Below are positions 1 to 64,000 of a DNA stretch of 64,000 bases, in pieces. Source of the stretch: Escherichia coli (GTDB lineage Bacteria > Pseudomonadota > Gammaproteobacteria > Enterobacterales > Enterobacteriaceae); NCBI RefSeq assembly GCF_022846255.1, contig NZ_AP025682.1; one strand, written 5' to 3'. The notes beneath the pieces were generated by a model. That model made no database searches. It was not told the DNA's origin and saw nothing but the letters and a program-made list of their open reading frames with translations. How positions within the stretch are numbered: the first letter of the stretch is position 1; every line of letters begins with the position of its first letter. A program made the position numbers and the translations under genes.

Positions 1-811
1 CTACACCGCTGGCGAAGCGGACTGACTCCGCTAAATCCCCACCTGTGGCCAGCGCCACCGCCAAAGCGCCGTGAAAAACATCACCCGCTCCTGTGGTATC
101 TACCACATCAACTTTGAAGGCCGGTTGATGTTGACGCCCGCCATTTTCCAGCCAGTCGCAGCCTGCGCTGCCCTGGGTCACATAGACATGACCATTTGTG
201 AGCGTTTGTGCCTGTTTTAGGGCACTCGCCATCTCTTTCACGCCCGTTAAGCGCGCCAGACCCGGTTCTGAAAAAGCTGCATGATCGCTTAACGCCACCA
301 GTTCGCTGATATCCTGCGGCGTAATATCACCGTCCAGCACGGTCATTACGCCCGCCTGCCGCGCCAGAGTGAAGGCTTTTTTCGCGCCGTCGTGCCAGCG
401 TACATCTGCCAGCACCACGTCCCACTGAGAGAAATCAATTTCCTCCAACCACTCTGCATCAGGCAGTAGGTCTGGGCTGGGATAGTTAATGATGATGCGC
501 TCACCTTTGGCATCCACCATGATGGCGGATTGCGAAGATTTCGCCTGGTTATACCGTTTGGTGTAACGGGTGTTAACACCCCAGGATTCCAGCTCTGCCA
601 GCAGGCTGTTGCCCGTGTCGTCGTCACCGACGCGACCAATAAAATCGACCTGCGCACCTAGTCTGGCCGCCGCAACTGCTGCTGTAGCCGCTGGCCCGCC
701 GCCAACTTCCGTATAATTTTTCGCCACGTATTTACCGCTCTCCGTCGGCAATCCTTCCACGTAATAGATGCGATCCATCACGGTAATTCCTACACAAGCA
801 ACACGAATCAT
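1..811 (-). CDS. yihV: 6-deoxy-6-sulfofructose kinase (pfkB/ribokinase family); C-terminal ~28 aa lie beyond the window edge
   Basis: Minus-strand reading frame from ATG at 809-811 translates MIRVACVGITVMDRIYYVEGLPTESGKYVAK...TTGAGDVFHGALAVALA; no stop inside window; divergent from yihU. Not in the ORF track because it is unterminated. Confidence 0.85.
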   Translation of the reverse strand, partial: MIRVACVGITVMDRIYYVEGLPTESGKYVAKNYTEVGGGPAATAAVAAARLGAQVDFIGRVGDDDTGNSLLAELESWGVNTRYTKRYNQAKSSQSAIMVDAKGERIIINYPSPDLLPDAEWLEEIDFSQWDVVLADVRWHDGAKKAFTLARQAGVMTVLDGDITPQDISELVALSDHAAFSEPGLARLTGVKEMASALKQAQTLTNGHVYVTQGSAGCDWLENGGRQHQPAFKVDVVDTTGAGDVFHGALAVALATGGDLAESVRFASGV

Positions 812-978
812 GGTCATTCCTTAAGCATTTTGGGATGCGTTCATTTTAATTTCATCAATTGTTTAAAAAGTGACGGCTGTCAATTTTTTGACGATAAATT
901 ACAAATACGATCAAAAACAGACAAGCAAGGCATGTCATAAATGACAAAAAGTGACATCACTGTATTCAGGAGAGAGTT
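812..978. promoter_or_regulatory. Divergent yihV/yihU promoter region with repeated AAAAAGTGAC motifs and a TGACGGCTGTCA palindrome (candidate CsqR/YihW operator sites)
   Basis: AT-rich 167 bp intergenic region between divergent genes; two copies of AAAAAGTGAC (around 860 and 941) and palindrome at 864-875; RBS AGGAGAG upstream of yihU ATG. Confidence 0.4.
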
Positions 979-1875
979 ATGGCAGCAATCGCGTTTATCG
1001 GTTTAGGGCAAATGGGTTCGCCAATGGCGAGCAATTTATTGCAGCAAGGGCATCAACTTTGCGTCTTCGATGTGAATACCGAAGCCGTACAGCATCTGGT
1101 CGACAAAGGGGCGACTCCCGCTGCTAACCCAGCGCAGGCCGCTAAAGGTGCCGAATTTATCATTACCATGTTGCCGAATGGCGATCTGGTGCGTCACGTG
1201 TTGTTCGGTGAAAACGGTGTCTGTGAGAGCTTATCTTCCGATGCGCTGGTCATTGATATGTCGACCATCCACCCGCTGCAAACCGATAAATTGATTGCTG
1301 ATATGCAGGCCAGAGGCTTCAGCATGATGGATGTTCCGGTAGGCCGTACTTCCGCAAATGCCATTACCGGTACTCTGCTACTGCTGGCTGGCGGCACTGC
1401 TGAACAAGTTGAACGCGCCACGCCGATCCTGATGGCGATGGGCAGCGAGTTGATCAACGCGGGCGGTCCGGGCATGGGGATCCGCGTTAAGCTTATCAAC
1501 AACTACATGAGCATCGCGCTCAATGCGTTGTCGGCAGAAGCCGCCGTTTTGTGCGAAGCCCTCAATCTTCCCTTCGATGTTGCCGTCAAGGTAATGAGCG
1601 GTACTGCCGCCGGTAAAGGCCACTTCACCACTTCCTGGCCGAACAAAGTCCTCAGCGGAGATCTTTCTCCCGCCTTCATGATCGATCTTGCCCATAAGGA
1701 TCTTGGCATCGCCCTTGATGTCGCCAACCAGTTGCATGTGCCGATGCCACTGGGGGCCGCCTCACGGGAGGTTTATAGCCAGGCGCGCGCAGCGGGTCGC
1801 GGTCGCCAGGACTGGTCCGCCATTCTGGAGCAGGTCCGTGTCAGTGCCGGGATGACTGCCAAAGTAAAAATGTAA
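979..1875 (+). CDS. yihU: 3-sulfolactaldehyde reductase (beta-hydroxyacid dehydrogenase family)
   Basis: 298 aa ORF, N-terminal Rossmann motif [13 protein letters not shown]; matches remembered E. coli YihU. Confidence 0.9.
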
Positions 1876-1898
1876 CGACTGGATAAAGGAATAAATGA

Positions 1899-2777
1899 AT
1901 GAATAAGTACACCATCAACGACATTACGCGTGCATCGGGCGGTTTTGCCATGCTGGCGGTCGATCAGCGCGAAGCCATGCGCATGATGTTTGCCGCGGCT
2001 GGCGCACCCGCTCCAGTAGCCGATAGCGTTTTAACTGATTTCAAAGTTAACGCCGCGAAGACTCTTTCACCTTATGCATCGGCGATTCTGGTAGATCAAC
2101 AATTCTGCTACCGCCAGGTGGTTGAGCAAAACGCGATTGCCAAAAGTTGCGCCATGATTGTCGCCGCCGATGAGTTCATTCCTGGCAACGGTATTCCGGT
2201 AGATAGCGTGGTCATTGACCGCAAAATCAATCCGCTACAAATCAAACAAGACGGTGGCAAAGCCTTAAAACTGCTGGTGCTGTGGCGTAGTGATGAAGAT
2301 GCGCAGCAACGCCTGGATATGGTGAAAGAGTTTAACGAAATGTGCCACTCACACGGTCTGGTAAGCATCATTGAGCCAGTCGTCCGCCCACCGCGTCGTG
2401 GCGATAAATTCGATCGCGAACAAGCAATCATCGATGCAGCCAAAGAGCTGGGCGACAGTGGCGCTGATCTCTACAAAGTTGAAATGCCGCTTTACGGTAA
2501 AGGTCCGCAACAAGAGCTTCTCAGTGCTTCACAACGTCTGAATGACCATATCAATATGCCGTGGGTGATCCTCTCTTCCGGTGTCGACGAAAAACTGTTC
2601 CCGCGTGCCGTACGCGTGGCAATGACAGCGGGTGCATCGGGCTTCCTGGCTGGTCGTGCCGTCTGGGCATCGGTCGTCGGTTTACCAGACAACGAGCTGA
2701 TGCTGCGTGACGTTTGCGCACCGAAATTACAACAACTTGGCGATATCGTCGACGAAATGATGGCTAAACGCCGTTAA
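1899..2777 (+). CDS. yihT: 6-deoxy-6-sulfofructose-1-phosphate aldolase
   Basis: 292 aa ORF 23 bp downstream of yihU; class I aldolase-like; synteny with sulfoglycolysis cluster. Confidence 0.9.
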
Positions 2778-2792
2778 GATGGGGATACAAAA

Positions 2793-4034
2793 ATGAAATG
2801 GTTTAACACTTTAAGTCACAACCGTTGGCTGGAACAGGAAACCGATCGCATCTTTGATTTTGGTAAAAAATCCGTAGTACCGACCGGATTTGGCTGGTTA
2901 GGCAATAAAGGGCAAATCAAAGAAGAGATGGGCACCCATCTGTGGATCACAGCTCGTATGTTGCACGTTTATTCCGTTGCTGCGGCGATGGGCCGACCTG
3001 GCGCTTACTCGTTGGTTGATCACGGTATCAAAGCCATGAATGGCGCACTGCGCGATAAAAAATATGGCGGTTGGTATGCCTGCGTGAATGACGAGGGCGT
3101 GGTGGATGCCTCCAAACAGGGCTATCAACATTTCTTTGCTCTGCTGGGTGCTGCCAGCGCCGTCACTACCGGTCATCCGGAAGCGCGCAAGCTGCTCGAT
3201 TACACCATTGAAATTATCGAGAAATACTTCTGGAGCGAAGAAGAGCAGATGTGCCTGGAGTCCTGGGATGAAGCCTTCAGCAAAACCGAAGAGTATCGCG
3301 GCGGCAATGCCAATATGCACGCGGTGGAAGCCTTCCTGATTGTCTATGACGTCACCCATGACAAAAAATGGCTGGATCGCGCGATTCGCGTGGCTTCCGT
3401 GATTATCCACGACGTCGCCAGAAATAATCATTATCGCGTTAACGAACACTTCGATACCCAGTGGAATCCGCTGCCAGATTACAACAAAGATAACCCGGCG
3501 CACCGCTTCCGCGCGTTCGGAGGTACTCCGGGCCACTGGATCGAATGGGGCCGTTTAATGCTGCACATTCACGCGGCCCTGGAAGCCCGTTGCGAACAAC
3601 CGCCAGCATGGCTGCTAGAAGATGCCAAAGGTCTGTTTAACGCCACCGTGCGCGATGCCTGGGCACCCGATGGCGCGGACGGGATTGTTTATACCGTTGA
3701 CTGGGAAGGAAAACCGGTGGTCCGCGAACGTGTGCGTTGGCCTATCGTCGAAGCGATGGGTACGGCCTACGCGCTCTACACCGTCACTGGCGATCGCCAG
3801 TACGAAACTTGGTATCAGACATGGTGGGACTACTGCATCAAATACCTGATGGACTACGAAAATGGTTCATGGTGGCAGGAGCTGGATGCGGACAATAAGG
3901 TCACCACCAAAGTCTGGGACGGCAAACAGGATATTTATCATCTGCTGCATTGTCTGGTGATCCCACGTATCCCGTTAGCGCCAGGCCTGGCTCCGGCGGT
4001 TGCGGCGGGTCTGCTGGATATTAACGCGAAATAA
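2793..4034 (+). CDS. yihS: sulfoquinovose isomerase (AGE/N-acylglucosamine epimerase-like fold)
   Basis: 413 aa ORF; synteny yihT-yihS-yihR. Confidence 0.9.
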
Positions 4035-4100
4035 CTGACTAAAAAAACGACATATCAGGCTGCACGCCGGGTATGTCGTTATTCAATAAAGGTACCTCGT

Positions 4101-5003
4101 ATGCAAATCACCAACATGCATTGCAGTGGACAGACCGTTTCACTTGCCGCGGGGGATTATCACGCGACCATTGTGACCGTCGGTGCAGGTCTGGCTGAAT
4201 TAACCTTTCAGGGCTGTCATTTAGTTATTCCGCATAAACCCGAAGAGATGCCGCTGGCACATCTGGGCAAAGTCCTTATTCCGTGGCCAAACCGGATCGC
4301 CAACGGCTGTTATCGCTATCAGGGGCAGGAATATCAGTTACCCATTAATGAACATGGTTCAAAAGCCGCTATTCATGGGCTGCTCGCCTGGCGTGACTGG
4401 CAAATCAGCGAATTAAGCGCCACCAGCGTCACATTAACCGCCTTTCTGCCACCCAGTTACGGCTACCCGTTTATGCTGGCTTCGCAGGTGGTTTATTCGC
4501 TCAACGCCCGCACGGGTCTTTCCGTTGAGATCGCAAGCCAGAATATCGGCACTGTCGCAGCGCCTTACGGTGTGGGTATTCACCCTTATTTAACCTGCAA
4601 CTTAACATCTGTTGATGAATATCTGTTCCAGCTTCCGGCAAACCAAGTTTATGCCATCGATGAGCACGCTAATCCGACAACGCTTCACCACGTTGATGAG
4701 CTGGATTTAAATTTCACGCAGGCGAAAAAAATAGCCGCGACAAAAATCGACCACACCTTTAAAACCGCTAATGATTTGTGGGAAATGACTATTACCCATC
4801 CACAGCAGGCGCTTTCGGTGAGCCTCTGTTCCGATCAACCCTGGGTGCAGGTTTATAGCGGTGAAAAATTACAACGTCAGGGACTGGCAGTTGAACCAAT
4901 GAGTTGCCCGCCTAACGCCTTTAATTCAGGTATCGACTTATTATTACTGGAACCAGGGAAAACGCACCGCCTGTTTTTTAATATTCACGGGCAGCACAAT
5001 TAA
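4101..5003 (+). CDS. yihR: aldose 1-epimerase family protein (sulfoquinovose mutarotase)
   Basis: 300 aa ORF MQITNMHCSGQTVSLAAGDYHATIV...; RBS AAAGG upstream. Confidence 0.85.
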   Translation: MQITNMHCSGQTVSLAAGDYHATIVTVGAGLAELTFQGCHLVIPHKPEEMPLAHLGKVLIPWPNRIANGCYRYQGQEYQLPINEHGSKAAIHGLLAWRDWQISELSATSVTLTAFLPPSYGYPFMLASQVVYSLNARTGLSVEIASQNIGTVAAPYGVGIHPYLTCNLTSVDEYLFQLPANQVYAIDEHANPTTLHHVDELDLNFTQAKKIAATKIDHTFKTANDLWEMTITHPQQALSVSLCSDQPWVQVYSGEKLQRQGLAVEPMSCPPNAFNSGIDLLLLEPGKTHRLFFNIHGQHN

Positions 5004-5063
5004 TTTTATTAAGAAAAGAACGAGATCATTGTTTAGAGTTGTATTTACACAACAGGAAATATT

Positions 5064-5939
5064 ATGGACTTTTTTACGTTATTTTCACCGGATGGGGTCA
5101 TGCTGGAAACAAACGTGGTATGTATCGTTATCGCGTTAATGTTTCTTTATACCTTTGTGGGGATATGCGCGGGATTTGGCGGTGGTTTAACCACCATGCC
5201 GCTCGTCACGTTAATGCTCCCCGTAAAAATGGCAACTCCGCTCTCGGTGATTGTCGGCACCGCGACCGCCTTGTACGCCACCTGGCTGTCACGTAAAGAA
5301 ACGGATTGGCGATCGGCAATGGTACTGATTATTTTCTCGTTTCTGGGAATACCCGTCGGTTTATATGCGCTGTCGTATTTACCCGACCATTTTATGAAAG
5401 TGGGCTTAGGCGGATTCCTTATCCTGTACTCCTTTTACAGTATGTTTATTCCACGCCTGCCGATTTATGACCGTAGCTGGATCGCCGCACCTATCGGCGC
5501 CGTGGCAGGAGCGTTAGGGGCAGCATTTTCAACCAACGGACCGCCGATGGTTATCTACGGTATGCTGCGTAACTTAGGCCCGGCGGCATTTCGCGGCACT
5601 CTGAACGCTTTCTTCACCGCAAACAACATCGCGGTGATCGGCGGGCTGGCGACCAGCGGAATTTTGACTGTCTCTATCTTTAAACTGGTGCTGTTTTGTA
5701 TTCCCACCATGATCCTCGGTTCACTGGTTGGACAATATGTGCATAAACGCATTTCGGTCAAAGTGTTCCGTGTGATGGTCTTTTTATTGCTGATTGCCTC
5801 CGGTTCTATGTTGATAAAAGGCGCGCTGGGAATTCCCGCCGCTGCCGCACTTCTTCCTCCGTTTACCTTGTTAGTTATACTGCAACTGGCATTTGGTAAA
5901 AAAGTGGCGGCAATCCGTCGGGCGGAAGAAAGTAAATAA
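5064..5939 (+). CDS. TauE/SafE (TSUP) family integral membrane protein, putative sulfite/organosulfonate exporter
   Basis: 291 aa ORF, highly hydrophobic with ~8 predicted TM segments and two Gly-rich repeats (GFGGGLTTMP, GALGAAFSTNGPPM) typical of 4-toluene sulfonate uptake permease/TauE proteins; RBS AGGAAA 7 bp upstream of ATG; sits between yihR and yihQ. Confidence 0.7.
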   Translation: MDFFTLFSPDGVMLETNVVCIVIALMFLYTFVGICAGFGGGLTTMPLVTLMLPVKMATPLSVIVGTATALYATWLSRKETDWRSAMVLIIFSFLGIPVGLYALSYLPDHFMKVGLGGFLILYSFYSMFIPRLPIYDRSWIAAPIGAVAGALGAAFSTNGPPMVIYGMLRNLGPAAFRGTLNAFFTANNIAVIGGLATSGILTVSIFKLVLFCIPTMILGSLVGQYVHKRISVKVFRVMVFLLLIASGSMLIKGALGIPAAAALLPPFTLLVILQLAFGKKVAAIRRAEESK

Positions 5940-5945
5940 TCATTA

Positions 5946-5969
5946 TGCGGGTTTTAATTTATACCCGCA
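5946..5969 (+). terminator. Weak hairpin (7 bp stem TGCGGGT/ACCCGCA) just after the TauE-like gene
   Basis: Inverted repeat 5946-5952/5963-5969 read from sequence; no strong T-run follows, so may be an attenuator or mRNA-stability element rather than a terminator. Confidence 0.3.
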
Positions 5970-6044
5970 CACATTCTTTAATTAATGAAACCTGTAATAA
6001 CAGGATGGCATGAAATATTAGTTTTATATCTATGGAGATTATTT

Positions 6045-8081
6045 ATGGATACGCCACGCCCACAGCTATTAGATTTTCAATTTCATCAGAATAACGACAG
6101 TTTTACTCTACGTTTTCAAGACCGCCTTATTTTAATCCATAGCAAAGATAATCCTTGTTTATGGATTGGTTCAGGTATAGCGGATATCGATATGTTCCGC
6201 GGTAATTTCAGCATTAAAGATAAATTGCAGGAGAAAATTGCGCTTACCGACGCCATCGTCAGCCAGTCACCGGATGGCTGGTTAATCCATTTCAGCCGTG
6301 GTTCTGACATTAGCGCCACGCTGAATATCTCTGCCGACGATCATGGCCGTTTATTGCTGGAACTACAAAACGACAACCTTAACCACAACCGCATCTGGCT
6401 GCGCCTTGCCGCACAGCCGGAAGATCATATCTACGGCTGCGGCGAACAATTCTCCTACTTTGATCTGCGCAGCAAACCGTTCCCGCTGTGGACCAGTGAA
6501 CAAGGCGTTGGTCGCAACAAACAAACCTATGTCACCTGGCAGGCCGACTGCAAAGAGAATGCGGGAGGGGATTACTACTGGACCTTCTTTCCACAACCCA
6601 CGTTTGTTAGCACGCAGAAGTATTACTGCCATGTTGATAACAGTTGCTATATGAACTTCGACTTTAGCGCGCCGGAATACCATGAACTGGCGCTGTGGGA
6701 AGACAAAGCAACACTGCGTTTTGAATGTGCTGATACATACATCTCCCTGCTGGAAAAATTAACCGCGCTGCTGGGACGCCAGCCAGAACTGCCCGACTGG
6801 ATTTATGACGGAGTAACGCTCGGCATTCAGGGCGGCACTGAGGTGTGCCAGAAGAAACTGGACACCATGCGTAACGCGGGCGTGAAGGTCAACGGCATCT
6901 GGGCGCAGGATTGGTCCGGTATTCGTATGACCTCTTTTGGCAAACGCGTAATGTGGAACTGGAAGTGGAACAGCGAAAACTACCCGCAACTGGATTCACG
7001 TATCAAGCAGTGGAACAAAGAGGGCGTACAGTTCCTTGCCTATATCAACCCGTATGTTGCCAGCGATAAAGACCTCTGCGAAGAAGCGGCAAAGCGCGGC
7101 TATCTGGCAAAAGATGCCGCCGGCGGCGATTATCTGGTGGAGTTTGGCGAGTTCTACGGCGGCGTTGTCGATCTCACTAATCCGGAAGCCTACGCCTGGT
7201 TCAAGGAAGTGATCAAAAAGAACATGATTGAACTCGGCTGCGGCGGCTGGATGGCTGACTTCGGCGAGTATCTGCCCACCGACACTTACCTGCATAACGG
7301 CGTCAGCGCCGAAATTATGCATAACGCCTGGCCTGCGCTGTGGGCGAAATGTAACTACGAAGCCCTTGAAGAAACGGGCAAGCTCGGCGAGATCCTCTTC
7401 TTTATGCGCGCCGGTTCCACCGGTAGCCAAAAATATTCCACCATGATGTGGGCGGGCGACCAGAACGTTGACTGGAGTCTGGACGATGGACTGGCGTCTG
7501 TCGTCCCGGCGGCGCTGTCGCTGGCAATGACCGGACATGGCCTGCATCACAGTGATATTGGCGGTTACACCACCCTGTTTGAGATGAAGCGCAGCAAAGA
7601 GCTGCTGCTGCGCTGGTGCGATTTCAGCGCCTTCACGCCGATGATGCGCACCCATGAAGGTAACCGTCCAGGCGACAACTGGCAGTTTGATAGCGACGCG
7701 GAAACTATCGCCCATTTTGCCCGTATGACCACCGTCTTCACTACCCTGAAACCTTACCTGAAAGAGGCCGTCGCGCTGAATGCGAAGTCCGGCCTGCCGG
7801 TTATGCGCCCGCTGTTCCTGCATTACGAAGACGATGCACAGACCTACACCCTGAAATATCAGTACCTGTTAGGCCGCGACATTCTGGTCGCTCCGGTGCA
7901 TGAAGAAGGCCGTAGCGACTGGACGCTCTATCTGCCGGAGGATAACTGGGTCCACGCCTGGACGGGTGAAGCGTTCCGGGGCGGGGAAGTGACCGTTAAT
8001 GCGCCCATCGGTAAACCGCCGGTCTTTTATCGCGCCGATAGCGAATGGGCGGCACTGTTCGCGTCGTTAAAAAGCATCTAA
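6045..8081 (+). CDS. yihQ: sulfoquinovosidase (GH31 alpha-glucosidase family)
   Basis: ORF track starts at 5985; true start taken as ATG 6045 (MDTPRPQLLDFQFHQ...) with RBS GGAG upstream, giving 678 aa. Confidence 0.9.
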   Translation: MDTPRPQLLDFQFHQNNDSFTLRFQDRLILIHSKDNPCLWIGSGIADIDMFRGNFSIKDKLQEKIALTDAIVSQSPDGWLIHFSRGSDISATLNISADDHGRLLLELQNDNLNHNRIWLRLAAQPEDHIYGCGEQFSYFDLRSKPFPLWTSEQGVGRNKQTYVTWQADCKENAGGDYYWTFFPQPTFVSTQKYYCHVDNSCYMNFDFSAPEYHELALWEDKATLRFECADTYISLLEKLTALLGRQPELPDWIYDGVTLGIQGGTEVCQKKLDTMRNAGVKVNGIWAQDWSGIRMTSFGKRVMWNWKWNSENYPQLDSRIKQWNKEGVQFLAYINPYVASDKDLCEEAAKRGYLAKDAAGGDYLVEFGEFYGGVVDLTNPEAYAWFKEVIKKNMIELGCGGWMADFGEYLPTDTYLHNGVSAEIMHNAWPALWAKCNYEALEETGKLGEILFFMRAGSTGSQKYSTMMWAGDQNVDWSLDDGLASVVPAALSLAMTGHGLHHSDIGGYTTLFEMKRSKELLLRWCDFSAFTPMMRTHEGNRPGDNWQFDSDAETIAHFARMTTVFTTLKPYLKEAVALNAKSGLPVMRPLFLHYEDDAQTYTLKYQYLLGRDILVAPVHEEGRSDWTLYLPEDNWVHAWTGEAFRGGEVTVNAPIGKPPVFYRADSEWAALFASLKSI

Positions 8082-8126
8082 TCACATCCGCCCGTGGGGA
8101 AACTCACGGGCAAAGGGAGAACAACG

Positions 8127-9512
8127 ATGAGTCACATCACAACGGAAGATCCAGCAACTCTACGCCTGCCCTTTAAAGAGAAACTCTCTTACGGTATCGG
8201 CGATCTGGCCTCTAACATCCTACTGGATATCGGCACGCTTTATCTTTTGAAGTTTTATACCGATGTTCTGGGGCTGCCTGGCACCTATGGCGGCATTATC
8301 TTTTTGATTTCAAAATTCTTTACCGCCTTTACCGATATGGGTACCGGCATTATGTTGGATTCCCGACGCAAGATCGGTCCAAAAGGTAAGTTCCGTCCTT
8401 TTATTCTGTATGCGTCATTTCCGGTCACCCTGCTGGCGATCGCCAACTTTGTCGGCACACCGTTTGATGTCACCGGTAAAACGGTGATGGCCACCATCCT
8501 GTTTATGCTTTACGGACTGTTTTTCAGCATGATGAACTGCTCGTATGGCGCGATGGTCCCCGCTATTACTAAAAACCCCAACGAACGCGCCTCACTGGCG
8601 GCATGGCGTCAGGGTGGCGCTACATTGGGCCTGCTGCTTTGTACGGTGGGATTCGTGCCGGTTATGAATCTTATCGAGGGTAATCAGCAACTTGGCTATA
8701 TCTTCGCCGCCACGCTGTTTTCACTGTTCGGCCTGCTGTTTATGTGGATCTGCTATTCGGGCGTGAAAGAGCGTTATGTCGAAACCCAACCTACCAATCC
8801 GGCGCAAAAGCCTGGCTTGTTGCAATCTTTCCGCGCAATTGCGGGGAACCGCCCACTGTTCATTTTGTGCATTGCCAACCTCTGTACCTTAGGGGCGTTT
8901 AACGTCAAGCTCGCCATTCAGGTCTATTACACCCAGTACGTGCTTAACGATCCCATCCTGTTGTCATATATGGGATTTTTCAGCATGGGCTGTATTTTCA
9001 TCGGCGTGTTCCTGATGCCTGGTGCAGTCAGACGTTTTGGTAAGAAGAAGGTCTATATCGGCGGTCTGCTGATCTGGGTGCTGGGCGATCTGCTCAACTA
9101 TTTCTTCGGCGGCGGCTCGGTCAGCTTTGTGGCTTTCTCCTGCCTGGCGTTCTTTGGTTCGGCGTTTGTTAACAGCCTGAACTGGGCGCTGGTTTCTGAC
9201 ACCGTCGAGTACGGCGAGTGGCGCACCGGTGTGCGTTCAGAAGGTACGGTCTACACCGGTTTCACCTTCTTTCGCAAAGTATCTCAGGCGCTGGCAGGTT
9301 TCTTCCCAGGCTGGATGCTGACGCAAATTGGCTATGTGCCAAACGTCGCCCAGGCTGACCACACTATCGAAGGGTTGCGCCAACTGATCTTCATCTACCC
9401 AAGCGCACTGGCAGTAGTCACCATTGTGGCAATGGGTTGCTTCTACAGTCTGAACGAGAAGATGTACGTCCGCATTGTTGAAGAGATAGAAGCCCGTAAA
9501 CGCACGGCGTAA
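8127..9512 (+). CDS. yihP: GPH-family sugar:cation symporter (proposed DHPS exporter)
   Basis: Start at ATG 8127 (MSHITTEDPATLRL) after RBS AAGGGAGA; 12-TM melibiose-permease-like sequence; paralog of downstream yihO. Confidence 0.85.
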   Translation: MSHITTEDPATLRLPFKEKLSYGIGDLASNILLDIGTLYLLKFYTDVLGLPGTYGGIIFLISKFFTAFTDMGTGIMLDSRRKIGPKGKFRPFILYASFPVTLLAIANFVGTPFDVTGKTVMATILFMLYGLFFSMMNCSYGAMVPAITKNPNERASLAAWRQGGATLGLLLCTVGFVPVMNLIEGNQQLGYIFAATLFSLFGLLFMWICYSGVKERYVETQPTNPAQKPGLLQSFRAIAGNRPLFILCIANLCTLGAFNVKLAIQVYYTQYVLNDPILLSYMGFFSMGCIFIGVFLMPGAVRRFGKKKVYIGGLLIWVLGDLLNYFFGGGSVSFVAFSCLAFFGSAFVNSLNWALVSDTVEYGEWRTGVRSEGTVYTGFTFFRKVSQALAGFFPGWMLTQIGYVPNVAQADHTIEGLRQLIFIYPSALAVVTIVAMGCFYSLNEKMYVRIVEEIEARKRTA

Positions 9513-9554
9513 TTATAATAAACAACGCCCTGCGGGGCGTTATAAGGAGTGATT

Positions 9555-10958
9555 ATGTCTGACCATAATCCACTGACATTAAAACTGAATCTGCGGGAAA
9601 AAATCGCCTATGGTATGGGCGACGTCGGTTCGAATTTAATGCTTAGCATCGGCACTCTGTATCTCCTCAAATTTTATACCGATGAATTAGGGATGCCTGC
9701 TTACTATGGCGGGATTATCTTTCTGGTGGCGAAATTCTTTACCGCATTTACCGATATGCTCACCGGATTTTTACTCGACTCGCGGAAAAATATTGGACCT
9801 AAAGGAAAATTCAGGCCGTTTATTTTATACGCAGCGATTCCGGCGGCGTTAATTGCAACGCTCCAGTTTATCGCCACCACCTTTAGTTTGCCGGTTAAAA
9901 CGACGATTGCCACCGCACTGTTTATGATGTTTGGACTTTCATACAGTCTGATGAACTGCTCGTATGGCGCGATGATCCCGGCCATTACCAAAAACCCGAA
10001 TGAGCGCGCGCAACTCGCTGCTTACCGCCAGGGTGGTGCAACCATAGGGCTATTGATCTGTACCGTGGCGTTTATTCCTTTGCAGTCACTATTTTCTGAC
10101 TCCACCGTCGGCTACGCCTGCGCGGCACTGATGTTCTCCATTGGCGGCTTTATTTTTATGATGCTGTGCTACAGAGGTGTCAAAGAGCATTATGTGGACG
10201 CGACGCCAACCGGACATAAGGCCAGTATTCTCAAATCATTTTGCGCGATATTTCGTAATCCACCTTTGCTGGTATTGTGCATTGCTAACCTGTGTACCCT
10301 GGCGGCATTTAATATCAAACTGGCGATTCAGGTCTATTACACCCAGTATGTGCTGAATGATATTAACTTATTGTCGTGGATGGGATTCTTTAGTATGGGA
10401 TGCATTCTCATCGGCGTATTACTGGTGCCACTAACTGTAAAATGTTTTGGTAAAAAACAGGTTTATCTGGCTGGCATGGTGCTGTGGGCGGTGGGGGATA
10501 TCCTGAATTATTGCTGGGGCAGTAACTCATTCACTTTCGTCATGTTCTCTTGTGTCGCCTTTTTTGGCACGGCCTTTGTAAACAGCCTGAACTGGGCACT
10601 GGTACCAGATACCGTAGATTATGGTGAATGGAAAACAGGTATACGTGCCGAAGGTTCTGTTTATACCGGTTATACCTTCTTTCGTAAAATTTCAGCCGCA
10701 CTTGCTGGCTTCTTGCCCGGCATTATGCTGACGCAAATCGGTTATATTCCCAACATCGCGCAAAGCGATGCAACATTACAGGGTTTGCGTCAGCTCATTT
10801 TTATCTGGCCTTGTGCGCTGGCAATTATTGCTGCATTGACGATGGGGTTCTTTTACACGCTCAATGAGAAACGGTTTGCACTGATTATTGAGGAAATTAA
10901 CCAACGCAAAAATAAAGAAATCGAGACAGAAGAAAAAACGGCTTCCGTAACGTTATAA
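9555..10958 (+). CDS. yihO: GPH-family sulfoquinovose importer
   Basis: Start ATG 9555 (MSDHNPLTLKL) after RBS AAGGAGTG; 467 aa; strong similarity to yihP product. Confidence 0.85.
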   Translation: MSDHNPLTLKLNLREKIAYGMGDVGSNLMLSIGTLYLLKFYTDELGMPAYYGGIIFLVAKFFTAFTDMLTGFLLDSRKNIGPKGKFRPFILYAAIPAALIATLQFIATTFSLPVKTTIATALFMMFGLSYSLMNCSYGAMIPAITKNPNERAQLAAYRQGGATIGLLICTVAFIPLQSLFSDSTVGYACAALMFSIGGFIFMMLCYRGVKEHYVDATPTGHKASILKSFCAIFRNPPLLVLCIANLCTLAAFNIKLAIQVYYTQYVLNDINLLSWMGFFSMGCILIGVLLVPLTVKCFGKKQVYLAGMVLWAVGDILNYCWGSNSFTFVMFSCVAFFGTAFVNSLNWALVPDTVDYGEWKTGIRAEGSVYTGYTFFRKISAALAGFLPGIMLTQIGYIPNIAQSDATLQGLRQLIFIWPCALAIIAALTMGFFYTLNEKRFALIIEEINQRKNKEIETEEKTASVTL

Positions 10959-11025
10959 ATGTCAATAGCCGCTATTTCCATCCTGATGGGTGGCGGCCTC
11001 CCTACGTTTAAAAAATGGACTTATT

Positions 11026-11718
11026 ATGAAAAATATTAATGCAATAATTTTATTATCTTCTCTGACCTCTGCCTCGGTATTCGCTGGCGCATACGTCGAA
11101 AACAGGGAAGCATATAATCTCGCCTCCGATCAGGGCGAGGTTATGCTACGTGTGGGTTATAACTTCGATATGGGCGCGGGTATTATGCTAACCAATACCT
11201 ACACCTTTCAGCGAGAAGATTAACTCAAACATGGCTATAATGAAATTGAAGGTTGGTATCCTTTATTTAAACCTACCGATAAATTAACCATCCAGCCCGG
11301 TGGCTTAATTAATGACAAGAGTATCGGTTCGGGTGGTGCTGTTTATCTGGATGTTAACTACAAATTTACTCCGTGGTTTAACCTGACGGTGCGTAATCGC
11401 TATAACCATAATAATTACAGCTCTACAGATTTGAACGGCGAATTGGATAATAACGACACCTATGAAGTTGGCACCTACTGGAACTTTAAAATAACAGAAA
11501 AATTTTCCTATACATTTGAACCACATTACTTCATGCGAGTGAATGACTTTAATAGTAGCAACGGGAAAGATCATCATTGGGAAATCACTAACACCTTCCG
11601 TTACCGTATTAATGAACACTGGCTTCCTTATTTCGAATTGCGCTGGTTAGACCGCAACGTCGAGCCGTACCACCGCGAGCAAAACCAGATTCGTATCGGA
11701 ACGAAGTATTTCTTCTGA
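11026..11718 (+). pseudogene. ompL: outer membrane porin OmpL interrupted by an in-frame TAA stop at 11221-11223
   Basis: Signal peptide MKNINAIILLSSLTSASVFA then porin sequence; reading frame has TAA after ...TYTFQRED and continues in the same frame (LKHGYNEIEGWYPLFKPTDKLTIQPGG...YFF) to the normal end at 11718. Confidence 0.75.
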
Positions 11719-11728
11719 TGTAAAAATT

Positions 11729-11764
11729 CCTGATGCGATGCTGGCGCATCTTATCAGGTCTACA
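11729..11764. repeat. REP (repetitive extragenic palindromic) element
   Basis: TCCTGATGCGATGCTGGCGCATCTTATCAGGTCTAC resembles canonical E. coli REP consensus. Confidence 0.5.
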
Positions 11765-11770
11765 AAAGCC

Positions 11771-11802
11771 AAAAAAAACCTGCCATCGCTGGCAGGTTTT
11801 TT
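11771..11802. terminator. Bidirectional rho-independent terminator between convergent ompL and typA
   Basis: Hairpin CCTGCCA-TCGC-TGGCAGG flanked by A-run on the left and T-run on the right. Confidence 0.6.
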
Positions 11803-11819
11803 ATGACTAAAAAACGAAA

Positions 11820-13643
11820 TTAATCGTCTTTCGGTGCGCGGTTGGCGCGACGACGATCGTTTTCCGTCAGGTGACGTTTACGAATACGGATAGAGGTCGG
11901 AGTCACTTCTACCAGTTCGTCATCATCGATGAACTCCAGAGCTTGTTCCAGAGTCATGCGGATAGGCGGAACCAGAACAACGGCTTCGTCAGTACCGGAA
12001 GCACGCATGTTGGTCAGTTTCTTACCGGTCAGGCAGTTTACAGTCAGGTCGTTAGAGCGGCTGTGAATACCGATAATCTGACCTTCGTAAACTTCAGCAC
12101 CGTGACCGAGGAACAGCTTACCGCGATCCTGCAGACCGAACAGCGCGAACGCTACCGCTTTACCCTGACCGTTAGAGATCAGTACGCCGTTCTGACGCTG
12201 GCCCACTTCACCCGGACGTACGTCGTCGTAGTGGCTGAAGGTGGAGTACAGCAGACCAGTACCGGAAGTCATGGTCATGAACTCAGAACGGAAGCCAATC
12301 AGACCACGGCTTGGGATCACGTAGTCGAGACGTACGCGGCCTTTACCGTCTGGATTCATGTTTTTCAGGTCGCCTTTACGTTCGCCCAGCGCCTGCATTA
12401 CAGAACCCTGATGCTGTTCTTCAACGTCCAGAGTCACGTTTTCATACGGCTCTTGTTTACGACCGTCGATTTCACGGAAGATAACTTTCGGACGGGATAC
12501 CGCCAGTTCGAAACCTTCACGACGCATGTTTTCGATAAGAACAGACAGGTGCAGTTCGCCACGACCAGAAACGCGGAACGCATCGGCGTCTTCGGTTTCT
12601 TCTACGCGCAGCGCAACGTTGTGTACCAGTTCTTTGTTCAGACGATCCAGGATCTGACGAGACGTTACGAACTTACCTTCTTTACCGCAGAACGGCGAGG
12701 TGTTAACGCAGAAGAACATAGAAACGGTCGGCTCATCAACGGAGAGTGCCGGCAGCGCTTCAACGTTTTGCGTGTCGCAAACGGTGTCAGAAATGTTCAG
12801 TTCGCCAAGACCCGTGATCGCCACGATATCGCCAGCTTCCGCCAGATCGGTTTCGATACGTTCCAGACCGAGGTGGCCCAGCACTTTACCGACTTTCGCG
12901 TTGCGGGTTTTGCCTTCGCTATCGATGATAGTAACCTGCTGGTTCGGCTTCACTTTACCGCGCTTGATGCGGCCAATGCCGATAACGCCAACATAGCTGT
13001 TGTAATCGAGCTGAGAAATCTGCATCTGGAACGGACCGTCAAGGTCAACGTCCGGCGCAGGAACGTGGTCAACAATCGCCTGGTACAGCGGGGTCATGTC
13101 TTCCGCCATATCTTCGTGGTCCAGACCCGCGATACCGTTCAGCGCAGAAGCGTAAACGATCGGGAAGTCCAGCTGCTCGTCGGTCGCGTCGAGGTTAACG
13201 AACAGATCGAATACCTGATCCACAACCCAATCAGGACGCGCGCCAGGGCGGTCAACTTTGTTGATAACAACAATCGGCTTCAGGCCGTAAGCAAACGCTT
13301 TTTTGGTTACGAAGCGCGTTTGCGGCATCGGGCCGTCAAATGCGTCAACCACCAGCAGCACTGAGTCTACCATGGACATTACACGTTCAACTTCACCACC
13401 GAAGTCGGCGTGCCCCGGGGTATCAACGATGTTGATACGGTAATCATTCCATTTGATAGCGGTGTTTTTCGCGAGGATGGTAATCCCACGCTCTTTCTCC
13501 AAATCGTTGGAGTCCATCACGCGCTCTTGGGTTTCGGCACGAGAGTCGAACGTACCGGATTGTTGGAGCAGCTTGTCTACCAGGGTGGTTTTACCATGGT
13601 CTACGTGCGCGATGATGGCGATATTACGCAATTTTTCGATCAC
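11820..13643 (-). CDS. typA: ribosome-dependent translational GTPase BipA/TypA
   Basis: 607 aa; N-terminal G-domain [18 protein letters not shown]; EF-G-like. Confidence 0.95.
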
Positions 13644-13794
13644 AACTTTGCCTCAGGCATTAGAAATAGCGCGTTATTGTACACGGATTAATCGCACTAC
13701 AAAACAGGATCACAAACATCCTCCGCAAACAAGTATTGCAGAGTCCCTTTGTGATCGCTTTCACGGAGCATAAAAAGGGTTATCCAAAGGTCAT

Positions 13795-13844
13795 TGCACC
13801 AATATGGTGCTTAATGTTCCCATTGAAGCACTATATTGGTGCAA
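13795..13844 (+). promoter_or_regulatory. NtrC (NRI) enhancer sites upstream of glnA
   Basis: Two dyads TGCACCAATATGGTGCT (13795-13811) and GCACTATATTGGTGCAA (13828-13844) matching NtrC consensus TGCACC-N5-GGTGCA. Confidence 0.7.
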
Positions 13845-13915
13845 CATTCACATCATGGTGCAGCCCTTTTGCACGATGTTAAGCATGATAACGCCTTTTA
13901 GGGGCAATTTAAAAG

Positions 13916-13932
13916 TTGGCACAGATTTCGCT
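13916..13932 (+). promoter_or_regulatory. sigma-54 promoter glnAp2
   Basis: TTGGCACAGATTTCGCT: GG-N10-GC spacing of sigma-54 -24/-12 elements, ~85 bp upstream of glnA ATG. Confidence 0.75.
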
Positions 13933-14015
13933 TTATCTTTTTTACGGCGACACGGCCCATTTAATTGCAGATTTCGTTACCACGACGACAATGACCAATC
14001 CAGGAGAGTTAAAGT

Positions 14016-15425
14016 ATGTCCGCTGAACACGTACTGACGATGCTGAACGAGCACGAAGTGAAGTTTGTTGATTTGCGCTTCACCGATACCAAAGGTAAAG
14101 AACAGCACGTCACTATCCCTGCTCATCAGGTGAATGCCGAATTCTTCGAAGAAGGCAAAATGTTTGACGGCTCCTCGATTGGCGGCTGGAAAGGCATTAA
14201 CGAATCCGATATGGTGCTGATGCCAGACGCATCCACCGCAGTGATTGACCCGTTCTTCGCCGATTCTACCCTGATTATCCGTTGCGACATCCTTGAACCT
14301 GGCACCCTGCAAGGCTATGACCGTGACCCGCGCTCTATTGCGAAGCGCGCTGAAGATTACCTGCGTTCTACTGGCATTGCCGACACCGTACTGTTCGGGC
14401 CAGAACCTGAATTCTTCCTGTTCGATGACATCCGTTTCGGATCGTCTATCTCCGGTTCCCACGTTGCTATCGACGATATCGAAGGTGCATGGAACTCCTC
14501 CACCCAATATGAAGGTGGTAACAAAGGTCACCGTCCGGCAGTGAAAGGCGGTTACTTCCCGGTTCCGCCGGTAGACTCAGCTCAGGATATCCGTTCTGAA
14601 ATGTGCCTGGTGATGGAACAGATGGGTCTGGTGGTTGAAGCTCATCACCACGAAGTCGCTACCGCAGGTCAGAACGAAGTGGCTACCCGCTTCAATACCA
14701 TGACCAAAAAAGCTGACGAAATTCAGATCTACAAATATGTCGTGCACAACGTGGCGCACCGTTTCGGTAAGACCGCGACCTTTATGCCAAAACCGATGTT
14801 CGGTGATAACGGTTCCGGTATGCACTGCCACATGTCGCTGTCTAAAAACGGCGTCAACCTGTTTGCTGGCGACAAATACGCAGGTCTGTCTGAGCAGGCA
14901 CTGTACTACATTGGCGGCGTAATCAAACACGCTAAAGCGATTAACGCCCTGGCAAACCCGACCACCAACTCTTACAAGCGTCTGGTCCCGGGCTACGAAG
15001 CACCGGTAATGCTGGCTTACTCTGCGCGTAACCGTTCTGCGTCTATCCGTATTCCGGTGGTTTCTTCTCCGAAAGCACGTCGTATCGAAGTACGTTTCCC
15101 GGACCCGGCGGCTAACCCGTACCTGTGCTTTGCTGCCCTGCTGATGGCCGGTCTTGATGGCATCAAGAACAAGATCCATCCGGGCGAAGCCATGGACAAA
15201 AACCTGTATGACCTGCCGCCAGAAGAAGCGAAAGAGATCCCACAGGTTGCAGGCTCTCTGGAAGAAGCACTGAACGAACTGGATCTGGACCGCGAGTTCC
15301 TGAAAGCTGGTGGCGTGTTCACGGATGAAGCGATCGATGCGTACATCGCTCTGCGTCGCGAAGAAGATGACCGCGTGCGTATGACTCCGCATCCGGTAGA
15401 GTTTGAGCTGTACTACAGCGTCTAA
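14016..15425 (+). CDS. glnA: glutamine synthetase
   Basis: 469 aa [31 protein letters not shown]...; adenylylation-site region NPYL present. Confidence 0.97.
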
Positions 15426-15485
15426 TAGTTGAAGTTGTACTACCCGGCGCAACAACGCCGGGATTTAGTTGCCGTGGAAACTTTC

Positions 15486-15512
15486 AGCCCATCTCTGCAT
15501 GGGCTTTTTTCT
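15486..15512 (+). terminator. glnA rho-independent terminator
   Basis: Hairpin AGCCCAT-CTCTGC-ATGGGCT followed by TTTTTT. Confidence 0.6.
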
Positions 15513-15555
15513 CCGTCAATTCTCTGATGCTTCGCGCTTTTTATCCGTAAAAAGC

Positions 15556-15577
15556 TATAATGCACTAAAATGGTGCA
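15556..15577 (+). promoter_or_regulatory. glnL promoter -10 (TATAAT) overlapped by an NtrC operator (TGCACTAAAATGGTGCA)
   Basis: TATAAT at 15556-15561 immediately followed by NtrC-consensus dyad 15561-15577. Confidence 0.6.
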
Positions 15578-15598
15578 ACCTGTTCAGGAGACTGCTTT

Positions 15599-16648
15599 AT
15601 GGCAACAGGCACGCAGCCCGATGCTGGGCAGATCCTCAACTCGCTGATTAACAGTATTTTGTTAATTGATGACAATCTGGCGATCCATTACGCCAACCCC
15701 GCCGCGCAACAACTGCTCGCCCAAAGCTCCCGCAAATTGTTTGGTACACCGTTACCGGAACTGTTGAGCTACTTCTCATTAAATATCGAGCTGATGCAAG
15801 AAAGTCTGGAGGCGGGGCAAGGTTTTACCGATAACGAAGTGACGCTGGTCATCGACGGGCGCTCGCATATCCTTTCTGTGACGGCTCAGCGTATGCCGGA
15901 CGGCATGATCCTGCTGGAGATGGCACCGATGGATAACCAGCGCCGCTTAAGTCAGGAACAGCTACAGCACGCCCAGCAGGTTGCTGCCCGTGATTTAGTG
16001 CGCGGCCTGGCACATGAGATTAAAAATCCGCTTGGCGGTTTACGTGGCGCGGCGCAGCTACTCAGCAAAGCATTACCTGACCCGTCACTACTCGAATATA
16101 CCAAAGTGATTATCGAACAGGCGGACCGGCTGCGAAATCTGGTCGACCGTCTGTTGGGGCCGCAGCTGCCCGGTACGCGCATTACCGAAAGTATTCACAA
16201 AGTGGCTGAACGCGTGGTGACGCTGGTGTCGATGGAACTGCCGAACAACGTGCGGTTGATTCGGGATTACGACCCCAGCCTGCCGGAACTGGCGCACGAC
16301 CCGGATCAAATTGAACAGGTCTTGCTGAATATTGTGCGCAATGCGCTACAGGCGCTGGGGCCGGAGGGTGGTGAAATCATTCTGCGTACCCGCACAGCGT
16401 TTCAACTGACCTTACACGGCGAGCGCTATCGGCTGGCGGCGCGGATTGATGTGGAAGATAACGGGCCGGGCATTCCGCCTCATTTGCAGGATACGCTGTT
16501 TTACCCGATGGTCAGCGGCCGCGAAGGTGGCACCGGGCTTGGCTTATCCATCGCCCGTAATTTGATTGATCAGCATTCAGGCAAAATTGAATTTACCAGT
16601 TGGCCAGGTCATACCGAGTTCTCGGTTTACCTGCCTATCAGGAAATAA
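15599..16648 (+). CDS. glnL: nitrogen regulation sensor histidine kinase NtrB (NRII)
   Basis: 349 aa; H-box [14 protein letters not shown]-binding G-boxes. Confidence 0.95.
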
Positions 16649-16659
16649 AGGTGACGTTT

Positions 16660-18069
16660 ATGCAACGAGGGATAGTCTGGGTAGTCGATGACGATAGTTC
16701 CATCCGTTGGGTGCTTGAACGTGCGCTCGCTGGAGCGGGTTTAACCTGTACGACATTTGAGAACGGCGCGGAAGTACTGGAGGCGCTGGCGAGCAAAACG
16801 CCGGATGTGCTGCTTTCAGATATCCGTATGCCGGGAATGGACGGGCTGGCGCTGCTCAAGCAGATTAAACAGCGCCATCCGATGCTTCCGGTCATCATTA
16901 TGACCGCACATTCCGATCTGGATGCTGCCGTCAGCGCCTATCAACAAGGGGCATTTGATTATCTGCCCAAACCGTTTGATATCGACGAAGCCGTGGCGCT
17001 GGTTGAGCGCGCCATCAGTCATTACCAGGAACAGCAGCAGCCGCGTAATGTTCAGCTTAACGGCCCAACGACCGATATCATCGGTGAAGCGCCAGCCATG
17101 CAGGACGTGTTCCGGATTATCGGTCGGCTTTCGCGTTCTTCTATTAGCGTGCTGATTAACGGCGAATCCGGCACCGGTAAAGAACTGGTCGCTCATGCCC
17201 TGCATCGCCACAGTCCGCGAGCCAAAGCGCCGTTTATCGCGCTCAATATGGCGGCTATCCCGAAGGATTTGATCGAATCCGAACTGTTTGGTCACGAGAA
17301 AGGCGCATTTACCGGCGCGAATACCATTCGTCAGGGGCGTTTTGAACAGGCTGATGGCGGTACATTATTTCTTGATGAAATTGGCGATATGCCGCTGGAT
17401 GTGCAGACGCGTTTGCTGCGCGTGCTGGCAGACGGTCAGTTTTATCGCGTTGGCGGCTATGCGCCGGTGAAAGTAGATGTGCGGATTATCGCTGCCACTC
17501 ACCAGAATCTTGAACAGCGGGTGCAGGAAGGCAAGTTCCGTGAGGATCTGTTCCACCGCCTGAACGTCATCCGCGTTCATCTGCCGCCACTGCGCGAACG
17601 TCGGGAAGATATTCCCCGTCTGGCACGCCATTTTTTACAGGTTGCCGCGCGAGAGCTGGGCGTAGAAGCGAAGTTGCTGCATCCGGAAACCGAAGCCGCG
17701 CTGACGCGTCTGGCGTGGCCAGGCAACGTGCGCCAGCTGGAAAACACCTGTCGCTGGCTAACGGTGATGGCTGCCGGACAGGAAGTGTTGATTCAGGATT
17801 TGCCTGGCGAACTGTTTGAATCAAACGTACCGGAAAGCACTTCACACATGCAGCCGGACAGTTGGGCAACGCTGTTAGCACAGTGGGCAGACAGAGCGCT
17901 GCGTTCCGGTCATCAAAACCTGCTTTCCGAAGCACAGCCAGAGCTGGAAAGGACGTTACTGACCACCGCGCTGCGACATACGCAGGGGCATAAACAGGAA
18001 GCGGCGCGGCTACTTGGCTGGGGTCGCAACACCCTGACGCGTAAGTTAAAAGAGCTGGGGATGGAGTGA
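16660..18069 (+). CDS. glnG: nitrogen regulation response regulator NtrC (sigma-54 enhancer-binding protein)
   Basis: Start at ATG 16660 ([19 protein letters not shown]); receiver domain, AAA+ domain with GESGTGKE and GAFTGA motifs, C-terminal HTH. Confidence 0.95.
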
Positions 18070-18180
18070 TTCACGGCTTGTGTGTAAAGATTGATTATTG
18101 AGCGCAAATTGCTGGTATTTTGCGCTTTACTGTTCCGATAAGTTCAGTATGATCTTGCCCGGAAAACGGGGAGAGTCATT

Positions 18181-18291
18181 ATGCTGGAATCAATAATTAA
18201 TCTGGTATCGAGTGGCGCAGTTGACAGCCACACACCGCAAACTGCTGTTGCTGCCGTGCTGTGTGCCGCGATGATAGGGCTGTTTAGCTGA
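18181..18291 (+). CDS. yshB: small protein YshB (36 aa)
   Basis: ATG 18181 preceded by RBS GGGGAGAG; MLESIINLVSSGAVDSHTPQTAVAAVLCAAMIGLFS; below ORF-track size cut-off. Confidence 0.55.
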   Translation: MLESIINLVSSGAVDSHTPQTAVAAVLCAAMIGLFS

Positions 18292-18302
18292 AGCTCGTTG
18301 TT

Positions 18303-18456
<154 letters not shown>

Positions 18457-18523
18457 AATCTTGTTCTCAGCACATTGATGGCGCTTTCGTTTTCTACTTT
18501 GTAAACGAAGCGCCATTCACAAT

Positions 18524-19897
18524 TTAAATCACCCGAGAGAACTGCTGCATCCGCGCTTTCTGGCGCAGATAGGTATCAAAGCACATGCAAATGTTGCGGA
18601 TAAGCAGGCGACCTTTCGCCGTCACCTGAATCCCCTTCTCATCCACATCCACCAGCCCATCTTTTGCTAACGGGGCGAGCAGCTTGAGATCTTCCGCAAA
18701 GTAATCAGCGAAGTACAAATCCCACTGTTGCTCAATCGGAGCGTAATCCAGACGGAAGTTGCAGATGAGCGACTTAATCACATCGCGGCGAATACAGTCA
18801 TCACGCGTTAGCGCAATACCACGCCACAGCGCATTGCCTTGTTCATCCACTTGCTGATAGTACTGCTTCAACTCTTTCTGGTTCTGCGCGTAGCAGTCGC
18901 CAATCATGCTGATGGCGGAAACGCCCATCCCCAGCAAATCGGTATCGCCCTGAGTGGTATAGCCCTGGAAGTTACGATGCAACACGCCTTCGCGCTGGGC
19001 CACTGCCAGCTCGTCATCAGGGCGAGCAAAGTGATCCATACCGATAAACTGATAGCCCGATTGTGTCAGGAAGGCGATGGTTTCCTGCAAGATATCGAGT
19101 TTTTGTTGCGGACTCGGCAAGTCAGCATCTTTGATTTTGCGTTGGGCGGCAAAAATAGTTGGCAGATGCGCGTAGTTAAAGACGCTCAGACGGTCAGGGT
19201 TCAGTTCCGCCACGCGTTTCAGGGTAAAGGCGAAACTCTCCGGCGTCTGTTTCGGCAGGCCGTAAATCAGGTCGATGTTGGTGGAGGTAAAACCAATCTC
19301 ACGCGCATGGTTAAGCAGTGCAAAGATGAACTCTTCATCCTGCTCGCGGTTAACCAGACGTTGCACTTCTTTGTTGAAGTCCTGCACGCCCATGCTCAGG
19401 CGATTAAAGCCTTCGGCGCGTAAATGATCGAGTACATCCAGTTCGATTTCCCGCGGATCGACTTCGATCGAAATCTCCGCATCGGCATTGAACTGGAAGT
19501 TTTCGCGCAGCAGCTTCATCAGGCGGCTGATTTGCGCTTTATTCAGATACGTCGGCGTTCCGCCGCCCCAGTGCAATTGGCTGACGTGACGCCCGGCGAA
19601 CAGCGGTGCACGATGGACGATTTCTTGCTCCAGCGCGTCCAGATACTGATCGGCCTTGTGCTGCTGGCGAGTAACAATCTTATTGCAACCGCAGAAGTAA
19701 CAAAGCTTATGGCAGAACGGAATATGTACGTAGAGAGATAATGGACGCTCAGGATAGCGCGCCACGGCTTGTAAAAACGCCTGTTCGCCGAAGTCTTCTG
19801 AAAACTCCAGCGCGGTCGGGTACGAGGTGTATCGTGGCCCGGAATAGTTATATTTCTGGATCAGGGCCAGATCCCAGTCGATTTGCTGTACAGACAT
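18524..19897 (-). CDS. hemN: oxygen-independent coproporphyrinogen III oxidase (radical SAM)
   Basis: 457 aa from ATG 19897 (MSVQQIDWDLAL); CxxxCxxC radical-SAM motif HIPFCHKLCYFCGC; RBS GGAAGGAG. Confidence 0.95.
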   Translation of the reverse strand: MSVQQIDWDLALIQKYNYSGPRYTSYPTALEFSEDFGEQAFLQAVARYPERPLSLYVHIPFCHKLCYFCGCNKIVTRQQHKADQYLDALEQEIVHRAPLFAGRHVSQLHWGGGTPTYLNKAQISRLMKLLRENFQFNADAEISIEVDPREIELDVLDHLRAEGFNRLSMGVQDFNKEVQRLVNREQDEEFIFALLNHAREIGFTSTNIDLIYGLPKQTPESFAFTLKRVAELNPDRLSVFNYAHLPTIFAAQRKIKDADLPSPQQKLDILQETIAFLTQSGYQFIGMDHFARPDDELAVAQREGVLHRNFQGYTTQGDTDLLGMGVSAISMIGDCYAQNQKELKQYYQQVDEQGNALWRGIALTRDDCIRRDVIKSLICNFRLDYAPIEQQWDLYFADYFAEDLKLLAPLAKDGLVDVDEKGIQVTAKGRLLIRNICMCFDTYLRQKARMQQFSRVI

Positions 19898-20085
19898 GCT
19901 CACTCCTTCCGATGGCGTCTCTGGCGGCTACGGCGTACCGGCGGATGCCCGTTTCGGGTCATCAGCCGGTTGCGCAGCCACTTTTGTCGCCGCGACAACC
20001 GCTGTAGTTTAACGAATAACCACACCAGATAACATATAACCGGAAGGGTTATCAGCAGAACGGGAAGGCCCACGGCGGCAATCCG

Positions 20086-20595
20086 TTAGTTGCCCCGCAG
20101 CAGACGCATCATGTCTTCTTGCTTCTCGTCTTCTTCCTCTTCTTCGTCATCGTCATAAGAGAGGCCGAGTTTCTGCATCAACTCATCAATACGATCCAGT
20201 TTGGCATCCACCCAGGATTGCTCTTCGGCGCTCAGGGTTTTGCCTGCTTCCAGACGTTCCAGCAGCGCATCCAGACGCTCATCCGTTTCCAGTAACTCCA
20301 ACTCCGCCTTCGGTGAAAGCATAGGTTTCTCACTCTTCGGTTTGTGCTGTTTGGTGACTTTTTCAGTCACGCCCAATGGAATAGGGGTTTTACTGCCAAT
20401 ACGTGGATCTTTTGGTGCGTTCTGACCTTTGCTGCCTGACGTGGTGTTACCGCCCGCTGCGCGGCTGCCCGGCGCATGACCACGACGTTTTTTCTGACGC
20501 TTACGGTCACGAGCTTCCTGATCCAGCTCCTCGCGTGTTTTTCGACGCGCTTTTGCATGACCTTTGCTGCGTGAGTTTGAAGATGATGGTTTCAT
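20086..20595 (-). CDS. yihI: Der GTPase-activating protein YihI
   Basis: Start taken at [19 protein letters not shown] (169 aa); highly basic N-terminus, acidic C-terminus [12 protein letters not shown]. Confidence 0.9.
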
Positions 20596-20661
20596 AATGG
20601 TTCGTCTTTTAGCCGTTTTATTCAGTATAGATTTGCGGCGGAATCTAACAGAAAGCAAGCA

Positions 20662-20906
20662 AAGAAAAAAGGCGACAGATTACTCTGTCGCCTTTTTTCC
20701 TGACTCATAACCCTTAACGGGTCTTACAATCCTTGCAGGCCGCCAACACACCCTGTTTTTCCATTAGCCGGAACAATCCGTGTTGATTCCATTTCCATTT
20801 AATTACGTCTCCGGACGTTTATCTTCCTGACAATCCTCTGTCTTCGCCTCCTGGCGCTCCTGACCCTCATCCTGAGTCATTGTTCCTGTTAGCGTCCTCG
20901 CTCTAT
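20662..20906 (-). ncRNA. csrC: CsrC small RNA (CsrA-sequestering)
   Basis: Minus-strand sequence begins ATAGAGCGAGGACGCTAACAGGAACAATGACTCAGGATGAGGGTCAGGAGCGCCAGGAGG and contains multiple GGA motifs in predicted loops; ends at intrinsic terminator hairpin GGCGACAGAGTAATCTGTCGCC plus U-run. Confidence 0.8.
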
Positions 20907-21176
20907 GGGTGCTACTTTACGCCTTTGCTTTAAATAAACAATCAACCGCCATCAGTATTTGCACATTTTCAGAGTTTTATATAAAAGCAATTCACTGATT
21001 TATATAGCTTATTTGACATGCGTCGCAGAATTTTCTCTGCTATTTCGCATAAAGACTATCGGCAATGTCTCACAAAGCATATGGCTTTTACTTACAACGC
21101 TCACGCCGAAAAATCCGCCTTTTATTATGGTTCAGGTATAATCGCCGCAAAGCTTTGACTGATGGAGACGACCGCT

Positions 21177-21809
21177 TTGACTAATTTGAATTATCAACAG
21201 ACGCATTTTGTGATGAGTGCGCCTGATATTCGCCACCTACCTTCCGATACCGGAATTGAAGTGGCTTTTGCAGGCCGTTCCAACGCAGGTAAATCCAGCG
21301 CGCTGAACACGCTGACTAACCAGAAAAGCCTGGCTCGTACCTCAAAAACCCCAGGGCGCACCCAGCTTATCAACCTGTTTGAAGTGGCTGACGGCAAGCG
21401 TCTGGTTGACTTGCCTGGATACGGTTATGCGGAAGTCCCGGAAGAGATGAAGCGCAAATGGCAGCGCGCGCTCGGCGAGTACCTCGAAAAACGTCAGAGC
21501 CTGCAAGGTCTGGTGGTGCTAATGGATATTCGCCATCCGCTGAAAGATTTGGATCAGCAGATGATTGAGTGGGCGGTAGACAGCAATATCGCCGTGCTGG
21601 TACTGCTGACCAAAGCGGACAAACTGGCAAGCGGCGCACGTAAAGCGCAATTGAATATGGTGCGTGAAGCGGTGCTGGCGTTTAACGGTGATGTGCAGGT
21701 TGAAACGTTTTCTTCGCTGAAGAAACAAGGCGTGGACAAGCTGCGGCAGAAACTGGATACCTGGTTTAGCGAGATGCAGCCTGTAGAAGAAACGCAGGAC
21801 GGCGAATAA
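21177..21809 (+). CDS. engB: ribosome biogenesis GTP-binding protein EngB/YsxC
   Basis: G-domain GRSNAGKSS; start assigned to TTG 21177 (MTNLNYQQ, 210 aa) as in E. coli annotation; ORF track uses upstream ATG 21162. Confidence 0.88.
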
Positions 21810-21827
21810 TTTTCTTGCCTTAATGCT

Positions 21828-21912
21828 TGTGCCGGATGTGGCGTATCCGGCCCGTAAATTCAATAGATTACAATTCTACCGTTGGCCTGATAAACATGGC
21901 GTATCAGGCATT
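21828..21912. repeat. REP-like palindromic units
   Basis: GCCGGATGTGGCGTATCCGGCC and GGCCTGATAAACATGGCGTATCAGGC. Confidence 0.5.
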
Positions 21913-21934
21913 ACGGATCTTTTCTTTCGCCCAA

Positions 21935-22043
21935 TAAAAAACGCCCCAGTCATTACTGACTGGGGCGGCTAAAATATTCAGCCAAATCCGATTACGTGAA
22001 GTAAAAGGTCTGAAAGATAGAACATCTTACCTCTGTACCCTAC
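21935..22043 (-). ncRNA. spf: Spot 42 small RNA
   Basis: Minus-strand sequence GTAGGGTACAGAGGTAAGATGTTCTATCTTTCAGACCTTTTACTTCACGTAATCGGATTTGGCTGAATATTTTAGCCGCCCCAGTCAGTAATGACTGGGGCGTTTTTTATTGG, immediately downstream of polA; terminal hairpin plus U-run. Confidence 0.8.
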
Positions 22044-22190
22044 GCGACTAACTTTACTCTTTTTTGTTCAGTTCAGAAAGCATTTTTTGTAATTTTTTTT
22101 CAGTTGTTGCATAGGAATTTCTAATAGCCATCACAAAACGTGACAGCTTATGTTGCTTACTTACGAAAAAAGGGCATGTTCAGGCGAATC

Positions 22191-24977
22191 TTAGTGCGCC
22201 TGATCCCAGTTTTCGCCACTCCCCACTTCCACCAGTAACGGCACATCCAGACGGGTACAGTTTTCCATCAGTTGATGAATCTGCTTCGCGACGGCATCGA
22301 CATCATCTTTATGGACTTCAAATACCAGTTCATCGTGTACCTGCATGATCATACGCACACGCGGTTGCTCAGCCTGTAGCCACGCATCAACGGCAATCAT
22401 CGCCCGTTTGATAATGTCGGCGGCGGTTCCCTGCATTGGCGCGTTAATGGCTGCACGTTCAGCCGCTGCACGACGAGCACCATTGCTGGATTTGATATCC
22501 GGCAGATACAGACGGCGTCCGTCCAGCGTTTCAACGTAGCCCTGCTCTTTCGCCTGAGCACGGGTGCGTTCCATATACTCCAGCACGCCAGGGTAGCGTT
22601 CGAAGTAAAGGTCCATGTACTTCTGCGCTTCTTTACGTGGAATGTTCAATTGCCGCGCCAGACCGAAAGCACTCATGCCATAAATCAGACCAAAGTTGAT
22701 CGCTTTTGCACTACGACGTTGCTCGCTGGTGACGGTTTCCAGTGGCAAACCAAACACTTCTGCCGCCGTTGCACGGTGGATATCTTTTCCTTCCGCGAAT
22801 GCGGTCAGCAAGCCTTTGTCACGCGAGAGATGCGCCATAATGCGCAGTTCAATCTGCGAGTAGTCCGCTGAGACAATCACATAATCCTCTGGCGCAATAA
22901 ACGCCTGGCGGATACGGCGACCTTCTTCGTTACGCACCGGAATGTTTTGCAGGTTAGGATCGGTTGACGATAAACGTCCCGTTGCGGTTACTGCCTGGTG
23001 ATAAGAGGTATGTACACGCCCGGTTTTCGGGTTGATCATCAACGGCAGCTTGTCGGTGTAGGTCGATTTCAGCTTCGCCAGACCACGATACTCCAGAATC
23101 ACTTTTGGCAACGGATAGTCCAGCGCCAGTTCTTCCAGTACCTCTTCCGACGTTGACGGCGCGCCACCCGGAGTTTTCTTCAGCGGTTTAATGCCCTGTT
23201 TTTCAAACAGAATGGTTTGTAACTGCTTGGTGGAAGAAAGGTTAAATTCTTCACCTGCAATTTCATGCGCTTTCTTTTCCAGCTCAGCCAGACGCAAGGT
23301 GAGCTCTTCAGAGTGATTGTGCAGCACTTTCGGATCGATCTTCACACCGTTACGTTCAATGCGTGAAAGCACCGGCACCAGCGGCATTTCGATATTCTCG
23401 AAGACGTTCAACGGCCCTTTGTGTTTTTGCAGATCCGGCCACATTTTCAGATGCAACTGCAAGGTGACATCTGCATCTTCGGCGGCGTAACGCCCGGCTT
23501 CTTCGAGGGCAATCTGGTTAAAGGTCAGTTGATTTTTGCCTTTACCCGCAATCTCTTCAAAAGTGATGGTTTTGTGCTTCAACCAACGTTCCGCGAGGCT
23601 GTCCATATCGTGACGCCCGGCAACGCTATTGAGAATGTAGGACTCCAGCATGGTATCAAACGCAATCCCACGTAGTTCAATGCCGTAGTTCGCCAGAATA
23701 CCGCGATCGTATTTCAGGTTTTGCCCGACCTTCAGCGCCTTTTCATCTTCCAGCAGCGGTTTTAGCAACTCGAGTGCACGCTCGCGAGAGATTTGATCGG
23801 GCGCATCAAGATAATCATGAGCAACCGGAATATATGCCGCTACGCCTGGCTCGATAGCAAAAGAAAGCCCGACCAGGTTAGCAGAGATGTTATCAAGGCT
23901 GTCAGTTTCGGTATCAAATGCAAATACCGGCGCTTTTTCCAGCTTCGCAATCCACTCTTTCAGTGTTTCTTCATCAAGGATGGTGACGTAGTTGTCATAA
24001 GAAATCACCGTTGCCGTCACTTCTGGCGCTTCGTCTGCAACACTGGTTTCCTGCGGCCTGGCTGCGGGTTTCGCCCCTTTAGCCTGTAGCCATTTTCCCG
24101 CTTCGACATCAGCAGTCCAGCGTTTGAACTCATACTTTTTGAACAGCCCTAACAACTCTTCCGCCGCCGGTGGCTGCACTTCCAGTTGTTCACAGGTCAG
24201 CTCCAGTTCAACGTCGGTTTTAATCGTCGCCAGCTGGTATGAGAGATAAGCAACTTCTTTGTTTTGCTCGAGCTTCGCTGCCATTGTTTTCGCGCCACGG
24301 AAGCTCAACCCAGCAATTTTTTCTGGCTCGGCATACAGCGTATCCAGCCCGCCAAGACCTTGCAGCAATGCCTGCGCGGTTTTTTCACCGACGCCCGGTA
24401 CGCCAGGAATGTTATCAGAGGAGTCACCCATCAGCGCCAGGAAATCGATGATCAGTTCTGGCGGCACGCCGTACTTATTCACCACCTCTTCCGGTCCGAG
24501 GATGGTATTCGTCATGGTGTTGATAAGCGTGATATTTGGTGTCACCAGCTGCGCCATATCTTTATCGCCAGTGCTGATCAGCACCGGACGCCCGGCTTTT
24601 TCGGCTTCGCGCGCCAGAGTACCAATAACGTCGTCCGCTTCTACGCCAGAAACCGCCAGCAGCGGCAGTCCCATCGCTTTAACCATCGCGTGCAGAGGTT
24701 CGATTTGTGCTCGCAGATCGTCCGGCATTGGCGGGCGATGTGATTTGTAATGTTCAAACAGTTCATCACGAAAGGTTTTTCCCTTGGCGTCAAAGACCAC
24801 CGCTGCATGCGTCGGTTTATATTGCATGATCAGACTGCGCAGCATGTTGAGGACACCATACATCGCACCGGTCGGCTCGCCTGCGCTGTTAGTCAGCGGG
24901 GGAAACGCGTGATATGCGCGATAAAGGTAAGATGAACCATCTACAAGGATAAGTGGATTTTGGGGGATCTGAACCAT
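22191..24977 (-). CDS. polA: DNA polymerase I
   Basis: 928 aa; 5'-3' exonuclease, 3'-5' exonuclease and polymerase domains; [25 protein letters not shown]... Confidence 0.97.
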
Positions 24978-25102
24978 AATGTCCGTGCCTGTTTATCAGA
25001 TTATGGGTAAAGGATGCCACAGACAGGATGAAAACATGAGTTTTTCACCGCTTTTCGTGAAAATCTTTTGTAGATCTTCTGGATCGCTCGCAAATCGTCA
25101 TG

Positions 25103-25111
25103 TGGATAACT
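25103..25111. promoter_or_regulatory. DnaA box (TGTGGATAA) in polA/yihG divergent promoter region
   Basis: Perfect match to DnaA box consensus on reverse strand (TTATCCACA); second near-match TGTGGATAG at 25242-25250. Confidence 0.4.
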
Positions 25112-25340
25112 TTGTGCATAAATTATTTACATCGCTTTTAATTTATTATCATGCTTTTTACAGCATGGTGTTTGTCTTTGTTTTTCATGCAGTTAAAAAT
25201 AAAGCCATCCCTAATAATTGAGATAATGGGATTTTTTCTAATGTGGATAGATATGAATTATTTTTCTCCTTAAGGATCATCCGTTATTTGGGTCGTTTTC
25301 TGCTAAAATCTGCGCCTTGCGCTTCTTTAGCGCACTGTCT

Positions 25341-26273
25341 ATGGCTAACCTTTTGAATAAATTCATTATGACGAGAATACTCGCTGCGATAACCCTTTTG
25401 CTGAGTATCGTATTGACCATTTTGGTCACTATTTTTTGTTCCGTCCCGATCATCATTGCCGGGATTGTAAAACTATTGCTACCTGTGCCAGTCATTTGGC
25501 GAAAGGTTTCGCGTTTTTGTGATTTTATGATGTATTGCTGGTGTGAAGGTCTGGCGGTATTACTGCATCTGAACCCATACCTGCAATGGGAAGTTCACGG
25601 GCTGGAAGGGTTAAGTAAGAAGAACTGGTATCTGCTTATTTGTAACCACCGTAGTTGGGCAGATATTGTCGTACTGTGCGTGCTGTTTCGTAAGCACATT
25701 CCGATGAATAAATATTTCCTCAAGCAGCAGCTGGCCTGGGTGCCTTTTCTTGGCCTGGCGTGCTGGGCGCTGGATATGCCGTTTATGAAGCGTTATTCCC
25801 GCGCTTATTTATTACGTCATCCGGAGCGACGTGGTAAAGATGTCGAAACCACTCGGCGTTCTTGTGAAAAGTTTCGCCTGCATCCCACCACCATTGTCAA
25901 TTTCGTTGAAGGCTCCCGTTTCACGCAAGAAAAACATCAGCAAACCCACTCCACTTTTCAAAACTTGTTGCCACCAAAGGCGGCAGGCATTGCGATGGCG
26001 CTAAATGTACTGGGTAAACAATTCGATAAACTGCTTAATGTTACGCTGTGTTATCCGGACAATAACCGTCAGCCGTTCTTCGATATGTTAAGCGGTAAAC
26101 TGACGCGGATTGTCGTACATGTGGATTTACAGCCTATTGCCGATGAGTTACATGGCGACTACATCAATGACAAAAGCTTTAAGCGCCATTTTCAGCAATG
26201 GCTGAACTCACTGTGGCAGGAAAAAGACCGGCTTCTGACGTCGTTGATGTCATCACAGCGGCAGGACAAGTAA
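25341..26273 (+). CDS. yihG: PlsC-family acyltransferase YihG
   Basis: Start at [14 protein letters not shown] (310 aa); N-terminal TM segment; HxxxxD acyltransferase motif NHRSWAD. Confidence 0.85.
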
Positions 26274-26280
26274 ATTTTGC

Positions 26281-26304
26281 TCGCCTCTGAATGAGCAGAG
26301 GCGA
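26281..26304. terminator. Hairpin terminator between convergent yihG and yihF
   Basis: 9 bp stem TCGCCTCTG/CAGAGGCGA with 6 nt loop, T-rich flank. Confidence 0.5.
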
Positions 26305-26313
26305 GTGAGTATT

Positions 26314-27744
26314 TTAATGAACAAAACGTCCGGCACGAGACATAAATTCTTCTTCGCTCATCTCCTGTCCGTTAAAAGCAACTTTACCCGGTGTATAACG
26401 CAGTTGCAGCGAGGCGGTATTGTTGTCAATCGTGATTAACTGAAACATCTGACCTAAGGTCATCATCCCGCTGATTTGTTTATCAGCCTGCTTTTGCGCT
26501 TTTTCCGCATCCATTCCTTCAGATAAATTAAGCTGTTTTGCGATTTCTGTGGCGACATTAAGCGGTAATTTCACATCAAAATTGAGCGATTTAATATCTT
26601 TGTTTGTGGATGATGAAGATTTGGCTGGGTCGGCAATACTGATATCCAGATTGGCATTTAGTTCGCCGAGTGCATTCTTCCATCTTACCGGTTGTTTAAT
26701 GGTCGGCTCACTTTTTTTTAATAACGGTAAATACTCTTTGAACAATGCAGTATTCACTTCTTGCAGAGCAACTTCATCGTTTGCTAACTCAGGGTGTGCA
26801 GCAAGCTGCTTCTGCATCGCAATGTTATACTGGATGATAAATTGGCGCACCGCTGAGGGATCAATAGATTCAGCAATCAATGACCACTCACCACTACCGA
26901 GTTGCTGATTCCCTTTTGTTAACTTATCAAGTTCGTAGGTCAGATTGACATTGATATAATCTTTGTCTTTAACGCGATCCAGCCTGGTTTTTGCAACGAA
27001 AGCATCGATTTGGGCAACGTCTTCCCCGTGATTGATAATGTTAATCTGATTAAATTTCGACTCGCTTTCACCAACCGGAAATTTCTTTTCTTCTAATCGC
27101 GCCAGAGAATCAATGGTAAAACTTTTCGCCGTTACTTTGTTCATTGGTGATAATTGCAGAACAATATCTTCGACTTTGCCTTCAATATCCAGGTTAGACA
27201 ATGAACTACCATCACCATTAAAAGTAAACTGGCCCTCACCAAAAGAAAACTTTCCATATTTTGCAGGGGCAACATCTAATGTCGTGGAGAATGAGCCACC
27301 AAACGCGAATCGCAATGTCGCTTCCACGGGCGATTTATTTTTCGCGGCGATAAATAGCGGTTGTGTCAGTTCATTATTCACTAATTTCACTTTTGCCGCT
27401 GCCAGTGCGGGGATGACATTACCACGCATTAACATTGTGATGGGCAACGGACCGTGCTCAACATCCACATCAAATACAATTTTCTGGCCTGGCTTGATAT
27501 CGAGATCGGGTGCACCGTTATCAAATGTCATTTGCATTTGAAAACGGGAATTAAAAAAGCCTTTGTCAAAATTTTTATAACTTAACGTCATATCGTAGGC
27601 ATGTTCACCTTTCTTTTTAGCATCGTTAAAACCTTTAATAAACTTTTCGACACCAGGTTGAATTTGCGTACCTGTGTACCATGTGCCACCACCCCAGATT
27701 ACGGCTAACGCAACAATAGCACCTGTAGCTGACTTACGTATCAT
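26314..27744 (-). CDS. yihF: DUF945-family protein YihF
   Basis: Start taken at MIRKSATGAIVALAVIWGGGTWYTG (476 aa); N-terminal signal/anchor. Confidence 0.8.
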   Translation of the reverse strand: MIRKSATGAIVALAVIWGGGTWYTGTQIQPGVEKFIKGFNDAKKKGEHAYDMTLSYKNFDKGFFNSRFQMQMTFDNGAPDLDIKPGQKIVFDVDVEHGPLPITMLMRGNVIPALAAAKVKLVNNELTQPLFIAAKNKSPVEATLRFAFGGSFSTTLDVAPAKYGKFSFGEGQFTFNGDGSSLSNLDIEGKVEDIVLQLSPMNKVTAKSFTIDSLARLEEKKFPVGESESKFNQINIINHGEDVAQIDAFVAKTRLDRVKDKDYINVNLTYELDKLTKGNQQLGSGEWSLIAESIDPSAVRQFIIQYNIAMQKQLAAHPELANDEVALQEVNTALFKEYLPLLKKSEPTIKQPVRWKNALGELNANLDISIADPAKSSSSTNKDIKSLNFDVKLPLNVATEIAKQLNLSEGMDAEKAQKQADKQISGMMTLGQMFQLITIDNNTASLQLRYTPGKVAFNGQEMSEEEFMSRAGRFVH

Positions 27745-27851
27745 ATAAATATTCCCTGATAAAACAGCAAAACTTTGAATATCCACTTATGCTGAAATAA
27801 TGTCCAGCAGCAGGACGCATTATCAGAATGTATTTATATTTATTAAATAAT

Positions 27852-27879
27852 AAAAAAAGCCCGTGAATATTCACGGGCT
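27852..27879 (-). terminator. dsbA rho-independent terminator
   Basis: Hairpin GCCCGTGAA-TAT-TTCACGGGC followed (on minus strand) by U-run. Confidence 0.55.
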
Positions 27880-27898
27880 TTATGTAATTTACATTGAA

Positions 27899-28525
27899 TT
27901 ATTTTTTCTCGGACAGATATTTCACAGTATCAGCATACTGCTGAACAAAAACATCCATATTGCTGGTATCCATACCCTGCGGATTCAGCTGATATTTACC
28001 GTTAACAAACATCGCCGGAACACCACGCAATTGCACGTCAGCTGCAGCTTTTTCCTGCTGAGCGACCAGAGATTTCACCACGAAGCTGTTCCACGCCGCG
28101 TCGTACTCTTCACCTTTAATACCTGCGTTGATAAATACATCGCGGATATCAGATGCTGAACGAATGGTCTGGGTTTTTTGTACGCCTTCAAACAGCGGAA
28201 CTGTGACTTTGTCTTCCACGCCCAGCGCCATCGCCACAGCCCATGCCTGAGTCAGCTCTTTGCCCAGGTCACCCCCCATGAAGTTGACGTGGTATTTAGT
28301 CATCTTCACGCCTTCCGGCAGTTTTTTCTTCACGTTATCAGAAATATGCAGAACTTCTTCAAACTGATAGCAGTGCGGGCAGAAGAAAGAGAAAAACTCC
28401 AGCACTTGCGGCGCGCCAGCAACTGGTTTTTCCAGGGTAGTGTACTGTTTACCATCTTCATACTGCGCCGCCGATGCGCTAAACGCTAAAACTAAACCAG
28501 CCAGCGCCAGCCAAATCTTTTTCAT
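27899..28525 (-). CDS. dsbA: periplasmic thiol:disulfide interchange protein DsbA
   Basis: 208 aa; signal peptide and active site CPHC ([13 protein letters not shown]). Confidence 0.97.
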
Positions 28526-28541
28526 GATCTACTCTCTCCGA

Positions 28542-29528
28542 TTAATACATAGGTGTTAATTGCAAAGGGGGTTCTTGTAGAACTTTTGCCTGTTCTATAA
28601 AAGTCACCGTCTGTCGTAGCCAGTAATCTTCCCCGGTTAACCACGGGAAATTTTTCGGGAACGCGGGATCAGCCCAACGCCGCATTAGCCAGGCAAGATA
28701 ATAAACCAAACGCATGGCGCGTAAAGGTTCAATCAGTCCGATTTCAGCGGTGTCGAACTCGCTAAATTCTTCATAAGCCTCAATAATAGTTTCCAGTTGC
28801 ATCCGCTGCTCGGCTTTATCACCATTGAGCAACATCCACAAATCCTGAACGGCTGGACCATTACGTGCATCATCCAGATCAACAAACATTGGACCATCGC
28901 GCCAGAGAATATTCCCGGCGTGGCAGTCTCCATGTAGCCGCAGAACGGTGAAATCTTCCCGCCAGTGTGCTGTAACGGCGGCAATCAGCTCATCTGTCGC
29001 TTTCAGGAATGCCGCTTTCAACCCGGAAGGTATCAGTGTAGCGTCCTCAAACAGCTTGCGTGGCTCAATGAGATATTCATTCAAACCGATGGTCGGGCGA
29101 TGGATAAAAAGCTGTTTGCGCCCCGTCTGGTGCATACGCCCTAAATAACGCCCAACCGCTTCCATCTGATCGATATTATCAGCTTCGAACTGGCGACCAC
29201 CGACGCTTGGAAAAACAGCGAAATAAAATCCCTGATGGTTCAATAAAGTCTGACCATTAAAGGCCACAGGTGCTGCGACCGGAACTTCATCGTTAACCAG
29301 CTGCAACGCAAATTGATGTTCTTCGAGGATTTGATCGGCTGTCCAACGTTCAGGGCGATAAAATTTGACGACAAAACGTCGACGATCTTCGTCCTGAAAT
29401 TGATAGACACGGTTTTCATAGCTGTTAAGCGGGGTAAGACCGGAATCCACCCGAATCCCATGCTCAAACAGAGCGTCCATGATGGTATCCGGGTGTAGTG
29501 TCTGGAAAGTAAAAGCGCTGTTGTTCAT
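28542..29528 (-). CDS. srkA: stress response Ser/Thr kinase SrkA (RdoA/YihE)
   Basis: 328 aa; kinase-like fold, HGDCHAGNILW catalytic motif. Confidence 0.9.
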   Translation of the reverse strand: MNNSAFTFQTLHPDTIMDALFEHGIRVDSGLTPLNSYENRVYQFQDEDRRRFVVKFYRPERWTADQILEEHQFALQLVNDEVPVAAPVAFNGQTLLNHQGFYFAVFPSVGGRQFEADNIDQMEAVGRYLGRMHQTGRKQLFIHRPTIGLNEYLIEPRKLFEDATLIPSGLKAAFLKATDELIAAVTAHWREDFTVLRLHGDCHAGNILWRDGPMFVDLDDARNGPAVQDLWMLLNGDKAEQRMQLETIIEAYEEFSEFDTAEIGLIEPLRAMRLVYYLAWLMRRWADPAFPKNFPWLTGEDYWLRQTVTFIEQAKVLQEPPLQLTPMY

Positions 29529-29604
29529 CCCATCATCCGGAAAACATTACGAATGATGAAGGATATCATTTCACGATGATTTTGGTTGCGCCGCTTACAA
29601 GCTT

Positions 29605-29874
29605 TTACTCTTTAATTACACCACGTGCGCGTAATAGCGCCGTTTTGAAATCTTCTTCATAATCTTTCTGCAAACCCGGGATCACCGCATCTTTCGCGGA
29701 ATCACGCATTTTCAGGTGATAGATCAGAATGTCATCCGTCAAATCCGCCAGTTCGCCGTCAAAACCTGACTCTTTCGCCAGTTTCTGCAAGAATTGCAGC
29801 AGGTTAAGGTCTGGCTCTTTTTGCCAGGCTGGCTGGAGGAGTTCAATAACTTCATTCAGACGTTTACATTTCAT
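29605..29874 (-). CDS. yihD: DUF1040 protein YihD
   Basis: Start taken at [14 protein letters not shown] (89 aa). Confidence 0.85.
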
Positions 29875-29943
29875 AGTAATGCTCCTTACTCTTGAGACAG
29901 ACACGTTAGCAGGGTCAATCCCACAATAAAAGAGGCGATATCG

Positions 29944-30528
29944 GTGAATCTGATGACGACGATAACAGGCGTTGTGCTGGCGGGCGGTAAAGCCAGACGA
30001 ATGGGCGGCGTAGATAAAGGATTGCTTGAATTAAACGGCAAACCATTATGGCAGCATGTCGCTGACGCGCTTATGACGCAGCTTTCTCACGTCGTGGTTA
30101 ATGCTAATCGTCATCAGGAAATCTATCAGGTAAGCGGTCTGAAAGTGATTGAAGATTCACTGGCGGATTACCCTGGTCCTCTGGCAGGAATGCTTTCAGT
30201 AATGCAGCAGGAAGCGGGTGAGTGGTTTTTGTTTTGCCCGTGCGATACGCCTTACATTCCCCATGATTTAGCCGCCCGGCTTACTCATCAGCGCAAAGAT
30301 GCGCCTGTCGTGTGGGTCCACGACGGTGAACGCGATCACCCGACTATTGCTCTGGTAAACCGCGCAATTGAGCCTTTATTACTGGAATATCTGCAAGCAG
30401 GAGAACGCCGGGTTATGGCATTTATGCGTCTGGCTGGCGGTCATGCGGTTGATTTCAGCGATCGTAAAGAGGCATTTATAAACGTGAATACGCCAGAGGA
30501 GCTTGCCCGATGGCAGGAAAAACGATGA
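29944..30528 (+). CDS. mobA: molybdenum cofactor guanylyltransferase
   Basis: 194 aa [28 protein letters not shown]. Confidence 0.92.
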
Positions 30529-31037
30529 TACCGTTACTCGCCTTTGCTGCATGGAGTGGCACCGGAAAAACAACGCTGCTGAAAAAATTGATCCCGGCAT
30601 TATGCGCCAGAGGGATCCGTCCGGGGCTGATTAAGCATACGCACCATGATATGGATGTTGATAAACCGGGCAAAGATAGCTATGAGTTGCGCAAGGCTGG
30701 CGCGGCGCAAACCATCGTTGCCAGCCAGCAGCGATGGGCCTTGATGACGGAAACACCAGACGAAGAAGAGCTGGATCTACATTTTCTCGCAAGTCGAATG
30801 GATACCTCAAAGCTGGATTTGATTCTGGTCGAAGGGTTTAAGCATGAAGAGATCGCAAAGATTGTGCTGTTTCGCGATGGAGCCGGACATCGACCGGAAG
30901 AATTAGTGATAGACAGGCATGTTATTGCTGTAGCCAGTGATGTGCCGCTTAATCTTGATGTCGCGTTACTGGATATTAATGATGTTGAGGGGCTGGCTGA
31001 TTTTGTGGTGGAGTGGATGCAAAAGCAGGACGGATAA
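30510..31037 (+). CDS. mobB: molybdopterin-guanine dinucleotide biosynthesis adapter protein MobB
   Basis: 175 aa; Walker A GTGKTT; overlaps mobA 3' end. Confidence 0.9.
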
Positions 31038-31054
31038 GCAAGAGTAGGCTGGAG

Positions 31055-31082
31055 CAAACGCGCCAGCGTCGCATCCGGCATT
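31055..31082. repeat. REP-like element
   Basis: GCGCCAGCGTCGCATCCGGCA matches REP half-site. Confidence 0.4.
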
Positions 31083-31097
31083 TATTCCGCACCAACG

Positions 31098-31125
31098 CAA
31101 AAAAGCCCAGTCTTCCGACTGGGCT
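31098..31125 (-). terminator. rRNA operon terminator (T1-like)
   Basis: 9 bp stem AGCCCAGTC/GACTGGGCT with loop TTCC, followed on minus strand by U-run; immediately downstream of 5S rRNA. Confidence 0.7.
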
Positions 31126-31139
31126 CTTCGCTTAATTTG

Positions 31140-31259
31140 ATGCCTGGCAGTTCCCTACTCTCGCATGGGGAGGCCCCACACTACCATCGGCGCTACGGCG
31201 TTTCACTTCTGAGTTCGGCATGGGGTCAGGTGGGACCACCGCGCTACGGCCGCCAGGCA
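31140..31259 (-). rRNA. rrfA: 5S ribosomal RNA
   Basis: 120 nt reverse complement of TGCCTGGCGGCCGTAGCGCGGTGGTCCCACCTGACCCCATGCCGAACTCAG...AGTAGGGAACTGCCAGGCAT. Confidence 0.95.
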
Positions 31260-31357
31260 AATTCTGTTTTATCAACACGTCTCGTTATGACCTGTCGATT
31301 TAATCTGTATCAGGCTGAAAATCTTCTCTCTATCCGCCAAAACATCTTCGGCGTTGT

Positions 31358-34262
<2,905 letters not shown>

Positions 34263-34445
34263 TCACAACCCGAAGATGTTTCTTGCGATTCATCATCGTG
34301 TTGCGAAAATTTGAGAGACTCACGAACAACTTTCGTTGTTCAGTGTTTCAATTTTCAGCTTGATCCAGATTTTTAAAGAGCAAAACTTCGCAGTGAACCT
34401 TTGCAGGTACACTCTGAAGTATTTTTTATTTAATCACTACAGAGA

Positions 34446-34521
34446 TGGTGGAGCTATGCGGGATCGAACCGCAGACCTCCTGCGTGCAAAGCAGGCGCTC
34501 TCCCAGCTGAGCTATAGCCCC
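34446..34521 (-). tRNA. alaT: tRNA-Ala (anticodon UGC)
   Basis: Reverse complement GGGGCTATAGCTCAGCTGGGAGAGCGCCTGCTTTGCACGCAGGAGGTCTGCGGTTCGATCCCGCATAGCTCCACCA. Confidence 0.95.
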
Positions 34522-34563
34522 ATAACATGTAGTTAAAACCTCTTCAAATTTGCGGTGCAAATT

Positions 34564-34640
<77 letters not shown>

Positions 34641-34708
34641 GTAGAGGTTTTACTGCTCATTTTCATCAGACAATCTGTGTGAGCACTGCAAAGTACGCTT
34701 CTTTAAGG

Positions 34709-36250
<1,542 letters not shown>

Positions 36251-36426
36251 AAAAGTTTGATGCTCAAAGAATTAAACTTCGTAATGAATTACGTGTTCAC
36301 TCTTGAGACTTGGTATTCATTTTCGTCTTTCGACGTTAAGAATCCGTATCTTCGAGTGCCCACACAGATTGTCTGATAAATTGTTAAAGAGCAGTGCCGC
36401 TTCGCTTTTTCTCAGCGGCGCGGGGT

Positions 36427-36460
36427 GTGCATAATACGCTTTCCCGCTACAGAGTCAAGC
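36427..36460 (-). promoter_or_regulatory. rRNA operon promoter P2
   Basis: Minus strand TTGACT (-35, 36453-36458) and TATTAT (-10, 36432-36437). Confidence 0.6.
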
Positions 36461-36544
36461 ATTTATTTTTGCTTTCTCTGCCGGAATTCTCAGGAGAACC
36501 CCGCTGACCCGGCGGCGTGTTTGCCGTTGTTCCGTGTCAGTGGT

Positions 36545-36600
36545 GGCGCATTATAGGGAGTTATTCCGGCCTGACAAGAGGAAATTTAAAATAATTTTCT
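36545..36600 (-). promoter_or_regulatory. rRNA operon promoter P1 with UP element
   Basis: Minus strand reads ...AAATTATTTTAAATTTCCTCTTGTCAGGCCGGAATAACTCCCTATAATGCGCCACCA: -35 TTGTCA, -10 TATAAT, GC-rich discriminator, A+T-rich UP element; Fis sites expected further upstream. Confidence 0.7.
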
Positions 36601-36626
36601 GACCGCGCATTTTTTATTCTTTATGC

Positions 36627-37172
36627 TTATTTCAGCGTCGGTTTGTCGGTTAAATGGGCGATTTCTCGGGCGAAATTCGCCACCTGCTCCCAATCGGTAT
36701 AGACAACTTCTTTGCGCGTATCCGTTTCACCGCCTGACATCTTCATAATTAACTTGATCATAAAACGGTCGTACCAGCGATAACGTGGGTAACGCAGCGC
36801 CCCGGCAATGACCGCGCAGCGATCGGGACGCCATTGTGAACTCATCAGAAACTTCCGCGCGTAGCTGTTGGTCTGTGGAGTACGCTTCTCAGGTTTACGC
36901 GCCACCAGGTTTACGGAGTAAAAGGCGCTCGGCATCGAATTCAGCCGCGTCGCATGCTTTTTGACAAACTCCTGGAACGCAGAGTGGTAGTGACCATAGC
37001 GAATAGAAGCACCAATGACCACACGGTCGTAGTTTTCCCACTGTGGTTCTTCAATGCGGTGCACATTGGCGACATCCGCCTGGATCCCCAGTTCTTTCAG
37101 TTCCGAAGCCAGGTAGGAGGCAATCTCGCGCGTTTGTCCGTCCCTTGTTGAGAAAAGAATTAATGTTTTCAC
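36627..37172 (-). CDS. hemG: protoporphyrinogen IX dehydrogenase (menaquinone-dependent), flavodoxin-like
   Basis: 181 aa [29 protein letters not shown]. Confidence 0.92.
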
Positions 37173-37183
37173 GTATTACTCCA

Positions 37184-38635
37184 TCATTCACGCCAGAAAG
37201 TCGGGGTAAAGAGCACCAGCAATGTAAAGACCTCGAGACGACCAAACAGCATGTTGGCAATCAGGATCCATTTAGCCACCGGGTTCATACTGGTAAAGTT
37301 ATCAGCAACCACGCCAAGCCCTGGCCCCAGGTTATTCAATGTCGCAACAACCGAGGCAAAAGCAGAAAAGTCATCCACGCCCGTGGCGATAATCGCCAGC
37401 ATACTGACAATAAACACCAATGCATAGGCGGAGAAAAATCCCCAAACGGCTTCGAGGATACGTTCCGGCAGTGCGCGATTCCCCAGCTTAATGCTATAGA
37501 CGGCGTTCGGATGCACCAGTCGTTTCAGCTCACGGTTCCCCTGCTTAAACAGCAGCAGGATGCGGATCACTTTCAGGCCACCGCCCGTTGACCCGGCACA
37601 ACCGCCGATAAAAGCTGAACATAAAAGCAGTACCGGCAAAAAGAGCGGCCAGCGGGCAATGCTGTCAGTCGTAAACCCGGCGGTTGTCGCCATCGACACC
37701 ACCTGGAAAAACGCCTGGTTAATTGTCATCAGCGCCGAACTGTAGACATTATGAAACCACAGTACGAGGGTACAAATAACCACCAGCGTAAACTGTACGC
37801 CGATAAACATGCGAAATTCCGGATCGCGCCAATAAACCTTCAGACTACGCCCACTTAACAGCGAAAAGTGCAGACCGTAGTTACAGCCGGAGATCAGCAG
37901 GAAGATAGCAATGATAGTGTTAATAGTCGGGCTATCGAAATAACCGATACTGGCATCATGTGTCGAGAAGCCGCCAATAGCGATAGTCGCAAAGCTATGG
38001 CCGATGGCATCAAAGGCATCCATTCCGGCAAACCACAACGCCAGCGCACAGGCGACGGTCAGCAAGACATAAATCAACCACAGGGTTTTCGCCGTTTCCG
38101 CAATTCGCGGGCGCATTTTGTTATCTTTCAGTGGGCCGGGCATTTCTGCGCGATAGAGCTGCATCCCACCCACGCCGAGGATAGGCAGTATCGCAACCGC
38201 CAACACGATGATCCCCATCCCGCCAAACCATTGCAGCATCTGGCGATAAAAGAGGATGGCGTGAGGGAGCGAATCCAGTCCCACCAGCGTAGTGGCCCCC
38301 GTGGTAGTCAGACCGGAGAAAGATTCAAAAAACGCATCGGTAATCGTGAGGTTTGGGCTTTCCGAAAAGATAAAAGGGAGCGCACCGACGCTACCCAACA
38401 CGGTCCAGAACAGCACCACTATCAGAAACCCTTCACGGGATTTCAGTTCGCCCTTTTCTTTACGGTTCGGCCACCACAGCATAGAACCAATGGCAAGAGC
38501 GACAAAAAAGGTCTGGGTAAAGGCGCGGCCCGCACCATCCCGGTAGATGAGTGCTACCAGTCCAGGGATAATCATGGTCCCTGAAAATAAGATGACCAGT
38601 AGTCCAACGATTCGGGTAATGGCGCGAAAATGCAT
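37184..38635 (-). CDS. trkH: Trk system potassium uptake protein TrkH
   Basis: 483 aa polytopic membrane protein MHFRAITRIVGLLVILFSGTM. Confidence 0.95.
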   Translation of the reverse strand: MHFRAITRIVGLLVILFSGTMIIPGLVALIYRDGAGRAFTQTFFVALAIGSMLWWPNRKEKGELKSREGFLIVVLFWTVLGSVGALPFIFSESPNLTITDAFFESFSGLTTTGATTLVGLDSLPHAILFYRQMLQWFGGMGIIVLAVAILPILGVGGMQLYRAEMPGPLKDNKMRPRIAETAKTLWLIYVLLTVACALALWFAGMDAFDAIGHSFATIAIGGFSTHDASIGYFDSPTINTIIAIFLLISGCNYGLHFSLLSGRSLKVYWRDPEFRMFIGVQFTLVVICTLVLWFHNVYSSALMTINQAFFQVVSMATTAGFTTDSIARWPLFLPVLLLCSAFIGGCAGSTGGGLKVIRILLLFKQGNRELKRLVHPNAVYSIKLGNRALPERILEAVWGFFSAYALVFIVSMLAIIATGVDDFSAFASVVATLNNLGPGLGVVADNFTSMNPVAKWILIANMLFGRLEVFTLLVLFTPTFWRE

Positions 38636-38673
38636 CTCTGCCGCTTCCTTAGTTCTGCAAAACGAAGTGGGGA

Positions 38674-39291
38674 TTATTCTTCAATCGCTAACAATTGCAA
38701 TGAACCACGGCTAAAATCCGCCAGCTTTGCGGAAAATTCAGCCACTTTCGCCGCCGGAAGCGCCACCCGCAGCAGAACGAATGCCTGATAATCACTGTTG
38801 ATAATTTTGCCGTCACACTGCCCCAGCAACGCTTCAATGCCGGTTAACTGACTATATTCACATTGCAAAGTATATTCGGTTAATGGTGTCTTGCGTTGGG
38901 TCGTTAGCTGGCGCAGCGCCTGATTCACGCCGCCGCCATACGCTTTCACTAACCCACCGGTGCCCAGCAATATGCCGCCGTAGTAGCGCACCACCACAGC
39001 GGTAATTTCCCCGACGCCGCTGCCCATTAGCTGGGCGAGCATCGGTTTACCTGCCGTTCCCGCCGGCTCCCCGTCGTCAGAGAAACCCAGCTGTTGAGAA
39101 TCATCCGGCGCACCCGCCACCCACGCCACGCAATGGTGGCGGGCATCGGGGTGCTCTGCCCGCACCGATTCAACAAACGCTTTTGCCGCCTCAACGCCAT
39201 CGGTATGCGCCAACAGCGTAATGAAGCGGCTCTTTTTGATCTCTTCAACGACCGTGACCGGTGCCGCAGGAATTAACCAGCTTTCCATCAC
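38674..39291 (-). CDS. yigZ: IMPACT-family protein YigZ
   Basis: 205 aa; overlaps pepQ start by 4 bp. Confidence 0.9.
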
Positions 39292-40619
39292 GCCAGTTTC
39301 AGATCCCGGGTCATGTTTTCCACGTTGTTTTCGTGAATCACCACGTTGTCTTCGATACGAATGCCGCCGAACGGTTTCAGTGCTTCAATTTTCTGCCAGT
39401 TGAAGTGTTTGCTGAACTGCCCTTCACGCCACGGTGCCAGAAGCGATTCGATGAAGTAGATACCCGGTTCGATGGTTAACACCATGCCCGGCTGGAGAAT
39501 ACGGGTGCAGCGCAGGTACGGATATTTTGCCGGTGCCGCGAGGTGCGTACCGCTATCATCCTGCATAAAACCGGCTACGTCATGCACCTGCAGGCCCAGC
39601 GGATGGCCGATACCGTGCGGCATAAACGGTCCGGTGAGATCGTTTTCGACCATCGCTTCTTCACTCATATCGGTGATGATTTGATGTTTACGCAGCAGTT
39701 TGGCGATGCGCTGATGGAACTGGATGTGGTAATCCACATAGCTGACGCCTGCTTTCATGGTGGCGATCAGCGCAAGTTGCTCATCATTTACGTCTTTCAC
39801 CAGCTGTGCGTAGTCGTTGTCGCTTTTTGCCGACCAGGTACGGGTTAGATCAGCCGCATAGCCGTTATATTCGGCCCCGGCATCCAGCAGGAAGCTGCGC
39901 ATCTCTTCCGGTGCCTGGTGGTCCAGTTTGGTGTAATGCAACACCGCAGCGTGTTCGTTAAGCGCCACAATGTTGCTATAAGGTACGTCGGTATCACGAT
40001 GACCGGTCGCGGTCAGATAGGCAATGTTGATATCGAACTCGCTCATGCCAGAACGGAACGCTTCTTCTGCCGCACGATGACCGTTGACCGCCATTTTCTG
40101 CGCTTCACGCATACAGGCCAGTTCGTACTCGGTTTTGAAGGAGCGATAGTAATGCAGGTAGTCGATCACCCCTTTCGGGTTGATATTGCTGGCCTCAATA
40201 CCCAGTTGCAGCGCACGTTCTGGCACCGGACCGATATAACCGATATTGCCGCGCGCAGCAGGCAACAGACTACCAATGCCATCGGCTTTCGGCAGCGCGA
40301 TCACTTCTACATCTTCAGTCCAGAAGGAGTTCGGCAGCGGTTCGACGTTGTGCCAGTAATCAACCGGCAGATAGAACCACAGTTTCGGCTTATTCACGCC
40401 ATCCACCAGCAGCCAGCAGTTTGGCACCTGAGTTACTGGCACCCACGCTTTGAATTGCGGGTTCACTTTAAACGGATAGGGATGATCGTCGAGAAAAACG
40501 TTGAACAGTTCGCCGGAGTGAATAAGTAACGCATCCAGCCTGAAGCGCGCCAGCGCATCGCGAGTCCGTTCCTGTAAGGTAGCTATATGATTTTTATAGA
40601 GCGAGGCCAGTGATTCCAT
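39288..40619 (-). CDS. pepQ: Xaa-Pro dipeptidase (prolidase)
   Basis: 443 aa [26 protein letters not shown]; M24 metallopeptidase motifs. Confidence 0.95.
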
Positions 40620-40766
40620 TTTTTACCCTTCTGTTTTTTTGACCTTAAGTCTCCGCATATTAGCACATCGTTCATCCAGAGCGTGATTTCTGCCGAGCGT
40701 GATCAGATCGGCATTTCCTTAATATTTTATTTGCATATTTTTAACACAAAATACACACTTCGATGC

Positions 40767-40783
40767 ATCTGGTACGACCAGAT
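40767..40783. promoter_or_regulatory. FadR operator in fadBA promoter
   Basis: Perfect palindrome ATCTGGTACGACCAGAT ~25 bp upstream of fadB ATG. Confidence 0.7.
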
Positions 40784-40808
40784 CACCTTGCGGATTCAGG
40801 AGACTGAC

Positions 40809-42998
40809 ATGCTTTACAAAGGCGACACCCTGTACCTTGACTGGCTGGAAGATGGCATTGCCGAACTGGTATTTGATGCCCCAGGTTCAGTTAATAAACT
40901 CGACACTGCGACCGTCGCCAGCCTCGGCGAGGCCATCGGCGTACTGGAACAGCAATCAGATCTAAAAGGGCTGCTGCTGCGTTCGAACAAAGCAGCCTTT
41001 ATCGTCGGTGCTGATATCACCGAATTTTTGTCCCTGTTCCTCGTTCCTGAAGAACAGTTAAGTCAGTGGCTGCACTTTGCCAATAGCGTGTTTAATCGCC
41101 TGGAAGATCTCCCGGTGCCGACCATTGCTGCCGTCAACGGCTATGCGCTGGGCGGTGGCTGCGAATGCGTGCTGGCGACCGATTATCGTCTGGCGACGCC
41201 GGATCTGCGCATCGGTCTGCCGGAAACCAAACTGGGCATCATGCCGGGCTTTGGCGGTTCTGTACGTATGCCACGTATGCTCGGTGCTGACAGTGCGCTG
41301 GAAATCATTGCCGCCGGTAAAGATGTCGGCGCGGATCAGGCGCTGAAAATCGGTCTGGTGGATGGTGTAGTCAAAGCAGAAAAACTGGTTGAAGGGGCGA
41401 TGGCGATTTTACGCCAGGCCATTAACGGCGACCTCGACTGGAAAGCAAAACGTCAGCCGAAGCTGGAACCGCTAAAACTGAGCAAGATTGAAGCCGCCAT
41501 GAGCTTCACCATCGCTAAAGGGATGGTCGCGCAAACGGCGGGGAAACATTATCCGGCCCCCATCACCGCAGTAAAAACCATTGAAGCGGCGGCCCGTTTT
41601 GGTCGTGAAGAAGCCTTAAACCTGGAAAACAAAAGTTTTGTCCCGCTGGCGCATACCAACGAAGCCCGCGCACTGGTCGGCATTTTCCTTAACGATCAAT
41701 ATGTAAAAGGTAAAGCGAAGAAACTCACCAAAGATGTTGAAACCCCGAAACAGGCCGCTGTGCTGGGCGCAGGCATTATGGGCGGCGGCATCGCCTACCA
41801 GTCTGCGTGGAAAGGCGTGCCGGTTGTCATGAAAGATATCAACGACAAGTCGTTAACCCTCGGCATGACCGAAGCCGCGAAACTGCTGAACAAGCAGCTT
41901 GAGCGCGGCAAGATCGATGGTCTGAAACTGGCTGGCGTGATCTCCACAATTCACCCAACGCTCGACTACGCCGGGTTTGACCGCGTGGATGTTGTGGTAG
42001 AAGCGGTTGTTGAAAACCCGAAAGTGAAAAAAGCCGTGCTGGCAGAAACCGAGCAGAAAGTACGCCCGGATACCGTACTGGCGTCTAACACTTCAACCAT
42101 TCCTATCAGCGAACTGGCCAACGCGCTGGAACGTCCGGAAAACTTCTGCGGGATGCACTTCTTTAACCCGGTCCACCGAATGCCGTTAGTAGAAATTATT
42201 CGCGGCGAGAAAAGCTCCGACGAAACCATCGCGAAAGTCGTCGCCTGGGCGAGCAAGATGGGCAAAACGCCGATTGTGGTTAACGACTGCCCCGGCTTCT
42301 TCGTCAACCGTGTACTGTTCCCCTATTTCGCCGGTTTCAGCCAGTTGCTGCGCGACGGCGCGGATTTCCGCAAGATCGACAAAGTGATGGAAAAACAGTT
42401 TGGCTGGCCGATGGGTCCGGCATATCTGCTGGATGTTGTGGGCATTGACACCGCGCATCACGCCCAGGCTGTCATGGCAGCAGGCTTCCCGCAGCGGATG
42501 CAGAAAGATTATCGCGATGCCATCGACGCGCTGTTTAATGCCAACCGCTTTGGTCAGAAGAACGGCCTCGGTTTCTGGCGTTATAAAGAAGACAGCAAAG
42601 GTAAGCCGAAGAAAGAAGAAGATGCCGTCGTTGACGACCTGCTGGCAGAGGTCAGCCACGCAAAGCGCGATTTCAGCGAAGAAGAGATTATCGCCCGCAT
42701 GATGATCCCGATGGTCAACGAAGTGGTCCGCTGTCTGGAAGAGGGCATTATCGCCACTCCGGCAGAAGCGGATATGGCGCTGGTCTACGGCCTGGGCTTC
42801 CCTCCGTTCCACGGCGGCGCGTTCCGCTGGCTGGACACCCTCGGCAGCGCAAAATACCTCGATATGGCACAGCAATATCAGCACCTCGGCCCGCTGTATG
42901 AAGTACCGGAAGGTCTGCGTAATAAAGCACGTCATAACGAACCGTACTATCCCCCGGTTGAGCCAGCCCGTCCGGTTGGCGACCTGAAAACGGCTTAA
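40809..42998 (+). CDS. fadB: fatty acid oxidation complex alpha subunit (enoyl-CoA hydratase / 3-hydroxyacyl-CoA dehydrogenase)
   Basis: Start at ATG 40809 ([32 protein letters not shown]), 729 aa; NAD-binding [10 protein letters not shown]. Confidence 0.97.
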
Positions 42999-44171
<1,173 letters not shown>

Positions 44172-44174
44172 CCA

Positions 44175-44290
44175 CTTGCCGGATGCGGCGTGAACGCCTT
44201 ATCCGGCCTACCGATCCTGCACCCATGTGGGTCTGATAAGAAGCGCCAGCGTCGCATCAGGCATCGTGCATCGATTGCCGGATGCGACAT
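44175..44290. repeat. BIME (REP cluster) downstream of fadA
   Basis: GCCGGATGCGGCGTGAACGCCTTATCCGGCCTAC, CTGATAAGAAGCGCCAGCGTCGCATCAGGC, GCCGGATGCGACA units. Confidence 0.7.
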
Positions 44291-44331
44291 AGATCTAAAT
44301 GCCACTGTATAAAGTTTTAGTTGCCGTTCTT

Positions 44332-44358
44332 CCCGCCTGTCAGGGGCGGGTTTTTTAT
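44332..44358 (+). terminator. fadBA rho-independent terminator
   Basis: Hairpin CCCGCC-TGTCAGG-GGCGGG followed by TTTTTT. Confidence 0.6.
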
Positions 44359-44361
44359 ATC

Positions 44362-45063
44362 TCAGATAAATGCAAACGCATCGCCAAACAGGCGATCTTC
44401 CCGCGCATTACGCTCGCTGCAAAACAGGTCACGGGCAATTTTCGCCATCTCAAAACGTCCGGCAATATAGATATCATGCTCTGCCAGCGTACCATGATCC
44501 TGCAATACCGCCGTTAACACGGTGCCAGTACGCCCACGCCAGCCCGCTTCCGGTTGTTCAACCACCGGCACCACTTGTAGACCAGGATGCTTCAACGAAA
44601 GCGCCTCAAGCTCGCAGAGATCATACAGATGCTGCTCTTCACGCCCGCCCCAGTAAATGGTGATATCACGGTTTGGGTTACGCGCCAACGCTGTCAGCAA
44701 AATCGAGCGGGCATAAGAGAACCCGGTGCCGCCCGCAATCAAAATCATCGGACGCTCTTCATCATCGCGCAGCCACGCTTCTCCGTGGGGAATATCGACC
44801 ACGATTTGATGATCTTTGAGGATGCGGTCCATGACTGCTTTCGCGTAAAGGTTGATTTCAGAAGCGCCAATATGCAGCTCGATAAACCCTTTTTCATCTG
44901 GCGTCGAAGCCATTGAGAACGGACGTTTGTCGCGCTCATCCATCACTACCATCAAATACTGACCAGCACGAAAAGAAAAGGCCGCGTCTGGCACGATGCG
45001 GACACGATATACGGTATCCGTGATAGCTTCTACCGAGGTCACTTTACAGCTTAAGGTTGTCAT
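44362..45063 (-). CDS. fre: NAD(P)H-flavin reductase
   Basis: Start at [21 protein letters not shown] (233 aa); FNR-like RxYS and GGTG motifs. Confidence 0.92.
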
Positions 45064-45108
45064 GCGCTTTCTCTGTCGGATCGATAAATAGGGCAAAACA
45101 AACGCGCA

Positions 45109-46602
45109 TCAGGCGCTTTTACCGTTGTTAAAAATAGCCAGTTCATCCCAAATGGCGTCAATATGCGCGACAACATCTGGATCTTTTTTGATGGGACGTC
45201 CCCATTCACGCTGGGTTTCCCCCGGCCATTTATTCGTGGCATCCAGCCCCATTTTTGAACCCAGCCCGGAGACAGGGGAGGCAAAATCCAGATAATCAAT
45301 AGGCGTATTTTCTACCAGAACGGTATCCCGCGCCGGGTCCATACGGGTGGTAATCGCCCAAATCACATCGTTCCAGTCGCGGGCGTTGACGTCATCATCG
45401 CAAACGATCACAAATTTAGTGTACATAAACTGGCGTAAGAACGACCAGACGCCCATCATGACGCGCTTCGCGTGTCCGGCATACTGTTTTTTGATCGTCA
45501 CTACCGCCAGGCGATAAGAACAGCCTTCCGGCGGCAGATAAAAATCGACAATTTCCGGGAACTGTTTTTGCAGAATCGGCACGAACACTTCGTTCAGTGC
45601 TACGCCCAGTACCGCAGGTTCATCTGGCGGACGCCCGGTATAGGTGGAATGATAAATCGCATCTTCACGCTGGGTAATATGCGTCACGGTAAATACCGGG
45701 AAACTATCGACTTCGTTATAGTAACCGGTGTGGTCGCCATACGGCCCTTCCGGCGCAGTTTCGCCTTGTTCGATATACCCTTCCAGCACAATCTCCGCAC
45801 TGGCGGGCACTTCAAGGTCATTGGAGATACACTTCACCACTTCGGTCTTGGTGCCGCGCAGCAATCCGGCAAACGCATACTCTGAAAGCGTATCCGGAAC
45901 GGGGGTGACTGCACCGAGAATCGTGGCAGGATCGGCACCCAGCGCCACAGAAACCGGGAAACGTTCGCCCGGATGCGCCGCACACCACTCCTGATAATCC
46001 AACGCGCCGCCGCGATGCGACAGCCAGCGCATAATCAGTTTGTTTTTACCAATTAGCTGCTGGCGATAAATGCCCAGATTCTGCCGCTCTTTATGCGGGC
46101 CGCGCGTTACGGTGAGCCCCCAGGTAATCAGCGGCGCGGCATCTTCCGGCCAGCAGGTCATAATGGGAATACGATTGAGATCGACGTCATCGCCAGAGAC
46201 GATTTTTTGTTGGCAGGGCGCACCACGCAGTCGCTTTGTCGGCATGTTCAATACTTGCTTAAACTGCGGCAGTTTATCAAACAGGTCGCGGAAACCTTTT
46301 GGCGGCTCCGGCTCTTTCAGAAACGCCAATAATTTACCAACTTCACGCAGCGCCGAAACATCTTCCTGCCCCATGCCCATCGCCACGCGCTTTGGCGTAC
46401 CGAACAGGTTGCACAGCACCGGCATTGAGTAGCCTTTAGGGTTTTCGAACAACAGCGCAGGCCCACCGGCACGCAAAGTGCGGTCAGCAATTTCAGTGAT
46501 TTCCAGGTGCGGATCCACCGGGAGCGTGATACGTTTTAGCTCACCCTGCTGTTCAAGCAGCGTCAAGAAGTCGCGTAAATCGTTATATTTCATGGCGTCC
46601 AT
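45109..46602 (-). CDS. ubiD: 3-octaprenyl-4-hydroxybenzoate decarboxylase
   Basis: 497 aa [26 protein letters not shown]. Confidence 0.95.
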
Positions 46603-46723
46603 TGTAGCCTCTTAATCTGCGCCCATTATACGGCGTTCATCTTTGCGATGCTGTAAATTTGTTAAATTAGCGTGAACTCTGACGGTATAACGCAAACCGG
46701 GGAATATAATTAACTTAGCGTAA

Positions 46724-48036
<1,313 letters not shown>

Positions 48037-48077
48037 CCTGTACTCCATATGACAACCGCCCTGACGGGCGGTTGAAT

Positions 48078-48854
48078 TTATTCTTCAGTTTTTTCGCTTT
48101 CTGCTTCAGCGTCGTTTTCCTCTTCCCGGTTTCGCCCTTTACCAACGTAAAAGCGTGAGAAGAAGACACCGATTTCAAACAGGCAGTACATCGGGATCGC
48201 CAACAGCGTTTGCGAGAAGACATCCGGCGGCGTCAGCAACATCCCGACAACGAATGCACCAACCAGCACATACGGGCGTTTTTTGCGTAAGTCTTCTGGC
48301 GAGGTAATCCCCATCCAGCACAGCAGCACAATTGCCACCGGCACTTCAAAGGAGACACCAAACGCCATAAACAGCGCCATAACGAAGCTTAAATAGCTCG
48401 CAATGTCGGTGGATACCTGTACCCCTTCCGGCGCGGTATTGGCAAGGAAGCCAAATGCCAGCGGAAAGACCACAAAGTAGGCGAACGCCATGCCGATATA
48501 AAACAGCAGAGAGCTGGAAACCAGCAGCGGCACCACCAGGCGACGTTCATGCTTATACAGCGCTGGGGCGATAAACGCCCACACCTGATAGAGAATCACC
48601 GGCGCTGACAGAATCAGCGACACCATAAAGGTCAGCTTGATCGGCGTAAAGAACGGCGAGGCCACGTCGGTGGCGATCATCGTTGAACCTTGCGGCAACT
48701 GCTTGATCAATGGCGCGGATACCAGGTGATAGATGTCATTGGCGAAATAGACCAGACACAGGAATATCACGATCACCGAGATAATGCAGTTCAGCAGACG
48801 CTTACGCAGCTCAATCAGATGCGTGATAAGCGGTTGAGTATCTTCTACAGACAT
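48078..48854 (-). CDS. tatC: twin-arginine translocase subunit TatC
   Basis: 258 aa, six TM segments. Confidence 0.95.
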
Positions 48855-48856
48855 GT

Positions 48857-49372
48857 TTACGGTTTATCACTCGACGAAGGGGAAGGTGCAGCGGTTTTCG
48901 GTTCAGCGTCCGCAGCAGGTTTTACCACCGGCTCTGGCGTAGTTTCTGGCTTCTGTTCCGGCGAACTGGCCTGCGTTTGTGCAGCAGCAGGCGTTACGCC
49001 TTCATGCGCAGTTTCATTGTCTTTCACCACCGGGTTATGGATGGTGTGCGCTTCATCGCTCGCCTTTTCAGGATCGTTTGCAACGTAGGAACGCTTCATC
49101 GACTCCGCAGCCTGGCGTAATTCATCCATCGACGCTTTCAGTTCGGGCGTCAGGTTAGTGAGGCTCGCCTTTTCAACCTTTTTCAGACTGTCCTGAAACT
49201 CCTGGAGTTTTAACTCCTGGGTCAGTTCGTTCTGCACCGTTGTCGCCAGTGAACGCAACGCGCGAATCCAGCCCGCTACCGTTTTTACCGCCACAGGCAG
49301 TCGTTGCGGCCCCAGAACGACGAGGCCGATGATGAACACCAATAGCAGTTCGCTAAAACCGATATCAAACAC
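48857..49372 (-). CDS. tatB: twin-arginine translocase subunit TatB
   Basis: 171 aa [26 protein letters not shown]. Confidence 0.95.
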
Positions 49373-49375
49373 AGA

Positions 49376-49645
49376 TTACACCTGCTCTTTATCGTGGCGC
49401 TTCGCGTCTTCTGTTTTAGCCTGTTCCTGATTCGTATCCGCCTGCTTATCGGCGATAGTTTTCGCAGTAAAATCAGCATCCTGGCTGGTTTTATCCTGCT
49501 TTGGTTCATCATCGCTCATTGCTTTTTTAAAGCCTTTGATCGACGCACCAAGATCGGAACCGATGGAGCCGAGCTTTTTGGTGCCAAAAAGCAGTACAAC
49601 GATGACGGCAATAATCAATAACTGCCAAATACTGATACCACCCAT
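49376..49645 (-). CDS. tatA: twin-arginine translocase subunit TatA
   Basis: Start at [27 protein letters not shown] (89 aa). Confidence 0.92.
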
Positions 49646-49723
49646 ACATGTTCCTCTGTGGTAGATGATGATTAAACAAAGCCGCATTATACGTTACACG
49701 GCCCGCCTTGAGCGATGAAAAAA

Positions 49724-51966
<2,243 letters not shown>

Positions 51967-51979
51967 TTCCGGTCTCCTG

Positions 51980-52735
51980 TCAGAACTTATAACCACGATG
52001 CAGCGCCACAACCCCTGCCGTCAGATTGTAGTAGTCGACACTTTCGAATCCGGCATCCTGCATCATGGTTTTCAGGGTATCCTGATCGGGATGCATACGG
52101 ATGGATTCTGCCAGATAACGGTAGCTGTCGGCGTCGTTCGCGACCAGTGAGCCAATACGCGGCAGCACATGGAAGGAGTATGCATCATAGGCTTTGCTCA
52201 GCGGCTCGATAATTGGCTTCGAGAACTCAAGTACCAGCAGGCGGCCGCCGGGTTTCAGCACGCGATACATTGAACGCAGTGCTTTATCTTTGTCGGTGAC
52301 GTTACGCAGACCAAACGAAATGGTGATGCAATCAAAGGTGTTATCCGGGAACGGCAGCGCCTCAGCGTTCGCCTGAACATACTCAACGTTGCCAATCACA
52401 CCGATATTACGCAGCTTCTCGCGGCCCATTTTGAGCATGGATTCATTGATATCAGCAAGGACCACTTTGCCAGTTTCTCCGACCAGGCGAGAGAATTTCG
52501 CTGTCAGGTCGCCGGTGCCACCAGCCAGATCCAGCACGGTCTGCCCACGGCGTACGCCGCTGCAATCAATCGTGAATCGCTTCCACAAACGATGAATACC
52601 GAATGACATCAAATCATTCATGACATCGTATTTTGATGCCACGGAATGGAAAACGTGGGCGACCATATCCGCTTTTTGTTCCTTCGCGACGGTCTGAAAA
52701 CCAAAGTGCGTCGTTTCTTGTGACTTATCCACCAT
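51980..52735 (-). CDS. ubiE: ubiquinone/menaquinone biosynthesis C-methyltransferase
   Basis: 251 aa; SAM-binding motif LDLAGGTGD. Confidence 0.95.
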
Positions 52736-52829
52736 CTCAATGCCTGCTCATCAAAAAATTGTTCCAGAAGTGTAACAGATTGGGCGTCGATGCCCTAGAT
52801 TTCTACCCGGCTTAACTACCCCCAATGGG

Positions 52830-54257
52830 CTAGCGCGACTGCTGATTATATTCATCATCGCGTTGATAAGCTTCATCATTCGGCTGCTCCGGAACCGACC
52901 GAAGTCGATACTCTTCATCCTGGCTCACCGCCTGTTCAGCCAAATCCGGATTAATCTCGCGTTTAATTTCTACCCCTAAACCGCGAAACGCTTCTGCCTG
53001 CGCCAGCACATTTCCGCGACCTGAAGAGAGTTTTTTCATTGCCTGGCGATAGTTATCCTGCGCTTTGTCGAGACTTTGACCAATCGCGGACATGTCATCG
53101 ACAAACAAACGCATCTTGTCGTACAGCTTGCTGGCACGATCGGCGATTTGCTGGGCGTTGCGGCTTTGATGCTCATAACGCCACAGGTTGGCGATAGTGC
53201 GCAGCGCCACCAGCAGCGTAGTCGGGCTAACCAGCATGATATTGTTTTTCAACGCTTCGGTGATCAGCTCCGGCTGACGGTCAAGCGCCAGTAAAAAAGC
53301 GGGTTCAACGGGAATAAACATCAGCACGTAATCCAGAGTTCGCAGCCCCGGCAGCTGTTGATAATCTTTGCGTCCCAGCAAACGGATATGGTTACGTACC
53401 GACGCGATATGTTCCTGTAGCGCGCTTTCACGGGAGTAGTCATCTTCGGCGTTGAAATAGCGTTCATAGGCGACCAGCGTCATTTTGGCGTCGATCACCA
53501 CATCTTTTCCCTGCGGCAACCGCACGATGACATCCGGCTGCATCCGCGAGCGGGCGTCATTTTCGATGCTGACCTGGGTTTCATATTCATACCCTTCACG
53601 CAGACCGGAAGCCTCCAGCACCCGCGTCAATACTACCTCGCCCCAGTTGCCCTGGGTTTTATTGTCGCCTTTCAGCGCACGCGTCAGGTTGATCGCTTCC
53701 TGGGCCATCTGGGCGTTGAGTTGCTGGAGGTTGCGGATTTCGTGAGTCAGGGTATGACGTTCTTGGGCTTCTTTACCAAAGCTGTCCTGGACCTGACGGC
53801 GGAAACCATCCAGTTGTTCACGCAACGGCGACAAAAGACTGTTCAGACTCTGGCGATTTTGCTCATCAACCCGACGATTACTGTGTTCAAAAATACGGTT
53901 GGCAAGGTTTTCAAATTGCTCACTGAGGCGCTGTTCGCTGTTGATCATCTGGCGAATTTTATCGTCAGCGTGTTGCTGTGCGGCTTCCATCCGCGTGGTC
54001 ACTTCACGCAGATCGGCCTCCAGCGAGGTGTTAATACTTTGCAGGCTGCGCACTTCGTTATTGAGCAATTCACACTCTGCGCGCCAGTGCTCGCTTTGGG
54101 TAATTTGTTGTTTTGCCGCGCTTAACTCCGCGACCATCTCTTCACGTTCAGCTAATTGCTCGGCTTTTTGCTGCGCATGTTGATAACTGGCAAACAGCCA
54201 GCCAATTGCCACACCCACCAATGCAATAACTGCGTAAACCATGATTGAGAAATCCAC
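52830..54257 (-). CDS. rmuC: DNA recombination protein RmuC
   Basis: 475 aa; N-terminal TM, long coiled-coil, C-terminal RmuC domain. Confidence 0.92.
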   Translation of the reverse strand: MDFSIMVYAVIALVGVAIGWLFASYQHAQQKAEQLAEREEMVAELSAAKQQITQSEHWRAECELLNNEVRSLQSINTSLEADLREVTTRMEAAQQHADDKIRQMINSEQRLSEQFENLANRIFEHSNRRVDEQNRQSLNSLLSPLREQLDGFRRQVQDSFGKEAQERHTLTHEIRNLQQLNAQMAQEAINLTRALKGDNKTQGNWGEVVLTRVLEASGLREGYEYETQVSIENDARSRMQPDVIVRLPQGKDVVIDAKMTLVAYERYFNAEDDYSRESALQEHIASVRNHIRLLGRKDYQQLPGLRTLDYVLMFIPVEPAFLLALDRQPELITEALKNNIMLVSPTTLLVALRTIANLWRYEHQSRNAQQIADRASKLYDKMRLFVDDMSAIGQSLDKAQDNYRQAMKKLSSGRGNVLAQAEAFRGLGVEIKREINPDLAEQAVSQDEEYRLRSVPEQPNDEAYQRDDEYNQQSR

Positions 54258-54376
54258 AACGCCTCCTGACGCAACAACTTACCCGCACAAAATAGAATTG
54301 TGCTGTACAAACGTCCAGTTTGAAAGAAGTTTCCTGCGAGGCGCTACGCAAAACGATCGTTAATTTTCATTATTTT

Positions 54377-54412
54377 ATCCCACAATATGAGATGGAGTTT
54401 ATATTGTGGGAT
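54377..54412. promoter_or_regulatory. Perfect 12 bp inverted repeat (ATCCCACAATAT-N12-ATATTGTGGGAT): candidate operator for the downstream IclR-family regulator
   Basis: Arms 54377-54388 and 54401-54412 are exact reverse complements; located ~60 bp upstream of the regulator ATG in an AT-rich divergent promoter region. Confidence 0.5.
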
Positions 54413-54473
54413 ATATCACCTTTTCCCCACGTCATTATGTGGAACACTTCAGCAATATCATCAGGAGAAACGT

Positions 54474-55241
54474 ATGGCAGAAACCTCTTCAACCACCGCA
54501 GGCGCACAAACGTTATTACGTGGACTGGCGGTTCTTAATGCTGTTTATAACGGCTGCCATGACCTAAAAAGTATCGGCGAGTTCACCGGCACGACCCGGA
54601 GCACAACCCATCGTTTAGTCACCGTTCTGGTGGAACAACGCTACCTGCGCCATGTCCCAACGCAGGGCTACCAACTGGGTGCCAAACTGATCGAATTTGG
54701 TGCCAGAGCACTGGAAAGCACCTCGCTGTACGAAATTGCCCAGCCCGTTTTGCAACGCCTTGCCCGTTACACCCTGGACACCGTGCATCTGGGGATCGTT
54801 GAAGGCGACGAAGTGCTGTATCTGGAGAAGATCAACAGTCAGCGCGGGCTGGAAATGCGCTCACGCCCAGGCCATCGCATGCCACTGGCAATCACCGGCA
54901 TCGGCAAGGCATTGATCCTCAACCGAACAGAAGAAGAGTGGCGCACGCTGTTTAAGACCTGTGGTGATGAAACAAAACTGGGCACATTTATTCAGAACAT
55001 GCGTCGTTATGCCGCCAGTGGTTTTGCTTTTGATCTGGAAGAGAACGAGCCGACTATCCGTTGCGTTGCAGCGCCGGTTTACAACGCCCGGGATGAAATT
55101 GTGGCGGCTATTTCTGTCGCCAGTACCACCACGTATATGTCGCTGGCGCGTCTGGAAGAACTGGCACCTTACGTCAAATCCTGTGCAGAAGAGATATCCG
55201 CTGAACTGGGCTGGGGTAAGCACGTCCGCAAAGATAAATAA
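54474..55241 (+). CDS. IclR-family transcriptional regulator (KdgR-like)
   Basis: Start taken at ATG 54474 (RBS AGGAG 8 bp upstream): MAETSSTTAGAQTLLRGLAVLNAVYNGCHDLKSIGEFTGTTRSTTHRLVTVL...; N-terminal wHTH plus C-terminal effector domain; ~255 aa. Confidence 0.8.
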   Translation: MAETSSTTAGAQTLLRGLAVLNAVYNGCHDLKSIGEFTGTTRSTTHRLVTVLVEQRYLRHVPTQGYQLGAKLIEFGARALESTSLYEIAQPVLQRLARYTLDTVHLGIVEGDEVLYLEKINSQRGLEMRSRPGHRMPLAITGIGKALILNRTEEEWRTLFKTCGDETKLGTFIQNMRRYAASGFAFDLEENEPTIRCVAAPVYNARDEIVAAISVASTTTYMSLARLEELAPYVKSCAEEISAELGWGKHVRKDK

Positions 55242-55264
55242 ACCATGATTAAAGGAAACGACTA

Positions 55265-56269
55265 ATGCCGGGAGCACCCTCATTTATTGCCCTGGACTGG
55301 GGAACGTCATCGCTTCGGGCATGGCGTTTTGGCGAATCACCAAATCCACAAGAAAAACGTGAATTCCCCTGGGGGATCATGAAATTACCCTCCCAGGCAG
55401 CAACACGTGAGGACGCTTTCCACGATACGTTTTTACGTGTCTGCGGCGACTGGCTGGCACAAACCCCATGCCCGGTACTGGCTTGCGGCATGCTCGGCAG
55501 TGCGCAAGGGTGGCAATCAGCAGCTTATTTACCTTGCCCGGTCACTCTCGAGGGTCTGGCGAAGCAGTTGACGCCTGTTATCCACCAGCAGCAGACAATG
55601 CTGCATATCATTCCTGGCGTGATTAAAGAAGGTGAAATGCCCGAAGTGATGCGTGGCGAAGAAACACAAATCTTCGGTGCTATCTCGATGGAACCGGCCC
55701 TGCAAAACGCGATCCATCAGGGTATGCCAGTGCTGATAGGCTTACCCGGCACACATGCGAAATGGGCAGTAGTTGAAAACAACACCATTACCGATTTCCG
55801 AACCTTTATGACGGGCGAGTTATTTGATGTTTTATCCCGCCATTCGATTCTCGGTGCCACCATGCATCCTGGAGATGAACCGCACTGGGATGCCTTCACC
55901 CACGGGCTGACAGCAGCACAAGAGCATCATCAGACCGGATTATTATCGACGCTGTTTTCGACCCGTTCGCGCCTGCTGACCAGTAATCTTACGTCGTCCT
56001 CGCAGGGGGATTACCTTTCCGGATTACTGATAGGCCATGAATTATGTGGTCTGGCATCCAGTTTGCTACGTGATTTACCCGCCACAACACCGATCGCCTT
56101 AATCGGTAGCGCAAATCTGAACAGCCGCTATTCACAAGCATTCAGCCACGTTTTTCCCGACAGACAGATACACGCCATTCCTAATGCCACTGAACAGGGA
56201 TTATGGCGAATCGCCCACGCTGCCGGGTTACTGTCCACCAACGCCAGGGAATGTACCCATGCCATTTAA
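55265..56269 (+). CDS. 2-dehydro-3-deoxygalactonokinase family protein (DgoK paralog)
   Basis: 334 aa; motifs shared with remembered E. coli DgoK: IALDWGTSSLRAW, MRGEETQIFGA, LPGTHAKW, DFRTFMTGELFDVL, DYLSGLLIGHE. Confidence 0.8.
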   Translation: MPGAPSFIALDWGTSSLRAWRFGESPNPQEKREFPWGIMKLPSQAATREDAFHDTFLRVCGDWLAQTPCPVLACGMLGSAQGWQSAAYLPCPVTLEGLAKQLTPVIHQQQTMLHIIPGVIKEGEMPEVMRGEETQIFGAISMEPALQNAIHQGMPVLIGLPGTHAKWAVVENNTITDFRTFMTGELFDVLSRHSILGATMHPGDEPHWDAFTHGLTAAQEHHQTGLLSTLFSTRSRLLTSNLTSSSQGDYLSGLLIGHELCGLASSLLRDLPATTPIALIGSANLNSRYSQAFSHVFPDRQIHAIPNATEQGLWRIAHAAGLLSTNARECTHAI

Positions 56270-56888
56270 TACGCTTTTGCAAAAAACCGGGTTAGTCGCC
56301 ATTTTACGCGGCGTGAAACCGGATGAGATTGTCGCCATCGGTGAAAAACTGTACGCCGCCGGATTCCGCCTGATTGAGATTCCTATGAACTCGCCGGAGG
56401 CGTTGCAAAGTATCAGTATACTGCGCGACGCCCTGCCTAAGGACTGCCTGGTCGGAGCCGGAACTGTGCTTTCGGTAGAGCAGGTGGTTGCGGTTAAAGA
56501 GGCTGGGGGCCAGATTATCGTGATGCCGCATTGCGATACTGCGGTGATCCGTCGCGCCCGTGCGCTGGGTATGTATTGTGCGCCTGGCGTCGCCACGCCC
56601 ACCGAAGCCTTTGCTGCCATTGAACATGGTGCTAATGCCATCAAGCTGTTCCCGGCTGAACAAATTACGCCAGAAGTTACCAAAGCCTGGCGTGCGGTTA
56701 TTCCACAATCCGTTCCGATGTTACCGGTTGGCGGTATCACACCGGAAACCATGGCGCGTTATCTGAGCCACGGCGCAAACGGCTTTGGCCTCGGTTCTGC
56801 GCTATATCGCCCCGGCATGACGCCAGAGCAAGTCTATGAAAATGCAGTACTGTTTATGAACGCATGGAACAATTTAAATAGCAACTAA
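56259..56888 (+). CDS. 2-dehydro-3-deoxy-6-phosphogalactonate (KDPGal/KDPG) aldolase family protein (DgoA paralog)
   Basis: Start at ATG 56259 overlapping kinase stop (ATGCCATTTAA); MPFNTLLQKTGLVAILRGVKPDEIVAIGEKLYAAGFRLIEIPMNSPEALQS...GAGTVL...; strong similarity to remembered DgoA. Confidence 0.8.
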   Translation: MPFNTLLQKTGLVAILRGVKPDEIVAIGEKLYAAGFRLIEIPMNSPEALQSISILRDALPKDCLVGAGTVLSVEQVVAVKEAGGQIIVMPHCDTAVIRRARALGMYCAPGVATPTEAFAAIEHGANAIKLFPAEQITPEVTKAWRAVIPQSVPMLPVGGITPETMARYLSHGANGFGLGSALYRPGMTPEQVYENAVLFMNAWNNLNSN

Positions 56889-56912
56889 CTGATAAATAAG
56901 GATATAAAAGCA

Positions 56913-57887
56913 ATGATAAAACATCTTACCTTACCGAAAAAAATGGCTGCAATGGTACTTCTTGCAGGCGCTGCCCTCAGCATTGCGCCTGTACAGGCAG
57001 CCTCCTGGCCAACCAAACAGATCGAGTTAGTCGTTCCCTACGCTGCCGGAGGCGGTACGGATCTGGTTGCCCGTGCCTTTGCTGATGCCGCCAAAAACCA
57101 TTTACCCGTCAGCATCGGGGTTATCAATAAACCTGGCGGAGGCGGTGCTATCGGCCTGAGTGAAATCGCCGCTGCCCGCCCTAACGGTTACAAAATTGGT
57201 TTAGGCACGGTTGAACTGACCACCCTTCCCAGCCTCGGAATGGTGCGTTTTAAAACCAGCGACTTTAAACCCATTGCCCGTCTGAATGCGGATCCGGCTG
57301 CTATCACAGTCCGTGCCGATGCGCCGTGGAATAGCTATGAAGAATTTATGGCTTACTCCAAAGCGAATCCCGGAAAAGTACGCATTGGTAACTCAGGCAC
57401 CGGAGCTATCTGGCATCTGGCGGCAGCTGCACTGGAAGACAAAACGGGCACAAAGTTTTCTCATGTCCCGTATGACGGCGCAGCCCCTGCCATTACAGGC
57501 CTGTTAGGCGGGCACATTGAAGCGGTTTCCGTAAGCCCAGGAGAAGTTATCAACCATGTGAATGGCGGCAAGCTGAAGACACTGGTAGTGATGGCGGATG
57601 AGCGAATGAAAACCATGCCTGACGTCCCGACGTTAAAAGAGAAAGGCGTTGATCTCTCCATCGGCACCTGGCGCGGCCTGATTGTGTCGCAAAAAACGCC
57701 GCAGGATGTGGTGGATGTTCTGGCAAAGGCAGCAAAAGAGACGGCTGAAGAGCCTGCATTCCAGGATGCACTGCAAAAGTTGAATCTCAACTATGCATGG
57801 CTTGACGCTGCCAGCTTCCAGACCCAAATCAGCGAACAGGAAAAGTACTTTGACGAGTTGCTGACTCGCCTGGGCCTGAAAAAATAA
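56913..57887 (+). CDS. tripartite tricarboxylate transporter (TTT) periplasmic substrate-binding protein, TctC/Bug family
   Basis: 324 aa with signal peptide ...AALSIAPVQAASWP; Bug-family motifs VPYAAGGGTD, KPGGGGAIG. Confidence 0.8.
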   Translation: MIKHLTLPKKMAAMVLLAGAALSIAPVQAASWPTKQIELVVPYAAGGGTDLVARAFADAAKNHLPVSIGVINKPGGGGAIGLSEIAAARPNGYKIGLGTVELTTLPSLGMVRFKTSDFKPIARLNADPAAITVRADAPWNSYEEFMAYSKANPGKVRIGNSGTGAIWHLAAAALEDKTGTKFSHVPYDGAAPAITGLLGGHIEAVSVSPGEVINHVNGGKLKTLVVMADERMKTMPDVPTLKEKGVDLSIGTWRGLIVSQKTPQDVVDVLAKAAKETAEEPAFQDALQKLNLNYAWLDAASFQTQISEQEKYFDELLTRLGLKK

Positions 57888-57900
57888 ACCTGAGGTACGG

Positions 57901-58410
57901 TTGATGAACACAAAACAGTCTGTTGCTCAACTCGCCGTACCGCACCGCAAGCGCCTTTCATCAACGATGGTGGTGGCGCTGTTACTTTGTGTGGTTGCTG
58001 GCGCGGTGATGATTAATGCCGCTGATTTTCCAGCAACTGCCATTGAAACGGATCCCGGTGCAAGTGCCTTCCCTACCTTCTATGCCTGTGCCCTGATTGT
58101 GCTCGCTGTCTTGCTGGTGATACGCGATCTTTTGCAGGCAAAACCAGCCTCTTGCGCCAACGCACAGGAAAAACCGGCATTCAGGAAAACAGCAACAGGA
58201 ATTGCGGCAACCGCGTTTTATATTGTGGCGATGAGCTACTGCGGTTATCTCATTACTACTCCTGTTTTCCTCATCGTCATTATGACGTTGATGGGCTACA
58301 GGCGATGGGTACTCACACCGGGTATTGCGCTGCTGTTAACGGCAATCCTCTGGTTGCTGTTTGTCGAAGCGTTACAGGTGCCATTGCCTGTCGGCACATT
58401 TTTCGAATAA
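57901..58410 (+). CDS. TTT small membrane subunit (TctB-like)
   Basis: 169 aa, 4 predicted TM helices, positioned between TctC-like and TctA-like genes. Confidence 0.7.
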   Translation: MMNTKQSVAQLAVPHRKRLSSTMVVALLLCVVAGAVMINAADFPATAIETDPGASAFPTFYACALIVLAVLLVIRDLLQAKPASCANAQEKPAFRKTATGIAATAFYIVAMSYCGYLITTPVFLIVIMTLMGYRRWVLTPGIALLLTAILWLLFVEALQVPLPVGTFFE

Positions 58411-58422
58411 CAGGGGCCAGCA

Positions 58423-59913
58423 ATGTTTGAAAGTGAACTTTTAACTCAGGGTTTTTCGACATTACTCAATAATCCTCAGGCGCTGCTGTTTGCCACTTTT
58501 GGGGTGATGCTGGGTATTGTGATTGGCGCTTTGCCTGGTCTGACAGCGACCATGGGTGTGGCGATTTTGCTGCCTTTCACCTACGGCATGGAGCCTGTTT
58601 CTGGATTGTTGATGATTTGCGGCGTCTTTTTTGGTGGCGTCTACGGTGGTTCTATCACCGCAATTTTGCTCAAAATTCCCGGAACGCCTGCCGCCGCAGC
58701 CACCGCTATTGATGGTTATGAGCTGACGAAACAGGGAAAAGCAGGGCTGGCATTGAGTGCCGCCACGTTCTCTTCCTTTAGTGGCGGAACGCTCAGCATT
58801 ATCGTGCTGATGTTTCTCTCTCCGGTACTTGCCAGTTGGGCGCTGAAATTTAGTGCCTCGGAGTCCTTCGCCCTGGCAACCTTCGGACTGAGCATTATTG
58901 CCAGTATTTCCGGTGAGTCGCTGATTAAGGGGCTGATTGCCGGGGTTGGCGGATTGCTGATCGCAACGATAGGCCTTGATCCAATGGGCGGTTTTCCACG
59001 GTTTACAGGTGGATTTGTGGAGCTGATGAATGTGCCATTTATCCCGGTGATGATTGGTTTATTTGCTGCTTCAGAAGCATTCCGCTCTATGGAGCAAAAC
59101 CAGCAAATTCGTCGGGGCGCGAAGGTGGCTATCGGCAGTCTGTTACTGCCCTGGCAAACACTACGCCGCATCGCATTAACCATTTTGCGCTCATCAGGAT
59201 TAGGGGTTTTTATCGGCATGATCCCCGGTGCGGGGGCGGATATTGCAGCTTTTGTTGCCTATAACGAAACTCGTCGTTTCAGTAAGACACCAGAAAACTT
59301 TGGTAAGGGTGAAATTAAAGCTGTGGCCTCCTGTGAGGCAGGCGCGAATGGCTGCACCGGTGGCGCATTGTTACCTATGCTGACGCTGGGGATCCCTGGC
59401 GATGCGGTAACCGCCATCATGCTGGGCGCGTTAACGTTACAGGGAATGCAACCAGGCCCGCTGATGTTTACCGACCACGGCGATATGGTTTATACACTGT
59501 TTGTCGGCATGATCTTTTGTTACTTCATGCTGCTAGTTCTTGGACTGCTCTCTTTGAAAGTCATCGGTAACGTGGTGAAGATCCCCGGCAATATTCTCAC
59601 ACCGATGATCCTCGCACTTTGTGTGGTCGGGACTTATGCGTTGAACAATAGCCTTTTTGATGTTGGCATTATGCTGATTGCAGGCGTGGTGGGCTATTTC
59701 ATGCAGAAAGGAGGATATCCGGCATCACCCGTAGTGCTGGCATTGATTATGGGGCCAATGGCGGAAAGTAATTTTCGCCGTGCGCTGTCGCTTTCTGGTG
59801 GGTCACTCGACTTTCTGTATACCCGACCGATCACTCTGGCATTGCTAACTCTGGCAGCCTTTACGCTACTGACGCCAATAATCCGCAAAATAATGCGTTT
59901 ACGGCGTCAGTAA
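58423..59913 (+). CDS. TTT large permease subunit (TctA-like)
   Basis: 496 aa polytopic membrane protein with duplicated-domain architecture typical of TctA. Confidence 0.8.
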   Translation: MFESELLTQGFSTLLNNPQALLFATFGVMLGIVIGALPGLTATMGVAILLPFTYGMEPVSGLLMICGVFFGGVYGGSITAILLKIPGTPAAAATAIDGYELTKQGKAGLALSAATFSSFSGGTLSIIVLMFLSPVLASWALKFSASESFALATFGLSIIASISGESLIKGLIAGVGGLLIATIGLDPMGGFPRFTGGFVELMNVPFIPVMIGLFAASEAFRSMEQNQQIRRGAKVAIGSLLLPWQTLRRIALTILRSSGLGVFIGMIPGAGADIAAFVAYNETRRFSKTPENFGKGEIKAVASCEAGANGCTGGALLPMLTLGIPGDAVTAIMLGALTLQGMQPGPLMFTDHGDMVYTLFVGMIFCYFMLLVLGLLSLKVIGNVVKIPGNILTPMILALCVVGTYALNNSLFDVGIMLIAGVVGYFMQKGGYPASPVVLALIMGPMAESNFRRALSLSGGSLDFLYTRPITLALLTLAAFTLLTPIIRKIMRLRRQ

Positions 59914-59920
59914 CTGATAT

Positions 59921-59947
59921 CGCTCCCCGAAGTTGGGGAGCGTTTTT
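59921..59947 (+). terminator. Rho-independent terminator after the tctA-like gene
   Basis: Hairpin GCTCCCCGAAGTTGGGGAGC followed by GTTTTTTTATTT; lies in the 34 bp gap before the convergent udp stop. Confidence 0.6.
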
Positions 59948-60712
59948 TTATTTCAGCAGACGACGCGCCGCTTCCACCACGATTTTCACCGCATGGCTTT
60001 CGGTTTGTTTCATCGTCTCAGCATTCGGGATCTCTTGCTGGGTGCGGTTAACGATAACCCCCGCTACCATACCGGCACGCAGGCCCTGACTTGCACACAT
60101 GGTCAGCAGGGTTGCAGATTCCATTTCATAGTTCATTACGCCCATCGCCTGCCACTCTTCCATAGAACCTTTAAAGTGACGAACTACGCGACCAGAGTAA
60201 GTATCGTAACGTTCCTGACCAGGGTAGAAGGTATCAGAAGAAGCTGTCACGCCAACGTGAGTCGTCGCGCCAATGGATTTCGCAGCTTCAACCAGCGCAG
60301 TCGTACATTCGAAATCAGCGACAGCCGGGAATTCCAGCGGTGCGAAGTGCAGGCTCGCACCATCCAGACGAACAGACGCCGTGGTAACCAGGACATCGCC
60401 AACATTAATATGCGGCTGAATAGCGCCCGTTGTGCCGATACGCAGGAAGGTGCGAATGCCCAGCTGTGCCAGCTCTTCAACAGCAATAGAGGTAGACGGG
60501 CCGCCGATACCGGTAGAGCAGACGATAACAGGTTTACCATCCAGCTCTGCACGCCAGGTGGTGAATTCGCGATGAGATGCCAGCTTAACCGGCTTATCCA
60601 TCAGCGCGGCGATCTTTTCCACACGATCCGGGTCGCCAGGGACGATGGCAAGCGTAGCCCCTTGTAAATCGTTTTTAGTGAGGCCGAGATGAAAAACATC
60701 AGACTTGGACAT
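59948..60712 (-). CDS. udp: uridine phosphorylase
   Basis: Start taken at [44 protein letters not shown]; PNP/UDP family. Confidence 0.95.
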
Positions 60713-60973
60713 ATACAACTCCTCTGTGAATCGGTTTAGTCAGAAGAAGCAAAAAGACACTTTACCGAAGGGTTTAACATTTTTTCGTGATACTCATCAC
60801 CATGACGAAAATGCGTTGCATAAATTTACCCGCCAAAAGTGATGCAAATCACATAAATCACTCTTCATTCTGCAGGACTGCATAAAAGATGAGCCGATTC
60901 AGGCAATGTGATTTGTTGCATGCTGACTATAGTTAACATTGCGCAACATTTTTATAAGGGTACGGAGAATACC

Positions 60974-61783
60974 ATGGCAACAACACAACAATCTGGATTT
61001 GCACCTGCTGCATCGCCTCTCGCTTCGACCATCGTTCAGACTCCGGACGACGCGATTGTGGCGGGCTTCACCTCTATCCCTTCACAAGGGGATAACATGC
61101 CTGCTTACCATGCCAGACCAAAGCAAAGCGATGGCCCACTGCCAGTGGTCATTGTAGTGCAGGAAATTTTTGGCGTGCATGAACATATCCGCGATATTTG
61201 TCGCCGTCTGGCGCTGGAGGGGTATCTGGCTATCGCACCTGAACTTTACTTCCGCGAAGGCGATCCGAATGATTTTGCCGATATCCCTACGCTGCTTAGC
61301 GGTCTGGTAGCAAAAGTGCCTGACTCGCAGGTGCTGGCCGATCTCGATCATGTCGCCAGTTGGGCTTCCCGCAACGGCGGCGATGTTCATCGTTTAATGA
61401 TCACCGGATTCTGCTGGGGTGGACGTATCACCTGGCTGTATGCCGCGCATAATCCACAGCTAAAAGCCGCAGTGGCGTGGTACGGCAAACTGACGGGCGA
61501 CAAGTCGCTGAATTCACCGAAACAACCTGTTGATATCGCAACCGATCTTAACGCGCCGGTTCTCGGCTTATATGGTGGTCAGGATAACAGCATTCCGCAA
61601 GAGAGTGTGGAAACGATGCGCCAGGCGTTGCGGGCAGCAAACGCGAAAGCAGAGATTATCGTGTACCCGGATGCAGGGCATGCGTTCAACGCCGATTATC
61701 GTCCGAGCTATCATGCCGAGTCTGCGAAAGACGGCTGGCAGCGAATGTTGGAATGGTTTACACAGTATGGTGTTAAAAAGTAA
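60974..61783 (+). CDS. ysgA: dienelactone hydrolase family protein
   Basis: Start at ATG 60974 (RBS GGAG): MATTQQSGFAPAASPLASTIVQTPDD...; alpha/beta hydrolase with GFCWGG nucleophile elbow. Confidence 0.85.
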   Translation: MATTQQSGFAPAASPLASTIVQTPDDAIVAGFTSIPSQGDNMPAYHARPKQSDGPLPVVIVVQEIFGVHEHIRDICRRLALEGYLAIAPELYFREGDPNDFADIPTLLSGLVAKVPDSQVLADLDHVASWASRNGGDVHRLMITGFCWGGRITWLYAAHNPQLKAAVAWYGKLTGDKSLNSPKQPVDIATDLNAPVLGLYGGQDNSIPQESVETMRQALRAANAKAEIIVYPDAGHAFNADYRPSYHAESAKDGWQRMLEWFTQYGVKK

Positions 61784-61848
61784 CGCCATAGTCGCTAAAT
61801 CTGATGATTAAGCTCACACAATTTCAACGATTTTTTTAATCTCAAAAC

Positions 61849-61960
61849 CATACAGCATCAAAAAATTTGTTGCTGTATGCCACTCTTTGACTCCCTTCAC
61901 ATTCGTCATCACACCACCTGCTGAATGCAAAAATTTCGTTGCTGTGCGGCAAACTTTTTT
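61849..61960. promoter_or_regulatory. Repeated AAAAATTT(C)GTTGCTGT motifs, the first inside a 9 bp inverted repeat CATACAGCA-N13-TGCTGTATG; candidate regulatory sites upstream of the hydrolase operon
   Basis: Copies at 61861-61876 and 61930-61945 (~69 bp apart); inverted repeat arms 61849-61857 and 61871-61879; no sigma-70 consensus confidently assigned. Confidence 0.3.
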
Positions 61961-62039
61961 CCTGTTTTGTGCCGCTTTTCTCCTGAATACTCGTTCTCAG
62001 AACAACTGGATCGTTTAAACATCAGACAGGAGATTTACC

Positions 62040-62708
62040 ATGACGCAATCCATTTTTCAGGCTCAACCCTTTGAATTACCTTTTGATCCGCGCACAACTG
62101 CACTGGTCATGATCGACATGCAGCGTGACTTTGTCGAAGCAGGGGGCTTCGGTGAGGCACTGGGCAATGATGTTTCACTGGTACGCACGGCTATCGCACC
62201 ATGTACAGAGGTGCTGGCAGCCGCACGTCAAAAAGGAATTATGGTTATTCATACTCGTGAAGGCCATCGTGCAGACTTAAGCGACTGCCCGCCAGCCAAA
62301 CTGACGCGCGGCGGAAAAACCTTTATTGGTGAACCAGGACCGATGGGACGCATTCTGGTCAGAGGTGAAGCAGGTCATGACATCATTCCTGAACTGTACC
62401 CGGTGGCAGGCGAACCGGTGATTGATAAGCCTGGCAAAGGCGCGTTTTATCAAACCGACTTACATCTGATTTTGCAAAACCACGGTATCAAGACGCTGAT
62501 AGTTTGTGGTGTTACAACCGAAGTTTGCGTAACCACCACCGTGCGCGAAGCAAATGATCGTGGCTATGAATGCATTATCCCGGAAGATTGTGTCGGCTCC
62601 TATTTCCCGGAATTCCAGAAATACGCCCTCGAGATGATCAAAGCACAAGGTGCCATTTTCGGTTGGGTTACTGATTCCAAAGCCATTATTGCAGGCCTGG
62701 AAGGCTAA
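62040..62708 (+). CDS. isochorismatase-family cysteine hydrolase (RutB-like amidohydrolase)
   Basis: 222 aa; RBS ACAGGAGA; catalytic-triad contexts MIDMQRDF (Asp), DKPGKGAFYQT (Lys), GVTTEVCVTTT (Cys); resembles remembered RutB ureidoacrylate amidohydrolase. Confidence 0.8.
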   Translation: MTQSIFQAQPFELPFDPRTTALVMIDMQRDFVEAGGFGEALGNDVSLVRTAIAPCTEVLAAARQKGIMVIHTREGHRADLSDCPPAKLTRGGKTFIGEPGPMGRILVRGEAGHDIIPELYPVAGEPVIDKPGKGAFYQTDLHLILQNHGIKTLIVCGVTTEVCVTTTVREANDRGYECIIPEDCVGSYFPEFQKYALEMIKAQGAIFGWVTDSKAIIAGLEG

Positions 62709-62713
62709 CACCG

Positions 62714-63574
62714 ATGGTACAGGTTACGCTTTGCGCATCGTCGTTGGGATATCTTTTCCCGCAGAATGAAACGCAAGATTTACGTCTACATAGCGCTTTT
62801 AAACATGCGGTAAATCTGTATTCAGACGCGGGAACATTCATCACTCTGTTGTGTGCGCAAACGTATCTGAATCTCCCTGATGCAGCCAGAGTCTGGCTAC
62901 CTGAATGTTGGGACTGGCGAAGAGAGATTGCCCATTCAGATCCCATTCAGTTAACCCCAGGCTTACTGCGGACACCTCGATTTTGTGTGGCGCTCGAAAA
63001 CGCAACGCTCTGGCAGTCGCCATTTGTGGGGGGAATGCTGACACTTGAGGCATTCCCTTTGGTTTTCCAGCACTACCCAACGATGGCATCGCAACGGCTT
63101 TTATTTTGTCTGGAACATAACGTTCAAAGCACATTGCACCTGCCGGATAGTCTCACGCACCAGGGATTAGCGATTATGGAGCATCCAGATGCGCTGGAAC
63201 GCCAGGTGCCACAACTGATCGGCTTTGGTAAAGGCTTAACGCCCGATGGAGATGACTATTTGTTGGGCTATCTGGCAGCACTCTGGTTATGGCAACTCCC
63301 TGCACCACTTGCCGATCATCAATACCGGTTGCAGCAGGTAATTGATCAACATGCGCACAACACCACGGATATCAGTCGTCATTATCTGGAGCGTGCGCTT
63401 CAGGGACATTTTTCAGAACCGATTTGCCAGTTACTCGCACAACTGGTTGGGAGTGCATCGGCAATGACAATCGCATCCTGTGCAGAACAGGTCATGCAAT
63501 TTGGCGCAACGTCAGGAGTAGATTGCCTTGCAGGAATGCTGCATGGCTTTCGAACCCTGAACACCATGAATTGA
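62714..63574 (+). CDS. DUF2877-like protein (AllH/YlbF/YahE-type partner of FdrA-like proteins)
   Basis: 286 aa starting 6 bp after the hydrolase stop (translationally coupled); motif GKGLTPDGDDYLLGYL; family assignment from size and position before an FdrA-like gene. Confidence 0.55.
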   Translation: MVQVTLCASSLGYLFPQNETQDLRLHSAFKHAVNLYSDAGTFITLLCAQTYLNLPDAARVWLPECWDWRREIAHSDPIQLTPGLLRTPRFCVALENATLWQSPFVGGMLTLEAFPLVFQHYPTMASQRLLFCLEHNVQSTLHLPDSLTHQGLAIMEHPDALERQVPQLIGFGKGLTPDGDDYLLGYLAALWLWQLPAPLADHQYRLQQVIDQHAHNTTDISRHYLERALQGHFSEPICQLLAQLVGSASAMTIASCAEQVMQFGATSGVDCLAGMLHGFRTLNTMN

Positions 63575-63668
63575 TTTCAACCTTTTCTCCCGTAGCCCGT
63601 TTATGGGGCTACACGGGGATGCTTTGCCCGAATTTTGCTATCGGGCGGAATGAAACAGGCGTAACAGC

Positions 63669-64000
63669 ATGAAAGTTAAATATAAAGTTTTCAGTAATCT
63701 TTATCAGGACTCAGTTTCTCTGATGCAGATTTCCGCGCAAATCAGCAAGTTGCCCGGTATTCAACAGGCCTCGGTCGTCATGGGAACACCCAATAATCTC
63801 GAGCAATTGAGCGATGCGGGTCTGGGTAACGAAATCAACGCCAGTCCCAATGATTTAGTGATTGCAGTCATGGGTGAAGAAGATATTTGCAATGAAGCAC
63901 TGGTACTGGCCCAGCAACGTCTGACCAGCAAACCCGATGATGAAACGGATAGTGGCATTAAAACACCGGAAAAGGTCAGCCTGGAAATGGCACTGGAAGC
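63669..64000 (+). CDS. FdrA/AllF-like protein (CoA-binding/succinyl-CoA-synthetase-like fold), N-terminal 110 aa only; continues beyond window
   Basis: MKVKYKVFSNLYQDSVSLMQISAQISKLPGIQQASVVMGTPNNLEQLSDAGL...SPNDLVIAVMG aligns with remembered FdrA N-terminus (FQDSVSLM...VMMGTP...TPNDI); no stop in window. Confidence 0.8.
   Translation, partial: MKVKYKVFSNLYQDSVSLMQISAQISKLPGIQQASVVMGTPNNLEQLSDAGLGNEINASPNDLVIAVMGEEDICNEALVLAQQRLTSKPDDETDSGIKTPEKVSLEMALE

What the first reader, a model, noticed from the sequence alone, without database searches (positions are those of the whole stretch)
25103..25250. DnaA-box matches in the polA/yihG divergent promoter region
TGTGGATAA (perfect) at 25103-25111 and TGTGGATAG at 25242-25250 lie upstream of polA. 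A DnaA box in the polA promoter is consistent with reported growth-phase regulation of polA by DnaA.
Basis: partly seen in the sequence, partly recalled or inferred. Interest (0 to 1): 0.2.

Follow-up and report, generated by a model that had tools for sequence, protein, structure and literature searches.

The report
Known DnaA operator upstream of polA
The flagged sequences are the published, ChIP-confirmed binding site of the replication initiator DnaA in front of the DNA polymerase I gene, so the finding is ordinary, although comparison across 80 species shows the site is part of a larger, rigidly spaced three-box module with an IHF-like bending site that I did not find described.

Summary
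The perfect box TGTGGATAA is at 25101-25109, not 25103-25111.

Together these form the "double DnaA box" tTTATGCACAaagTTATCCACAt. It is listed letter for letter as a DnaA ChIP-seq peak upstream of polA in E. coli K-12, with 123-fold enrichment. The peak centre maps to window position 25112. DnaA stimulation of polA was reported in 1997.

It lies 141-148 bp upstream of the consensus box (141-143 bp in 57 loci), in the same orientation, whatever gene lies upstream. A motif matching the IHF consensus sits at a fixed position between the boxes (window 25183-25195). GATC sites cluster beside both DnaA sites. The intervening sequence is otherwise unconserved.

The layout resembles datA (double box, IHF site, third box). 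I infer an IHF-folded DnaA complex that controls polA. IHF binding, the transcription start and the function of the distal box are untested.

The parts
25101..25109 (-). Proximal DnaA box TTATCCACA, a perfect consensus. It lies 124-132 nt upstream of the polA ATG.
   Evidence: It is part of the published ChIP-seq site. It is invariant in 61 of 63 module-bearing loci; the two Budvicia loci have TTATCAACA.
25113..25121 (-). Upstream half of the double DnaA box, TTATGCACA (fits TTWTNCACA). It is separated from the proximal box by the 3-bp spacer AAG at 25110-25112.
   Evidence: The 21-mer TTATGCACAaagTTATCCACA equals the polA entry of Table 1 in PMC11317965. Across taxa the last four bases of this half ((C/A)ACA) and the spacer (A/G)A(G/C) are conserved, while the first five bases vary.
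25242..25250 (-). Distal DnaA box CTATCCACA (8 of 9; position 1 is not T). It lies 141 bp upstream of the proximal box, in the same orientation.
   Evidence: It is conserved as nTATCCACA, TT(T/G)TCCACA or a close variant in 63 of 80 polA loci. The start-to-start spacing is 141 (15 sequences), 142 (39), 143 (3), 145 (4), 146 (1) and 148 (2), counting the window. A 30-mer around it is identical over the aligned part in 5410 of 5423 E. coli genomes.
25183..25195 (-). IHF-consensus-like motif TAACTGCATGAAA. It has 2 mismatches to YAANNNNTTGATW, the complement of the IHF consensus WATCAANNNNTTR (given as WATCARnnnnTTR in PMC8407004). It lies midway between the distal box and the double box.
   Evidence: Conserved columns are TAA at 25195-25193 and TGA at 25187-25185. 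At 86-88 nt upstream of the proximal box, 54 of 57 loci have at most 2 mismatches and 13 are perfect. Other offsets average 0.94 loci, with a maximum of 4. The consensus is taken from PMC8407004. IHF binding itself was not tested.
25072..25085 (.). Pair of Dam sites: GATC at 25073-25076 (within AGATCT, 25072-25077) and at 25082-25085. They lie 24 and 33 nt downstream of the proximal box start.
   Evidence: Across loci, GATC is 4.5-fold enriched in the module (174 observed, 39 expected). The sites concentrate just downstream of each DnaA site, with peaks at +13, +24/25 and +34 from the proximal box and at +15, +26 and +46 from the distal box.
25011..25040 (-). Inferred polA core promoter. It has a -35-like CTCATG (25035-25040), an 18-nt spacer and an extended -10 TGgCATCCT (25011-19). 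The predicted start is near 25004.
   Evidence: TGGCATnCT is invariant in all but two of the module-bearing taxa and mostly lies 36-55 nt before the ATG. Photobacterium and Grimontia have TTAACA 17 nt upstream of the CAT(T/C)CT hexamer. This is inference only. No start-site data could be retrieved, and the consensus promoter scan found nothing.

Best explanation
This is the DnaA-dependent upstream control region of polA.

Shown by published work and matched here: DnaA occupies the double box TTATGCACA-aag-TTATCCACA (window 25121-25101, polA strand) in vivo, and DnaA is reported to stimulate polA transcription, notably in stationary phase.

Shown here by comparison of 80 loci: the double box is one end of a conserved module that travels with polA. 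The module has these parts, in order:
- a third DnaA box in the same orientation, 141-143 bp upstream;
- an IHF-consensus-like site at a fixed position between them, 55-56 nt from the distal box and 86-87 nt from the proximal box;
- GATC clusters flanking both DnaA sites;
- a conserved extended -10-like element about 90 bp downstream.

Inferred: IHF bends the AT-rich spacer so that DnaA on the distal box contacts the DnaA pair on the double box. This would form a cooperative higher-order complex, as proposed for datA and the left half of oriC. The complex would make polA expression respond to the amount or nucleotide state of DnaA. Dam/SeqA acting on the hemimethylated GATC pairs, or low-affinity ATP-DnaA sites containing GATC, would add dependence on passage of the replication fork.
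For: - Identity with the ChIP-seq site: sequence and coordinate match, 123-fold enrichment.
- Literature on polA activation by DnaA.
- Non-random arrangement.
- Conservation of all three boxes with spacing 141 (15 sequences), 142 (39) and 143 (3), while the inter-box sequence is saturated: median ungapped identity 0.34, and only the motif columns carry information.
- An IHF-like motif at a fixed offset in 54 of 57 loci, against about 1 at other offsets, with 13 perfect matches. The conserved positions are the CA and TT positions that the published IHF consensus stresses.
- In Pseudoalteromonas and Parashewanella the central IHF consensus is present in the flipped orientation. In Mangrovibacter the segment between the IHF-like site and the double box is about 10 bp shorter.
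- The upstream neighbour gene varies (yihG, dsbA, elbB-like, cytochrome c, others) while the module stays with polA.
- GATC is enriched 174 against 39 expected, in two zones.
- datA in MG1655 has the same logic and the same relative orientations: double box 7+2, then TAACCTATTGATA, then box 3. The review states that IHF looping between boxes 2 and 3 is the key step at datA and that spacing matters there.
- No RNA family match and no consensus RNA structure on either strand.
Against: - IHF occupancy at this site is not documented in anything I could read. The E. coli copy has 2 mismatches to the core consensus.
- The strong ChIP signal needs no distal box. purH has an equally strong peak (124-fold) with a double box only.
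- No separate ChIP peak was called at the distal box.
- The transcription start is inferred, not measured. If it is right, the DnaA sites lie about 100 bp upstream of it, an unusual position for a sigma-70 activator. The activation mechanism of DnaA is described as poorly understood.
- The helical-phasing test between the double box and the promoter element was inconclusive.
- I could not read the primary paper on polA activation.
Confidence: 0.6

Rival explanations
1. Only the double box matters. It is a self-sufficient high-affinity DnaA site that activates polA. The distal box and the central motif are separate elements (for example a weak titration site and an unrelated AT-rich protein site) with no physical coupling.
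For: The ChIP study shows that double boxes alone predict binding, and the purH double box gives equal enrichment without a distal box or IHF-like site. No separate peak was called at the distal box.
Against: Uncoupled elements would not be expected to keep a 141-143 bp spacing and a fixed central motif across Enterobacterales and Vibrionaceae, or a similar tripartite layout in Alteromonadales-type taxa, while the sequence between them is randomised.
Confidence: 0.2
2. The module is primarily a DnaA-activity control locus: datA-like ATP-DnaA hydrolysis, or a dedicated titration site close to oriC. Its position next to polA is incidental, as DARS1 sits by uvrB and DARS2 by mutH.
For: It has datA-like composition and orientation: double box, IHF consensus, third box. 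Its ChIP enrichment is among the highest in the genome. polA lies in the DnaA-box-rich region around oriC.
Against: The distances differ from datA: 55 and 74-86 nt against 65 and 97 nt. There is no counterpart of datA box 4. All boxes are head-to-tail, so the head-to-head DARS core is absent. The module is kept at a fairly constant distance from a conserved promoter-like element of polA, which points to cis-regulation. No functional data exist.
Confidence: 0.12
3. The distal box serves the divergent gene yihG (a divergent-promoter operator), as the finding's title implies.
For: In E. coli the distal box lies 91 bp upstream of the yihG ATG.
Against: The same box, at the same distance from the double box, is present where the upstream gene is dsbA (co-directional), an elbB-like gene, a cytochrome c gene, a yhhQ-like gene or a GNAT gene. 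The promoter scan found no yihG promoter there.
Confidence: 0.05
4. The matches are chance occurrences in AT-rich intergenic DNA.
For: A single perfect box is expected 0.43 times per 64 kb, and strict-consensus matches in the window equal expectation: 5 against 5.0.
Against: The tandem pair occurred in 0 of 1500 simulated windows. There is also the published ChIP occupancy and conservation across three orders.
Confidence: 0.01

Closest known systems
polA DnaA site of E. coli K-12 (Quinones et al. 1997; ChIP-seq 'double DnaA box', PMC11317965)
   Same: Identical sequence and position: tTTATGCACAaagTTATCCACAt. The peak at 4046831 maps to window 25112.
   Different: Nothing differs for the double box. 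The published descriptions I could read mention neither the distal box, nor an IHF-like site, nor the cross-order conservation.
nrdAB upstream double DnaA box
   Same: It uses nearly the same two 9-mers with the same 3-bp spacer, in swapped order: gTTATCCACAaagTTATGCACTt. nrdA is also described as positively regulated by DnaA, and binding there is cooperative and lost on mutating either box.
   Different: Its ChIP enrichment is lower (14-fold against 123-fold). I did not examine whether it has a distal box or an IHF-like site.
datA (the locus for DnaA-ATP hydrolysis, DDAH)
   Same: It has a double box (7+2, spacer gag), an IHF consensus (TAACCTATTGATA) and a further box (3), all in the same relative orientation as in the polA module. 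Spacing between the IHF site and the boxes is functionally important there.
   Different: In datA the double box lies before the YAANNNNTTGATW motif and the single box after it. Upstream of polA the order is reversed. Distances are 65 and 97 nt against 55 and 74-86 nt. datA has an inverted box 4. datA is not a promoter element. No hydrolysis activity is known for the polA region.
oriC left half (R1, IHF site, R5M/tau/I array) and the dnaA promoter
   Same: A high-affinity box is paired with an IHF bend, DnaA sites are head-to-tail, and there is dense GATC for SeqA sequestration.
   Different: No unwinding element or long array of low-affinity sites was shown here. The E. coli copy has only two GATC sites in the module.
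DARS1 and DARS2
   Same: They are DnaA-box clusters lying next to DNA-repair genes (uvrB, mutH). DARS2 uses IHF.
   Different: The defining head-to-head boxes I and II are absent. All three polA boxes point the same way.

Membership tests
High-affinity (R-type) DnaA box | 9-mer matching TTWTNCACA | tested here: met
   25101-25109 (TTATCCACA) and 25113-25121 (TTATGCACA) match. The distal box CTATCCACA fails at position 1 and matches only 8 of 9. The same 9-mer is listed as half of a DARS2 double box.
High-affinity (R-type) DnaA box | DnaA occupancy in vivo | tested here: met
   I did not measure this. The published ChIP-seq peak (123-fold) was mapped onto the window: 4046831 corresponds to 25112, and the listed 23-mer is identical. 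Resolution does not separate the two halves and says nothing about the distal box.
Double DnaA box (PMC11317965) | Two boxes in the same orientation separated by 2 or 3 bp | tested here: met
   There is a 3-bp spacer AAG and both boxes are on the minus strand. The arrangement is conserved in all 63 module-bearing loci.
DnaA-regulated promoter (activation of polA) | Change of polA transcription when DnaA or the box is altered | not testable with these tools
   This rests on Quinones et al. 1997 as cited. The primary paper is not held.
datA-type DnaA-IHF locus | IHF-binding sequence between essential DnaA boxes | tested here: inconclusive
   A consensus-like motif sits at a fixed position in 54 of 57 loci and is perfect in 13. 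The E. coli copy has 2 mismatches. No binding data were retrievable.
datA-type DnaA-IHF locus | The same box and IHF-site geometry as datA | tested here: not met
   The relative orientations are the same, but the distances differ (55 and 74-86 nt against 65 and 97 nt), the order of double and single box is reversed, and there is no box 4 equivalent.
datA-type DnaA-IHF locus | IHF-dependent stimulation of DnaA-ATP hydrolysis | not testable with these tools
   This needs the biochemical DDAH assay.
DARS (DnaA-reactivating sequence) | [quoted passage not shown] | tested here: not met
   All three boxes are head-to-tail on the polA strand. The requirement is stated.
SeqA/Dam-sequestered regulatory region | Two or more closely spaced GATC sites | tested here: met
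   GATC lies at 25073 and 25082, 9 bp apart. Across loci there are 174 against 39 expected, with preferred positions. Hemimethylation and SeqA binding cannot be tested here.
Structured RNA or small protein gene in the spacer | Rfam match, conserved base pairs, or a conserved reading frame | tested here: not met
   There is no Rfam match at E-value up to 1. RNAalifold gives 0 pairs on either strand. Spacer lengths differ by single nucleotides and the sequence is unconserved.

The most novel reading that the evidence does not exclude
The polA upstream region would be a fourth chromosomal DnaA-IHF nucleoprotein locus, alongside oriC, datA and DARS2. It would be an IHF-folded three-box DnaA complex, conserved with near-invariant geometry across Enterobacterales and Vibrionaceae, with variants in Alteromonadales-type taxa. 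It would not only tune polA but also act on DnaA itself, either by datA-like hydrolysis of DnaA-ATP or by timed titration close to oriC. This would link the supply of the Okazaki-fragment-processing polymerase to the initiator cycle. A weaker form is more likely, at roughly 0.4: the IHF-dependent loop is required for DnaA control of polA but has no effect on DnaA activity.
Probability: 0.12. Interest if true: 0.7.

Novelty: already known. Interest (0 to 1): 0.33.

Why it matters
The flagged feature is a textbook-level regulatory site, so it adds nothing as it stands. It does show that the first-stage reader can recognise real DnaA operators from sequence alone.

The comparative result is the part worth keeping. 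The mechanism by which DnaA activates transcription is described as poorly understood. Here is a natural case in which a strongly bound double box is embedded in a rigid, deeply conserved architecture with an IHF-like site and a third box. That gives a concrete, testable model of looped, cooperative DnaA-IHF assembly with Dam-site coupling.

It also gives a short list of point and spacing mutations that would test the model. If the module resembles datA in function as well as in layout, it would bear on the open question of how DnaA activity is still controlled when the known extrinsic regulators are removed.

Tried and rejected
- RNA element in the spacer: no Rfam match at E-value up to 1 and no consensus structure on either strand. 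Rejected.
- Small ORF in the spacer: spacer lengths vary by 1 nt and the sequence is saturated. Rejected.
- Distal box as a yihG operator: rejected because the neighbour genes vary.
- A promoter with TTGCGA (25088-25093) as -35, directly after the double box: no acceptable -10 follows in E. coli or its relatives (reading). The scan tool found no sigma-70 consensus promoter at all. Set aside in favour of the conserved extended -10-like TGGCATnCT.
- Reading the conserved TGGCATCCTTTA block as a sigma-54, sigma-E or sigma-32 promoter, a LexA box or an inverted DnaA box: the spacing or the invariant positions do not fit (inspection).
- Helical phasing between the double box and TGGCAT: the distances cluster at 90-92, 79-83, 71-72 and 58 nt, but the Rayleigh statistic is no better at 10.5 bp than at other periods. 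Inconclusive.
- Interpreting the periodic GATC sites as oriC-type I or tau low-affinity DnaA sites rather than SeqA sites: the register fits after the proximal box (13, 24, 35) but not after the distal box, and the flanks are not box-like in E. coli. Unresolved.
- IHF occupancy data for the site: nothing in the main texts or held supplements of four IHF genome-wide studies.
- Measured polA start site: three attempts failed.
- Whether strong double boxes in general carry the same architecture: purH does not.
- The primary paper (PMID 9106210) is not held.

Full report
**Observation.** The window is E. coli DNA. polA is on the minus strand (22191-24977, ATG at 24977). yihG diverges from it on the plus strand (ATG at 25341). 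RefSeq annotates both genes, and the 501-nt region is present in 5425 of 5426 complete E. coli genomes.

TGTGGATAG is exactly at 25242-25250. It is 3 bp from the first and in the same orientation.

A lone perfect box is expected 0.43 times per 64 kb, and the window's 5 strict matches equal expectation. The arrangement is not chance. A tandem strict pair arose in 0 of 1500 simulated windows and in 2 of 200,000 simulated intergenic regions. Three same-strand boxes arose in 7 of 200,000.

**What is already known.** On the polA strand the pair reads tTTATGCACAaagTTATCCACAt. This 23-mer is printed letter for letter in Table 1 of the 2024 E. coli DnaA ChIP-seq study as the "double DnaA box" of the polA peak (coordinate 4046831, 123-fold over control). 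The table's footnote cites NC_000913.2, but the coordinates fit NC_000913.3, where polA starts at 4046966.

The window is colinear with that record (coordinate = 4071943 minus window position). There are 5 mismatches in 801 nt and none touches a motif. The peak centre is therefore window 25112, the spacer of the double box.

That study shows, by mutating the analogous purH site, that DnaA binds in vivo mainly to pairs of boxes 2-3 bp apart. It lists polA among previously described targets. Three papers attribute DnaA stimulation of polA, in stationary phase, to Quinones et al. 1997. I could not read that paper.

The core finding is already known.

**What the surroundings show.** I fetched 80 polA loci, one per species, using the PolA N-terminus as query.
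- In 63 of them a consensus box upstream of polA has a partner box 141-148 bp further upstream in the same orientation. Counting the window, the spacings are 141 (15 sequences), 142 (39), 143 (3), 145 (4), 146 (1) and 148 (2).
- These loci cover Enterobacterales, Vibrionaceae, Plesiomonas, Ferrimonas, Aliidiomarina, and Arsukibacterium, Rheinheimera and Alishewanella.
- The distance to the polA ATG ranges from 109 to 239 nt, yet the box-to-box distance barely moves.
It appears as ATATCCACA or CTATCCACA in most Enterobacterales and as TTTTCCACA or TTGTCCACA in the Vibrionaceae.

An alignment anchored on the proximal box shows information only at three places:
- the distal box;
- the double box with its spacer (A/G)A(G/C);
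- a central motif, TAA-N5-TGA-WW.

The remaining inter-box sequence is saturated. Median ungapped identity is 0.34 and AT content is 72%.

The central motif matches the IHF consensus read on the complementary strand: YAANNNNTTGATW, from WATCAANNNNTTR (WATCARnnnnTTR as quoted in PMC8407004).
- At 86-88 nt upstream of the proximal box, 54 of 57 loci have at most 2 mismatches and 13 are perfect. Any other offset averages 0.94 loci, with a maximum of 4.
- The E. coli copy is TAACTGCATGAAA at 25183-25195, with 2 mismatches.
- Pseudoalteromonas and Parashewanella have a central IHF consensus in the flipped orientation.
- Mangrovibacter has lost about 10 bp between the motif and the double box.

**Association with polA.** The upstream neighbour differs between taxa:
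- divergent yihG in Enterobacteriaceae, Serratia, Hafnia, Edwardsiella and Budvicia;
- co-directional dsbA in Dickeya, Providencia and Photorhabdus;
- an elbB-like gene in Photobacterium, Grimontia, Ferrimonas, Pseudoalteromonas and Parashewanella;
- a cytochrome c gene in Arsukibacterium and Rheinheimera;
- other genes in Aliivibrio and Vibrio.

So the module belongs to polA, not to yihG. The Pasteurellaceae loci and two symbiont-like genomes lack the whole module, including the promoter-like element described below.

**GATC sites.** Across the 64 sequences, GATC occurs 174 times in the module against 39 expected. The sites fall in two zones, just downstream of the distal box and just downstream of the proximal box. 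Preferred positions are +15, +26 and +46 from the distal box and +13, +24/25 and +34 from the proximal box.

E. coli has GATC at 25073 (inside AGATCT) and at 25082. This pattern fits SeqA binding to hemimethylated pairs. It could also reflect GATC-containing low-affinity DnaA sites like those of oriC. I could not separate the two.

**Promoter.** No consensus sigma-70 promoter is found, and I could not retrieve measured start sites. The block TGGCATnCT is invariant in all but two of the module-bearing taxa and usually lies 36-55 nt before the ATG.

It reads as an extended -10: TG, one base, then CATnCT, with the critical A and T kept. A weak -35-like (T/C)TCATG lies 18 nt upstream in Enterobacteriaceae, and TTAACA lies 17 nt upstream in Photobacterium and Grimontia.

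In the window this is 25011-25019, predicting a start near 25004. On that inference the double box lies at about -97 to -117, the IHF-like site at about -179 to -191, and the distal box at about -238 to -246. A test for helical phasing between the double box and this element was inconclusive.

**Mechanism.** Established: DnaA binds the double box in vivo, and polA is reported as DnaA-activated.

Inferred: IHF bends the spacer and brings distal-box DnaA to the double-box pair, giving a cooperative complex. The GATC pairs add replication-coupled control.

The closest structural parallel is datA. In MG1655 it has the double box 7+2 (TTGTAAACAgagTTATCCACA), then TAACCTATTGATA, then box 3, all in the same relative orientation. 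IHF-driven looping between boxes and the importance of spacing are stated for datA in the review.

The parallel is not identity:
- the distances differ (65 and 97 nt against 55 and 74-86 nt);
- the order of double and single box is reversed;
- datA box 4 has no counterpart.

DARS membership fails, because the defining head-to-head boxes are absent.

The nrdAB site is the closest regulatory relative. It uses nearly the same two 9-mers and spacer in swapped order.

The purH double box binds equally strongly and has no distal box or IHF-like site. The extra architecture is therefore not needed for strong binding as such. This is the main argument for the rival view that only the double box matters.

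**Alternatives rejected.** There is no Rfam match and no consensus RNA structure on either strand. A coding explanation does not fit, because spacer lengths differ by single nucleotides and the sequence is unconserved.

**Literature.** I found no description of the distal box, the IHF-like site or the cross-order conservation in the searchable library. Subscription-journal papers, including the 1997 study, are not covered.

**Verdict.** The finding is a correct recognition of a known, experimentally verified DnaA operator. It has a 2-base coordinate slip and omits one half-site. It deserves a low score as a discovery. The conserved three-box, IHF-like, GATC-flanked module is a modest but concrete addition that can be tested directly.

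Noticed in passing
window 25008-25022 (minus strand): The block CTGTGGCATCCTTTA, with core TGGCATnCT, is invariant upstream of polA in Enterobacterales, Vibrionaceae and Alteromonadales-type taxa. It is absent from Pasteurellaceae. I read it as an extended -10 element, but its invariance at non-promoter positions (the G and C around the hexamer) is unexplained.
   Followed up: partly
window 25147-25170 (plus strand): A terminator-like hairpin, TATCATGCTTTTTACAGCATGGTG followed by a T-rich tail, lies between the IHF-like site and the double box. It is present only in Escherichia and not in other genera, so it is probably incidental.
   Followed up: partly
L053, L055, L058, L076 (Arsukibacterium, Rheinheimera), about 35-57 nt after the distal box: In this clade the spacing is 145-146 bp, there are no GATC sites in the module, and the spacer carries an inverted repeat AAGGG-N12-CCCTT instead of the enterobacterial IHF-like motif. 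A WATCAA-type match (AATCATGAAGTTA) in the flipped orientation follows in L053.
   Followed up: partly
L051, L057, L061, L065, L069, L073, L074, L078, L048 (Vibrionaceae, Plesiomonas), first 50 nt after the distal box: These loci have very dense GATC arrays with roughly 11-bp register, for example CCACA-N5-TGATCA-N6-GGATC. Grimontia (L057) has five GATC sites in 25 nt. The pattern recalls sequestered regions such as oriC and the dnaA promoter.
   Followed up: partly
window 5738-5746, 36426-36434, 60615-60623: Three further single strict-consensus DnaA boxes (TTATGCACA twice, TTTTCCACA once) occur in the window. Their number is at chance level, and none is paired. The box at 36426 lies about 180 nt upstream of the 16S rRNA gene of the rrn operon.
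   Followed up: no
window 21935-22053, 20653-20906, 31142-36250, 51361-51612, 13725-13832, 18328-18399: Rfam finds Spot 42 directly downstream of polA, CsrC, a complete rrn operon with two tRNAs, and the sRNA families Erse, ES222 and naRNA4. This fits the E. coli region around polA.
   Followed up: no
PMC11317965 Table 1 footnote: The ChIP-seq table says its coordinates are NC_000913.2, but they fit NC_000913.3 (polA ATG at 4046966, peak 135 bp upstream). Anyone reusing the table should be aware of this.
   Followed up: yes
E. coli genome collection: Two of about 5400 matches to the polA upstream region are on records labelled as plasmids. I did not examine them.
   Followed up: no
Photorhabdus, dsbA-polA interval (PMC7554251): A paper reports a temperature-restriction operon inserted between dsbA and polA. 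Its outermost promoter overlaps the predicted polA promoter on the opposite strand. The Photorhabdus loci here (L036, L038) keep the full DnaA/IHF-like module.
   Followed up: no

What the first reader, a model, noticed from the sequence alone, without database searches (positions are those of the whole stretch)
54258..59947. Strain-specific 5.7 kb catabolic operon between rmuC and udp: IclR regulator, DgoK-like kinase, DgoA-like aldolase, TctCBA transporter
In K-12 as I recall it, udp and rmuC are adjacent. Here six co-directional, tightly spaced genes (gaps of 23, -11, 24, 13 and 12 bp) sit between them on the opposite strand, with their own upstream palindrome and their own terminator. The gene content resembles the dgoRKADT galactonate operon but differs in three ways: an IclR-type rather than GntR-type regulator, no dehydratase, and a tripartite tricarboxylate transporter in place of an MFS permease. 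I know of no characterised pathway with this composition; it looks like a self-contained uptake and catabolism module for an unidentified acidic sugar derivative.
Basis: partly seen in the sequence, partly recalled or inferred. Interest (0 to 1): 0.78.

Follow-up and report, generated by a model that had tools for sequence, protein, structure and literature searches.

The report
Accessory keto-deoxy sugar-acid uptake operon
A six-gene operon found in about a quarter of E. coli genomes (absent from K-12) combines a binding-protein-dependent acid importer with the last two enzymes of galactonate breakdown. It is a real, previously noticed but untested nutrient-scavenging module, not a new kind of system.

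Summary
Six co-directional genes lie between rmuC and udp: an IclR regulator, a DGOK-family kinase, a KDPGal-type aldolase and TctC/TctB/TctA. The gaps, the palindrome and the terminator are as described. K-12 has 43 bp at this site.

It is not strain-specific. The islet is in 1452 of 5426 complete E. coli genomes, all at 99% identity or more. A 2012 paper on the neighbouring B2-associated tkt1 island noted it as an "islet of 6 ORFs with unknown functions". I found no experimental characterisation.

The IclR regulator is not an oddity. Regulator, kinase and aldolase are 43-61% identical to those of Pseudomonas, Achromobacter and Burkholderia galactonate/galactose clusters. They share an operator, TCCCA-N5-TGGGA, which is the core of the E. 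coli palindrome.

What is new relative to those clusters is that dgoD and dgoT are replaced by tctCBA. This cassette recurs in at least ten genera, never with a dehydratase. Brevibacillus couples a 66%-identical binding protein to a non-homologous KDG-kinase-like enzyme and an Eda-type aldolase.

Best reading: direct uptake of 2-keto-3-deoxy-D-galactonate, then phosphorylation and cleavage. The main rival is D-galactonate uptake relying on chromosomal DgoD. It is a variant of a known kind, of modest interest.

The parts
54354..59949 (+). Islet-specific DNA (5596 bp) that stands in place of 43 bp of the K-12 rmuC-udp spacer
   Evidence: megablast shares only query bases 1-96 (window 54258-54353) with K-12, O157 and 3973 other genomes. 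Junctions were read directly. No flanking direct repeats, integrase or RNA gene. GC 0.48-0.55, no compositional break.
54376..54413 (.). Operator candidate: perfect 13-nt inverted repeat TATCCCACAATAT-N12-ATATTGTGGGATA. Its left part, TCCCACAATATGAGA (54378-54392), matches the TCCCA-N5-TGGGA motif with one mismatch.
   Evidence: for the inverted repeat; the same 15-bp motif lies about 110 bp upstream of dgoK in about 55 Pseudomonas, Achromobacter and Bordetella dgo loci, and upstream of the IclR gene in Phytobacter, Brenneria and Roseomonas. The best -10-like hexamer, TATATT (54400-54405), lies inside the repeat. The consensus scan found no + strand promoter.
54474..55241 (+). IclR-family transcriptional regulator (255 aa), first gene of the operon
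   Evidence: RefSeq annotation of the identical islet. NCBIfam best hits BhcR, KdgR and PcaR, all below their cut-offs. 50-56% identical to the IclR genes of Pseudomonas and Burkholderia dgo clusters.
55265..56269 (+). DGOK-family 2-keto-3-deoxy-galactonate kinase (334 aa)
   Evidence: Pfam PF05035 E=4e-89 over the full model. PDB 3R1X and 3T69, 2-oxo-3-deoxygalactonate kinases, E about 1e-37. 35% identical to K-12 DgoK. 43-50% identical to Pseudomonas and Burkholderia DgoK. The DWGT(S/T) motif is conserved.
56259..56888 (+). KDPGal-type class I aldolase (209 aa), overlapping the kinase gene by 11 bp
   Evidence: NF006600 at 321.7 bits against a cut-off of 207. 46% identical to E. coli DgoA, PDB 2V81. 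Equivalents of R14, E37, K126 and V154 and the beta-1 strand L-V-A-I-L are of the KDPGal type. Those selectivity sites are taken from PMC4915726.
56913..57887 (+). TctC/Bug periplasmic substrate-binding protein (324 aa) with a Sec signal peptide (…APVQA|AS)
   Evidence: PF03401 recorded for the cluster representative P0001, 98% identical. PDB 4X9T at 336 bits, uncharacterised. PDB 25HK at 217 bits, the Vibrio TTT-C that binds unsaturated alginate oligosaccharides.
57904..58410 (+). TctB small membrane subunit (168 aa; alternative TTG start at 57901)
   Evidence: RefSeq annotation. PF07331 recorded for the orthologues.
58423..59913 (+). TctA large membrane permease subunit (496 aa)
   Evidence: RefSeq annotation. 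PF01970 recorded for the orthologues. 90% identical to the Phytobacter orthologue.
59921..59949 (+). Intrinsic terminator: CGCTCCCCGAAGTTGGGGAGCG followed by T7
   Evidence: 9 pairs, 7 G-C, loop of 4. It lies 8 nt after the TctA stop and abuts the udp stop codon.

Best explanation
The islet is a lineage-specific accessory operon that imports a 2-keto-3-deoxy-hexonate, most likely 2-keto-3-deoxy-D-galactonate (KDGal), and feeds it into glycolysis in two steps.

Proposed mechanism:
1. The periplasmic TctC protein captures the acid and delivers it to the TctB/TctA membrane unit. This would be a high-affinity secondary transporter.
2. The DGOK-family kinase phosphorylates C6.
3. The KDPGal-type Schiff-base aldolase cleaves the product to pyruvate and D-glyceraldehyde 3-phosphate.
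4. The IclR-family protein, encoded as the first gene, binds the TCCCA-N5-TGGGA-type palindrome that overlaps the promoter region. A pathway intermediate releases it. KDGal is the likely effector, by analogy with KdgR and KDG.

Shown here: gene families, operon anatomy, orthology of regulator, kinase, aldolase and operator with non-enteric dgo clusters, KDPGal-type selectivity residues, and recurrent dehydratase-free cassettes.

Inferred: the transported substrate, the effector, repressor versus activator mode, and co-transcription of the six genes.
For: Families.

Orthology with galactonate clusters: in 80 loci found with the kinase alignment, Pseudomonas, Achromobacter and Bordetella show dgoK-dgoA-dgoD-dgoT plus an IclR gene. 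Burkholderia and Caballeronia show IclR-dgoK-dgoA-SDR-ABC-SDR-SGL. The islet's IclR, kinase and aldolase are 43-61% identical to these. On neighbour-joining trees the enterobacterial TTT-linked kinases and aldolases sit beside these groups, while K-12 DgoK and DgoA are outgroups.

Shared operator: TCCCA-N5-TGGGA about 110 bp upstream of dgoK in about 55 loci, and upstream of the IclR gene in E. coli, Phytobacter, Brenneria and Roseomonas. The chance expectation is about 0.005 per 150-bp window.

Stereochemistry: all 13 DGOK-linked TTT-module aldolases carry the KDPGal signature, L-[IV]-A-I-[LM] plus Val154 (sites from PMC4915726).

No dehydratase needed: the cassette IclR-DGOK-aldolase-TctCBA recurs without any dehydratase in E. 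coli, Phytobacter, Enterobacter, Brenneria, Rhodoferax, Azospirillum, Roseomonas, Uliginosibacterium and Martelella. Cohaesibacter carries a decayed copy. Flanking genes are otherwise unrelated. In clusters that use the DgoT permease, dgoD is present.

Non-orthologous displacement: Brevibacillus couples a 66%-identical binding protein and TctBA to a PfkB KDG/KDGal-kinase-like gene and an Eda-type (Thr) aldolase, again with no dehydratase. In every version the transporter is paired directly with a keto-deoxy-acid kinase.

Maintenance: 1452 genomes at 99% identity or more, with all six products named in RefSeq for the sampled hits. tctA of this islet appears as a differentially expressed transcript in an EPEC RNA-seq table.
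Against: No binding, transport, growth or expression data exist for the islet itself.

Burkholderia and Caballeronia galactose clusters also lack dgoD although their pathway needs it. So a missing dehydratase does not prove that it is dispensable.

E. coli already has DgoD, so D-galactonate would work as a substrate.

An in-silico study assigned a similar IclR-TTT-dgoK cluster to D-galactonate.

A natural gut source of free KDGal is not established.

The accessory SDR in three alpha- and beta-proteobacterial versions resembles DEH reductases, which make KDG and not KDGal. This reading does not explain that.

The consensus scan found no sigma-70 promoter on the + strand.
Confidence: 0.5

Rival explanations
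1. High-affinity D-galactonate scavenging. The TTT system imports D-galactonate. The chromosomal dgoRKADT operon, induced through DgoR, supplies the dehydratase DgoD. The islet kinase and aldolase add capacity, or are simply passengers of the transferred cassette.
For: The regulator, kinase, aldolase and operator are orthologous to those of bona fide galactonate operons that contain dgoD and dgoT. Leyn et al. predicted D-galactonate for an IclR-TTT-dgoK cluster (PMC5507952). E. coli K-12 carries dgoD. Burkholderia-type clusters show that dgoD can be encoded elsewhere.
Against: None of eleven TTT-linked contexts contains a dehydratase, whereas DgoT-linked operons do. The cassette moves between classes as a unit and would be useless in hosts without dgoD. 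Brevibacillus pairs the same transporter type with a KDG kinase and Eda and has no gluconate, altronate or mannonate dehydratase. Duplicating kinase and aldolase but not dehydratase is hard to rationalise.
Confidence: 0.3
2. Uptake of a related six-carbon keto-acid that other microbes release from polysaccharides. Candidates are 4-deoxy-5-hexosulose uronates such as DEH, KDG itself, or another aldonate that gives KDGal on dehydration (D-talonate, D-gulonate, D-idonate). Host enzymes would do any missing step.
For: In Rhodoferax, Roseomonas and Azospirillum the cassette has a divergent SDR. The Roseomonas copy scores 315-367 bits against Sphingomonas A1 DEH reductases (PDB 3AFM, 4W7I, 4TKL). 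The three SDRs are 61-72% identical to one another. The second-closest solved binding protein binds unsaturated alginate oligosaccharides (25HK). Enterobacter adds an Fe-alcohol dehydrogenase and a second DGOK paralogue.
Against: The E. coli islet has no reductase or lactonase. DEH reduction yields KDG (4S), whereas the module aldolases carry the KDPGal (4R) signature. This stereochemical argument is my own derivation from the known structures. 25HK is only about 40% identical.
Confidence: 0.15
3. A silent or decaying remnant with no current function in E. coli.
For: No phenotype has been reported. No consensus promoter was found. A decayed copy exists in Cohaesibacter, where the kinase is reduced to a 51-aa remnant.
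Against: All six ORFs are intact, with good spacing and a Shine-Dalgarno sequence. There is 99% identity or more across 1452 genomes, with all products annotated and none flagged as pseudogenes in the region examined. Catalytic residues are conserved. A transcript was detected.
Confidence: 0.05

Closest known systems
E. coli dgoRKADT D-galactonate operon (lower De Ley-Doudoroff pathway)
   Same: It has a DGOK-family kinase followed by a KDPGal aldolase, with overlapping genes. The end products are the same, pyruvate and glyceraldehyde 3-phosphate. The catalytic and stereoselectivity residues of the aldolase are the same.
   Different: The proteins are only 35% (kinase) and 46% (aldolase) identical. 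The islet has no dehydratase DgoD and no MFS permease DgoT. Its regulator is IclR-type, not the GntR-type DgoR, and shows no similarity to it.
Pseudomonas/Achromobacter/Bordetella dgoK-dgoA-dgoD-dgoT clusters with an IclR-family regulator, and Burkholderia/Caballeronia IclR-dgoK-dgoA-SDR-ABC-SGL galactose clusters
   Same: The regulator, kinase and aldolase are orthologous (43-61% identity). The operator is the same, TCCCA-N5-TGGGA, upstream of the first gene.
   Different: dgoD and dgoT (or the ABC importer with dehydrogenase and lactonase) are replaced by tctCBA. In the islet the regulator is the first gene of the operon.
KdgR regulon of enterobacteria (kdgT, kdgK, eda)
   Same: The logic is the same: an IclR-family regulator, a transporter for a free 2-keto-3-deoxy-hexonate, a kinase and an aldolase, with no dehydratase. 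KdgR is the second-best NCBIfam hit of the regulator (129 bits against a cut-off of 275).
   Different: The C4 epimer differs (KDG versus KDGal). The kinase is PfkB rather than DGOK, the aldolase is Eda (Thr161) rather than Val-type, and the permease is KdgT rather than TTT. The KdgR regulon is scattered, not a single operon. The regulator scores below the KdgR cut-off, so it is not a member.
Tripartite tricarboxylate transporters: Salmonella TctCBA (citrate), Bordetella Bug proteins, Vibrio sp. C42 TTT-C (PDB 25HK)
   Same: The three components and their order TctC-TctB-TctA are the same. The binding protein has the TctC fold family (4X9T 336 bits, 25HK 217 bits, BugD 167 bits).
   Different: The ligand is unknown. 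The closest solved relative, 4X9T, is deposited only as an uncharacterised UPF0065 protein. The Vibrio protein binds oligosaccharides and is about 40% identical.
Predicted GalR(IclR)-TTT-dgoK locus of Salinivirga fredricksonii HL-109 (Leyn et al. 2017, PMC5507952)
   Same: An IclR regulator, a TTT transporter and dgoK are clustered. The locus was assigned in silico to a sugar acid of the galactonate pathway.
   Different: That study predicted D-galactonate as both substrate and effector, within a De Ley-Doudoroff locus. It was not tested experimentally, and its sequence was not compared here.
'Islet of 6 ORFs between udp and rmuC' in APEC O1 (Li et al. 2012, PMC3349570)
   Same: It is the same object at the same chromosomal site, next to the tkt1 island. 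The tkt1 island also begins in this window after ysgA.
   Different: That paper gave no gene identities or function.

Membership tests
dgo-type (De Ley-Doudoroff lower pathway) gene cluster | 2-keto-3-deoxygalactonate kinase of the DGOK family (PF05035) | tested here: met
   Pfam E=4e-89 over the full-length model. PDB DgoK homologues at E about 1e-37.
dgo-type (De Ley-Doudoroff lower pathway) gene cluster | KDPGal aldolase with the Schiff-base Lys, the catalytic Glu and the KDPGal-type selectivity sites (beta-1 A11/I12, Val154) | tested here: met
   NF006600 at 321.7 bits against a cut-off of 207. R14, E37, K126 and V154 and the L-V-A-I-L strand are conserved. The sites are as defined in PMC4915726.
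dgo-type (De Ley-Doudoroff lower pathway) gene cluster | D-galactonate dehydratase (DgoD, enolase superfamily) in the cluster | tested here: not met
   tblastn with K-12 DgoD finds nothing in the window or in any TTT-linked locus, but finds it in 48 DgoT-linked loci.
dgo-type (De Ley-Doudoroff lower pathway) gene cluster | DgoT MFS galactonate permease | tested here: not met
   No DgoT homologue in the islet. tctCBA occupies that place.
dgo-type (De Ley-Doudoroff lower pathway) gene cluster | Enzymatic activity on KDGal and KDPGal | not testable with these tools
   Requires enzyme assays.
IclR-type regulators of non-enteric dgo clusters | HTH_IclR + IclR_C protein orthologous to those encoded beside dgoK-dgoA | tested here: met
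   50-56% identity over more than 50% of its length to the IclR genes of Pseudomonas, Achromobacter and Burkholderia dgo loci. The family is named in RefSeq.
IclR-type regulators of non-enteric dgo clusters | Palindromic operator TCCCA-N5-TGGGA upstream of the regulated operon | tested here: met
   54378-54392 TCCCACAATATGAGA (one mismatch), inside a perfect 13-nt inverted repeat. Actual binding was not tested.
KdgR (NF011671) equivalog | Score above the curated cut-off of 275 bits | tested here: not met
   129 bits. It works like KdgR but is not a member.
Tripartite tricarboxylate transporter (TTT) | Three components TctC (PF03401), TctB (PF07331) and TctA (PF01970) encoded together | tested here: met
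   RefSeq names for the identical islet. Precomputed Pfam hits for the 98%-identical TctC and for the orthologous TctB and TctA. TctC matches six different solved TTT binding proteins. I did not run Pfam on E. coli TctB or TctA myself.
Tripartite tricarboxylate transporter (TTT) | Exported binding protein (signal peptide) | tested here: met
   The N-terminus MIKHLTLPKKMAAMVLLAGAALSIAPVQA|AS was read from the translation. PDB alignments start at residue 29.
Integrative genomic island / mobile element | Integrase or transposase, tRNA or att site, flanking direct repeats, deviant composition | tested here: not met
   Only six metabolic genes. No flanking repeats. No RNA gene. GC is like the flanks.

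The most novel reading that the evidence does not exclude
This TTT clade is a dedicated importer of free 2-keto-3-deoxy-hexonates and their close relatives (KDGal, KDG, possibly DEH-type 4-deoxy-hexosulose uronates). These are intermediates normally regarded as strictly intracellular. The cassette would then let its hosts, including the E. coli lineage that carries it, cross-feed on keto-deoxy acids leaked or released by polysaccharide- and galactose-oxidising neighbours. That would be a private nutrient niche that K-12-type strains lack.
Probability: 0.35. Interest if true: 0.55.

Novelty: new variant of a known kind. Interest (0 to 1): 0.35.

Why it matters
Accessory carbon-source modules are one way in which E. 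coli lineages partition the gut niche. This islet sits beside the B2-associated tkt1 island and is conserved in 27% of complete genomes. A defined substrate would therefore add a testable metabolic trait to that lineage. More generally, it would give the first physiological substrate for a widespread clade of TTT binding proteins. It would also show whether free 2-keto-3-deoxy sugar acids are exchanged between microbes. If the substrate turns out to be plain D-galactonate, the islet is a redundant high-affinity uptake system and of local interest only.

Tried and rejected
Literature. They yielded only the 2012 mention of the islet, the 2017 in-silico prediction and the 2026 Vibrio TTT paper. 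None characterises the islet. The DgoR paper PMC6351737 is not held.

Cooper's 1978 finding is quoted from memory and was not verified: K-12 cannot take up 2-oxo-3-deoxygalactonate unless the KDG permease is derepressed.

Mobile-element reading rejected. There are no repeats, integrase, tRNA or Rfam hits, and no GC break.

NCBIfam gave no model for the kinase, TctC, TctB or TctA. The accessory SDRs hit dozens of generic SDR models and no decisive one. The SGL protein matches only regucalcin-type lactonases.

Monophyly of the TTT-linked genes. The neighbour-joining trees show two separate TTT-linked groups, enterobacterial and alpha/beta-proteobacterial, with the DgoD-linked groups between them. 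No simple 'specialised subfamily' argument can be made.

Uronate origin for D-KDGal. I considered that the DEH-reductase-like SDR might point to a uronate origin. By my own stereochemical derivation, DEH gives KDG and the pectin/glycosaminoglycan product DKI would give L-KDGal. Neither gives D-KDGal, so this remains unexplained.

The sigma-70 consensus scan found no + strand promoter.

Phylogroup membership of the 1452 genomes was not determined directly. B2 is only suggested by the islet's position next to the B2-associated tkt1 island.

Full report
1. OBSERVATION

- An IclR-family regulator at 54474-55241. The longer ORF from 54387 would run through the palindrome. RefSeq uses 54474, which has AGGAG 7 nt upstream.
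- A 334-aa kinase at 55265-56269.
- A 209-aa aldolase at 56259-56888, overlapping the kinase gene by 11 bp.
- TctC at 56913-57887.
- TctB at 57904-58410 (alternative TTG start at 57901).
- TctA at 58423-59913.

rmuC (52830-54257) and udp (59948-60718) flank the block on the other strand. A perfect 13-nt inverted repeat lies at 54376-54388 / 54401-54413. A strong intrinsic terminator lies at 59921-59942 and is followed by T7.

In K-12, rmuC and udp are neighbours. Reading the junctions shows that 5596 bp (54354-59949) replace 43 bp of K-12. Those 43 bp contain K-12's own GGCCGA...TCGGCC hairpin. The right-hand boundary lies at the udp stop codon, so Udp here ends ...LLK instead of ...LL.

There are no flanking direct repeats, no integrase, no RNA gene and no compositional break. 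The islet does not look like a site-specifically integrated element.

2. DISTRIBUTION AND PRIOR KNOWLEDGE

megablast against 5426 complete E. coli genomes finds the whole islet in 1452 (27%), all at 99% identity or more. The other genomes, including K-12, O157:H7 and O111:H8 strains, share only the first 96 bp.

RefSeq already names all six products.

Li et al. 2012 (PMC3349570) described the tkt1 island between ysgA and metE, which they found mainly in B2 ExPEC. [quoted passage not shown] The window carries the start of that tkt1 island too.

So the object is lineage-specific rather than strain-specific, and it has been seen before. My ten full-text searches found no experimental work on it. 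An EPEC RNA-seq table lists its tctA as a differentially expressed transcript.

3. WHAT THE PROTEINS ARE

Kinase: Pfam DGOK at E=4e-89. It is 35% identical to K-12 DgoK.

Aldolase: it passes the NCBIfam KDPGal-aldolase model (321.7 bits against a cut-off of 207) and is 46% identical to E. coli DgoA, PDB 2V81.
- PMC4915726 confirms that the beta-1 strand (A11/I12 versus P19/V20) and V154 versus T161 set the opposite facial selectivity of KDPGal and KDPG aldolases.
- The islet enzyme has L-V-A-I-L, R, E, K and Val. This is the KDPGal pattern.

Binding protein: it has a signal peptide. Its closest solved relatives are 4X9T (336 bits, about 58% identity, deposited as uncharacterised) and 25HK (217 bits, about 40%). 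25HK is the Vibrio sp. C42 TTT-C, which binds unsaturated alginate oligosaccharides.

4. COMPARATIVE GENOMICS

(a) Relatives of the kinase. A scan of 100,044 species genomes with an alignment of kinase orthologues returned 80 loci. tblastn with reference proteins shows two architectures.
- Pseudomonas, Achromobacter and Bordetella carry dgoK-dgoA-dgoD-dgoT with an IclR gene. Their DgoD and DgoT are about 60% and 55% identical to those of K-12.
- Burkholderia, Caballeronia and Paraburkholderia carry IclR-dgoK-dgoA followed by an SDR, an ABC sugar importer, a second SDR and an SGL lactonase.

The islet's regulator, kinase and aldolase are 43-61% identical to these proteins. That is closer than to K-12 DgoK and DgoA. 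The IclR regulator is therefore the normal regulator of non-enteric dgo clusters.

(b) The operator. The motif TCCCA-N5-TGGGA, usually TCCCAATATATGGGA, lies about 110 bp upstream of dgoK in about 55 of those loci. It also lies upstream of the IclR gene in Phytobacter (perfect match), Brenneria, Roseomonas (two perfect sites) and E. coli (54378-54392, one mismatch, embedded in the 13-nt inverted repeat). A random 150-bp stretch would carry such a site with probability of about 0.005.

(c) The cassette. IclR-DGOK-aldolase-TctC-TctB-TctA recurs as a unit.
- Phytobacter massiliensis has it at the same chromosomal site next to udp, with proteins 55-90% identical.
- It is also in Enterobacter hormaechei, Brenneria roseae, Rhodoferax fermentans, Azospirillum thermophilum, Roseomonas (Acetobacteraceae AT-5844), Uliginosibacterium and Martelella.
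- Cohaesibacter has a decayed copy.
- Flanking genes are unrelated.

None of these contexts contains a dehydratase.

(d) Non-orthologous displacement. Brevibacillus joins a 66%-identical binding protein and TctBA to a PfkB kinase and an aldolase, again without a dehydratase.
- The kinase's best match is the bifunctional KDG/KDGal kinase model.
- The aldolase passes the Eda model and carries Thr at the selectivity site.

5. MECHANISM

What is constant across all versions is the sequence transporter, then keto-deoxy-acid kinase, then aldolase, under an IclR regulator. This is the logic of the enterobacterial KdgR/kdgT/kdgK/eda system, applied to the C4 epimer.

I therefore favour direct import of 2-keto-3-deoxy-D-galactonate, phosphorylation, and cleavage to pyruvate and glyceraldehyde 3-phosphate. 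KDGal would also be the likely effector of the regulator (confidence about 0.5).
- Shown: gene families, anatomy, orthology, the operator, selectivity residues and the dehydratase-free recurrence.
- Inferred: the substrate, the effector, repression and co-transcription.

From memory and unverified: Cooper (1978) reported that K-12 cannot use 2-oxo-3-deoxygalactonate unless the KDG permease is derepressed. If so, the islet would confer a new growth substrate.

6. RIVALS

(i) D-galactonate uptake relying on the chromosomal DgoD (about 0.3). The orthology with true galactonate operons supports this. So does the 2017 in-silico prediction for a similar cluster (PMC5507952). So does the fact that Burkholderia-type clusters also keep dgoD elsewhere.

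(ii) A related acid (about 0.15). In Rhodoferax, Roseomonas and Azospirillum the cassette has a divergent SDR.
- The Roseomonas copy scores 315-367 bits against the Sphingomonas A1 DEH reductases, and the three SDRs are 61-72% identical to one another.
- In two of the three organisms a regucalcin-like SGL gene follows TctA.
- DEH reduction gives KDG, not KDGal. This conflicts with the KDPGal-type aldolase signature and remains unexplained.

(iii) A silent remnant (about 0.05). Conservation argues against this.

7. COMPARISON, NOVELTY AND VERDICT

The islet works like a KdgR-type keto-deoxy-acid regulon. By descent it is a Pseudomonas/Burkholderia-type dgo cluster in which dgoD and dgoT were exchanged for a TTT transporter.

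It fails two defining features of a complete galactonate operon (dehydratase and DgoT), so I do not file it as one. It meets the tests for a DGOK kinase, a KDPGal aldolase, an IclR-type dgo regulator with its operator, and a TTT system.

It is a new variant of a known kind. It is real, conserved, previously noticed and annotated, and functionally untested. Interest is modest (0.35). It would rise if the transporter proves to import free keto-deoxy sugar acids, because that would define the ligand of a widespread TTT clade and a lineage-specific nutrient niche in E. coli.

Noticed in passing
window 59948-59953: udp is one codon longer than in K-12 (…LLK* instead of …LL*). The right boundary of the islet falls at the udp stop codon: K-12 TTA (stop) reads TTT here, and a new TAA follows from islet DNA.
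   Followed up: yes
window 62040-63574 (and beyond the window end): After ysgA, two ORFs (a cysteine hydrolase family protein and a DUF2877 protein in the RefSeq annotation of L001) stand where K-12 has metE. This is the start of the 16-kb tkt1 island described in B2 ExPEC (PMC3349570). The window therefore carries two separate accessory insertions within 8 kb.
   Followed up: partly
L003/L011 (Phytobacter massiliensis) 4546-11801: The same six-gene cassette sits at the syntenic site next to udp, but directly after ubiE. No rmuC gene is called between them. Protein identities to E. coli range widely, from 55% (kinase) to 90% (TctA).
   Followed up: no
L007 4512-5288 and 11184-12098; L094 4754-5527 and 11369-12286; L009 4360-5157: In Rhodoferax, Roseomonas and Azospirillum the cassette has a divergent SDR. 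The Roseomonas copy scores 315-367 bits against Sphingomonas A1 DEH reductases, and the three SDRs are 61-72% identical to one another. In two of the organisms a regucalcin-like SGL gene follows TctA. A KDG-forming reductase beside a KDPGal-type aldolase is stereochemically puzzling.
   Followed up: partly
L005 3079-5258 and 11239-12003 (Enterobacter hormaechei): This version of the cassette adds a divergent pair: an Fe-alcohol dehydrogenase and a second, very distant DGOK paralogue (21% identical). It also has a second IclR gene downstream that is 61% identical to the E. coli regulator.
   Followed up: no
L092 8125-8280 (Cohaesibacter): The kinase gene of the cassette is reduced to a 51-aa remnant, while the regulator, aldolase and TctCBA remain. 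An IS21 helper gene lies nearby. This looks like a decaying copy.
   Followed up: no
window 54258-54353 versus other E. coli: In 335 complete genomes the 96-bp rmuC-proximal spacer is only 80-90% identical (against about 96% in K-12-like genomes). This suggests a third allele of this intergenic site. I did not look at what lies there.
   Followed up: no
L002 3097-3139 (K-12): The 43 bp that K-12 has in place of the islet contain a GGCCGA-ACGCG-TCGGCC hairpin between the convergent ends of rmuC and udp. In islet carriers the islet's own terminator takes that position next to udp.
   Followed up: partly

What the first reader, a model, noticed from the sequence alone, without database searches (positions are those of the whole stretch)
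54377..54412. Perfect 12 bp palindrome with 12 bp spacer upstream of the IclR-family regulator gene
ATCCCACAATAT-N12-ATATTGTGGGAT is an exact inverted repeat in the promoter region of the first gene of the island. Length and dyad symmetry fit a dimeric or tetrameric IclR-type operator. Because the regulator is the first gene of the operon, this would give autoregulated, effector-responsive control of the whole module, and the site could be used to find further regulon members elsewhere in the genome.
Basis: seen in the sequence. Interest (0 to 1): 0.5.

Follow-up and report, generated by a model that had tools for sequence, protein, structure and literature searches.

The report
Operator of an IclR-type sugar-acid regulator
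The palindrome is real and is most likely the DNA site where the neighbouring IclR-family regulator binds to control its own six-gene sugar-acid uptake and breakdown operon, which is an ordinary kind of bacterial switch found here for an unstudied regulator.

Summary
The inverted repeat exists, with 13-nt arms (54376-54388 / 54401-54413, 12-nt gap). A repeat this long is expected 0.005 times per shuffled window. It lies 23 bp inside the left edge of a 5.6-kb islet (iclR, dgoK-like, dgoA-like, tctCBA) between rmuC and udp, carried by about 27% of complete E. coli genomes.

The conserved unit is not 12-N12-12. It is two tandem 17-bp boxes (ATCyCA-N5-TGrGAT) with centres 19-22 bp apart, found upstream of orthologous regulators in seven other genera and about 68 Burkholderiaceae genomes. 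The E. coli repeat is the outer half of box O1 (54377-54393) plus the outer half of O2 (54396-54412).

A matrix built without any Escherichia site ranks O1 and O2 first and second in the 64-kb window. This matches published IclR-family tandem sites read as tetramer binding.

The right arm also forms the upstream half of a conserved CRP-like site (54402-54423), placed as in a class II promoter. In Burkholderiaceae the same half-site carries the -35 hexamer.

Best reading: an autoregulated repressor operator that blocks CRP or RNA polymerase. Arm substitutions in natural alleles are not compensated, which argues against a hairpin. No binding experiment exists. I rate it a new member of a known kind, of modest interest.

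The parts
54376..54388 (.). Left arm of the perfect inverted repeat (TATCCCACAATAT). It is the promoter-distal half of box O1.
54401..54413 (.). Right arm of the inverted repeat (ATATTGTGGGATA). It is the promoter-proximal half of box O2 and overlaps the CRP-like site.
54377..54393 (.). Box O1, ATCCCA-CAATA-TGAGAT, a 17-bp imperfect palindrome and predicted full dimer site of the IclR-type regulator.
   Evidence: Best hit in the whole window (20.9 bits; the maximum over 50 shuffles was 17.1) for a matrix built only from non-Escherichia sites. Aligns with ATCCCATATATAGGGAT and similar boxes in other genera.
54396..54412 (.). Box O2, AGTTTATATTGTGGGAT. Its proximal half is strong and its distal half is degenerate. 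Its centre is 19 bp from that of O1.
   Evidence: Second-best hit in the window (14.1 bits). Fully invariant among six Escherichia alleles. Tandem spacing of 19-22 bp in 77 of 79 loci.
54402..54423 (.). CRP-like 22-mer TATTGTGGGATATATCACCTTT (core TGTGG-N6-TCACC, centre 54412.5). It overlaps O2 by 8 bp, counted from the TGTG.
   Evidence: Matches the CRP consensus at 15/22 positions. The core TGTG-N7-TCAC occurs only 4 times in the window, one of them in the udp promoter region. It is the only match in each of the roughly 8.7-kb loci L005, L006 and L007 and the 6.75-kb locus L083, always just downstream of O2.
54440..54448 (+). Putative extended -10 element (TGg AACACT). It predicts a transcription start near 54454-54455, which puts the CRP centre at -41.5 or -42.5.
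   Evidence: Inference. An nAnnnT hexamer sits at this exact distance from the CRP-like centre in 7 sequences from 5 genera. The start site has not been mapped, and the generic sigma-70 scan finds no consensus -35/-10 pair on this strand.
54474..55241 (+). IclR-family regulator gene (255 aa), first gene of the islet.
   Evidence: PGAP annotation. Homologues carry Pfam PF09339 and PF01614. It is not an equivalog of any named NCBIfam regulator.
55265..59913 (+). Rest of the predicted operon: dgoK-like kinase 55265-56269, dgoA-like aldolase 56259-56888, tctC 56913-57887, tctB 57904-58410, tctA 58423-59913.
   Evidence: Gaps between genes are 24 bp or less, and no internal site scores above 9 bits.
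59921..59949 (.). GC-rich hairpin followed by a T run, shared by the ends of tctA and udp. It marks the right edge of the islet.
   Evidence: Read from the sequence; I did not run the terminator scan on this region.
54353..54354 (.). Left junction of the islet. Sequence shared with islet-free E. coli ends here, 23 bp before the palindrome.

Best explanation
The palindrome is the outer part of a composite operator for the IclR-family regulator encoded immediately downstream. The operator is two tandem 17-bp boxes, O1 (54377-54393) and O2 (54396-54412), with consensus ATCyCA-N5-TGrGAT. Their centres are 19 bp apart, about two helical turns, so two dimers (a tetramer) would sit on one face of the DNA. 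The operator lies at about -43 to -79 from a predicted class II CRP-dependent promoter, and its promoter-proximal half (TTGTGGGAT) supplies the TGTG of the CRP site. The bound regulator would therefore exclude CRP and the RNA polymerase alpha subunit and keep the six-gene operon off, its own gene included. A pathway metabolite (inferred: D-galactonate or 2-keto-3-deoxygalactonate) would release it, and cAMP-CRP would then activate transcription. What is shown here: the repeat, its non-random nature, conservation of the boxes, their spacing and their link to the regulator gene, and the conserved CRP-like site. What is inferred: binding by this protein, tetramer stoichiometry, the sign of regulation (repression), the start site, and the effector.
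For: The repeat is real and unlikely by chance. Box pairs lie upstream of orthologous regulators in 7 other genera, with conserved iclR-dgoK-dgoA linkage. In the cross-genus alignment, invariant columns cluster in the two boxes. A matrix built without Escherichia sites ranks O1 first and O2 second in the 64-kb window. A matrix built from Enterobacterales only puts its top hit upstream of the regulator gene in 61 of 69 betaproteobacterial loci, against 8% expected from length alone. Published comparative work defines 17-18-bp IclR group-1 palindromes and tandem sites 18-22 nt apart in 94 orthologous groups, read as tetramer binding. Its supplement lists TCcCAataTATGAGA-type sites for IclR regulators with a similar xRATAHRL recognition helix (PMC8222616). 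The orthologues' recognition helix RSTTHRL is nearly invariant. Within Escherichia, variation concentrates between the boxes, and the two arm variants are not compensated in the other arm. For repression: in 68 of 71 Burkholderiaceae loci the proximal half of O2 contains a TTGnnn hexamer followed, 17-18 bp later, by TACAAT or TAAAAT, so the operator overlaps -35. In E. coli, O2 overlaps the CRP core by 8 bp. For a single autoregulated operon: tight gene spacing, no other good site in the islet, and a terminator after tctA.
Against: There is no experimental binding, start-site or expression data, and no paper in the searched library characterises this regulator. I first defined the boxes by eye; the leave-out matrix tests reduce that circularity but do not remove it. 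Related genomes are not independent samples. O2 scores only 14.1 bits, the same as one unrelated site at 29918 and within the range of shuffle maxima. In enterics the operator lies upstream of the -35 region, a position also used by IclR-family activators. The best NCBIfam match is BhcR and is far below its cut-off, so homology does not settle the sign of regulation. Three loci with a different gene order (L008, L009, L084) show no such boxes directly upstream of the regulator gene.
Confidence: 0.76

Rival explanations
1. The regulator binds these boxes but acts as an activator or co-activator with CRP, as MhpR, PobR and PcaU do from upstream sites. It would recruit or stabilise CRP and RNA polymerase when its effector is present.
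For: In Enterobacterales the boxes lie upstream of the CRP and -35 region, at about -43 to -79 in E. coli and about -53 to -90 in other genera, a position typical of activators. The closest named family by score is BhcR; that BhcR is an activator-type IclR regulator is my recollection and was not checked here. The E. coli promoter lacks a recognisable -35, so it needs activation.
Against: The conserved CRP-like site already accounts for activation. In E. coli, O2 and the CRP core share 8 bp, which favours mutual exclusion. In 68 of 71 Burkholderiaceae loci the operator overlaps the -35 hexamer of a near-consensus promoter that should not need an activator. From general knowledge, the characterised sugar-acid IclR regulators (KdgR, YiaJ, AllR, IclR) are repressors.
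Confidence: 0.17
2. The repeat is not the site of the adjacent regulator. It would instead be bound by CRP alone or by another global factor, or be a by-product of the AT-rich promoter.
For: The right arm is part of a good CRP-like site. The region is AT-rich.
Against: CRP sites are 22 bp with a 6-bp spacer, and the left arm has no partner TCAC. The boxes follow the regulator gene into GC-rich betaproteobacteria, where no CRP-like site accompanies them. The box shape fits IclR-family group-1 motifs.
Confidence: 0.04
3. The repeat works as a nucleic-acid hairpin (an RNA attenuator or terminator, or a DNA cruciform), or is a leftover of how the islet was inserted (a terminal inverted repeat or attachment site).
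For: As single-stranded DNA it folds to -10.5 kcal/mol, z = -5.1 against shuffles. It sits only 23 bp inside the islet border.
Against: The stem is AT-rich and has no T run, and the terminator scan does not call it. It lies upstream of the predicted start site. Natural arm variants are not compensated. Long-range arm complementarity drops to 5-8 of 12 outside Escherichia, while the box half-sites persist. No Rfam family matches (best 20 bits against gathering thresholds of 67-69). No copy of the half-site lies at the other end of the islet, and the PGAP annotation shows no integrase or transposase. The same boxes occur in other genera and in other genomic contexts.
Confidence: 0.03

Closest known systems
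IclR-family group-1 tandem operators (comparative reconstruction by Suvorova and Gelfand 2021, PMC8222616)
   Same: A 17-bp palindromic box with an AT-rich centre. O1 fits GKTYCRY-W3-RYGRAMC at 10 of 14 specified positions, and its deviations are symmetric. Two boxes sit 19 bp apart centre to centre; the published range is 18-22, mostly 19-21, and is read as tetramer binding. The site lies upstream of the regulator's own operon. The supplement lists very similar TCyCA-N5-TGrGA sites for other IclR regulators.
   Different: This orthologous group (recognition helix RSTTHRL) was not found in the stored parts of that paper's supplements, which were cut. Positions 1 and 3 of the half-site are A and C rather than G and T. 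In E. coli the inner half of O2 is degenerate, so the outer halves form an unusually long perfect repeat.
KdgR and CRP at Dickeya/Erwinia pectinolysis promoters, where an IclR-family repressor antagonises CRP (recalled from memory: Nasser et al. 1997, not read here)
   Same: An IclR-family sugar-acid repressor whose operator adjoins or overlaps a CRP site, so that repressor and activator oppose each other. The expected inducer is a 2-keto-3-deoxy sugar acid.
   Different: The regulator here scores 129 bits against the KdgR model, below its cut-off of 275, so it is not KdgR. KdgR boxes are AT-rich (AATRAAA...), not TCCCA/TGGGA. Antagonism here is inferred from geometry only.
E. coli DgoR (GntR/FadR family), repressor of the core dgoRKADT D-galactonate operon (PMC12288454, seen in the search listing only)
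   Same: The regulator is the first gene of an operon that encodes DgoK and DgoA activities, and the logic is autoregulated and effector-released.
   Different: It belongs to a different protein family and so recognises a different operator. The islet uses a tripartite tricarboxylate transporter instead of DgoT and has no dehydratase gene.
PcaU / PobR / TtgV extended IclR operators
   Same: More than one dimer site, with a total footprint of about 36-42 bp bound by a tetramer.
   Different: PcaU and PobR use three 10-bp repeats with GTNCG-type half-sites and act as activators (PMC8222616). TtgV matches the regulator only weakly in sequence (E = 7e-11).

Membership tests
IclR-family operator (group-1 motif, tandem arrangement) | Lies in the upstream region of an IclR-family regulator gene or its target operon | tested here: met
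   It lies 61 bp upstream of the IclR-family gene at 54474-55241, the first gene of the islet.
IclR-family operator (group-1 motif, tandem arrangement) | 17-18-bp palindrome of the form GKTYCRY-W3-4-RYGRAMC | tested here: met
   O1, ATCCCAC-AAT-ATGAGAT, fits 10 of 14 specified positions plus the W3 centre, and its deviations are symmetric (my count against the consensus quoted). Near-identical published sites such as CTcCcCAataTATGAGAct appear. O2 fits in its proximal half only.
IclR-family operator (group-1 motif, tandem arrangement) | Tandem sites with centres 18-22 nt apart | tested here: met
   The spacing is 19 bp in E. coli. Across 79 loci the counts were: 19 bp in 6, 20 bp in 35, 21 bp in 12, 22 bp in 24 and 18 bp in 2.
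IclR-family operator (group-1 motif, tandem arrangement) | Motif is conserved upstream of orthologous regulators (phylogenetic footprint) | tested here: met
IclR-family operator (group-1 motif, tandem arrangement) | Specific binding by the cognate protein, released by an effector | not testable with these tools
   This needs EMSA or footprinting. No publication was found.
Class II CRP-dependent promoter | 22-bp site resembling AAATGTGATCTAGATCACATTT | tested here: met
   15 of 22 positions match, with core TGTGG-N6-TCACC. The core pattern is rare in the window (4 matches) and is conserved at the same place in 5 genera.
Class II CRP-dependent promoter | Site centred near -41.5 from the transcription start | tested here: inconclusive
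   The start site is not mapped. A -10-like hexamer (AACACT, AAAGAT, CAGAAT or CAAAAT) lies at exactly the -41.5 or -42.5 distance in 7 sequences.
Class II CRP-dependent promoter | Transcription depends on cAMP-CRP | not testable with these tools
   Needs a crp mutant or in-vitro transcription.
Intrinsic terminator or structured RNA | GC-rich stem followed by a U run, or covarying pairs, or a match to a known RNA family | tested here: not met
   The terminator scan does not call it. Arm substitutions are not compensated. No Rfam match reaches threshold.
Mobile-element terminal repeat or attachment site | A second copy at the other end of the element, and a recombinase or transposase gene | tested here: not met
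   No half-site lies near 59900-59950. The six islet genes are a regulator, two enzymes and three transporter subunits.

The most novel reading that the evidence does not exclude
In the Escherichia lineage, a deletion of about 9-10 bp (one helical turn) has fused the promoter-proximal half-site of the repressor with the upstream half-site of CRP. The same TTGTGGGAT would then be read by both proteins, giving a strict either/or switch. In Burkholderiaceae the equivalent half-site doubles as the -35 hexamer. One operator half-site would thus have been co-opted into three different promoter architectures, and the perfect 13-bp symmetry would be a by-product of that dual constraint.
Probability: 0.3. 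Interest if true: 0.45.

Novelty: new member of a known kind. Interest (0 to 1): 0.3.

Why it matters
The islet between rmuC and udp is carried by about 27% of complete E. coli genomes, including isolates from human infections and the laboratory strain BL21. The one paper found that mentions it describes it only as six ORFs of unknown function (PMC3349570). A defined operator, a predicted CRP-dependent promoter and a candidate effector class make the islet easy to test by reporter fusions, EMSA and growth on D-galactonate or 2-keto-3-deoxy sugar acids. They also give a matrix for regulon searches. The regulator and operator pair could serve as a sugar-acid biosensor part. As biology it is an expected kind of switch, not a new principle.

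Tried and rejected
1. Chance: rejected by the shuffle counts and by conservation.

2. Hairpin, terminator or RNA element: rejected. The terminator scan makes no call here, arm variants are uncompensated, and there is no Rfam match. The fold z-score only restates that the sequence is a palindrome.

3. Insertion scar or terminal repeat of the islet: rejected. No second copy exists, the islet has no recombinase gene, and the same boxes occur in other genera at the same rmuC-proximal position and in betaproteobacteria in other contexts.

4. Alternative start codon at 54387 inside the palindrome (the 284-aa ORF): rejected using the PGAP start, the ribosome-binding site and the orthologue N-termini.

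5. Further operator copies inside the islet or elsewhere in the window: none convincing. The only other hit, 14.1 bits at 29918-29934, is within the range of shuffle maxima.

6. A simple CCC-N7-GGG pattern search missed the Burkholderiaceae sites, as did a strict-palindrome search. The matrix scan found them.

7. Literature on this regulator, or on an IclR-type dgo regulator: nothing found. The supplements of PMC8222616 are truncated, and the regulator's recognition helix was not found in them.

8. A genome-wide half-site search was not possible. Only the 64-kb window is held, and BLAST E-values cannot resolve 13-17-bp matches in the 28-Gb collection.

Full report
**Observation**

The sequence ATCCCACAATAT-N12-ATATTGTGGGAT is present at 54377-54412. 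The repeat finder extends it to 13-nt arms (54376-54388 and 54401-54413), 100% complementary, with 12 nt between them. In 200 dinucleotide-preserving shuffles of the window, perfect inverted repeats with a spacer of 30 nt or less were expected 0.11 times for arms of at least 12 nt and 0.005 times for arms of at least 13 nt. The repeat is therefore real and not a chance event.

**Context**

The window is Escherichia coli and is 100% identical to strain FDAARGOS_1284 over the queried 2.2 kb. The repeat lies between rmuC (minus strand, ends at 54257) and an IclR-family regulator gene (54474-55241). That gene is followed by a 2-dehydro-3-deoxygalactonokinase gene, a 2-dehydro-3-deoxy-6-phosphogalactonate aldolase gene and tctC, tctB and tctA. 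Next come a hairpin with a T run and the convergent udp gene.

Islet-free E. coli genomes share sequence only up to 54353. In place of the islet they carry about 45 bp that includes a short GC-rich palindrome just past the udp stop codon, which I read as the udp terminator. The islet is present in 1456 of 5426 complete genomes, including BL21 derivatives. A 2012 paper on avian pathogenic strain APEC O1 mentions it only as a roughly 5-kb islet of six ORFs of unknown function between udp and rmuC (PMC3349570).

The palindrome begins 23 bp inside the islet and ends 61 bp before the regulator's start codon. That start is supported by PGAP, by an AGGAG at 54463-54467 and by orthologue N-termini. 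The ATG at 54387 inside the palindrome is not the start.

**What the comparison with other genomes shows**

Orthologous regulators (54-72% identical, with a nearly invariant RSTTHRL recognition helix) were located in 80 species genomes and four further contigs. The iclR-dgoK-dgoA linkage is conserved throughout.

Upstream of the regulator gene, the following genera all carry two adjacent 17-bp boxes of the form ATCyCA-N5-TGrGAT, flanked by A and T runs:
- Buttiauxella, Phytobacter, Klebsiella spallanzanii, Pseudocitrobacter and Brenneria (Enterobacterales).
- Xylophilus and Achromobacter (betaproteobacteria).

Examples are ATCCCATATATAGGGAT-aa-TGTTTATATTATGGGAT in Buttiauxella and ATCTCAATATGTAGACT-ttc-ATCCCATATATAGGGAA in Xylophilus.

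In E. coli the boxes are O1, ATCCCACAATATGAGAT (54377-54393), and O2, AGTTTATATTGTGGGAT (54396-54412). About 68 Burkholderiaceae genomes have the same layout, with strong outer halves and weaker inner halves. Start-to-start spacing is 19-22 bp in 77 of 79 loci.

**Tests that limit circularity**

- A matrix built only from non-Escherichia boxes ranks O1 first in the 64-kb window (20.9 bits; the maximum over 50 shuffles was 17.1). O2 ranks second at 14.1 bits.
- A matrix built only from Enterobacterales boxes places its top hit 100-760 bp upstream of the regulator match in 61 of 69 betaproteobacterial loci. Length alone predicts 8%. Related genomes are not independent, so the binomial P value is only indicative.
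- In the cross-genus alignment the invariant columns cluster in the two boxes.

**Variation within Escherichia**

Variation within Escherichia concentrates between the boxes and upstream of O1. Two natural arm variants exist: ATCCCATAATAT and ATCCCACATTAT. The first belongs to an allele whose 120-bp promoter is at least 99% matched in 559 genomes. Neither variant is compensated in the other arm.

Outside Escherichia the 12-nt arm complementarity falls to 5-8 of 12, while the half-sites persist. This is the pattern expected for protein half-sites, not for a selected hairpin. The terminator scan does not call the repeat, and Rfam gives only hits far below threshold.

**Comparison with what is known**

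A family-wide comparative study (PMC8222616) describes IclR group-1 motifs as GKTYCRY-W3-4-RYGRAMC. It reports that regulators of 94 orthologous groups use tandem palindromes with centres 18-22 nt apart, mainly 19-21, and interprets this as tetramer binding on one face of the DNA. O1 fits that consensus at 10 of 14 specified positions, with symmetric deviations. The study's supplement lists sites such as CTcCcCAataTATGAGAct for IclR regulators with a similar recognition helix.

The regulator itself is not an equivalog of any named NCBIfam family. It scores 142 bits against BhcR (cut-off 350) and 129 bits against KdgR (cut-off 275). Solved structures match it only distantly. I found no publication on it.

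**Promoter geometry (inferred)**

The right arm overlaps a CRP-like 22-mer, TATTGTGGGATATATCACCTTT (54402-54423), which matches the consensus at 15 of 22 positions. The core TGTG-N7-TCAC occurs only four times in the window. One of those is at 60839-60853 in the udp promoter region, a promoter I recall as CRP-regulated.

In Buttiauxella, Phytobacter, Klebsiella and Pseudocitrobacter, the only match in each locus lies just downstream of O2. In all seven enteric sequences, an nAnnnT hexamer sits at exactly the distance expected for a class II promoter with CRP at -41.5 or -42.5. In E. coli this hexamer is AACACT at 54443-54448, preceded by TGg. The distance from the CRP centre to the ATG is constant at 60.5-62.5 bp.

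Relative to the other genera, Escherichia lacks about 9 bp between O2 and the CRP core. As a result, O2 overlaps the CRP core by 8 bp instead of ending 1-2 bp before it.

In 68 of 71 Burkholderiaceae loci, the proximal half of O2 contains TTGGAG, TTGAAT or TTGGTG. A TACAAT or TAAAAT follows 17-18 bp later, so the operator overlaps the -35 hexamer of a near-consensus promoter.

**Mechanism**

The best-supported reading is an autoregulated repressor operator. A tetramer bound on O1 and O2 would block CRP and RNA polymerase alpha-subunit access in enterics, or the -35 hexamer in Burkholderiaceae. A pathway metabolite would release it.

The operon looks like a single transcription unit. Gene gaps are 24 bp or less, no other site in the islet scores above 9 bits, and a terminator follows tctA. 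The regulator would therefore control its own level.

I put about 0.76 on the operator-plus-repressor reading. About 0.17 goes to the rival in which the same protein binds here but acts as an activator or co-activator, so binding by this regulator, in either role, comes to about 0.9. Other factors and structural or relic explanations are each below 0.05.

**Verdict**

- The unit is two 17-bp boxes rather than a 12-N12-12 palindrome.
- The perfect symmetry is specific to the lineage and to one allele.
- The right arm is shared with a CRP-like site.
- No further regulon member is evident in this window.

This is a new member of a well-known kind of element. It has practical value for working out what an unstudied accessory islet of E. 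coli does.

Noticed in passing
window 54413-54421, compared with L005:3932-3947, L006, L007 and L083: Escherichia promoters lack about 9 bp that separate box O2 from the CRP-like core in Buttiauxella, Phytobacter, Klebsiella and Pseudocitrobacter. The loss moves the operator one helical turn closer and makes O2 and the CRP site share TGTGGGAT.
   Followed up: partly
L010-L082 (Burkholderiaceae), e.g. L050:3520-3580: In 68 of 71 loci the promoter-proximal operator half contains a TTGnnn hexamer followed, 17-18 bp later, by TACAAT or TAAAAT. In L050 a roughly 250-nt untranslated leader then precedes the regulator gene, which is longer at its N-terminus (about 315 aa); other loci appear similar.
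   Followed up: partly
window 29918-29934: ATCCCACAATAAAAGAG lies just upstream of the ORF at 29944, which I take to be mobA from gene order (not verified). It matches the half-site with one mismatch and scores 14.1 bits with the box matrix. There is no partner box, and the score is within the range of shuffle maxima, so it is probably chance.
   Followed up: partly
window 54354-59950; The rmuC-udp islet is present in about 27% of complete E. coli genomes, including BL21 derivatives, and once on a record typed as a plasmid. It occupies the same rmuC-proximal position in Klebsiella spallanzanii, Buttiauxella and Pseudocitrobacter, which suggests an old locus lost from K-12-like strains rather than a recent insertion.
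   Followed up: partly
window 59940-59960: With the islet present, udp ends ...cagcagaaataa (one extra codon) and its stop codon overlaps the T run of the terminator shared with tctA. Islet-free strains have a different hairpin after udp.
   Followed up: no
window 60839-60853 and 13750-13764: Two further exact matches to the CRP core TGTG-N7-TCAC. The first lies in the udp promoter region, a promoter I recall as controlled by CRP and CytR. The second was not examined.
   Followed up: no
L008, L009 and L084 (Citrobacter amalonaticus, Lelliottia, Serratia odorifera); protein P0012: A paralogous cluster has the order dgoA-tctC-tctB-tctA-iclR. Its regulator is 61-62% identical and last in the cluster, with no TCCCA/TGGGA boxes directly upstream. 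P0012 is also reported from some E. coli. The start of that operon lay outside the fetched DNA.
   Followed up: no
window 61074-61094 (L002:12475-12495), inside ysgA: A 21-bp near-palindrome, CTATCCCTTCACAAGGGGATA (CCC-N7-GGG), lies within the ysgA coding region. It is also present in an islet-free strain (L001) and is probably coincidental.
   Followed up: no
L004 (E. coli SCPM-O-B-8794): This is a divergent islet allele whose regulator match is shorter (651 nt; related protein P0005 is 217 aa), apparently with an internal deletion. Its operator differs at one arm position (ATCCCACATTAT).
   Followed up: no
window, centres near 11787, 13818, 20681 and 27868: Four other perfect inverted repeats of at least 12 nt with short spacers. 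I did not examine them; they may be terminators.
   Followed up: no

What the first reader, a model, noticed from the sequence alone, without database searches (positions are those of the whole stretch)
55265..56888. Translationally coupled DgoK/DgoA paralog pair without a cognate dehydratase
The kinase stop and aldolase start overlap (ATGCCATTTAA), as in the canonical dgoK-dgoA pair, but no DgoD-like dehydratase is encoded in the operon. That implies either the imported substrate is already a 2-keto-3-deoxy aldonate, or dehydration is supplied in trans. Key DgoK motifs are conserved while the rest of the protein is diverged, so the substrate may differ from 2-keto-3-deoxygalactonate.
Basis: partly seen in the sequence, partly recalled or inferred. 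Interest (0 to 1): 0.55.

Follow-up and report, generated by a model that had tools for sequence, protein, structure and literature searches.

The report
Keto-deoxy sugar acid uptake operon
This is an ordinary accessory six-gene E. coli operon (regulator, sugar-acid kinase, aldolase, three-part carboxylate importer) that lacks a dehydratase most likely because it imports an already dehydrated sugar acid; its true substrate is untested.

Summary
A DgoK-family kinase (55265-56269) and a DgoA-type aldolase (56259-56888) overlap by the 11 bases ATGCCATTTAA. No sugar-acid dehydratase is found anywhere in the 64-kb window.

The pair is the middle of a 5.6-kb accessory operon, iclR-dgoK'-dgoA'-tctC-tctB-tctA, between rmuC and udp. 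About 27% of complete E. coli genomes carry it, including ST131 and an E. coli B laboratory strain. K-12 lacks it. RefSeq already names the genes by homology. I found no experimental paper.

All six genes are under purifying selection. The aldolase has every KDPGal-type stereochemistry residue. The kinase groups with betaproteobacterial kinases that sit next to DgoD. A substrate other than 2-keto-3-deoxy-D-galactonate (KDGal) is therefore not supported.

Among 80 species with an orthologous TctC, 45 link it to a kinase and an aldolase. Only one adds DgoD. Firmicute versions are KdgR-TctCBA-KdgK-Eda, or carry KduI. Proteobacterial versions often add a relative of an alginate keto-uronate reductase.

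The best reading (about 0.55) is a TTT-based salvage operon for pre-formed KDGal. The main rival (about 0.28) is D-galactonate uptake with the core DgoD acting in trans. Interest is modest.

The parts
54358..59947 (+). Extent of the accessory island relative to E. coli K-12 (rmuC | island | udp)
   Evidence: Aligning the K-12 rmuC-udp junction with both island edges shows identity up to about 54357 and again from the udp stop codon. The island replaces about 45 bp of K-12 intergenic DNA, including the udp terminator. G+C is 51-54%, like the flanks.
54376..54413 (.). Candidate operator: perfect 13-nt inverted repeat TATCCCACAATAT-N12-ATATTGTGGGATA, about 60 nt upstream of iclR
   Evidence: One search found the repeat. 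A related ATCCCAnAnATAnGGGAT motif lies upstream of iclR in Buttiauxella, Klebsiella and Brenneria. Its role as an operator is inferred, not shown.
54474..55241 (+). IclR-family regulator (255 aa), KdgR/BhcR-like
   Evidence: NCBIfam gives BhcR 142 bits and KdgR 129 bits, both below their cut-offs. PGAP calls it an IclR family regulator. Orthologs carry HTH_IclR + IclR_C. An IclR gene accompanies all 45 kinase+aldolase+TctC loci.
55265..56269 (+). DgoK-family kinase, predicted 2-dehydro-3-deoxygalactonokinase (334 aa)
   Evidence: Pfam DGOK E = 4e-89. PDB 3R1X and 3T69 match at E about 1e-37. Identity is 35% to E. coli DgoK and 49% to the kinases of Burkholderiaceae De Ley-Doudoroff-type clusters. 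67 of 68 family-conserved columns are kept. dN/dS is 0.15.
56259..56269 (+). 11-nt stop/start overlap ATGCCATTTAA, with AGGGAA (56246-56251) 7 nt upstream of the ATG
   Evidence: Read directly from the sequence. Translational coupling is inferred from this geometry.
56259..56888 (+). DgoA-type class I aldolase, predicted 2-dehydro-3-deoxy-6-phosphogalactonate aldolase (209 aa)
   Evidence: NF006600 scores 321.7 bits (cut-off 207), while Eda TIGR01182 scores 135.6 bits (cut-off 156). Identity to E. coli DgoA is 46%, without gaps. KDPGal-type residues are all present. dN/dS is 0.06.
56913..57887 (+). TctC/Bug-family periplasmic substrate-binding protein with a signal peptide (324 aa)
   Evidence: Pfam TctC E = 4e-55. 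The best PDB match is 4X9T (E = 1.6e-99), an apo structure with unknown ligand. Both pincer-loop motifs, PYAAGGGTD and GNSGTG, are present.
57904..58410 (+). TctB small membrane subunit (168 aa)
   Evidence: Pfam TctB E = 1.9e-21. The start follows PGAP.
58423..59913 (+). TctA large permease subunit (496 aa)
   Evidence: Pfam TctA E = 1.9e-151. dN/dS is 0.016.
59921..59942 (.). Terminator-like hairpin (9 pairs, 7 G-C) with a T run, between the convergent tctA and udp
   Evidence: Intergenic gaps inside the island are 23, -11, 24, 16 and 12 nt, so it probably forms one transcription unit (inference).

Best explanation
The kinase/aldolase pair is the catalytic core of a self-contained accessory operon, iclR-dgoK'-dgoA'-tctCBA. 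The proposed route has three steps. First, the TctC binding protein and the TctBA permease take up a pre-formed 2-keto-3-deoxy-hexonate, most probably 2-keto-3-deoxy-D-galactonate (KDGal). Second, the DgoK-type kinase phosphorylates it at C6. Third, the DgoA-type aldolase cleaves it to pyruvate and D-glyceraldehyde 3-phosphate. The IclR repressor probably senses the acid or its phosphate at a palindromic operator. On this reading no dehydratase is encoded because the substrate is already dehydrated. The operon is then the KDGal counterpart of the kdgR-kdgT-kdgK-eda salvage system for KDG, with a TTT transporter in place of KdgT. Shown here: the gene identities, the operon architecture, purifying selection, the distribution, and the repeated absence of a dehydratase next to related loci. 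Inferred: the transported ligand, the effector, the operator and the translational coupling.
For: Enzyme identity. The kinase gives a full-length DGOK match and keeps 67 of 68 family-conserved columns. In a neighbour-joining (NJ) tree it sits beside DgoD-linked kinases from Acidovorax and Bordetella genomosp. 4, with the experimentally known E. coli DgoK further out. The aldolase passes the NCBIfam KDPGal-aldolase cut-off but not the Eda cut-off. It has the Schiff-base Lys, the Glu and the Arg, plus the published stereoselectivity sites A11/I12/V154 (citing PMC4915726, 72).

Functionality. dN/dS is 0.016-0.19 for all six genes against Escherichia whittamii, with dS close to the flanking core genes.

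Module conservation. The same six genes lie in the same order at rmuC/udp in Buttiauxella, Klebsiella and Phytobacter, and elsewhere in Brenneria, Enterobacter, Citrobacter and Lelliottia.

Dehydratase absent. Of 80 species with a TctC ortholog (54-98% identity), 45 have a kinase and an aldolase within 5 kb, and all 45 have an IclR gene. Only one, L057, has a close DgoD.

Ligand clue from unrelated enzyme sets around the same transporter. Brevibacillus (two species) and Alkalihalobacillus have a KdgR-like IclR, TctCBA, a PfkB KdgK and an Eda. Geosporobacter has IclR, Eda, TctCBA, a DGOK kinase, an SDR and KduI. In 31 of the 45 loci an SDR about 65% identical to the Sphingomonas A1-R/A1-R' DEH reductases sits in the cluster. 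Photobacterium pectinilyticum adds a KduD/IdnO-like SDR and an RpiB-like protein directly downstream. Azospirillum thermophilum has KduI and KdgT genes 7-10 kb downstream of the cassette. The shared theme is keto-deoxy acids, not aldonates.

Similarity. E. coli TctC is 62-65% identical to the Brevibacillus TctCs (KDG context) and 58% identical to the DgoD-linked L057 TctC. L057 alone departs at several otherwise conserved positions, two of them (S161A, A165S) in or next to the pincer-loop motif.

Logic (from memory, not verified here). The canonical dgo operon is induced by D-galactonate through DgoR, and K-12 cannot take up KDGal. A KDGal module would therefore need its own kinase, aldolase and regulator, which is what is found.
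Against: There is no biochemical or genetic datum for any of the six proteins, and I found no paper on the island. The closest solved TctC (4X9T) is apo with an unknown ligand. One related locus (L057) does place DgoD between dgoA and tctC. A published genomic reconstruction predicted D-galactonate uptake for an IclR-dgoK-TTT cluster in Salinivirga. dgoD is available in trans in essentially every E. coli genome. A plentiful natural source of free D-KDGal in the gut is not established. The companion SDR does not fit neatly: reducing the common lyase products gives KDG (4S,5R) or L-KDGal (4S,5S), not the 4R substrate expected for a DgoA-type aldolase. SDR plus SGL lactonase could instead be a galactose dehydrogenase/lactonase pair, which would point to D-galactonate. 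The trees are NJ trees without support values.
Confidence: 0.55

Rival explanations
1. The TTT system is a high-affinity D-galactonate importer. The imported galactonate is dehydrated by the core DgoD acting in trans, and the island supplies a second, IclR-controlled kinase/aldolase pair. This would be a De Ley-Doudoroff lower-pathway module with its dehydratase encoded elsewhere.
For: The canonical dgoRKADT is present in 5424 of 5426 E. coli genomes. Burkholderiaceae IclR-dgoK-dgoA-SDR-lactonase clusters also lack a dehydratase in cis, and they are the closest non-enteric relatives of the island IclR/K/A trio (54-56%, 49% and 60% identity). Bordetella genomosp. 4 has dgoK-dgoA-dgoD-tctCBA. 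Leyn et al. 2017 predicted D-galactonate uptake for an IclR-dgoK-TTT locus. The SDR+SGL pair found in many cassettes resembles a dehydrogenase/lactonase pair that would make an aldonate.
Against: The island kinase and aldolase would duplicate DgoK and DgoA, which D-galactonate would induce together with DgoD, yet both island genes are under purifying selection. 44 of 45 related loci lack a close DgoD. The one locus that has it carries a TctC outside the main clade, with changes at otherwise conserved positions, two of them in or next to the pincer loop. Firmicute orthologs sit with KdgK/Eda or KduI, where an aldonate ligand makes no sense. The companion SDR's nearest characterised relatives are keto-uronate reductases, not aldose dehydrogenases.
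Confidence: 0.28
2. The operon handles another keto-deoxy acid. Candidates are KDG, 2-keto-3-deoxy-L-galactonate, or the lyase-derived 4-deoxy-5-hexosulose uronates (DTHU/DKI or DEH). In that case the DgoK/DgoA names are misleading.
For: DGOK-family kinases occur with an Eda-type aldolase and KduI in Geosporobacter, so family membership does not fix specificity. Many proteobacterial cassettes carry a DEH-reductase-like SDR. KduI/KduD or RpiB-like/KduD-like genes lie next to some cassettes. TctC orthologs at 57-66% identity sit in KDG contexts.
Against: All proteobacterial cassette aldolases, including the E. coli one, have the 4R (KDPGal-type) determinants, whereas Brevibacillus L041 has V12/T154. 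The Firmicute aldolases tested (L041, L086) pass the Eda cut-off but not the KDPGal one. The E. coli kinase and aldolase cluster with DgoD-linked enzymes. The E. coli island has no reductase or isomerase. E. coli already has KdgT, KdgK, Eda and KduI/KduD for KDG and DKI (established knowledge).
Confidence: 0.12
3. The island is a redundant or decaying remnant without a current function.
For: It is absent from about 73% of complete E. coli genomes. The kinase, the aldolase and TctB are the fastest-evolving genes between genera.
Against: All six ORFs are intact in more than 1400 genomes at >=99% identity. dN/dS is 0.016-0.19. The module is conserved across several genera and phyla.
Confidence: 0.03

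Closest known systems
E. coli dgoRKADT operon (D-galactonate catabolism, De Ley-Doudoroff lower pathway)
   Same: It has the same two enzyme families in the same order, dgoK then dgoA, with overlapping stop and start codons (17 nt in K-12, 11 nt here). The aldolase active-site and stereoselectivity residues are identical.
   Different: The island has no DgoD dehydratase. Its regulator is IclR-type rather than the GntR-type DgoR. Its transporter is TctCBA rather than the MFS symporter DgoT. Identity is only 35% (kinase) and 46% (aldolase). The island proteins belong to a different, betaproteobacterial-like lineage.
KDG salvage systems: kdgR-kdgT-kdgK-eda regulon of enterobacteria and kdgRKAT of Bacillus subtilis (from general knowledge)
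   Same: The logic is the same: a repressor, an importer for a pre-formed 2-keto-3-deoxy-hexonate, a kinase and a class I aldolase, with no dehydratase. Brevibacillus and Alkalihalobacillus have exactly this set with the orthologous TctCBA in place of KdgT.
   Different: The kinase is DGOK-family, not PfkB. The aldolase is KDPGal-type (4R), not KDPG-type (4S). The transporter is TTT, not KdgT. The ligand is untested.
Burkholderiaceae iclR-dgoK-dgoA-(SDR)-(lactonase)-(mutarotase) clusters, of the kind expected for D-galactose oxidation
   Same: These are the closest non-enteric relatives of the island IclR, kinase and aldolase (54-56%, 49% and 60% identity). They have the same iclR-K-A order and also lack a dehydratase in cis.
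   Different: Those clusters add sugar-oxidising enzymes and, in B. cepacia, an ABC sugar transporter. The island has a TTT carboxylate transporter and no oxidising enzymes.
TctCBA citrate transporter of Salmonella and the Bug family of TTT binding proteins
   Same: It has the same three-component architecture and Pfam families, and the pincer-loop motifs are present.
   Different: The ligand is unlikely to be citrate given the operon partners. The closest solved homolog (4X9T) has no known ligand. No TTT system has been shown to carry a keto-deoxy sugar acid, as far as the 2018 review and the 2024 paper read here go.
Predicted GalR(IclR)-dgoK-TTT locus of Salinivirga fredricksonii HL-109 (Leyn et al. 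2017, PMC5507952)
   Same: It combines the same gene families. It is the only published mention of this cluster type that I found.
   Different: That work predicted D-galactonate as the ligand, from one genome and without experiment. The wider survey here points to a keto-deoxy acid instead.
Sphingomonas sp. A1 DEH reductases A1-R and A1-R' (PDB 3AFM, 4TKL), relevant to the companion SDR of related cassettes
   Same: The cassette SDRs are about 65% identical over their full length and lie next to the A1-R/DehR clade in the NJ tree.
   Different: The E. coli island has no such SDR. The A1-R-family member whose context I examined sits with an alginate lyase and an SSF transporter (Kluyvera). The expected products of the known reaction do not match a 4R aldolase.

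Membership tests
DGOK / 2-dehydro-3-deoxygalactonokinase (PF05035, EC 2.7.1.58) | Full-length match to the family profile | tested here: met
   PF05035 matches residues 11-316 to model positions 1-281 of 281, E = 4e-89. PDB DgoK structures 3R1X and 3T69 match at E about 1e-37.
DGOK / 2-dehydro-3-deoxygalactonokinase (PF05035, EC 2.7.1.58) | Conserved family motifs (DWGT/S..R, GMxGSxxGW, RGEExQ, PGxHxKW, TxMTGE, LSGLxxG) | tested here: met
   67 of 68 columns conserved at >=93% in 154 members are kept; the exception is L to F at residue 7. The motifs are visible in the pairwise alignment.
DGOK / 2-dehydro-3-deoxygalactonokinase (PF05035, EC 2.7.1.58) | Placement among kinases whose role in galactonate catabolism is supported by a linked DgoD | tested here: met
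   In the NJ tree it is sister to Acidovorax (K-A-D) and Bordetella gsp. 4 (K-A-D-TTT), with E. coli DgoK further out. The tree has no bootstrap support.
DGOK / 2-dehydro-3-deoxygalactonokinase (PF05035, EC 2.7.1.58) | ATP-dependent phosphorylation of KDGal in preference to KDG | not testable with these tools
   This needs an enzyme assay.
KDPGal aldolase DgoA (EC 4.1.2.21; PF01081 class I aldolase) | Score above the curated NCBIfam cut-off for KDPGal aldolase and below that for Eda | tested here: met
   NF006600 scores 321.7 bits (cut-off 207). TIGR01182 eda scores 135.6 bits (cut-off 156).
KDPGal aldolase DgoA (EC 4.1.2.21; PF01081 class I aldolase) | Schiff-base Lys126, Glu37 and Arg14 (E. 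coli numbering) | tested here: met
   K129, E40 and R17 in a gap-free alignment.
KDPGal aldolase DgoA (EC 4.1.2.21; PF01081 class I aldolase) | 4R stereoselectivity determinants A11, I12 and V154 (against P19, V20 and T161 in KDPG aldolase) | tested here: met
   A14, I15 and V157. The determinants are taken from PMC4915726.
Canonical dgo operon (dgoRKADT) | D-galactonate dehydratase DgoD in the operon | tested here: not met
   No DgoD, IlvD/EDD or GarD-like homolog is found in the 64-kb window.
Canonical dgo operon (dgoRKADT) | GntR-family DgoR and MFS symporter DgoT | tested here: not met
   The regulator is IclR-family. The transporter is TctCBA. There is no DgoT hit.
Tripartite tricarboxylate transporter (TTT) | Adjacent TctC, TctB and TctA components | tested here: met
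   PF03401 E = 4e-55, PF07331 E = 2e-21, PF01970 E = 2e-151. The three genes are separated by 16 and 12 nt.
Tripartite tricarboxylate transporter (TTT) | Known ligand of the binding protein | not testable with these tools
   The closest structure, 4X9T, is apo with an unknown ligand. Binding assays are needed.
Keto-deoxy-acid salvage operon (kdgRKAT type): 'works like', not membership | Repressor + importer + kinase + aldolase, with no dehydratase | tested here: met
   This is the island architecture. Firmicute orthologous TctCBA loci with KdgK and Eda have the same layout.
Keto-deoxy-acid salvage operon (kdgRKAT type): 'works like', not membership | KdgT permease and PfkB-family KdgK | tested here: not met
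   The transporter is TTT and the kinase is DGOK-family.

The most novel reading that the evidence does not exclude
The E. coli island would be the stripped-down core of a widespread, uncharacterised TTT-based system for pre-dehydrated (keto-deoxy) sugar acids. That system is found in alpha-, beta- and gammaproteobacteria and in Firmicutes. Its proteobacterial form (A1-R-like reductase, often an SMP-30-type lactonase, DgoK, DgoA) would be a route from lyase- or oxidation-derived keto-uronates that matches no described pathway, because the known reductase products (KDG, L-KDGal) do not fit a 4R aldolase. On this reading E. coli strains such as ST131, Nissle-derived strains and E. coli B strains would scavenge KDGal-type intermediates released by other microbes.
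Probability: 0.25. Interest if true: 0.6.

Novelty: new variant of a known kind. Interest (0 to 1): 0.38.

Why it matters
If the ligand call is right, this would be the first functional assignment for a TTT transporter in E. coli. It would also be the first TTT system for a keto-deoxy sugar acid, and it would give a likely ligand class to a binding-protein clade whose solved structure (4X9T) has none.

It would explain why about a quarter of E. coli genomes carry a second DgoK/DgoA pair: to use an intermediate that, from memory, neither enters K-12 nor induces the dgo operon. Carriers include ST131, a Nissle-derived strain and an E. coli B laboratory strain.

It is easy to test, because K-12 lacks the island and E. 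coli B strains have it. In itself it is an ordinary accessory catabolic operon that homology already names correctly at the enzyme level.

Tried and rejected
Literature. Ten full-text searches were run. They combined TTT, galactonokinase, KDGal, rmuC/udp, the RefSeq WP accessions, 4X9T/Bpro_3516, DgoR and the 2-oxo-3-deoxygalactonate kinase name. None found a paper on the E. coli island. The Klebsiella DgoK structure paper and the DgoR paper could not be read. The B versus K-12 multi-omics paper does not mention the island.

Family libraries. NCBIfam has no model that matches the kinase or any of the three TTT proteins, so Pfam was used instead.

Gene calling. My first home-made ORF caller picked antisense shadow ORFs in high-GC loci. 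Counts in this report therefore rest on tblastn with defined queries.

A1-R'. The exact A1-R' sequence is not in the contig index, so its own genomic context could not be seen. A Kluyvera family member lies in an alginate-lyase context, not in a cassette.

Rejected ideas:
- The companion SDR makes D-KDGal from common unsaturated uronates. By my own stereochemical working, DEH gives KDG (4S,5R) and DTHU/DKI gives L-KDGal (4S,5S).
- The island is recent foreign DNA. Its G+C matches the flanks, no integrase or repeats were seen, and dS resembles the flanking genes.
- An RNA element lies in the island. Rfam finds none there.
- The upstream ATG at 56184 is the aldolase start.

Not attempted: structure prediction, because it could not decide the ligand.
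Full report
WHAT IS THERE. The window is E. coli chromosome: rfaH-tatDCBA-ubiBJE-rmuC on the minus strand, then six plus-strand genes, then udp and ysgA. The six genes are:
- an IclR-family regulator (54474-55241);
- a DGOK-family kinase (55265-56269; Pfam PF05035, full length, E = 4e-89);
- a DgoA-type aldolase (56259-56888; NCBIfam NF006600 at 321.7 bits against a cut-off of 207);
- TctC (56913-57887), TctB (57904-58410) and TctA (58423-59913), with Pfam E-values of 4e-55, 2e-21 and 2e-151.

The kinase stop and the aldolase start share ATGCCATTTAA at 56259-56269, and AGGGAA lies 7 nt upstream of the ATG. Gaps between the genes are 23, -11, 24, 16 and 12 nt. A strong hairpin followed by a T run sits right after tctA, at 59921-59942. 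One transcription unit is therefore likely, though this is inferred. Within the whole 64-kb window, tblastn finds no DgoD, IlvD/EDD-type or GarD-like dehydratase, no DgoT, no A1-R-like SDR and no SGL lactonase.

STATUS IN E. COLI. The 5.6-kb block is an accessory island.
- It matches 1480 of 5426 complete genomes, almost always at >=99% identity and on the chromosome.
- Carriers include an O25b:H4-ST131 strain, strain SYNB1934 (which I believe is Nissle-derived) and NEBExpress_Iq (an E. coli B derivative, from my own knowledge). In NEBExpress_Iq all six genes are intact.
- K-12 lacks it. Alignment of the K-12 rmuC-udp junction shows the island replaces about 45 bp, including the udp terminator, and adds one codon to udp.
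- G+C matches the flanks.
- PGAP already names the genes as 2-dehydro-3-deoxygalactonokinase, KDPGal aldolase, a Bug-family binding protein, TctB and a TTT permease.
- The canonical dgoRKADT operon is present in 5424 of 5426 genomes. The pair is therefore truly a second copy, and DgoD is available in trans.
- Ten full-text searches found no paper on the island.

ARE THE GENES FUNCTIONAL, AND WHAT ARE THE ENZYMES? Against Escherichia whittamii, dN/dS is 0.05 (iclR), 0.15 (kinase), 0.06 (aldolase), 0.11 (tctC), 0.19 (tctB) and 0.016 (tctA). dS (0.08-0.31) is similar to ubiE, rmuC and udp (0.20-0.44). This means purifying selection and long residence at this site.

The same six genes occupy the rmuC/udp site in Buttiauxella, Klebsiella spallanzanii, K. 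indica and Phytobacter. They occupy other sites in Brenneria, Enterobacter, Citrobacter and Lelliottia.

The kinase is only 35% identical to E. coli DgoK, but it is not an aberrant family member:
- it keeps 67 of 68 columns conserved at >=93% in 154 family members;
- it is 47-49% identical to betaproteobacterial kinases of De Ley-Doudoroff-type clusters;
- in an NJ tree it sits next to kinases encoded beside DgoD (Acidovorax, Bordetella genomosp. 4), with E. coli DgoK further out.

The aldolase is 46% identical to E. coli DgoA without a gap. It has R17, E40 and K129, matching E. coli R14, E37 and K126. It also has the published stereoselectivity determinants of KDPGal aldolase: A14, I15 and V157, matching A11, I12 and V154 (KDPG aldolase has P19, V20 and T161; PMC4915726). 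All proteobacterial cassette aldolases share these residues. Brevibacillus L041 has V12/T154, and the Firmicute aldolases tested (L041, L086) pass the Eda cut-off instead.

I conclude, at about 0.85, that the pair is a KDGal kinase and a KDPGal aldolase.

WHY THERE IS NO DEHYDRATASE. I scanned one genome per species for relatives of TctC and kept 80 loci with 54-98% identity. The counts from tblastn with defined queries are:
- 45 loci have a DGOK kinase and a DgoA/Eda-type aldolase within 5 kb;
- all 45 have an IclR gene;
- 40 show TctA, and some of the remaining loci are cut short by contig ends;
- only one (L057, Bordetella genomosp. 4: K-A-DgoD-TctCBA) has a close DgoD;
- two others have only a 30-37% enolase-superfamily homolog about 8 kb away.

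The enzyme sets around the same transporter are otherwise very varied.
- Three Firmicutes (Brevibacillus borstelensis, B. thermoruber, Alkalihalobacillus) have a KdgR-like IclR, TctCBA, a PfkB KdgK and an Eda. This is the classical KDG salvage set, with TTT in place of KdgT.
- Geosporobacter has IclR, Eda, TctCBA, a DGOK kinase, an SDR and KduI (NF002091, 401 bits).
- In 31 of the 45 loci an SDR lies in the cluster, and 16 of those also have an SMP-30/regucalcin-type lactonase, which never occurs without the SDR. This SDR is about 65% identical over its full length (E about 1e-105) to the Sphingomonas A1-R and A1-R' 4-deoxy-L-erythro-5-hexoseulose uronate reductases. It lies next to that clade in an NJ tree.
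- A family member from inside the A1-R clade, in Kluyvera, sits with an alginate lyase and an SSF transporter.
- Photobacterium pectinilyticum has a KduD/IdnO-like SDR and an RpiB/LacAB-type protein directly after the cassette.
- Azospirillum thermophilum has KduI, an SDR and KdgT 7-10 kb downstream of the cassette.

The one constant is transporter, kinase, class I aldolase and IclR. The variable front ends all act on, or make, 2-keto-3-deoxy-hexonates. That pattern is what one expects if the transporter carries a keto-deoxy acid, which would make a dehydratase unnecessary.

Two further observations agree with this. E. coli TctC is 62-65% identical to the Brevibacillus TctCs (KDG context) but 58% identical to the DgoD-linked L057 protein. 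L057 falls outside the main cassette clade. It alone changes several otherwise conserved positions, two of them (S161A, A165S) in or next to the carboxylate-binding pincer-loop motif.

From memory, and not verified here (Cooper 1978, and later work on DgoR): K-12 cannot take up KDGal, and DgoR responds to D-galactonate. If so, a KDGal module needs its own regulator, kinase and aldolase, which is the gene content found.

THE MAIN RIVAL. The TTT system could import D-galactonate and rely on DgoD in trans. In its favour:
- dgoD is nearly universal in E. coli;
- the closest non-enteric relatives of the island IclR/K/A trio are Burkholderiaceae clusters that also keep their dehydratase elsewhere;
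- L057 shows that a K-A-D-TTT combination exists;
- Leyn et al. 2017 predicted D-galactonate uptake for an IclR-dgoK-TTT locus in Salinivirga;
- SDR plus lactonase could be read as galactose dehydrogenase plus lactonase.

Against it: the island kinase and aldolase would be redundant, the Firmicute contexts make no sense for an aldonate, and the SDR's nearest characterised relatives are reductases rather than aldose dehydrogenases. I put this rival at about 0.28 and the keto-deoxy import model at about 0.55.

WHAT REMAINS UNEXPLAINED. By my own working, checked against the IUPAC names I recall, reducing DEH gives KDG (4S,5R) and reducing the pectin- or glycosaminoglycan-derived DTHU/DKI gives L-KDGal (4S,5S). 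Neither is the 4R substrate expected for a DgoA-type aldolase. The role of the A1-R-like SDR and the lactonase in the proteobacterial cassettes is therefore not explained by any pathway I know. This does not affect the E. coli island, which has neither gene, but it is the most interesting loose end.

REGULATION. A perfect 13-nt inverted repeat, TATCCCACAATAT-N12-ATATTGTGGGATA, lies at 54376-54413, about 60 nt upstream of iclR. A related ATCCCAnAnATAnGGGAT motif lies upstream of iclR in Buttiauxella, Klebsiella and Brenneria. It is a plausible IclR operator overlapping the promoter. This is inference only.

VERDICT. The feature is an accessory operon that homology already annotates but nobody appears to have characterised. 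It works like a KDG salvage operon but uses DgoK/DgoA-type enzymes and a TTT transporter. It is a new variant of a known kind, of modest interest, and cheap to test because K-12 lacks it and E. coli B strains carry it.

Noticed in passing
window 62040-64000 (and beyond; L001 13741-17651): A second accessory block lies after ysgA: a cysteine hydrolase family protein, a DUF2877 protein, then FdrA and DUF1116 genes. In K-12, ysgA abuts metE, so this block is absent there.
   Followed up: no
window 59914-59950: The right edge of the island lies at the udp stop codon. Here udp ends ...RRLLK* instead of ...RRLL* in K-12, and the K-12 udp terminator is replaced by the island's hairpin at 59921-59942.
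   Followed up: partly
window 54376-54413: A perfect 13-nt inverted repeat lies upstream of iclR. A related palindromic motif is conserved upstream of iclR in three other genera. It is a candidate operator.
   Followed up: partly
L009 6512-7288 and 13184-14098; 31 of 45 related loci (e.g. L017, L021, L029, L047, L056): Related cassettes carry an SDR about 65% identical to the alginate DEH reductases A1-R/A1-R'. Often they also carry an SMP-30-type lactonase, which never occurs without the SDR. The known reductase products (KDG, L-KDGal) do not match the 4R DgoA-type aldolase next to them.
   Followed up: partly
L041 9054-15554; L049; L074; L086 8063-15780: Firmicute loci with the orthologous TctCBA carry KdgR-like IclR, PfkB KdgK and Eda (Brevibacillus, Alkalihalobacillus), or Eda, a DGOK-family kinase, an SDR and KduI (Geosporobacter). 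So a DGOK-family kinase occurs in a KDG/DKI context.
   Followed up: yes
L011 5079-7258 and 13239-14003; L018; L024: The Enterobacter, Citrobacter and Lelliottia versions of the cassette have an extra, very divergent DGOK paralog and an Fe-dependent alcohol dehydrogenase transcribed divergently. They also have a second IclR gene downstream.
   Followed up: no
L064-L092 (Variovorax and relatives): A sister clade of TctC occurs as an orphan SDR-TctC pair, without TctBA. It lies next to a GntR, uronate dehydrogenase-like, lactonase, TRAP transporter and GarD/UxaA-like dehydratase cluster. The names for the uronate dehydrogenase, TRAP and GarD-like genes are my reading of the sequences, not a tool result.
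   Followed up: partly
L056 14174-15728: In Photobacterium pectinilyticum the cassette is followed directly by a KduD/IdnO-like SDR and an RpiB/LacAB + DUF3666 protein. From memory, this architecture is that of the streptococcal DhuD/DhuI pair for unsaturated uronates.
   Followed up: partly
window 54387-54473: The mechanical ORF for the regulator starts at 54387 (284 aa). PGAP and the orthologs support the ATG at 54474 (255 aa).
   Followed up: yes
window 51361-51612: Rfam finds the EsrE ('Erse') small RNA inside the 3' end of ubiJ, as annotated in K-12. An rrn operon, CsrC and Spot 42 lie further upstream in the window.
   Followed up: no

What the first reader, a model, noticed from the sequence alone, without database searches (positions are those of the whole stretch)
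56913..59913. Tripartite tricarboxylate transporter (TctCBA) recruited to a sugar-acid kinase/aldolase operon
Complete TTT systems are uncommon in Escherichia, and the characterised TctC proteins bind citrate-type ligands, whereas most Bug-family binding proteins have unknown ligands. Pairing a TTT system with a keto-deoxy-acid kinase and aldolase suggests a non-tricarboxylate ligand, so the binding protein could be used to identify the operon's substrate.
Basis: inference. Interest (0 to 1): 0.55.

Follow-up and report, generated by a model that had tools for sequence, protein, structure and literature searches.

The report
Sugar-acid uptake operon islet in E. coli
This is a real, intact six-gene accessory operon, carried by about a quarter of E. 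coli strains, that couples a binding-protein-dependent TTT transporter to a keto-deoxy-galactonate kinase and aldolase; it most likely takes up D-galactonate or a close derivative rather than citrate, as was already predicted for homologous gene clusters, so it is sound but fairly ordinary.

Summary
tctC (56913-57887), tctB (57904-58410) and tctA (58423-59913) are full-length TTT genes. They lie directly downstream of an IclR regulator, a DgoK-type kinase and a KDPGal-type aldolase.

The six genes form a 5.6-kb islet (54354-59947) that replaces 45 bp between rmuC and udp in K-12. It is not rare: 1452 of 5426 complete E. coli genomes carry it, including BL21 and ST131. It was noted in 2012 as an "islet of unknown function".

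The same block occurs in Klebsiella, Buttiauxella, Brenneria, Enterobacter, Azospirillum and Rhodoferax. All six genes are under purifying selection.

The binding protein belongs to a clade always linked to a keto-deoxy-acid kinase and aldolase. Its sister clade, which includes PDB 4X9T, sits in galactarate/hexuronate clusters.

The best reading is SBP-dependent uptake of a galacto-configured C6 sugar acid: D-galactonate (about 0.5) or 2-keto-3-deoxygalactonate (about 0.3). Leyn et al. 2017 predicted D-galactonate uptake for an IclR-dgoK-TTT locus. No dehydratase is ever present in the block.

Its premises on rarity and citrate-only ligands are outdated. It is a new member of a known kind, of modest interest.

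The parts
54354..59947 (.). Accessory islet (about 5.6 kb) between rmuC and udp. It replaces a 45-bp K-12 segment that contains the udp terminator hairpin.
   Evidence: Megablast collinearity with islet-free genomes stops at window 54353. Direct comparison with JM109 defines both junctions; the right junction lies on the udp stop codon.
54376..54413 (.). Candidate operator: a perfect 13-nt inverted repeat, TATCCCACAATAT-N12-ATATTGTGGGATA, 61-98 bp upstream of the regulator's start codon. It contains the conserved box TCCCACAATATGAGA (54378-54392).
   Evidence: Found. The arms are conserved in E. whittamii while the spacer differs. A TCCC-N7-GGGA box lies 39-116 bp upstream of the IclR gene in all 10 enterobacterial copies examined and is rare elsewhere (22 matches in 735 kb scanned, both strands).
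54474..55241 (+). IclR-family transcriptional regulator (255 aa). It is probably the autoregulated repressor of the operon ('GalR'-type).
   Evidence: PF09339 plus PF01614, E 1.3e-37. It scores below the cut-off for the KdgR, BhcR and IclR equivalogs. The RefSeq start is as in BL21. dN/dS is 0.05 against E. whittamii.
55265..56269 (+). 2-dehydro-3-deoxygalactonokinase paralogue (DgoK-type, 334 aa).
   Evidence: PF05035, E 3.5e-89, full length. It is 35% identical to core E. coli DgoK and 47-49% to Burkholderiales DgoK. PDB relatives are 3r1x and 3t69. dN/dS is 0.15.
56259..56888 (+). 2-dehydro-3-deoxy-6-phosphogalactonate (KDPGal) aldolase paralogue (209 aa). It overlaps the kinase gene by 11 nt.
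   Evidence: NF006600 scores 321 bits against a cut-off of 207. It is 46% identical to E. coli DgoA. The equivalents of A11, I12, R14, E37, K126 and V154 are all retained (diagnostic positions from PMC4915726). dN/dS is 0.06.
56913..57887 (+). TctC/Bug-family periplasmic solute-binding protein (324 aa). It has a Sec-type signal peptide ending ...APVQA|AS.
   Evidence: PF03401, E 3.5e-55. The closest PDB entry is 4x9t (E 1.6e-99, 51.5% identity, apo), followed by 25hk. Clade signature residues are A44, V52, T163, A165 and D188.
57904..58410 (+). TctB small membrane subunit (168 aa; ATG at 57904, one codon after the TTG listed by the ORF finder).
   Evidence: PF07331, E 1.5e-21. The RefSeq start is as in BL21.
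58423..59913 (+). TctA large membrane subunit (permease, 496 aa).
   Evidence: PF01970, E 1.5e-151, profile positions 1-423 of 423. dN/dS is 0.016.
59921..59942 (.). G+C-rich hairpin with a T-run (CGCTCCCCGAAGTTGGGGAGCG TTTTTTT) between the convergent tctA and udp genes. It is the likely operon terminator.
   Evidence: It is the top-scoring terminator-like site in the region: 9 pairs, 7 of them G-C.

Best explanation
The six genes form one IclR-controlled operon for scavenging a galacto-configured six-carbon sugar acid.

Proposed mechanism:
1. TctC, exported to the periplasm, captures the acid and delivers it to the TctB/TctA secondary transporter.
2. In the cytoplasm the 2-keto-3-deoxy form (KDGal) is phosphorylated at C6 by the islet's DgoK-type kinase.
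3. [quoted passage not shown]

I commit to D-galactonate as the transported species. The dehydration step would be supplied by the core-genome DgoD. The IclR protein would bind the conserved TCCC-N7-GGGA box upstream of its own gene and be released by the sugar acid or its keto-deoxy derivative.

Shown: gene identities, operon-like anatomy, conservation of the block, purifying selection, KDPGal-type aldolase residues, and the clade and context of the binding protein.

Inferred: the ligand, the regulator's effector and operator, and the dependence on DgoD.
For: - Domain assignments and tight gene spacing.
- The identical block IclR-DgoK-DgoA-TctCBA occurs in E. whittamii, Klebsiella indica, Buttiauxella, Brenneria, Enterobacter, Azospirillum, Rhodoferax and a soil MAG. 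It occurs both at the rmuC-udp site and elsewhere.
- dN/dS is 0.02-0.19 for all six genes.
- The aldolase passes the KDPGal-aldolase model and keeps A11, I12 and V154.
- In alpha- and beta-proteobacterial copies an SMP-30-type lactonase and an SDR follow tctA. In Azospirillum the lactonase gene overlaps tctA by 4 nt. This implies entry at the aldonate/lactone level of the De Ley-Doudoroff route, and a dehydratase encoded elsewhere in those genomes too.
- Related IclR-DgoK-DgoA clusters in Burkholderiaceae carry an ABC sugar transporter, an SDR, a lactonase and a mutarotase, and also lack a dehydratase.
- The TctC signature residues are identical across all kinase/aldolase-linked copies. They differ from the sister clade, which sits beside GarD-type dehydratases in aldarate/hexuronate clusters.
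- Leyn et al. 2017 predicted D-galactonate uptake for an IclR('GalR')-dgoK-TTT locus.
- E. coli has a core dgoD.
Against: - No ligand has been measured for any member of this TctC clade. The nearest structure, 4X9T, is apo and belongs to the sister clade.
- No copy of the block in any of four architectures contains a galactonate dehydratase.
- In Enterobacterales a galactonate cargo would induce the core dgoRKADT operon. That would make the islet's kinase and aldolase redundant, yet they are under purifying selection.
- A Brevibacillus cluster with the same TctC signature has only a PfkB kinase, an aldolase and a 2-hydroxyacid dehydrogenase. That fits direct uptake of a keto-deoxy acid better.
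- The promoter scan found no consensus sigma-70 site on the + strand.
Confidence: 0.5

Rival explanations
1. The module is a self-contained salvage system for 2-keto-3-deoxy-D-galactonate (KDGal). The TTT system imports KDGal itself, and the islet kinase and aldolase finish the job without any dehydratase. It would be the galacto counterpart of KdgT-KdgK-Eda under KdgR.
For: - A dehydratase is absent from every version of the block examined, across four different architectures.
- The kinase and aldolase are retained under purifying selection in hosts that already have dgoRKADT.
- The regulator is IclR/KdgR-like (128.6 bits to the KdgR model, below the cut-off).
- The Brevibacillus variant has only a kinase, an aldolase and a dehydrogenase.
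Against: - A lactonase and an SDR are coupled to tctA in Azospirillum, Rhodoferax and the soil MAG. They act upstream of the dehydratase step.
- Lack of a linked dehydratase is also seen in galactose-type clusters, which must use one. So the absence is not diagnostic.
- No known abundant environmental source of free KDGal (my own knowledge).
- The published prediction for the homologous locus is D-galactonate.
Confidence: 0.3
2. The TTT system carries an aldarate or another sugar acid (galactarate, glucarate, a hexuronate) that is not a substrate of the neighbouring kinase and aldolase. The linkage would reflect co-regulation only.
For: - TctC proteins at 55-59% identity sit directly downstream of GarD-type dehydratases, together with KdgD, Udh-like, lactonase and TRAP genes.
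- TTT systems have been predicted to take up galactarate/glucarate (PMC5507952; cited in PMC5812351).
Against: - The kinase/aldolase-linked and GarD-linked proteins form separate clades.
- They differ consistently at ten positions, including 44, 163, 165 and 188 in or beside the ligand loops. Position 44 aligns with the binding contributor Gly20 of Vibrio TTT-C.
- The block is never found with aldarate enzymes.
Confidence: 0.1
3. It is a conventional citrate/tricarboxylate Tct system that merely lies next to a kinase and an aldolase.
For: Only the family name and the Pfam assignment.
Against: - No TctDE-type two-component genes are present; the regulator is IclR.
- The block is conserved with the kinase and aldolase in many genera and at different loci.
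- The nearest relatives are in sugar-acid contexts, and none of the best PDB relatives is a citrate binder.
Confidence: 0.03
4. It is a decaying, non-functional remnant of a horizontally acquired island.
For: It is absent from about 73% of complete E. coli genomes. About 28 genomes carry only part of it.
Against: - All six ORFs are intact and full length against their profiles.
- dN/dS is 0.02-0.19.
- 1452 genomes share >=99% identity.
- The upstream box is conserved.
Confidence: 0.02

Closest known systems
IclR('GalR')-dgoK-TTT locus of Salinivirga fredricksonii HL-109, predicted to take up D-galactonate (Leyn et al. 2017, PMC5507952)
   Same: An IclR regulator, a DgoK kinase and a TTT transporter are clustered. 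Galactose dehydrogenase and lactonase are absent. It is interpreted as the lower De Ley-Doudoroff pathway fed by a sugar-acid transporter.
   Different: It is a different organism and class (an alphaproteobacterium from a microbial mat). The prediction is bioinformatic only. I could not compare sequences with it directly. The E. coli copy depends on an unlinked DgoD if galactonate is the cargo.
E. coli core dgoRKADT operon (D-galactonate catabolism)
   Same: It uses the same two chemical steps: KDGal kinase (PF05035) and KDPGal aldolase, with the same diagnostic residues. The end products are the same.
   Different: The islet kinase is only 35% identical and the aldolase 46%. The islet has an IclR regulator rather than the GntR-type DgoR, and a TTT transporter rather than the MFS DgoT. 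It has no DgoD. The islet kinase is closer to Burkholderiales DgoK (47-49%).
Salmonella TctCBA citrate transporter (prototype of the TTT family)
   Same: The same three-component architecture: TctC, TctB and TctA in one operon.
   Different: The prototype is controlled by the TctDE two-component system and carries tricarboxylates (established knowledge; PMC5812351). Here the regulator is IclR and the context is sugar-acid catabolism.
Polaromonas TctC homologue, PDB 4X9T (EFI target, apo, ligand unknown)
   Same: It is the closest solved structure (E 1.6e-99, 51.5% identity). Both canonical carboxylate-binding loops are conserved.
   Different: It falls in the sister clade with the GarD-linked orphan binding proteins. 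It has P44, N163, S165 and A188 instead of A44, T163, A165 and D188.
Vibrio sp. C42 TTT-C, binding unsaturated alginate oligosaccharides (PDB 25HK, PMC13390454)
   Same: It is a TTT binding protein for an acidic carbohydrate in a catabolic locus ending in a keto-deoxy-acid kinase and aldolase. It shares G48, T49, D50, P128, G210, T252 and R254 equivalents.
   Different: It is 39% identical. Its second ligand loop is remodelled, it has a larger pocket for oligosaccharides, and the KdgK/Eda (gluco) branch lies downstream.

Membership tests
Tripartite tricarboxylate transporter (TTT) system | Periplasmic TctC/Bug-family binding protein with a signal peptide | tested here: met
   PF03401 at 187.9 bits, covering profile positions 1-274 of 274. 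The N-terminus MIKHLTLPKKMAAMVLLAGAALSIAPVQA|AS was read from the sequence.
Tripartite tricarboxylate transporter (TTT) system | TctB small and TctA large membrane subunits encoded together with TctC | tested here: met
   PF07331 (77 bits) and PF01970 (505 bits, full length). The gaps between genes are 16 and 12 bp.
Tripartite tricarboxylate transporter (TTT) system | Transport of citrate or other tricarboxylates (prototype function) | not testable with these tools
   Context and clade argue against it, but no binding or uptake data exist.
Tripartite tricarboxylate transporter (TTT) system | TctDE two-component control, as in the Salmonella tct locus | tested here: not met
   No response regulator or histidine kinase lies between rmuC and udp. 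The only regulator is of the IclR family.
De Ley-Doudoroff lower pathway (DgoK/DgoA) | 2-dehydro-3-deoxygalactonokinase of the DGOK family | tested here: met
   PF05035 at 298.9 bits, full length. PDB relatives are 3r1x and 3t69.
De Ley-Doudoroff lower pathway (DgoK/DgoA) | KDPGal-specific class I aldolase: Schiff-base Lys, catalytic Glu, and the stereochemistry determinants A11/I12/V154 | tested here: met
   NF006600 scores 321 bits against a cut-off of 207. The alignment to E. coli DgoA shows A11, I12, R14, E37, K126 and V154 conserved. The positions are taken from PMC4915726.
De Ley-Doudoroff lower pathway (DgoK/DgoA) | D-galactonate dehydratase (DgoD) in the same locus | tested here: not met
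   No dehydratase-family ORF lies in 54354-59947, nor in any homologous block. The core dgoD lies elsewhere in E. coli.
GalR-DgoK-TTT D-galactonate locus (Leyn 2017 prediction) | An IclR-family regulator, dgoK and a TTT transporter clustered, with no galactose dehydrogenase or lactonase | tested here: met
   Gene content of the islet, compared with the description in PMC5507952.
GalR-DgoK-TTT D-galactonate locus (Leyn 2017 prediction) | D-galactonate is the transported ligand and the regulator's effector | not testable with these tools
   It is a prediction in the source paper too. ITC/DSF, uptake assays and EMSA are needed.
GalR-DgoK-TTT D-galactonate locus (Leyn 2017 prediction) | Sequence orthology to the Salinivirga HL-109 proteins | not tested

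The most novel reading that the evidence does not exclude
The TTT system imports 2-keto-3-deoxy-D-galactonate itself. The islet would then be a self-sufficient KDGal salvage module that needs no dehydratase. It would be the first dedicated transporter for this metabolite and the first TTT ligand of the keto-deoxy-acid class. It would imply a cross-feeding niche for KDGal in the gut or urinary tract that favours islet-bearing ExPEC/B2 and B-lineage strains.
Probability: 0.3. Interest if true: 0.5.

Novelty: new member of a known kind. Interest (0 to 1): 0.3.

Why it matters
- The islet is one of the few metabolic differences between K-12 and B, B2 and F lineage E. coli that sits in an otherwise conserved backbone site, and its substrate has never been measured.
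- D-galactonate is a nutrient described in the gut context, so a high-affinity uptake route could bear on colonisation.
- BL21 carries the islet natively. That gives a convenient host for the first biochemical and structural study of a complete sugar-acid TTT system, and for assigning a ligand to a TctC clade found in Alpha-, Beta- and Gammaproteobacteria and in a Brevibacillus (Firmicutes).
- It would not overturn current understanding.

Tried and rejected
- Bouvier et al. 2019 (hexuronate/aldarate regulons with TTT binding proteins) could not be read by DOI or PMC id. The aldarate assignment of the sister clade therefore rests on my own context analysis and on secondary citations.
- Literature searches for experimental work on the E. 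coli islet found little. They returned the 2012 remark 'six ORFs of unknown function' and one RNA-seq table entry for tctA.
- The sigma-70 consensus scan found no + strand promoter upstream of the regulator, so no promoter is claimed.
- I first took the long 13-nt inverted repeat to be the operator. Comparison across genera shows the conserved unit is a shorter TCCC-N7-GGGA box followed by a second half-site.
- Absence of a dehydratase is not proof of KDGal import. Galactose-type IclR-DgoK-DgoA clusters that must use a dehydratase also lack one locally.
- Overall identity does not separate the two TctC clades (59% against 60%). Only signature columns and the tree do.
- Structure prediction and fold search were not run, because a 51.5%-identical crystal structure exists and the tools return no coordinates for pocket analysis.
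- A metagenome-wide context scan was not run, as its cost was disproportionate to the gain.
Full report
**Observation.** TctC (56913-57887) matches PF03401 at E 3.5e-55. TctB (57901/57904-58410) matches PF07331 at E 1.5e-21. TctA (58423-59913) matches PF01970 at E 1.5e-151 over the whole profile.

Three further genes lie directly upstream on the same strand. The first is an IclR-family regulator (54474-55241). The second is a DGOK-family kinase (55265-56269; PF05035, E 3.5e-89). The third is an aldolase (56259-56888) that passes NCBI's KDPGal-aldolase model (NF006600, 321 bits against a cut-off of 207). Spacing between genes is 12-24 bp, with one 11-bp overlap. The only strong terminator-like hairpin follows tctA at 59921-59942. 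The anatomy is that of a single six-gene transcription unit.

**Boundaries and distribution.** Comparison with islet-free E. coli shows collinearity up to window position 54353. In K-12 derivative JM109 the rmuC-udp spacer carries a 45-bp segment with the udp terminator. That segment is replaced here by about 5.6 kb (54354-59947). The right junction falls on the udp stop codon, so Udp ends ...RRLLK rather than ...RRLL.

The islet is present at >=80% coverage and >=99% identity in 1452 of 5426 complete E. coli genomes, including BL21 and ST131. A more sensitive blastn search with tctA found homologues in 1456 genomes, all >=90% identical. This islet is therefore essentially the only TTT system detectable at the DNA level in the species. 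"Uncommon in Escherichia" is an overstatement.

The exact proteins also occur in records from E. fergusonii, Shigella sonnei and strain IAI39. [quoted passage not shown] I found no experimental study of it.

**The block is a conserved unit.** The same order, IclR-DgoK-DgoA-TctC-TctB-TctA, occurs at the same rmuC-udp site in:
- E. whittamii (92-99% amino-acid identity);
- Klebsiella indica;
- Buttiauxella warmboldiae;
- two further enterobacterial contigs.

It occurs at other sites in:
- Brenneria corticis, between PTS/transketolase genes and sspB;
- Enterobacter ludwigii and a related contig, next to a divergent Fe-ADH and a second DGOK paralogue;
- Azospirillum species and Rhodoferax fermentans, followed by an SMP-30-type lactonase and/or an SDR;
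- a soil MAG.

Between E. coli and E. whittamii, all six genes have dN/dS of 0.02-0.19. The transporter is therefore not "merely adjacent" to the enzymes, and the module is maintained by selection.

**The enzymes.** The kinase is only 35% identical to the core E. coli DgoK. It is 47-49% identical to Burkholderiales DgoK, which points to a beta-proteobacterial type.

The aldolase is 46% identical to E. coli DgoA. It keeps R14, E37 and the Schiff-base K126. It also keeps the three positions that distinguish KDPGal from KDPG aldolases: A11, I12 and V154 (alignment; positions from PMC4915726). The enzymology is therefore that of the lower De Ley-Doudoroff pathway: KDGal to KDPGal, then to pyruvate plus glyceraldehyde-3-phosphate.

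**The binding protein.** Its closest solved relative is the apo Polaromonas protein 4X9T (E 1.6e-99, 51.5% identity). Next comes the Vibrio TTT-C protein that binds unsaturated alginate oligosaccharides (25HK, 39% identity), then BugD and BugE.

Homologues at 55-60% identity in Comamonadaceae and Cupriavidus are orphan binding proteins. In the two clusters annotated with Pfam (L005, L013) they lie directly downstream of a GarD/UxaA-family dehydratase. Those clusters also hold a KdgD-like DHDPS protein, a Udh-like dehydrogenase, lactonases and a TRAP transporter. That is the oxidative hexuronate/aldarate pathway.

A neighbour-joining tree separates this GarD-linked clade, which includes 4X9T, from a clade holding every kinase/aldolase-linked TctC. 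Ten alignment columns discriminate the two clades. They include 44 (A/S against Q), 163 (T/S against N), 165 (A against S) and 188 (D against Q/P). Position 44 aligns with Gly20 of Vibrio TTT-C, whose mutation weakens binding. Positions 163 and 165 lie in the second canonical ligand loop.

The signature is identical in proteobacterial copies and in a Brevibacillus protein. The Brevibacillus operon is IclR-TctCBA-PfkB kinase-aldolase-2-hydroxyacid dehydrogenase. The clade therefore looks isofunctional, and its ligand is a relative of, but not the same as, that of the aldarate-context clade.

**Which sugar acid?** Two candidates fit: D-galactonate and its dehydration product KDGal.

For D-galactonate:
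- In Azospirillum, Rhodoferax and the soil MAG a lactonase and an SDR accompany the block. In Azospirillum brasilense the lactonase gene overlaps tctA by 4 nt. These enzymes act upstream of the dehydratase step, so those genomes must supply a dehydratase from elsewhere.
- Related Burkholderiaceae clusters are clearly for galactose. They carry an ABC sugar transporter, a mutarotase, an SDR and a lactonase, and they also lack a local dehydratase.
- E. coli has a core dgoD.
- Leyn et al. 2017 predicted D-galactonate uptake and a galactonate-sensing IclR "GalR" for just such a locus in Salinivirga (PMC5507952).

For KDGal:
- No version of the block has a dehydratase.
- In Enterobacterales a galactonate cargo would switch on dgoRKADT and make the islet's kinase and aldolase redundant, yet they are under purifying selection.
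- The Brevibacillus version is self-contained.

I put D-galactonate at about 0.5, KDGal at 0.3, another sugar acid at 0.1, and citrate-type ligands or decay at 0.05 together.

**Regulation.** Just inside the left junction lies a perfect 13-nt inverted repeat, TATCCCACAATAT-N12-ATATTGTGGGATA (54376-54413). Its arms are conserved in E. whittamii while the spacer differs.

Across genera the conserved element is a TCCC-N7-GGGA box. It lies 39-116 bp upstream of the IclR gene in all ten enterobacterial copies and upstream of a Pararobbsia IclR-DgoK-DgoA cluster. There are only 22 matches in 735 kb scanned on both strands, most of them these sites. This is a plausible operator for an autoregulated repressor, but that is inference. 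No consensus sigma-70 promoter was detected.

**Comparison with known systems and verdict.** As a TTT system the locus meets all the architectural criteria. It lacks the TctDE control of the Salmonella prototype. As a Dgo pathway it meets the kinase and aldolase criteria, but it lacks DgoD, DgoR and DgoT. It best matches the previously predicted GalR-DgoK-TTT galactonate locus.

TTT binding proteins are already known or predicted to handle amino acids, dicarboxylates, aromatic acids, sulfolactate, aldarates and alginate oligosaccharides (PMC5812351, PMC13390454). A non-tricarboxylate ligand would therefore not surprise a specialist.

It is nonetheless a new, uncharacterised member of a known kind, not a new kind of system.

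Noticed in passing
window 59945-59950 (3' end of udp, - strand): The islet's right junction falls on the udp stop codon. Udp here ends ...RRLLK* (one residue longer) against ...RRLL* in K-12. The K-12 udp terminator hairpin is replaced by the islet's own hairpin.
   Followed up: yes
window 62040-64000: A cysteine hydrolase (isochorismatase-like), a DUF2877 protein and the start of fdrA follow ysgA. In Klebsiella indica and Buttiauxella, metE follows soon after ysgA, separated by at most one short intervening gene. This looks like the edge of a second accessory island, probably the 16-kb tkt1 island described in APEC O1. It is also annotated in BL21.
   Followed up: partly
L041 4078-6257 and L037 1851-4102: In Enterobacter ludwigii and a related contig, the six-gene block is flanked by a divergently transcribed Fe-dependent alcohol dehydrogenase, a second DGOK-family kinase paralogue and a second IclR gene. 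Their role is unexplained.
   Followed up: no
L042 8089-14680 (Brevibacillus sp.): A Firmicute operon, IclR-TctC-TctB-TctA-PfkB kinase-aldolase-2-hydroxyacid dehydrogenase. Its TctC is 62% identical to the E. coli protein and carries the same signature residues. It appears to be an independent assembly of the same logic with a non-homologous kinase.
   Followed up: partly
L005 445-11990; L013 1-13055: Comamonadaceae clusters hold two or three orphan TctC genes around a GarD-type dehydratase, a KdgD-like protein, a Udh-like protein, lactonases and a TRAP transporter. PDB 4X9T falls in this clade, which suggests an aldarate or hexuronate-derived ligand for that unliganded structure.
   Followed up: partly
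L003, L031, L035, L036 against the window (identity table): Divergence inside the block is very uneven. TctA is 86-91% and TctC 79-87% identical between genera, similar to the flanking core genes. The kinase and TctB are only 48-60% identical.
   Followed up: no
L043 15732-18888 (Azospirillum thermophilum plasmid): kduD, kduI, kdgT and a cupin gene lie about 4 kb downstream of the block. This places the module in a wider uronate/keto-deoxy-acid neighbourhood in that genome.
   Followed up: no
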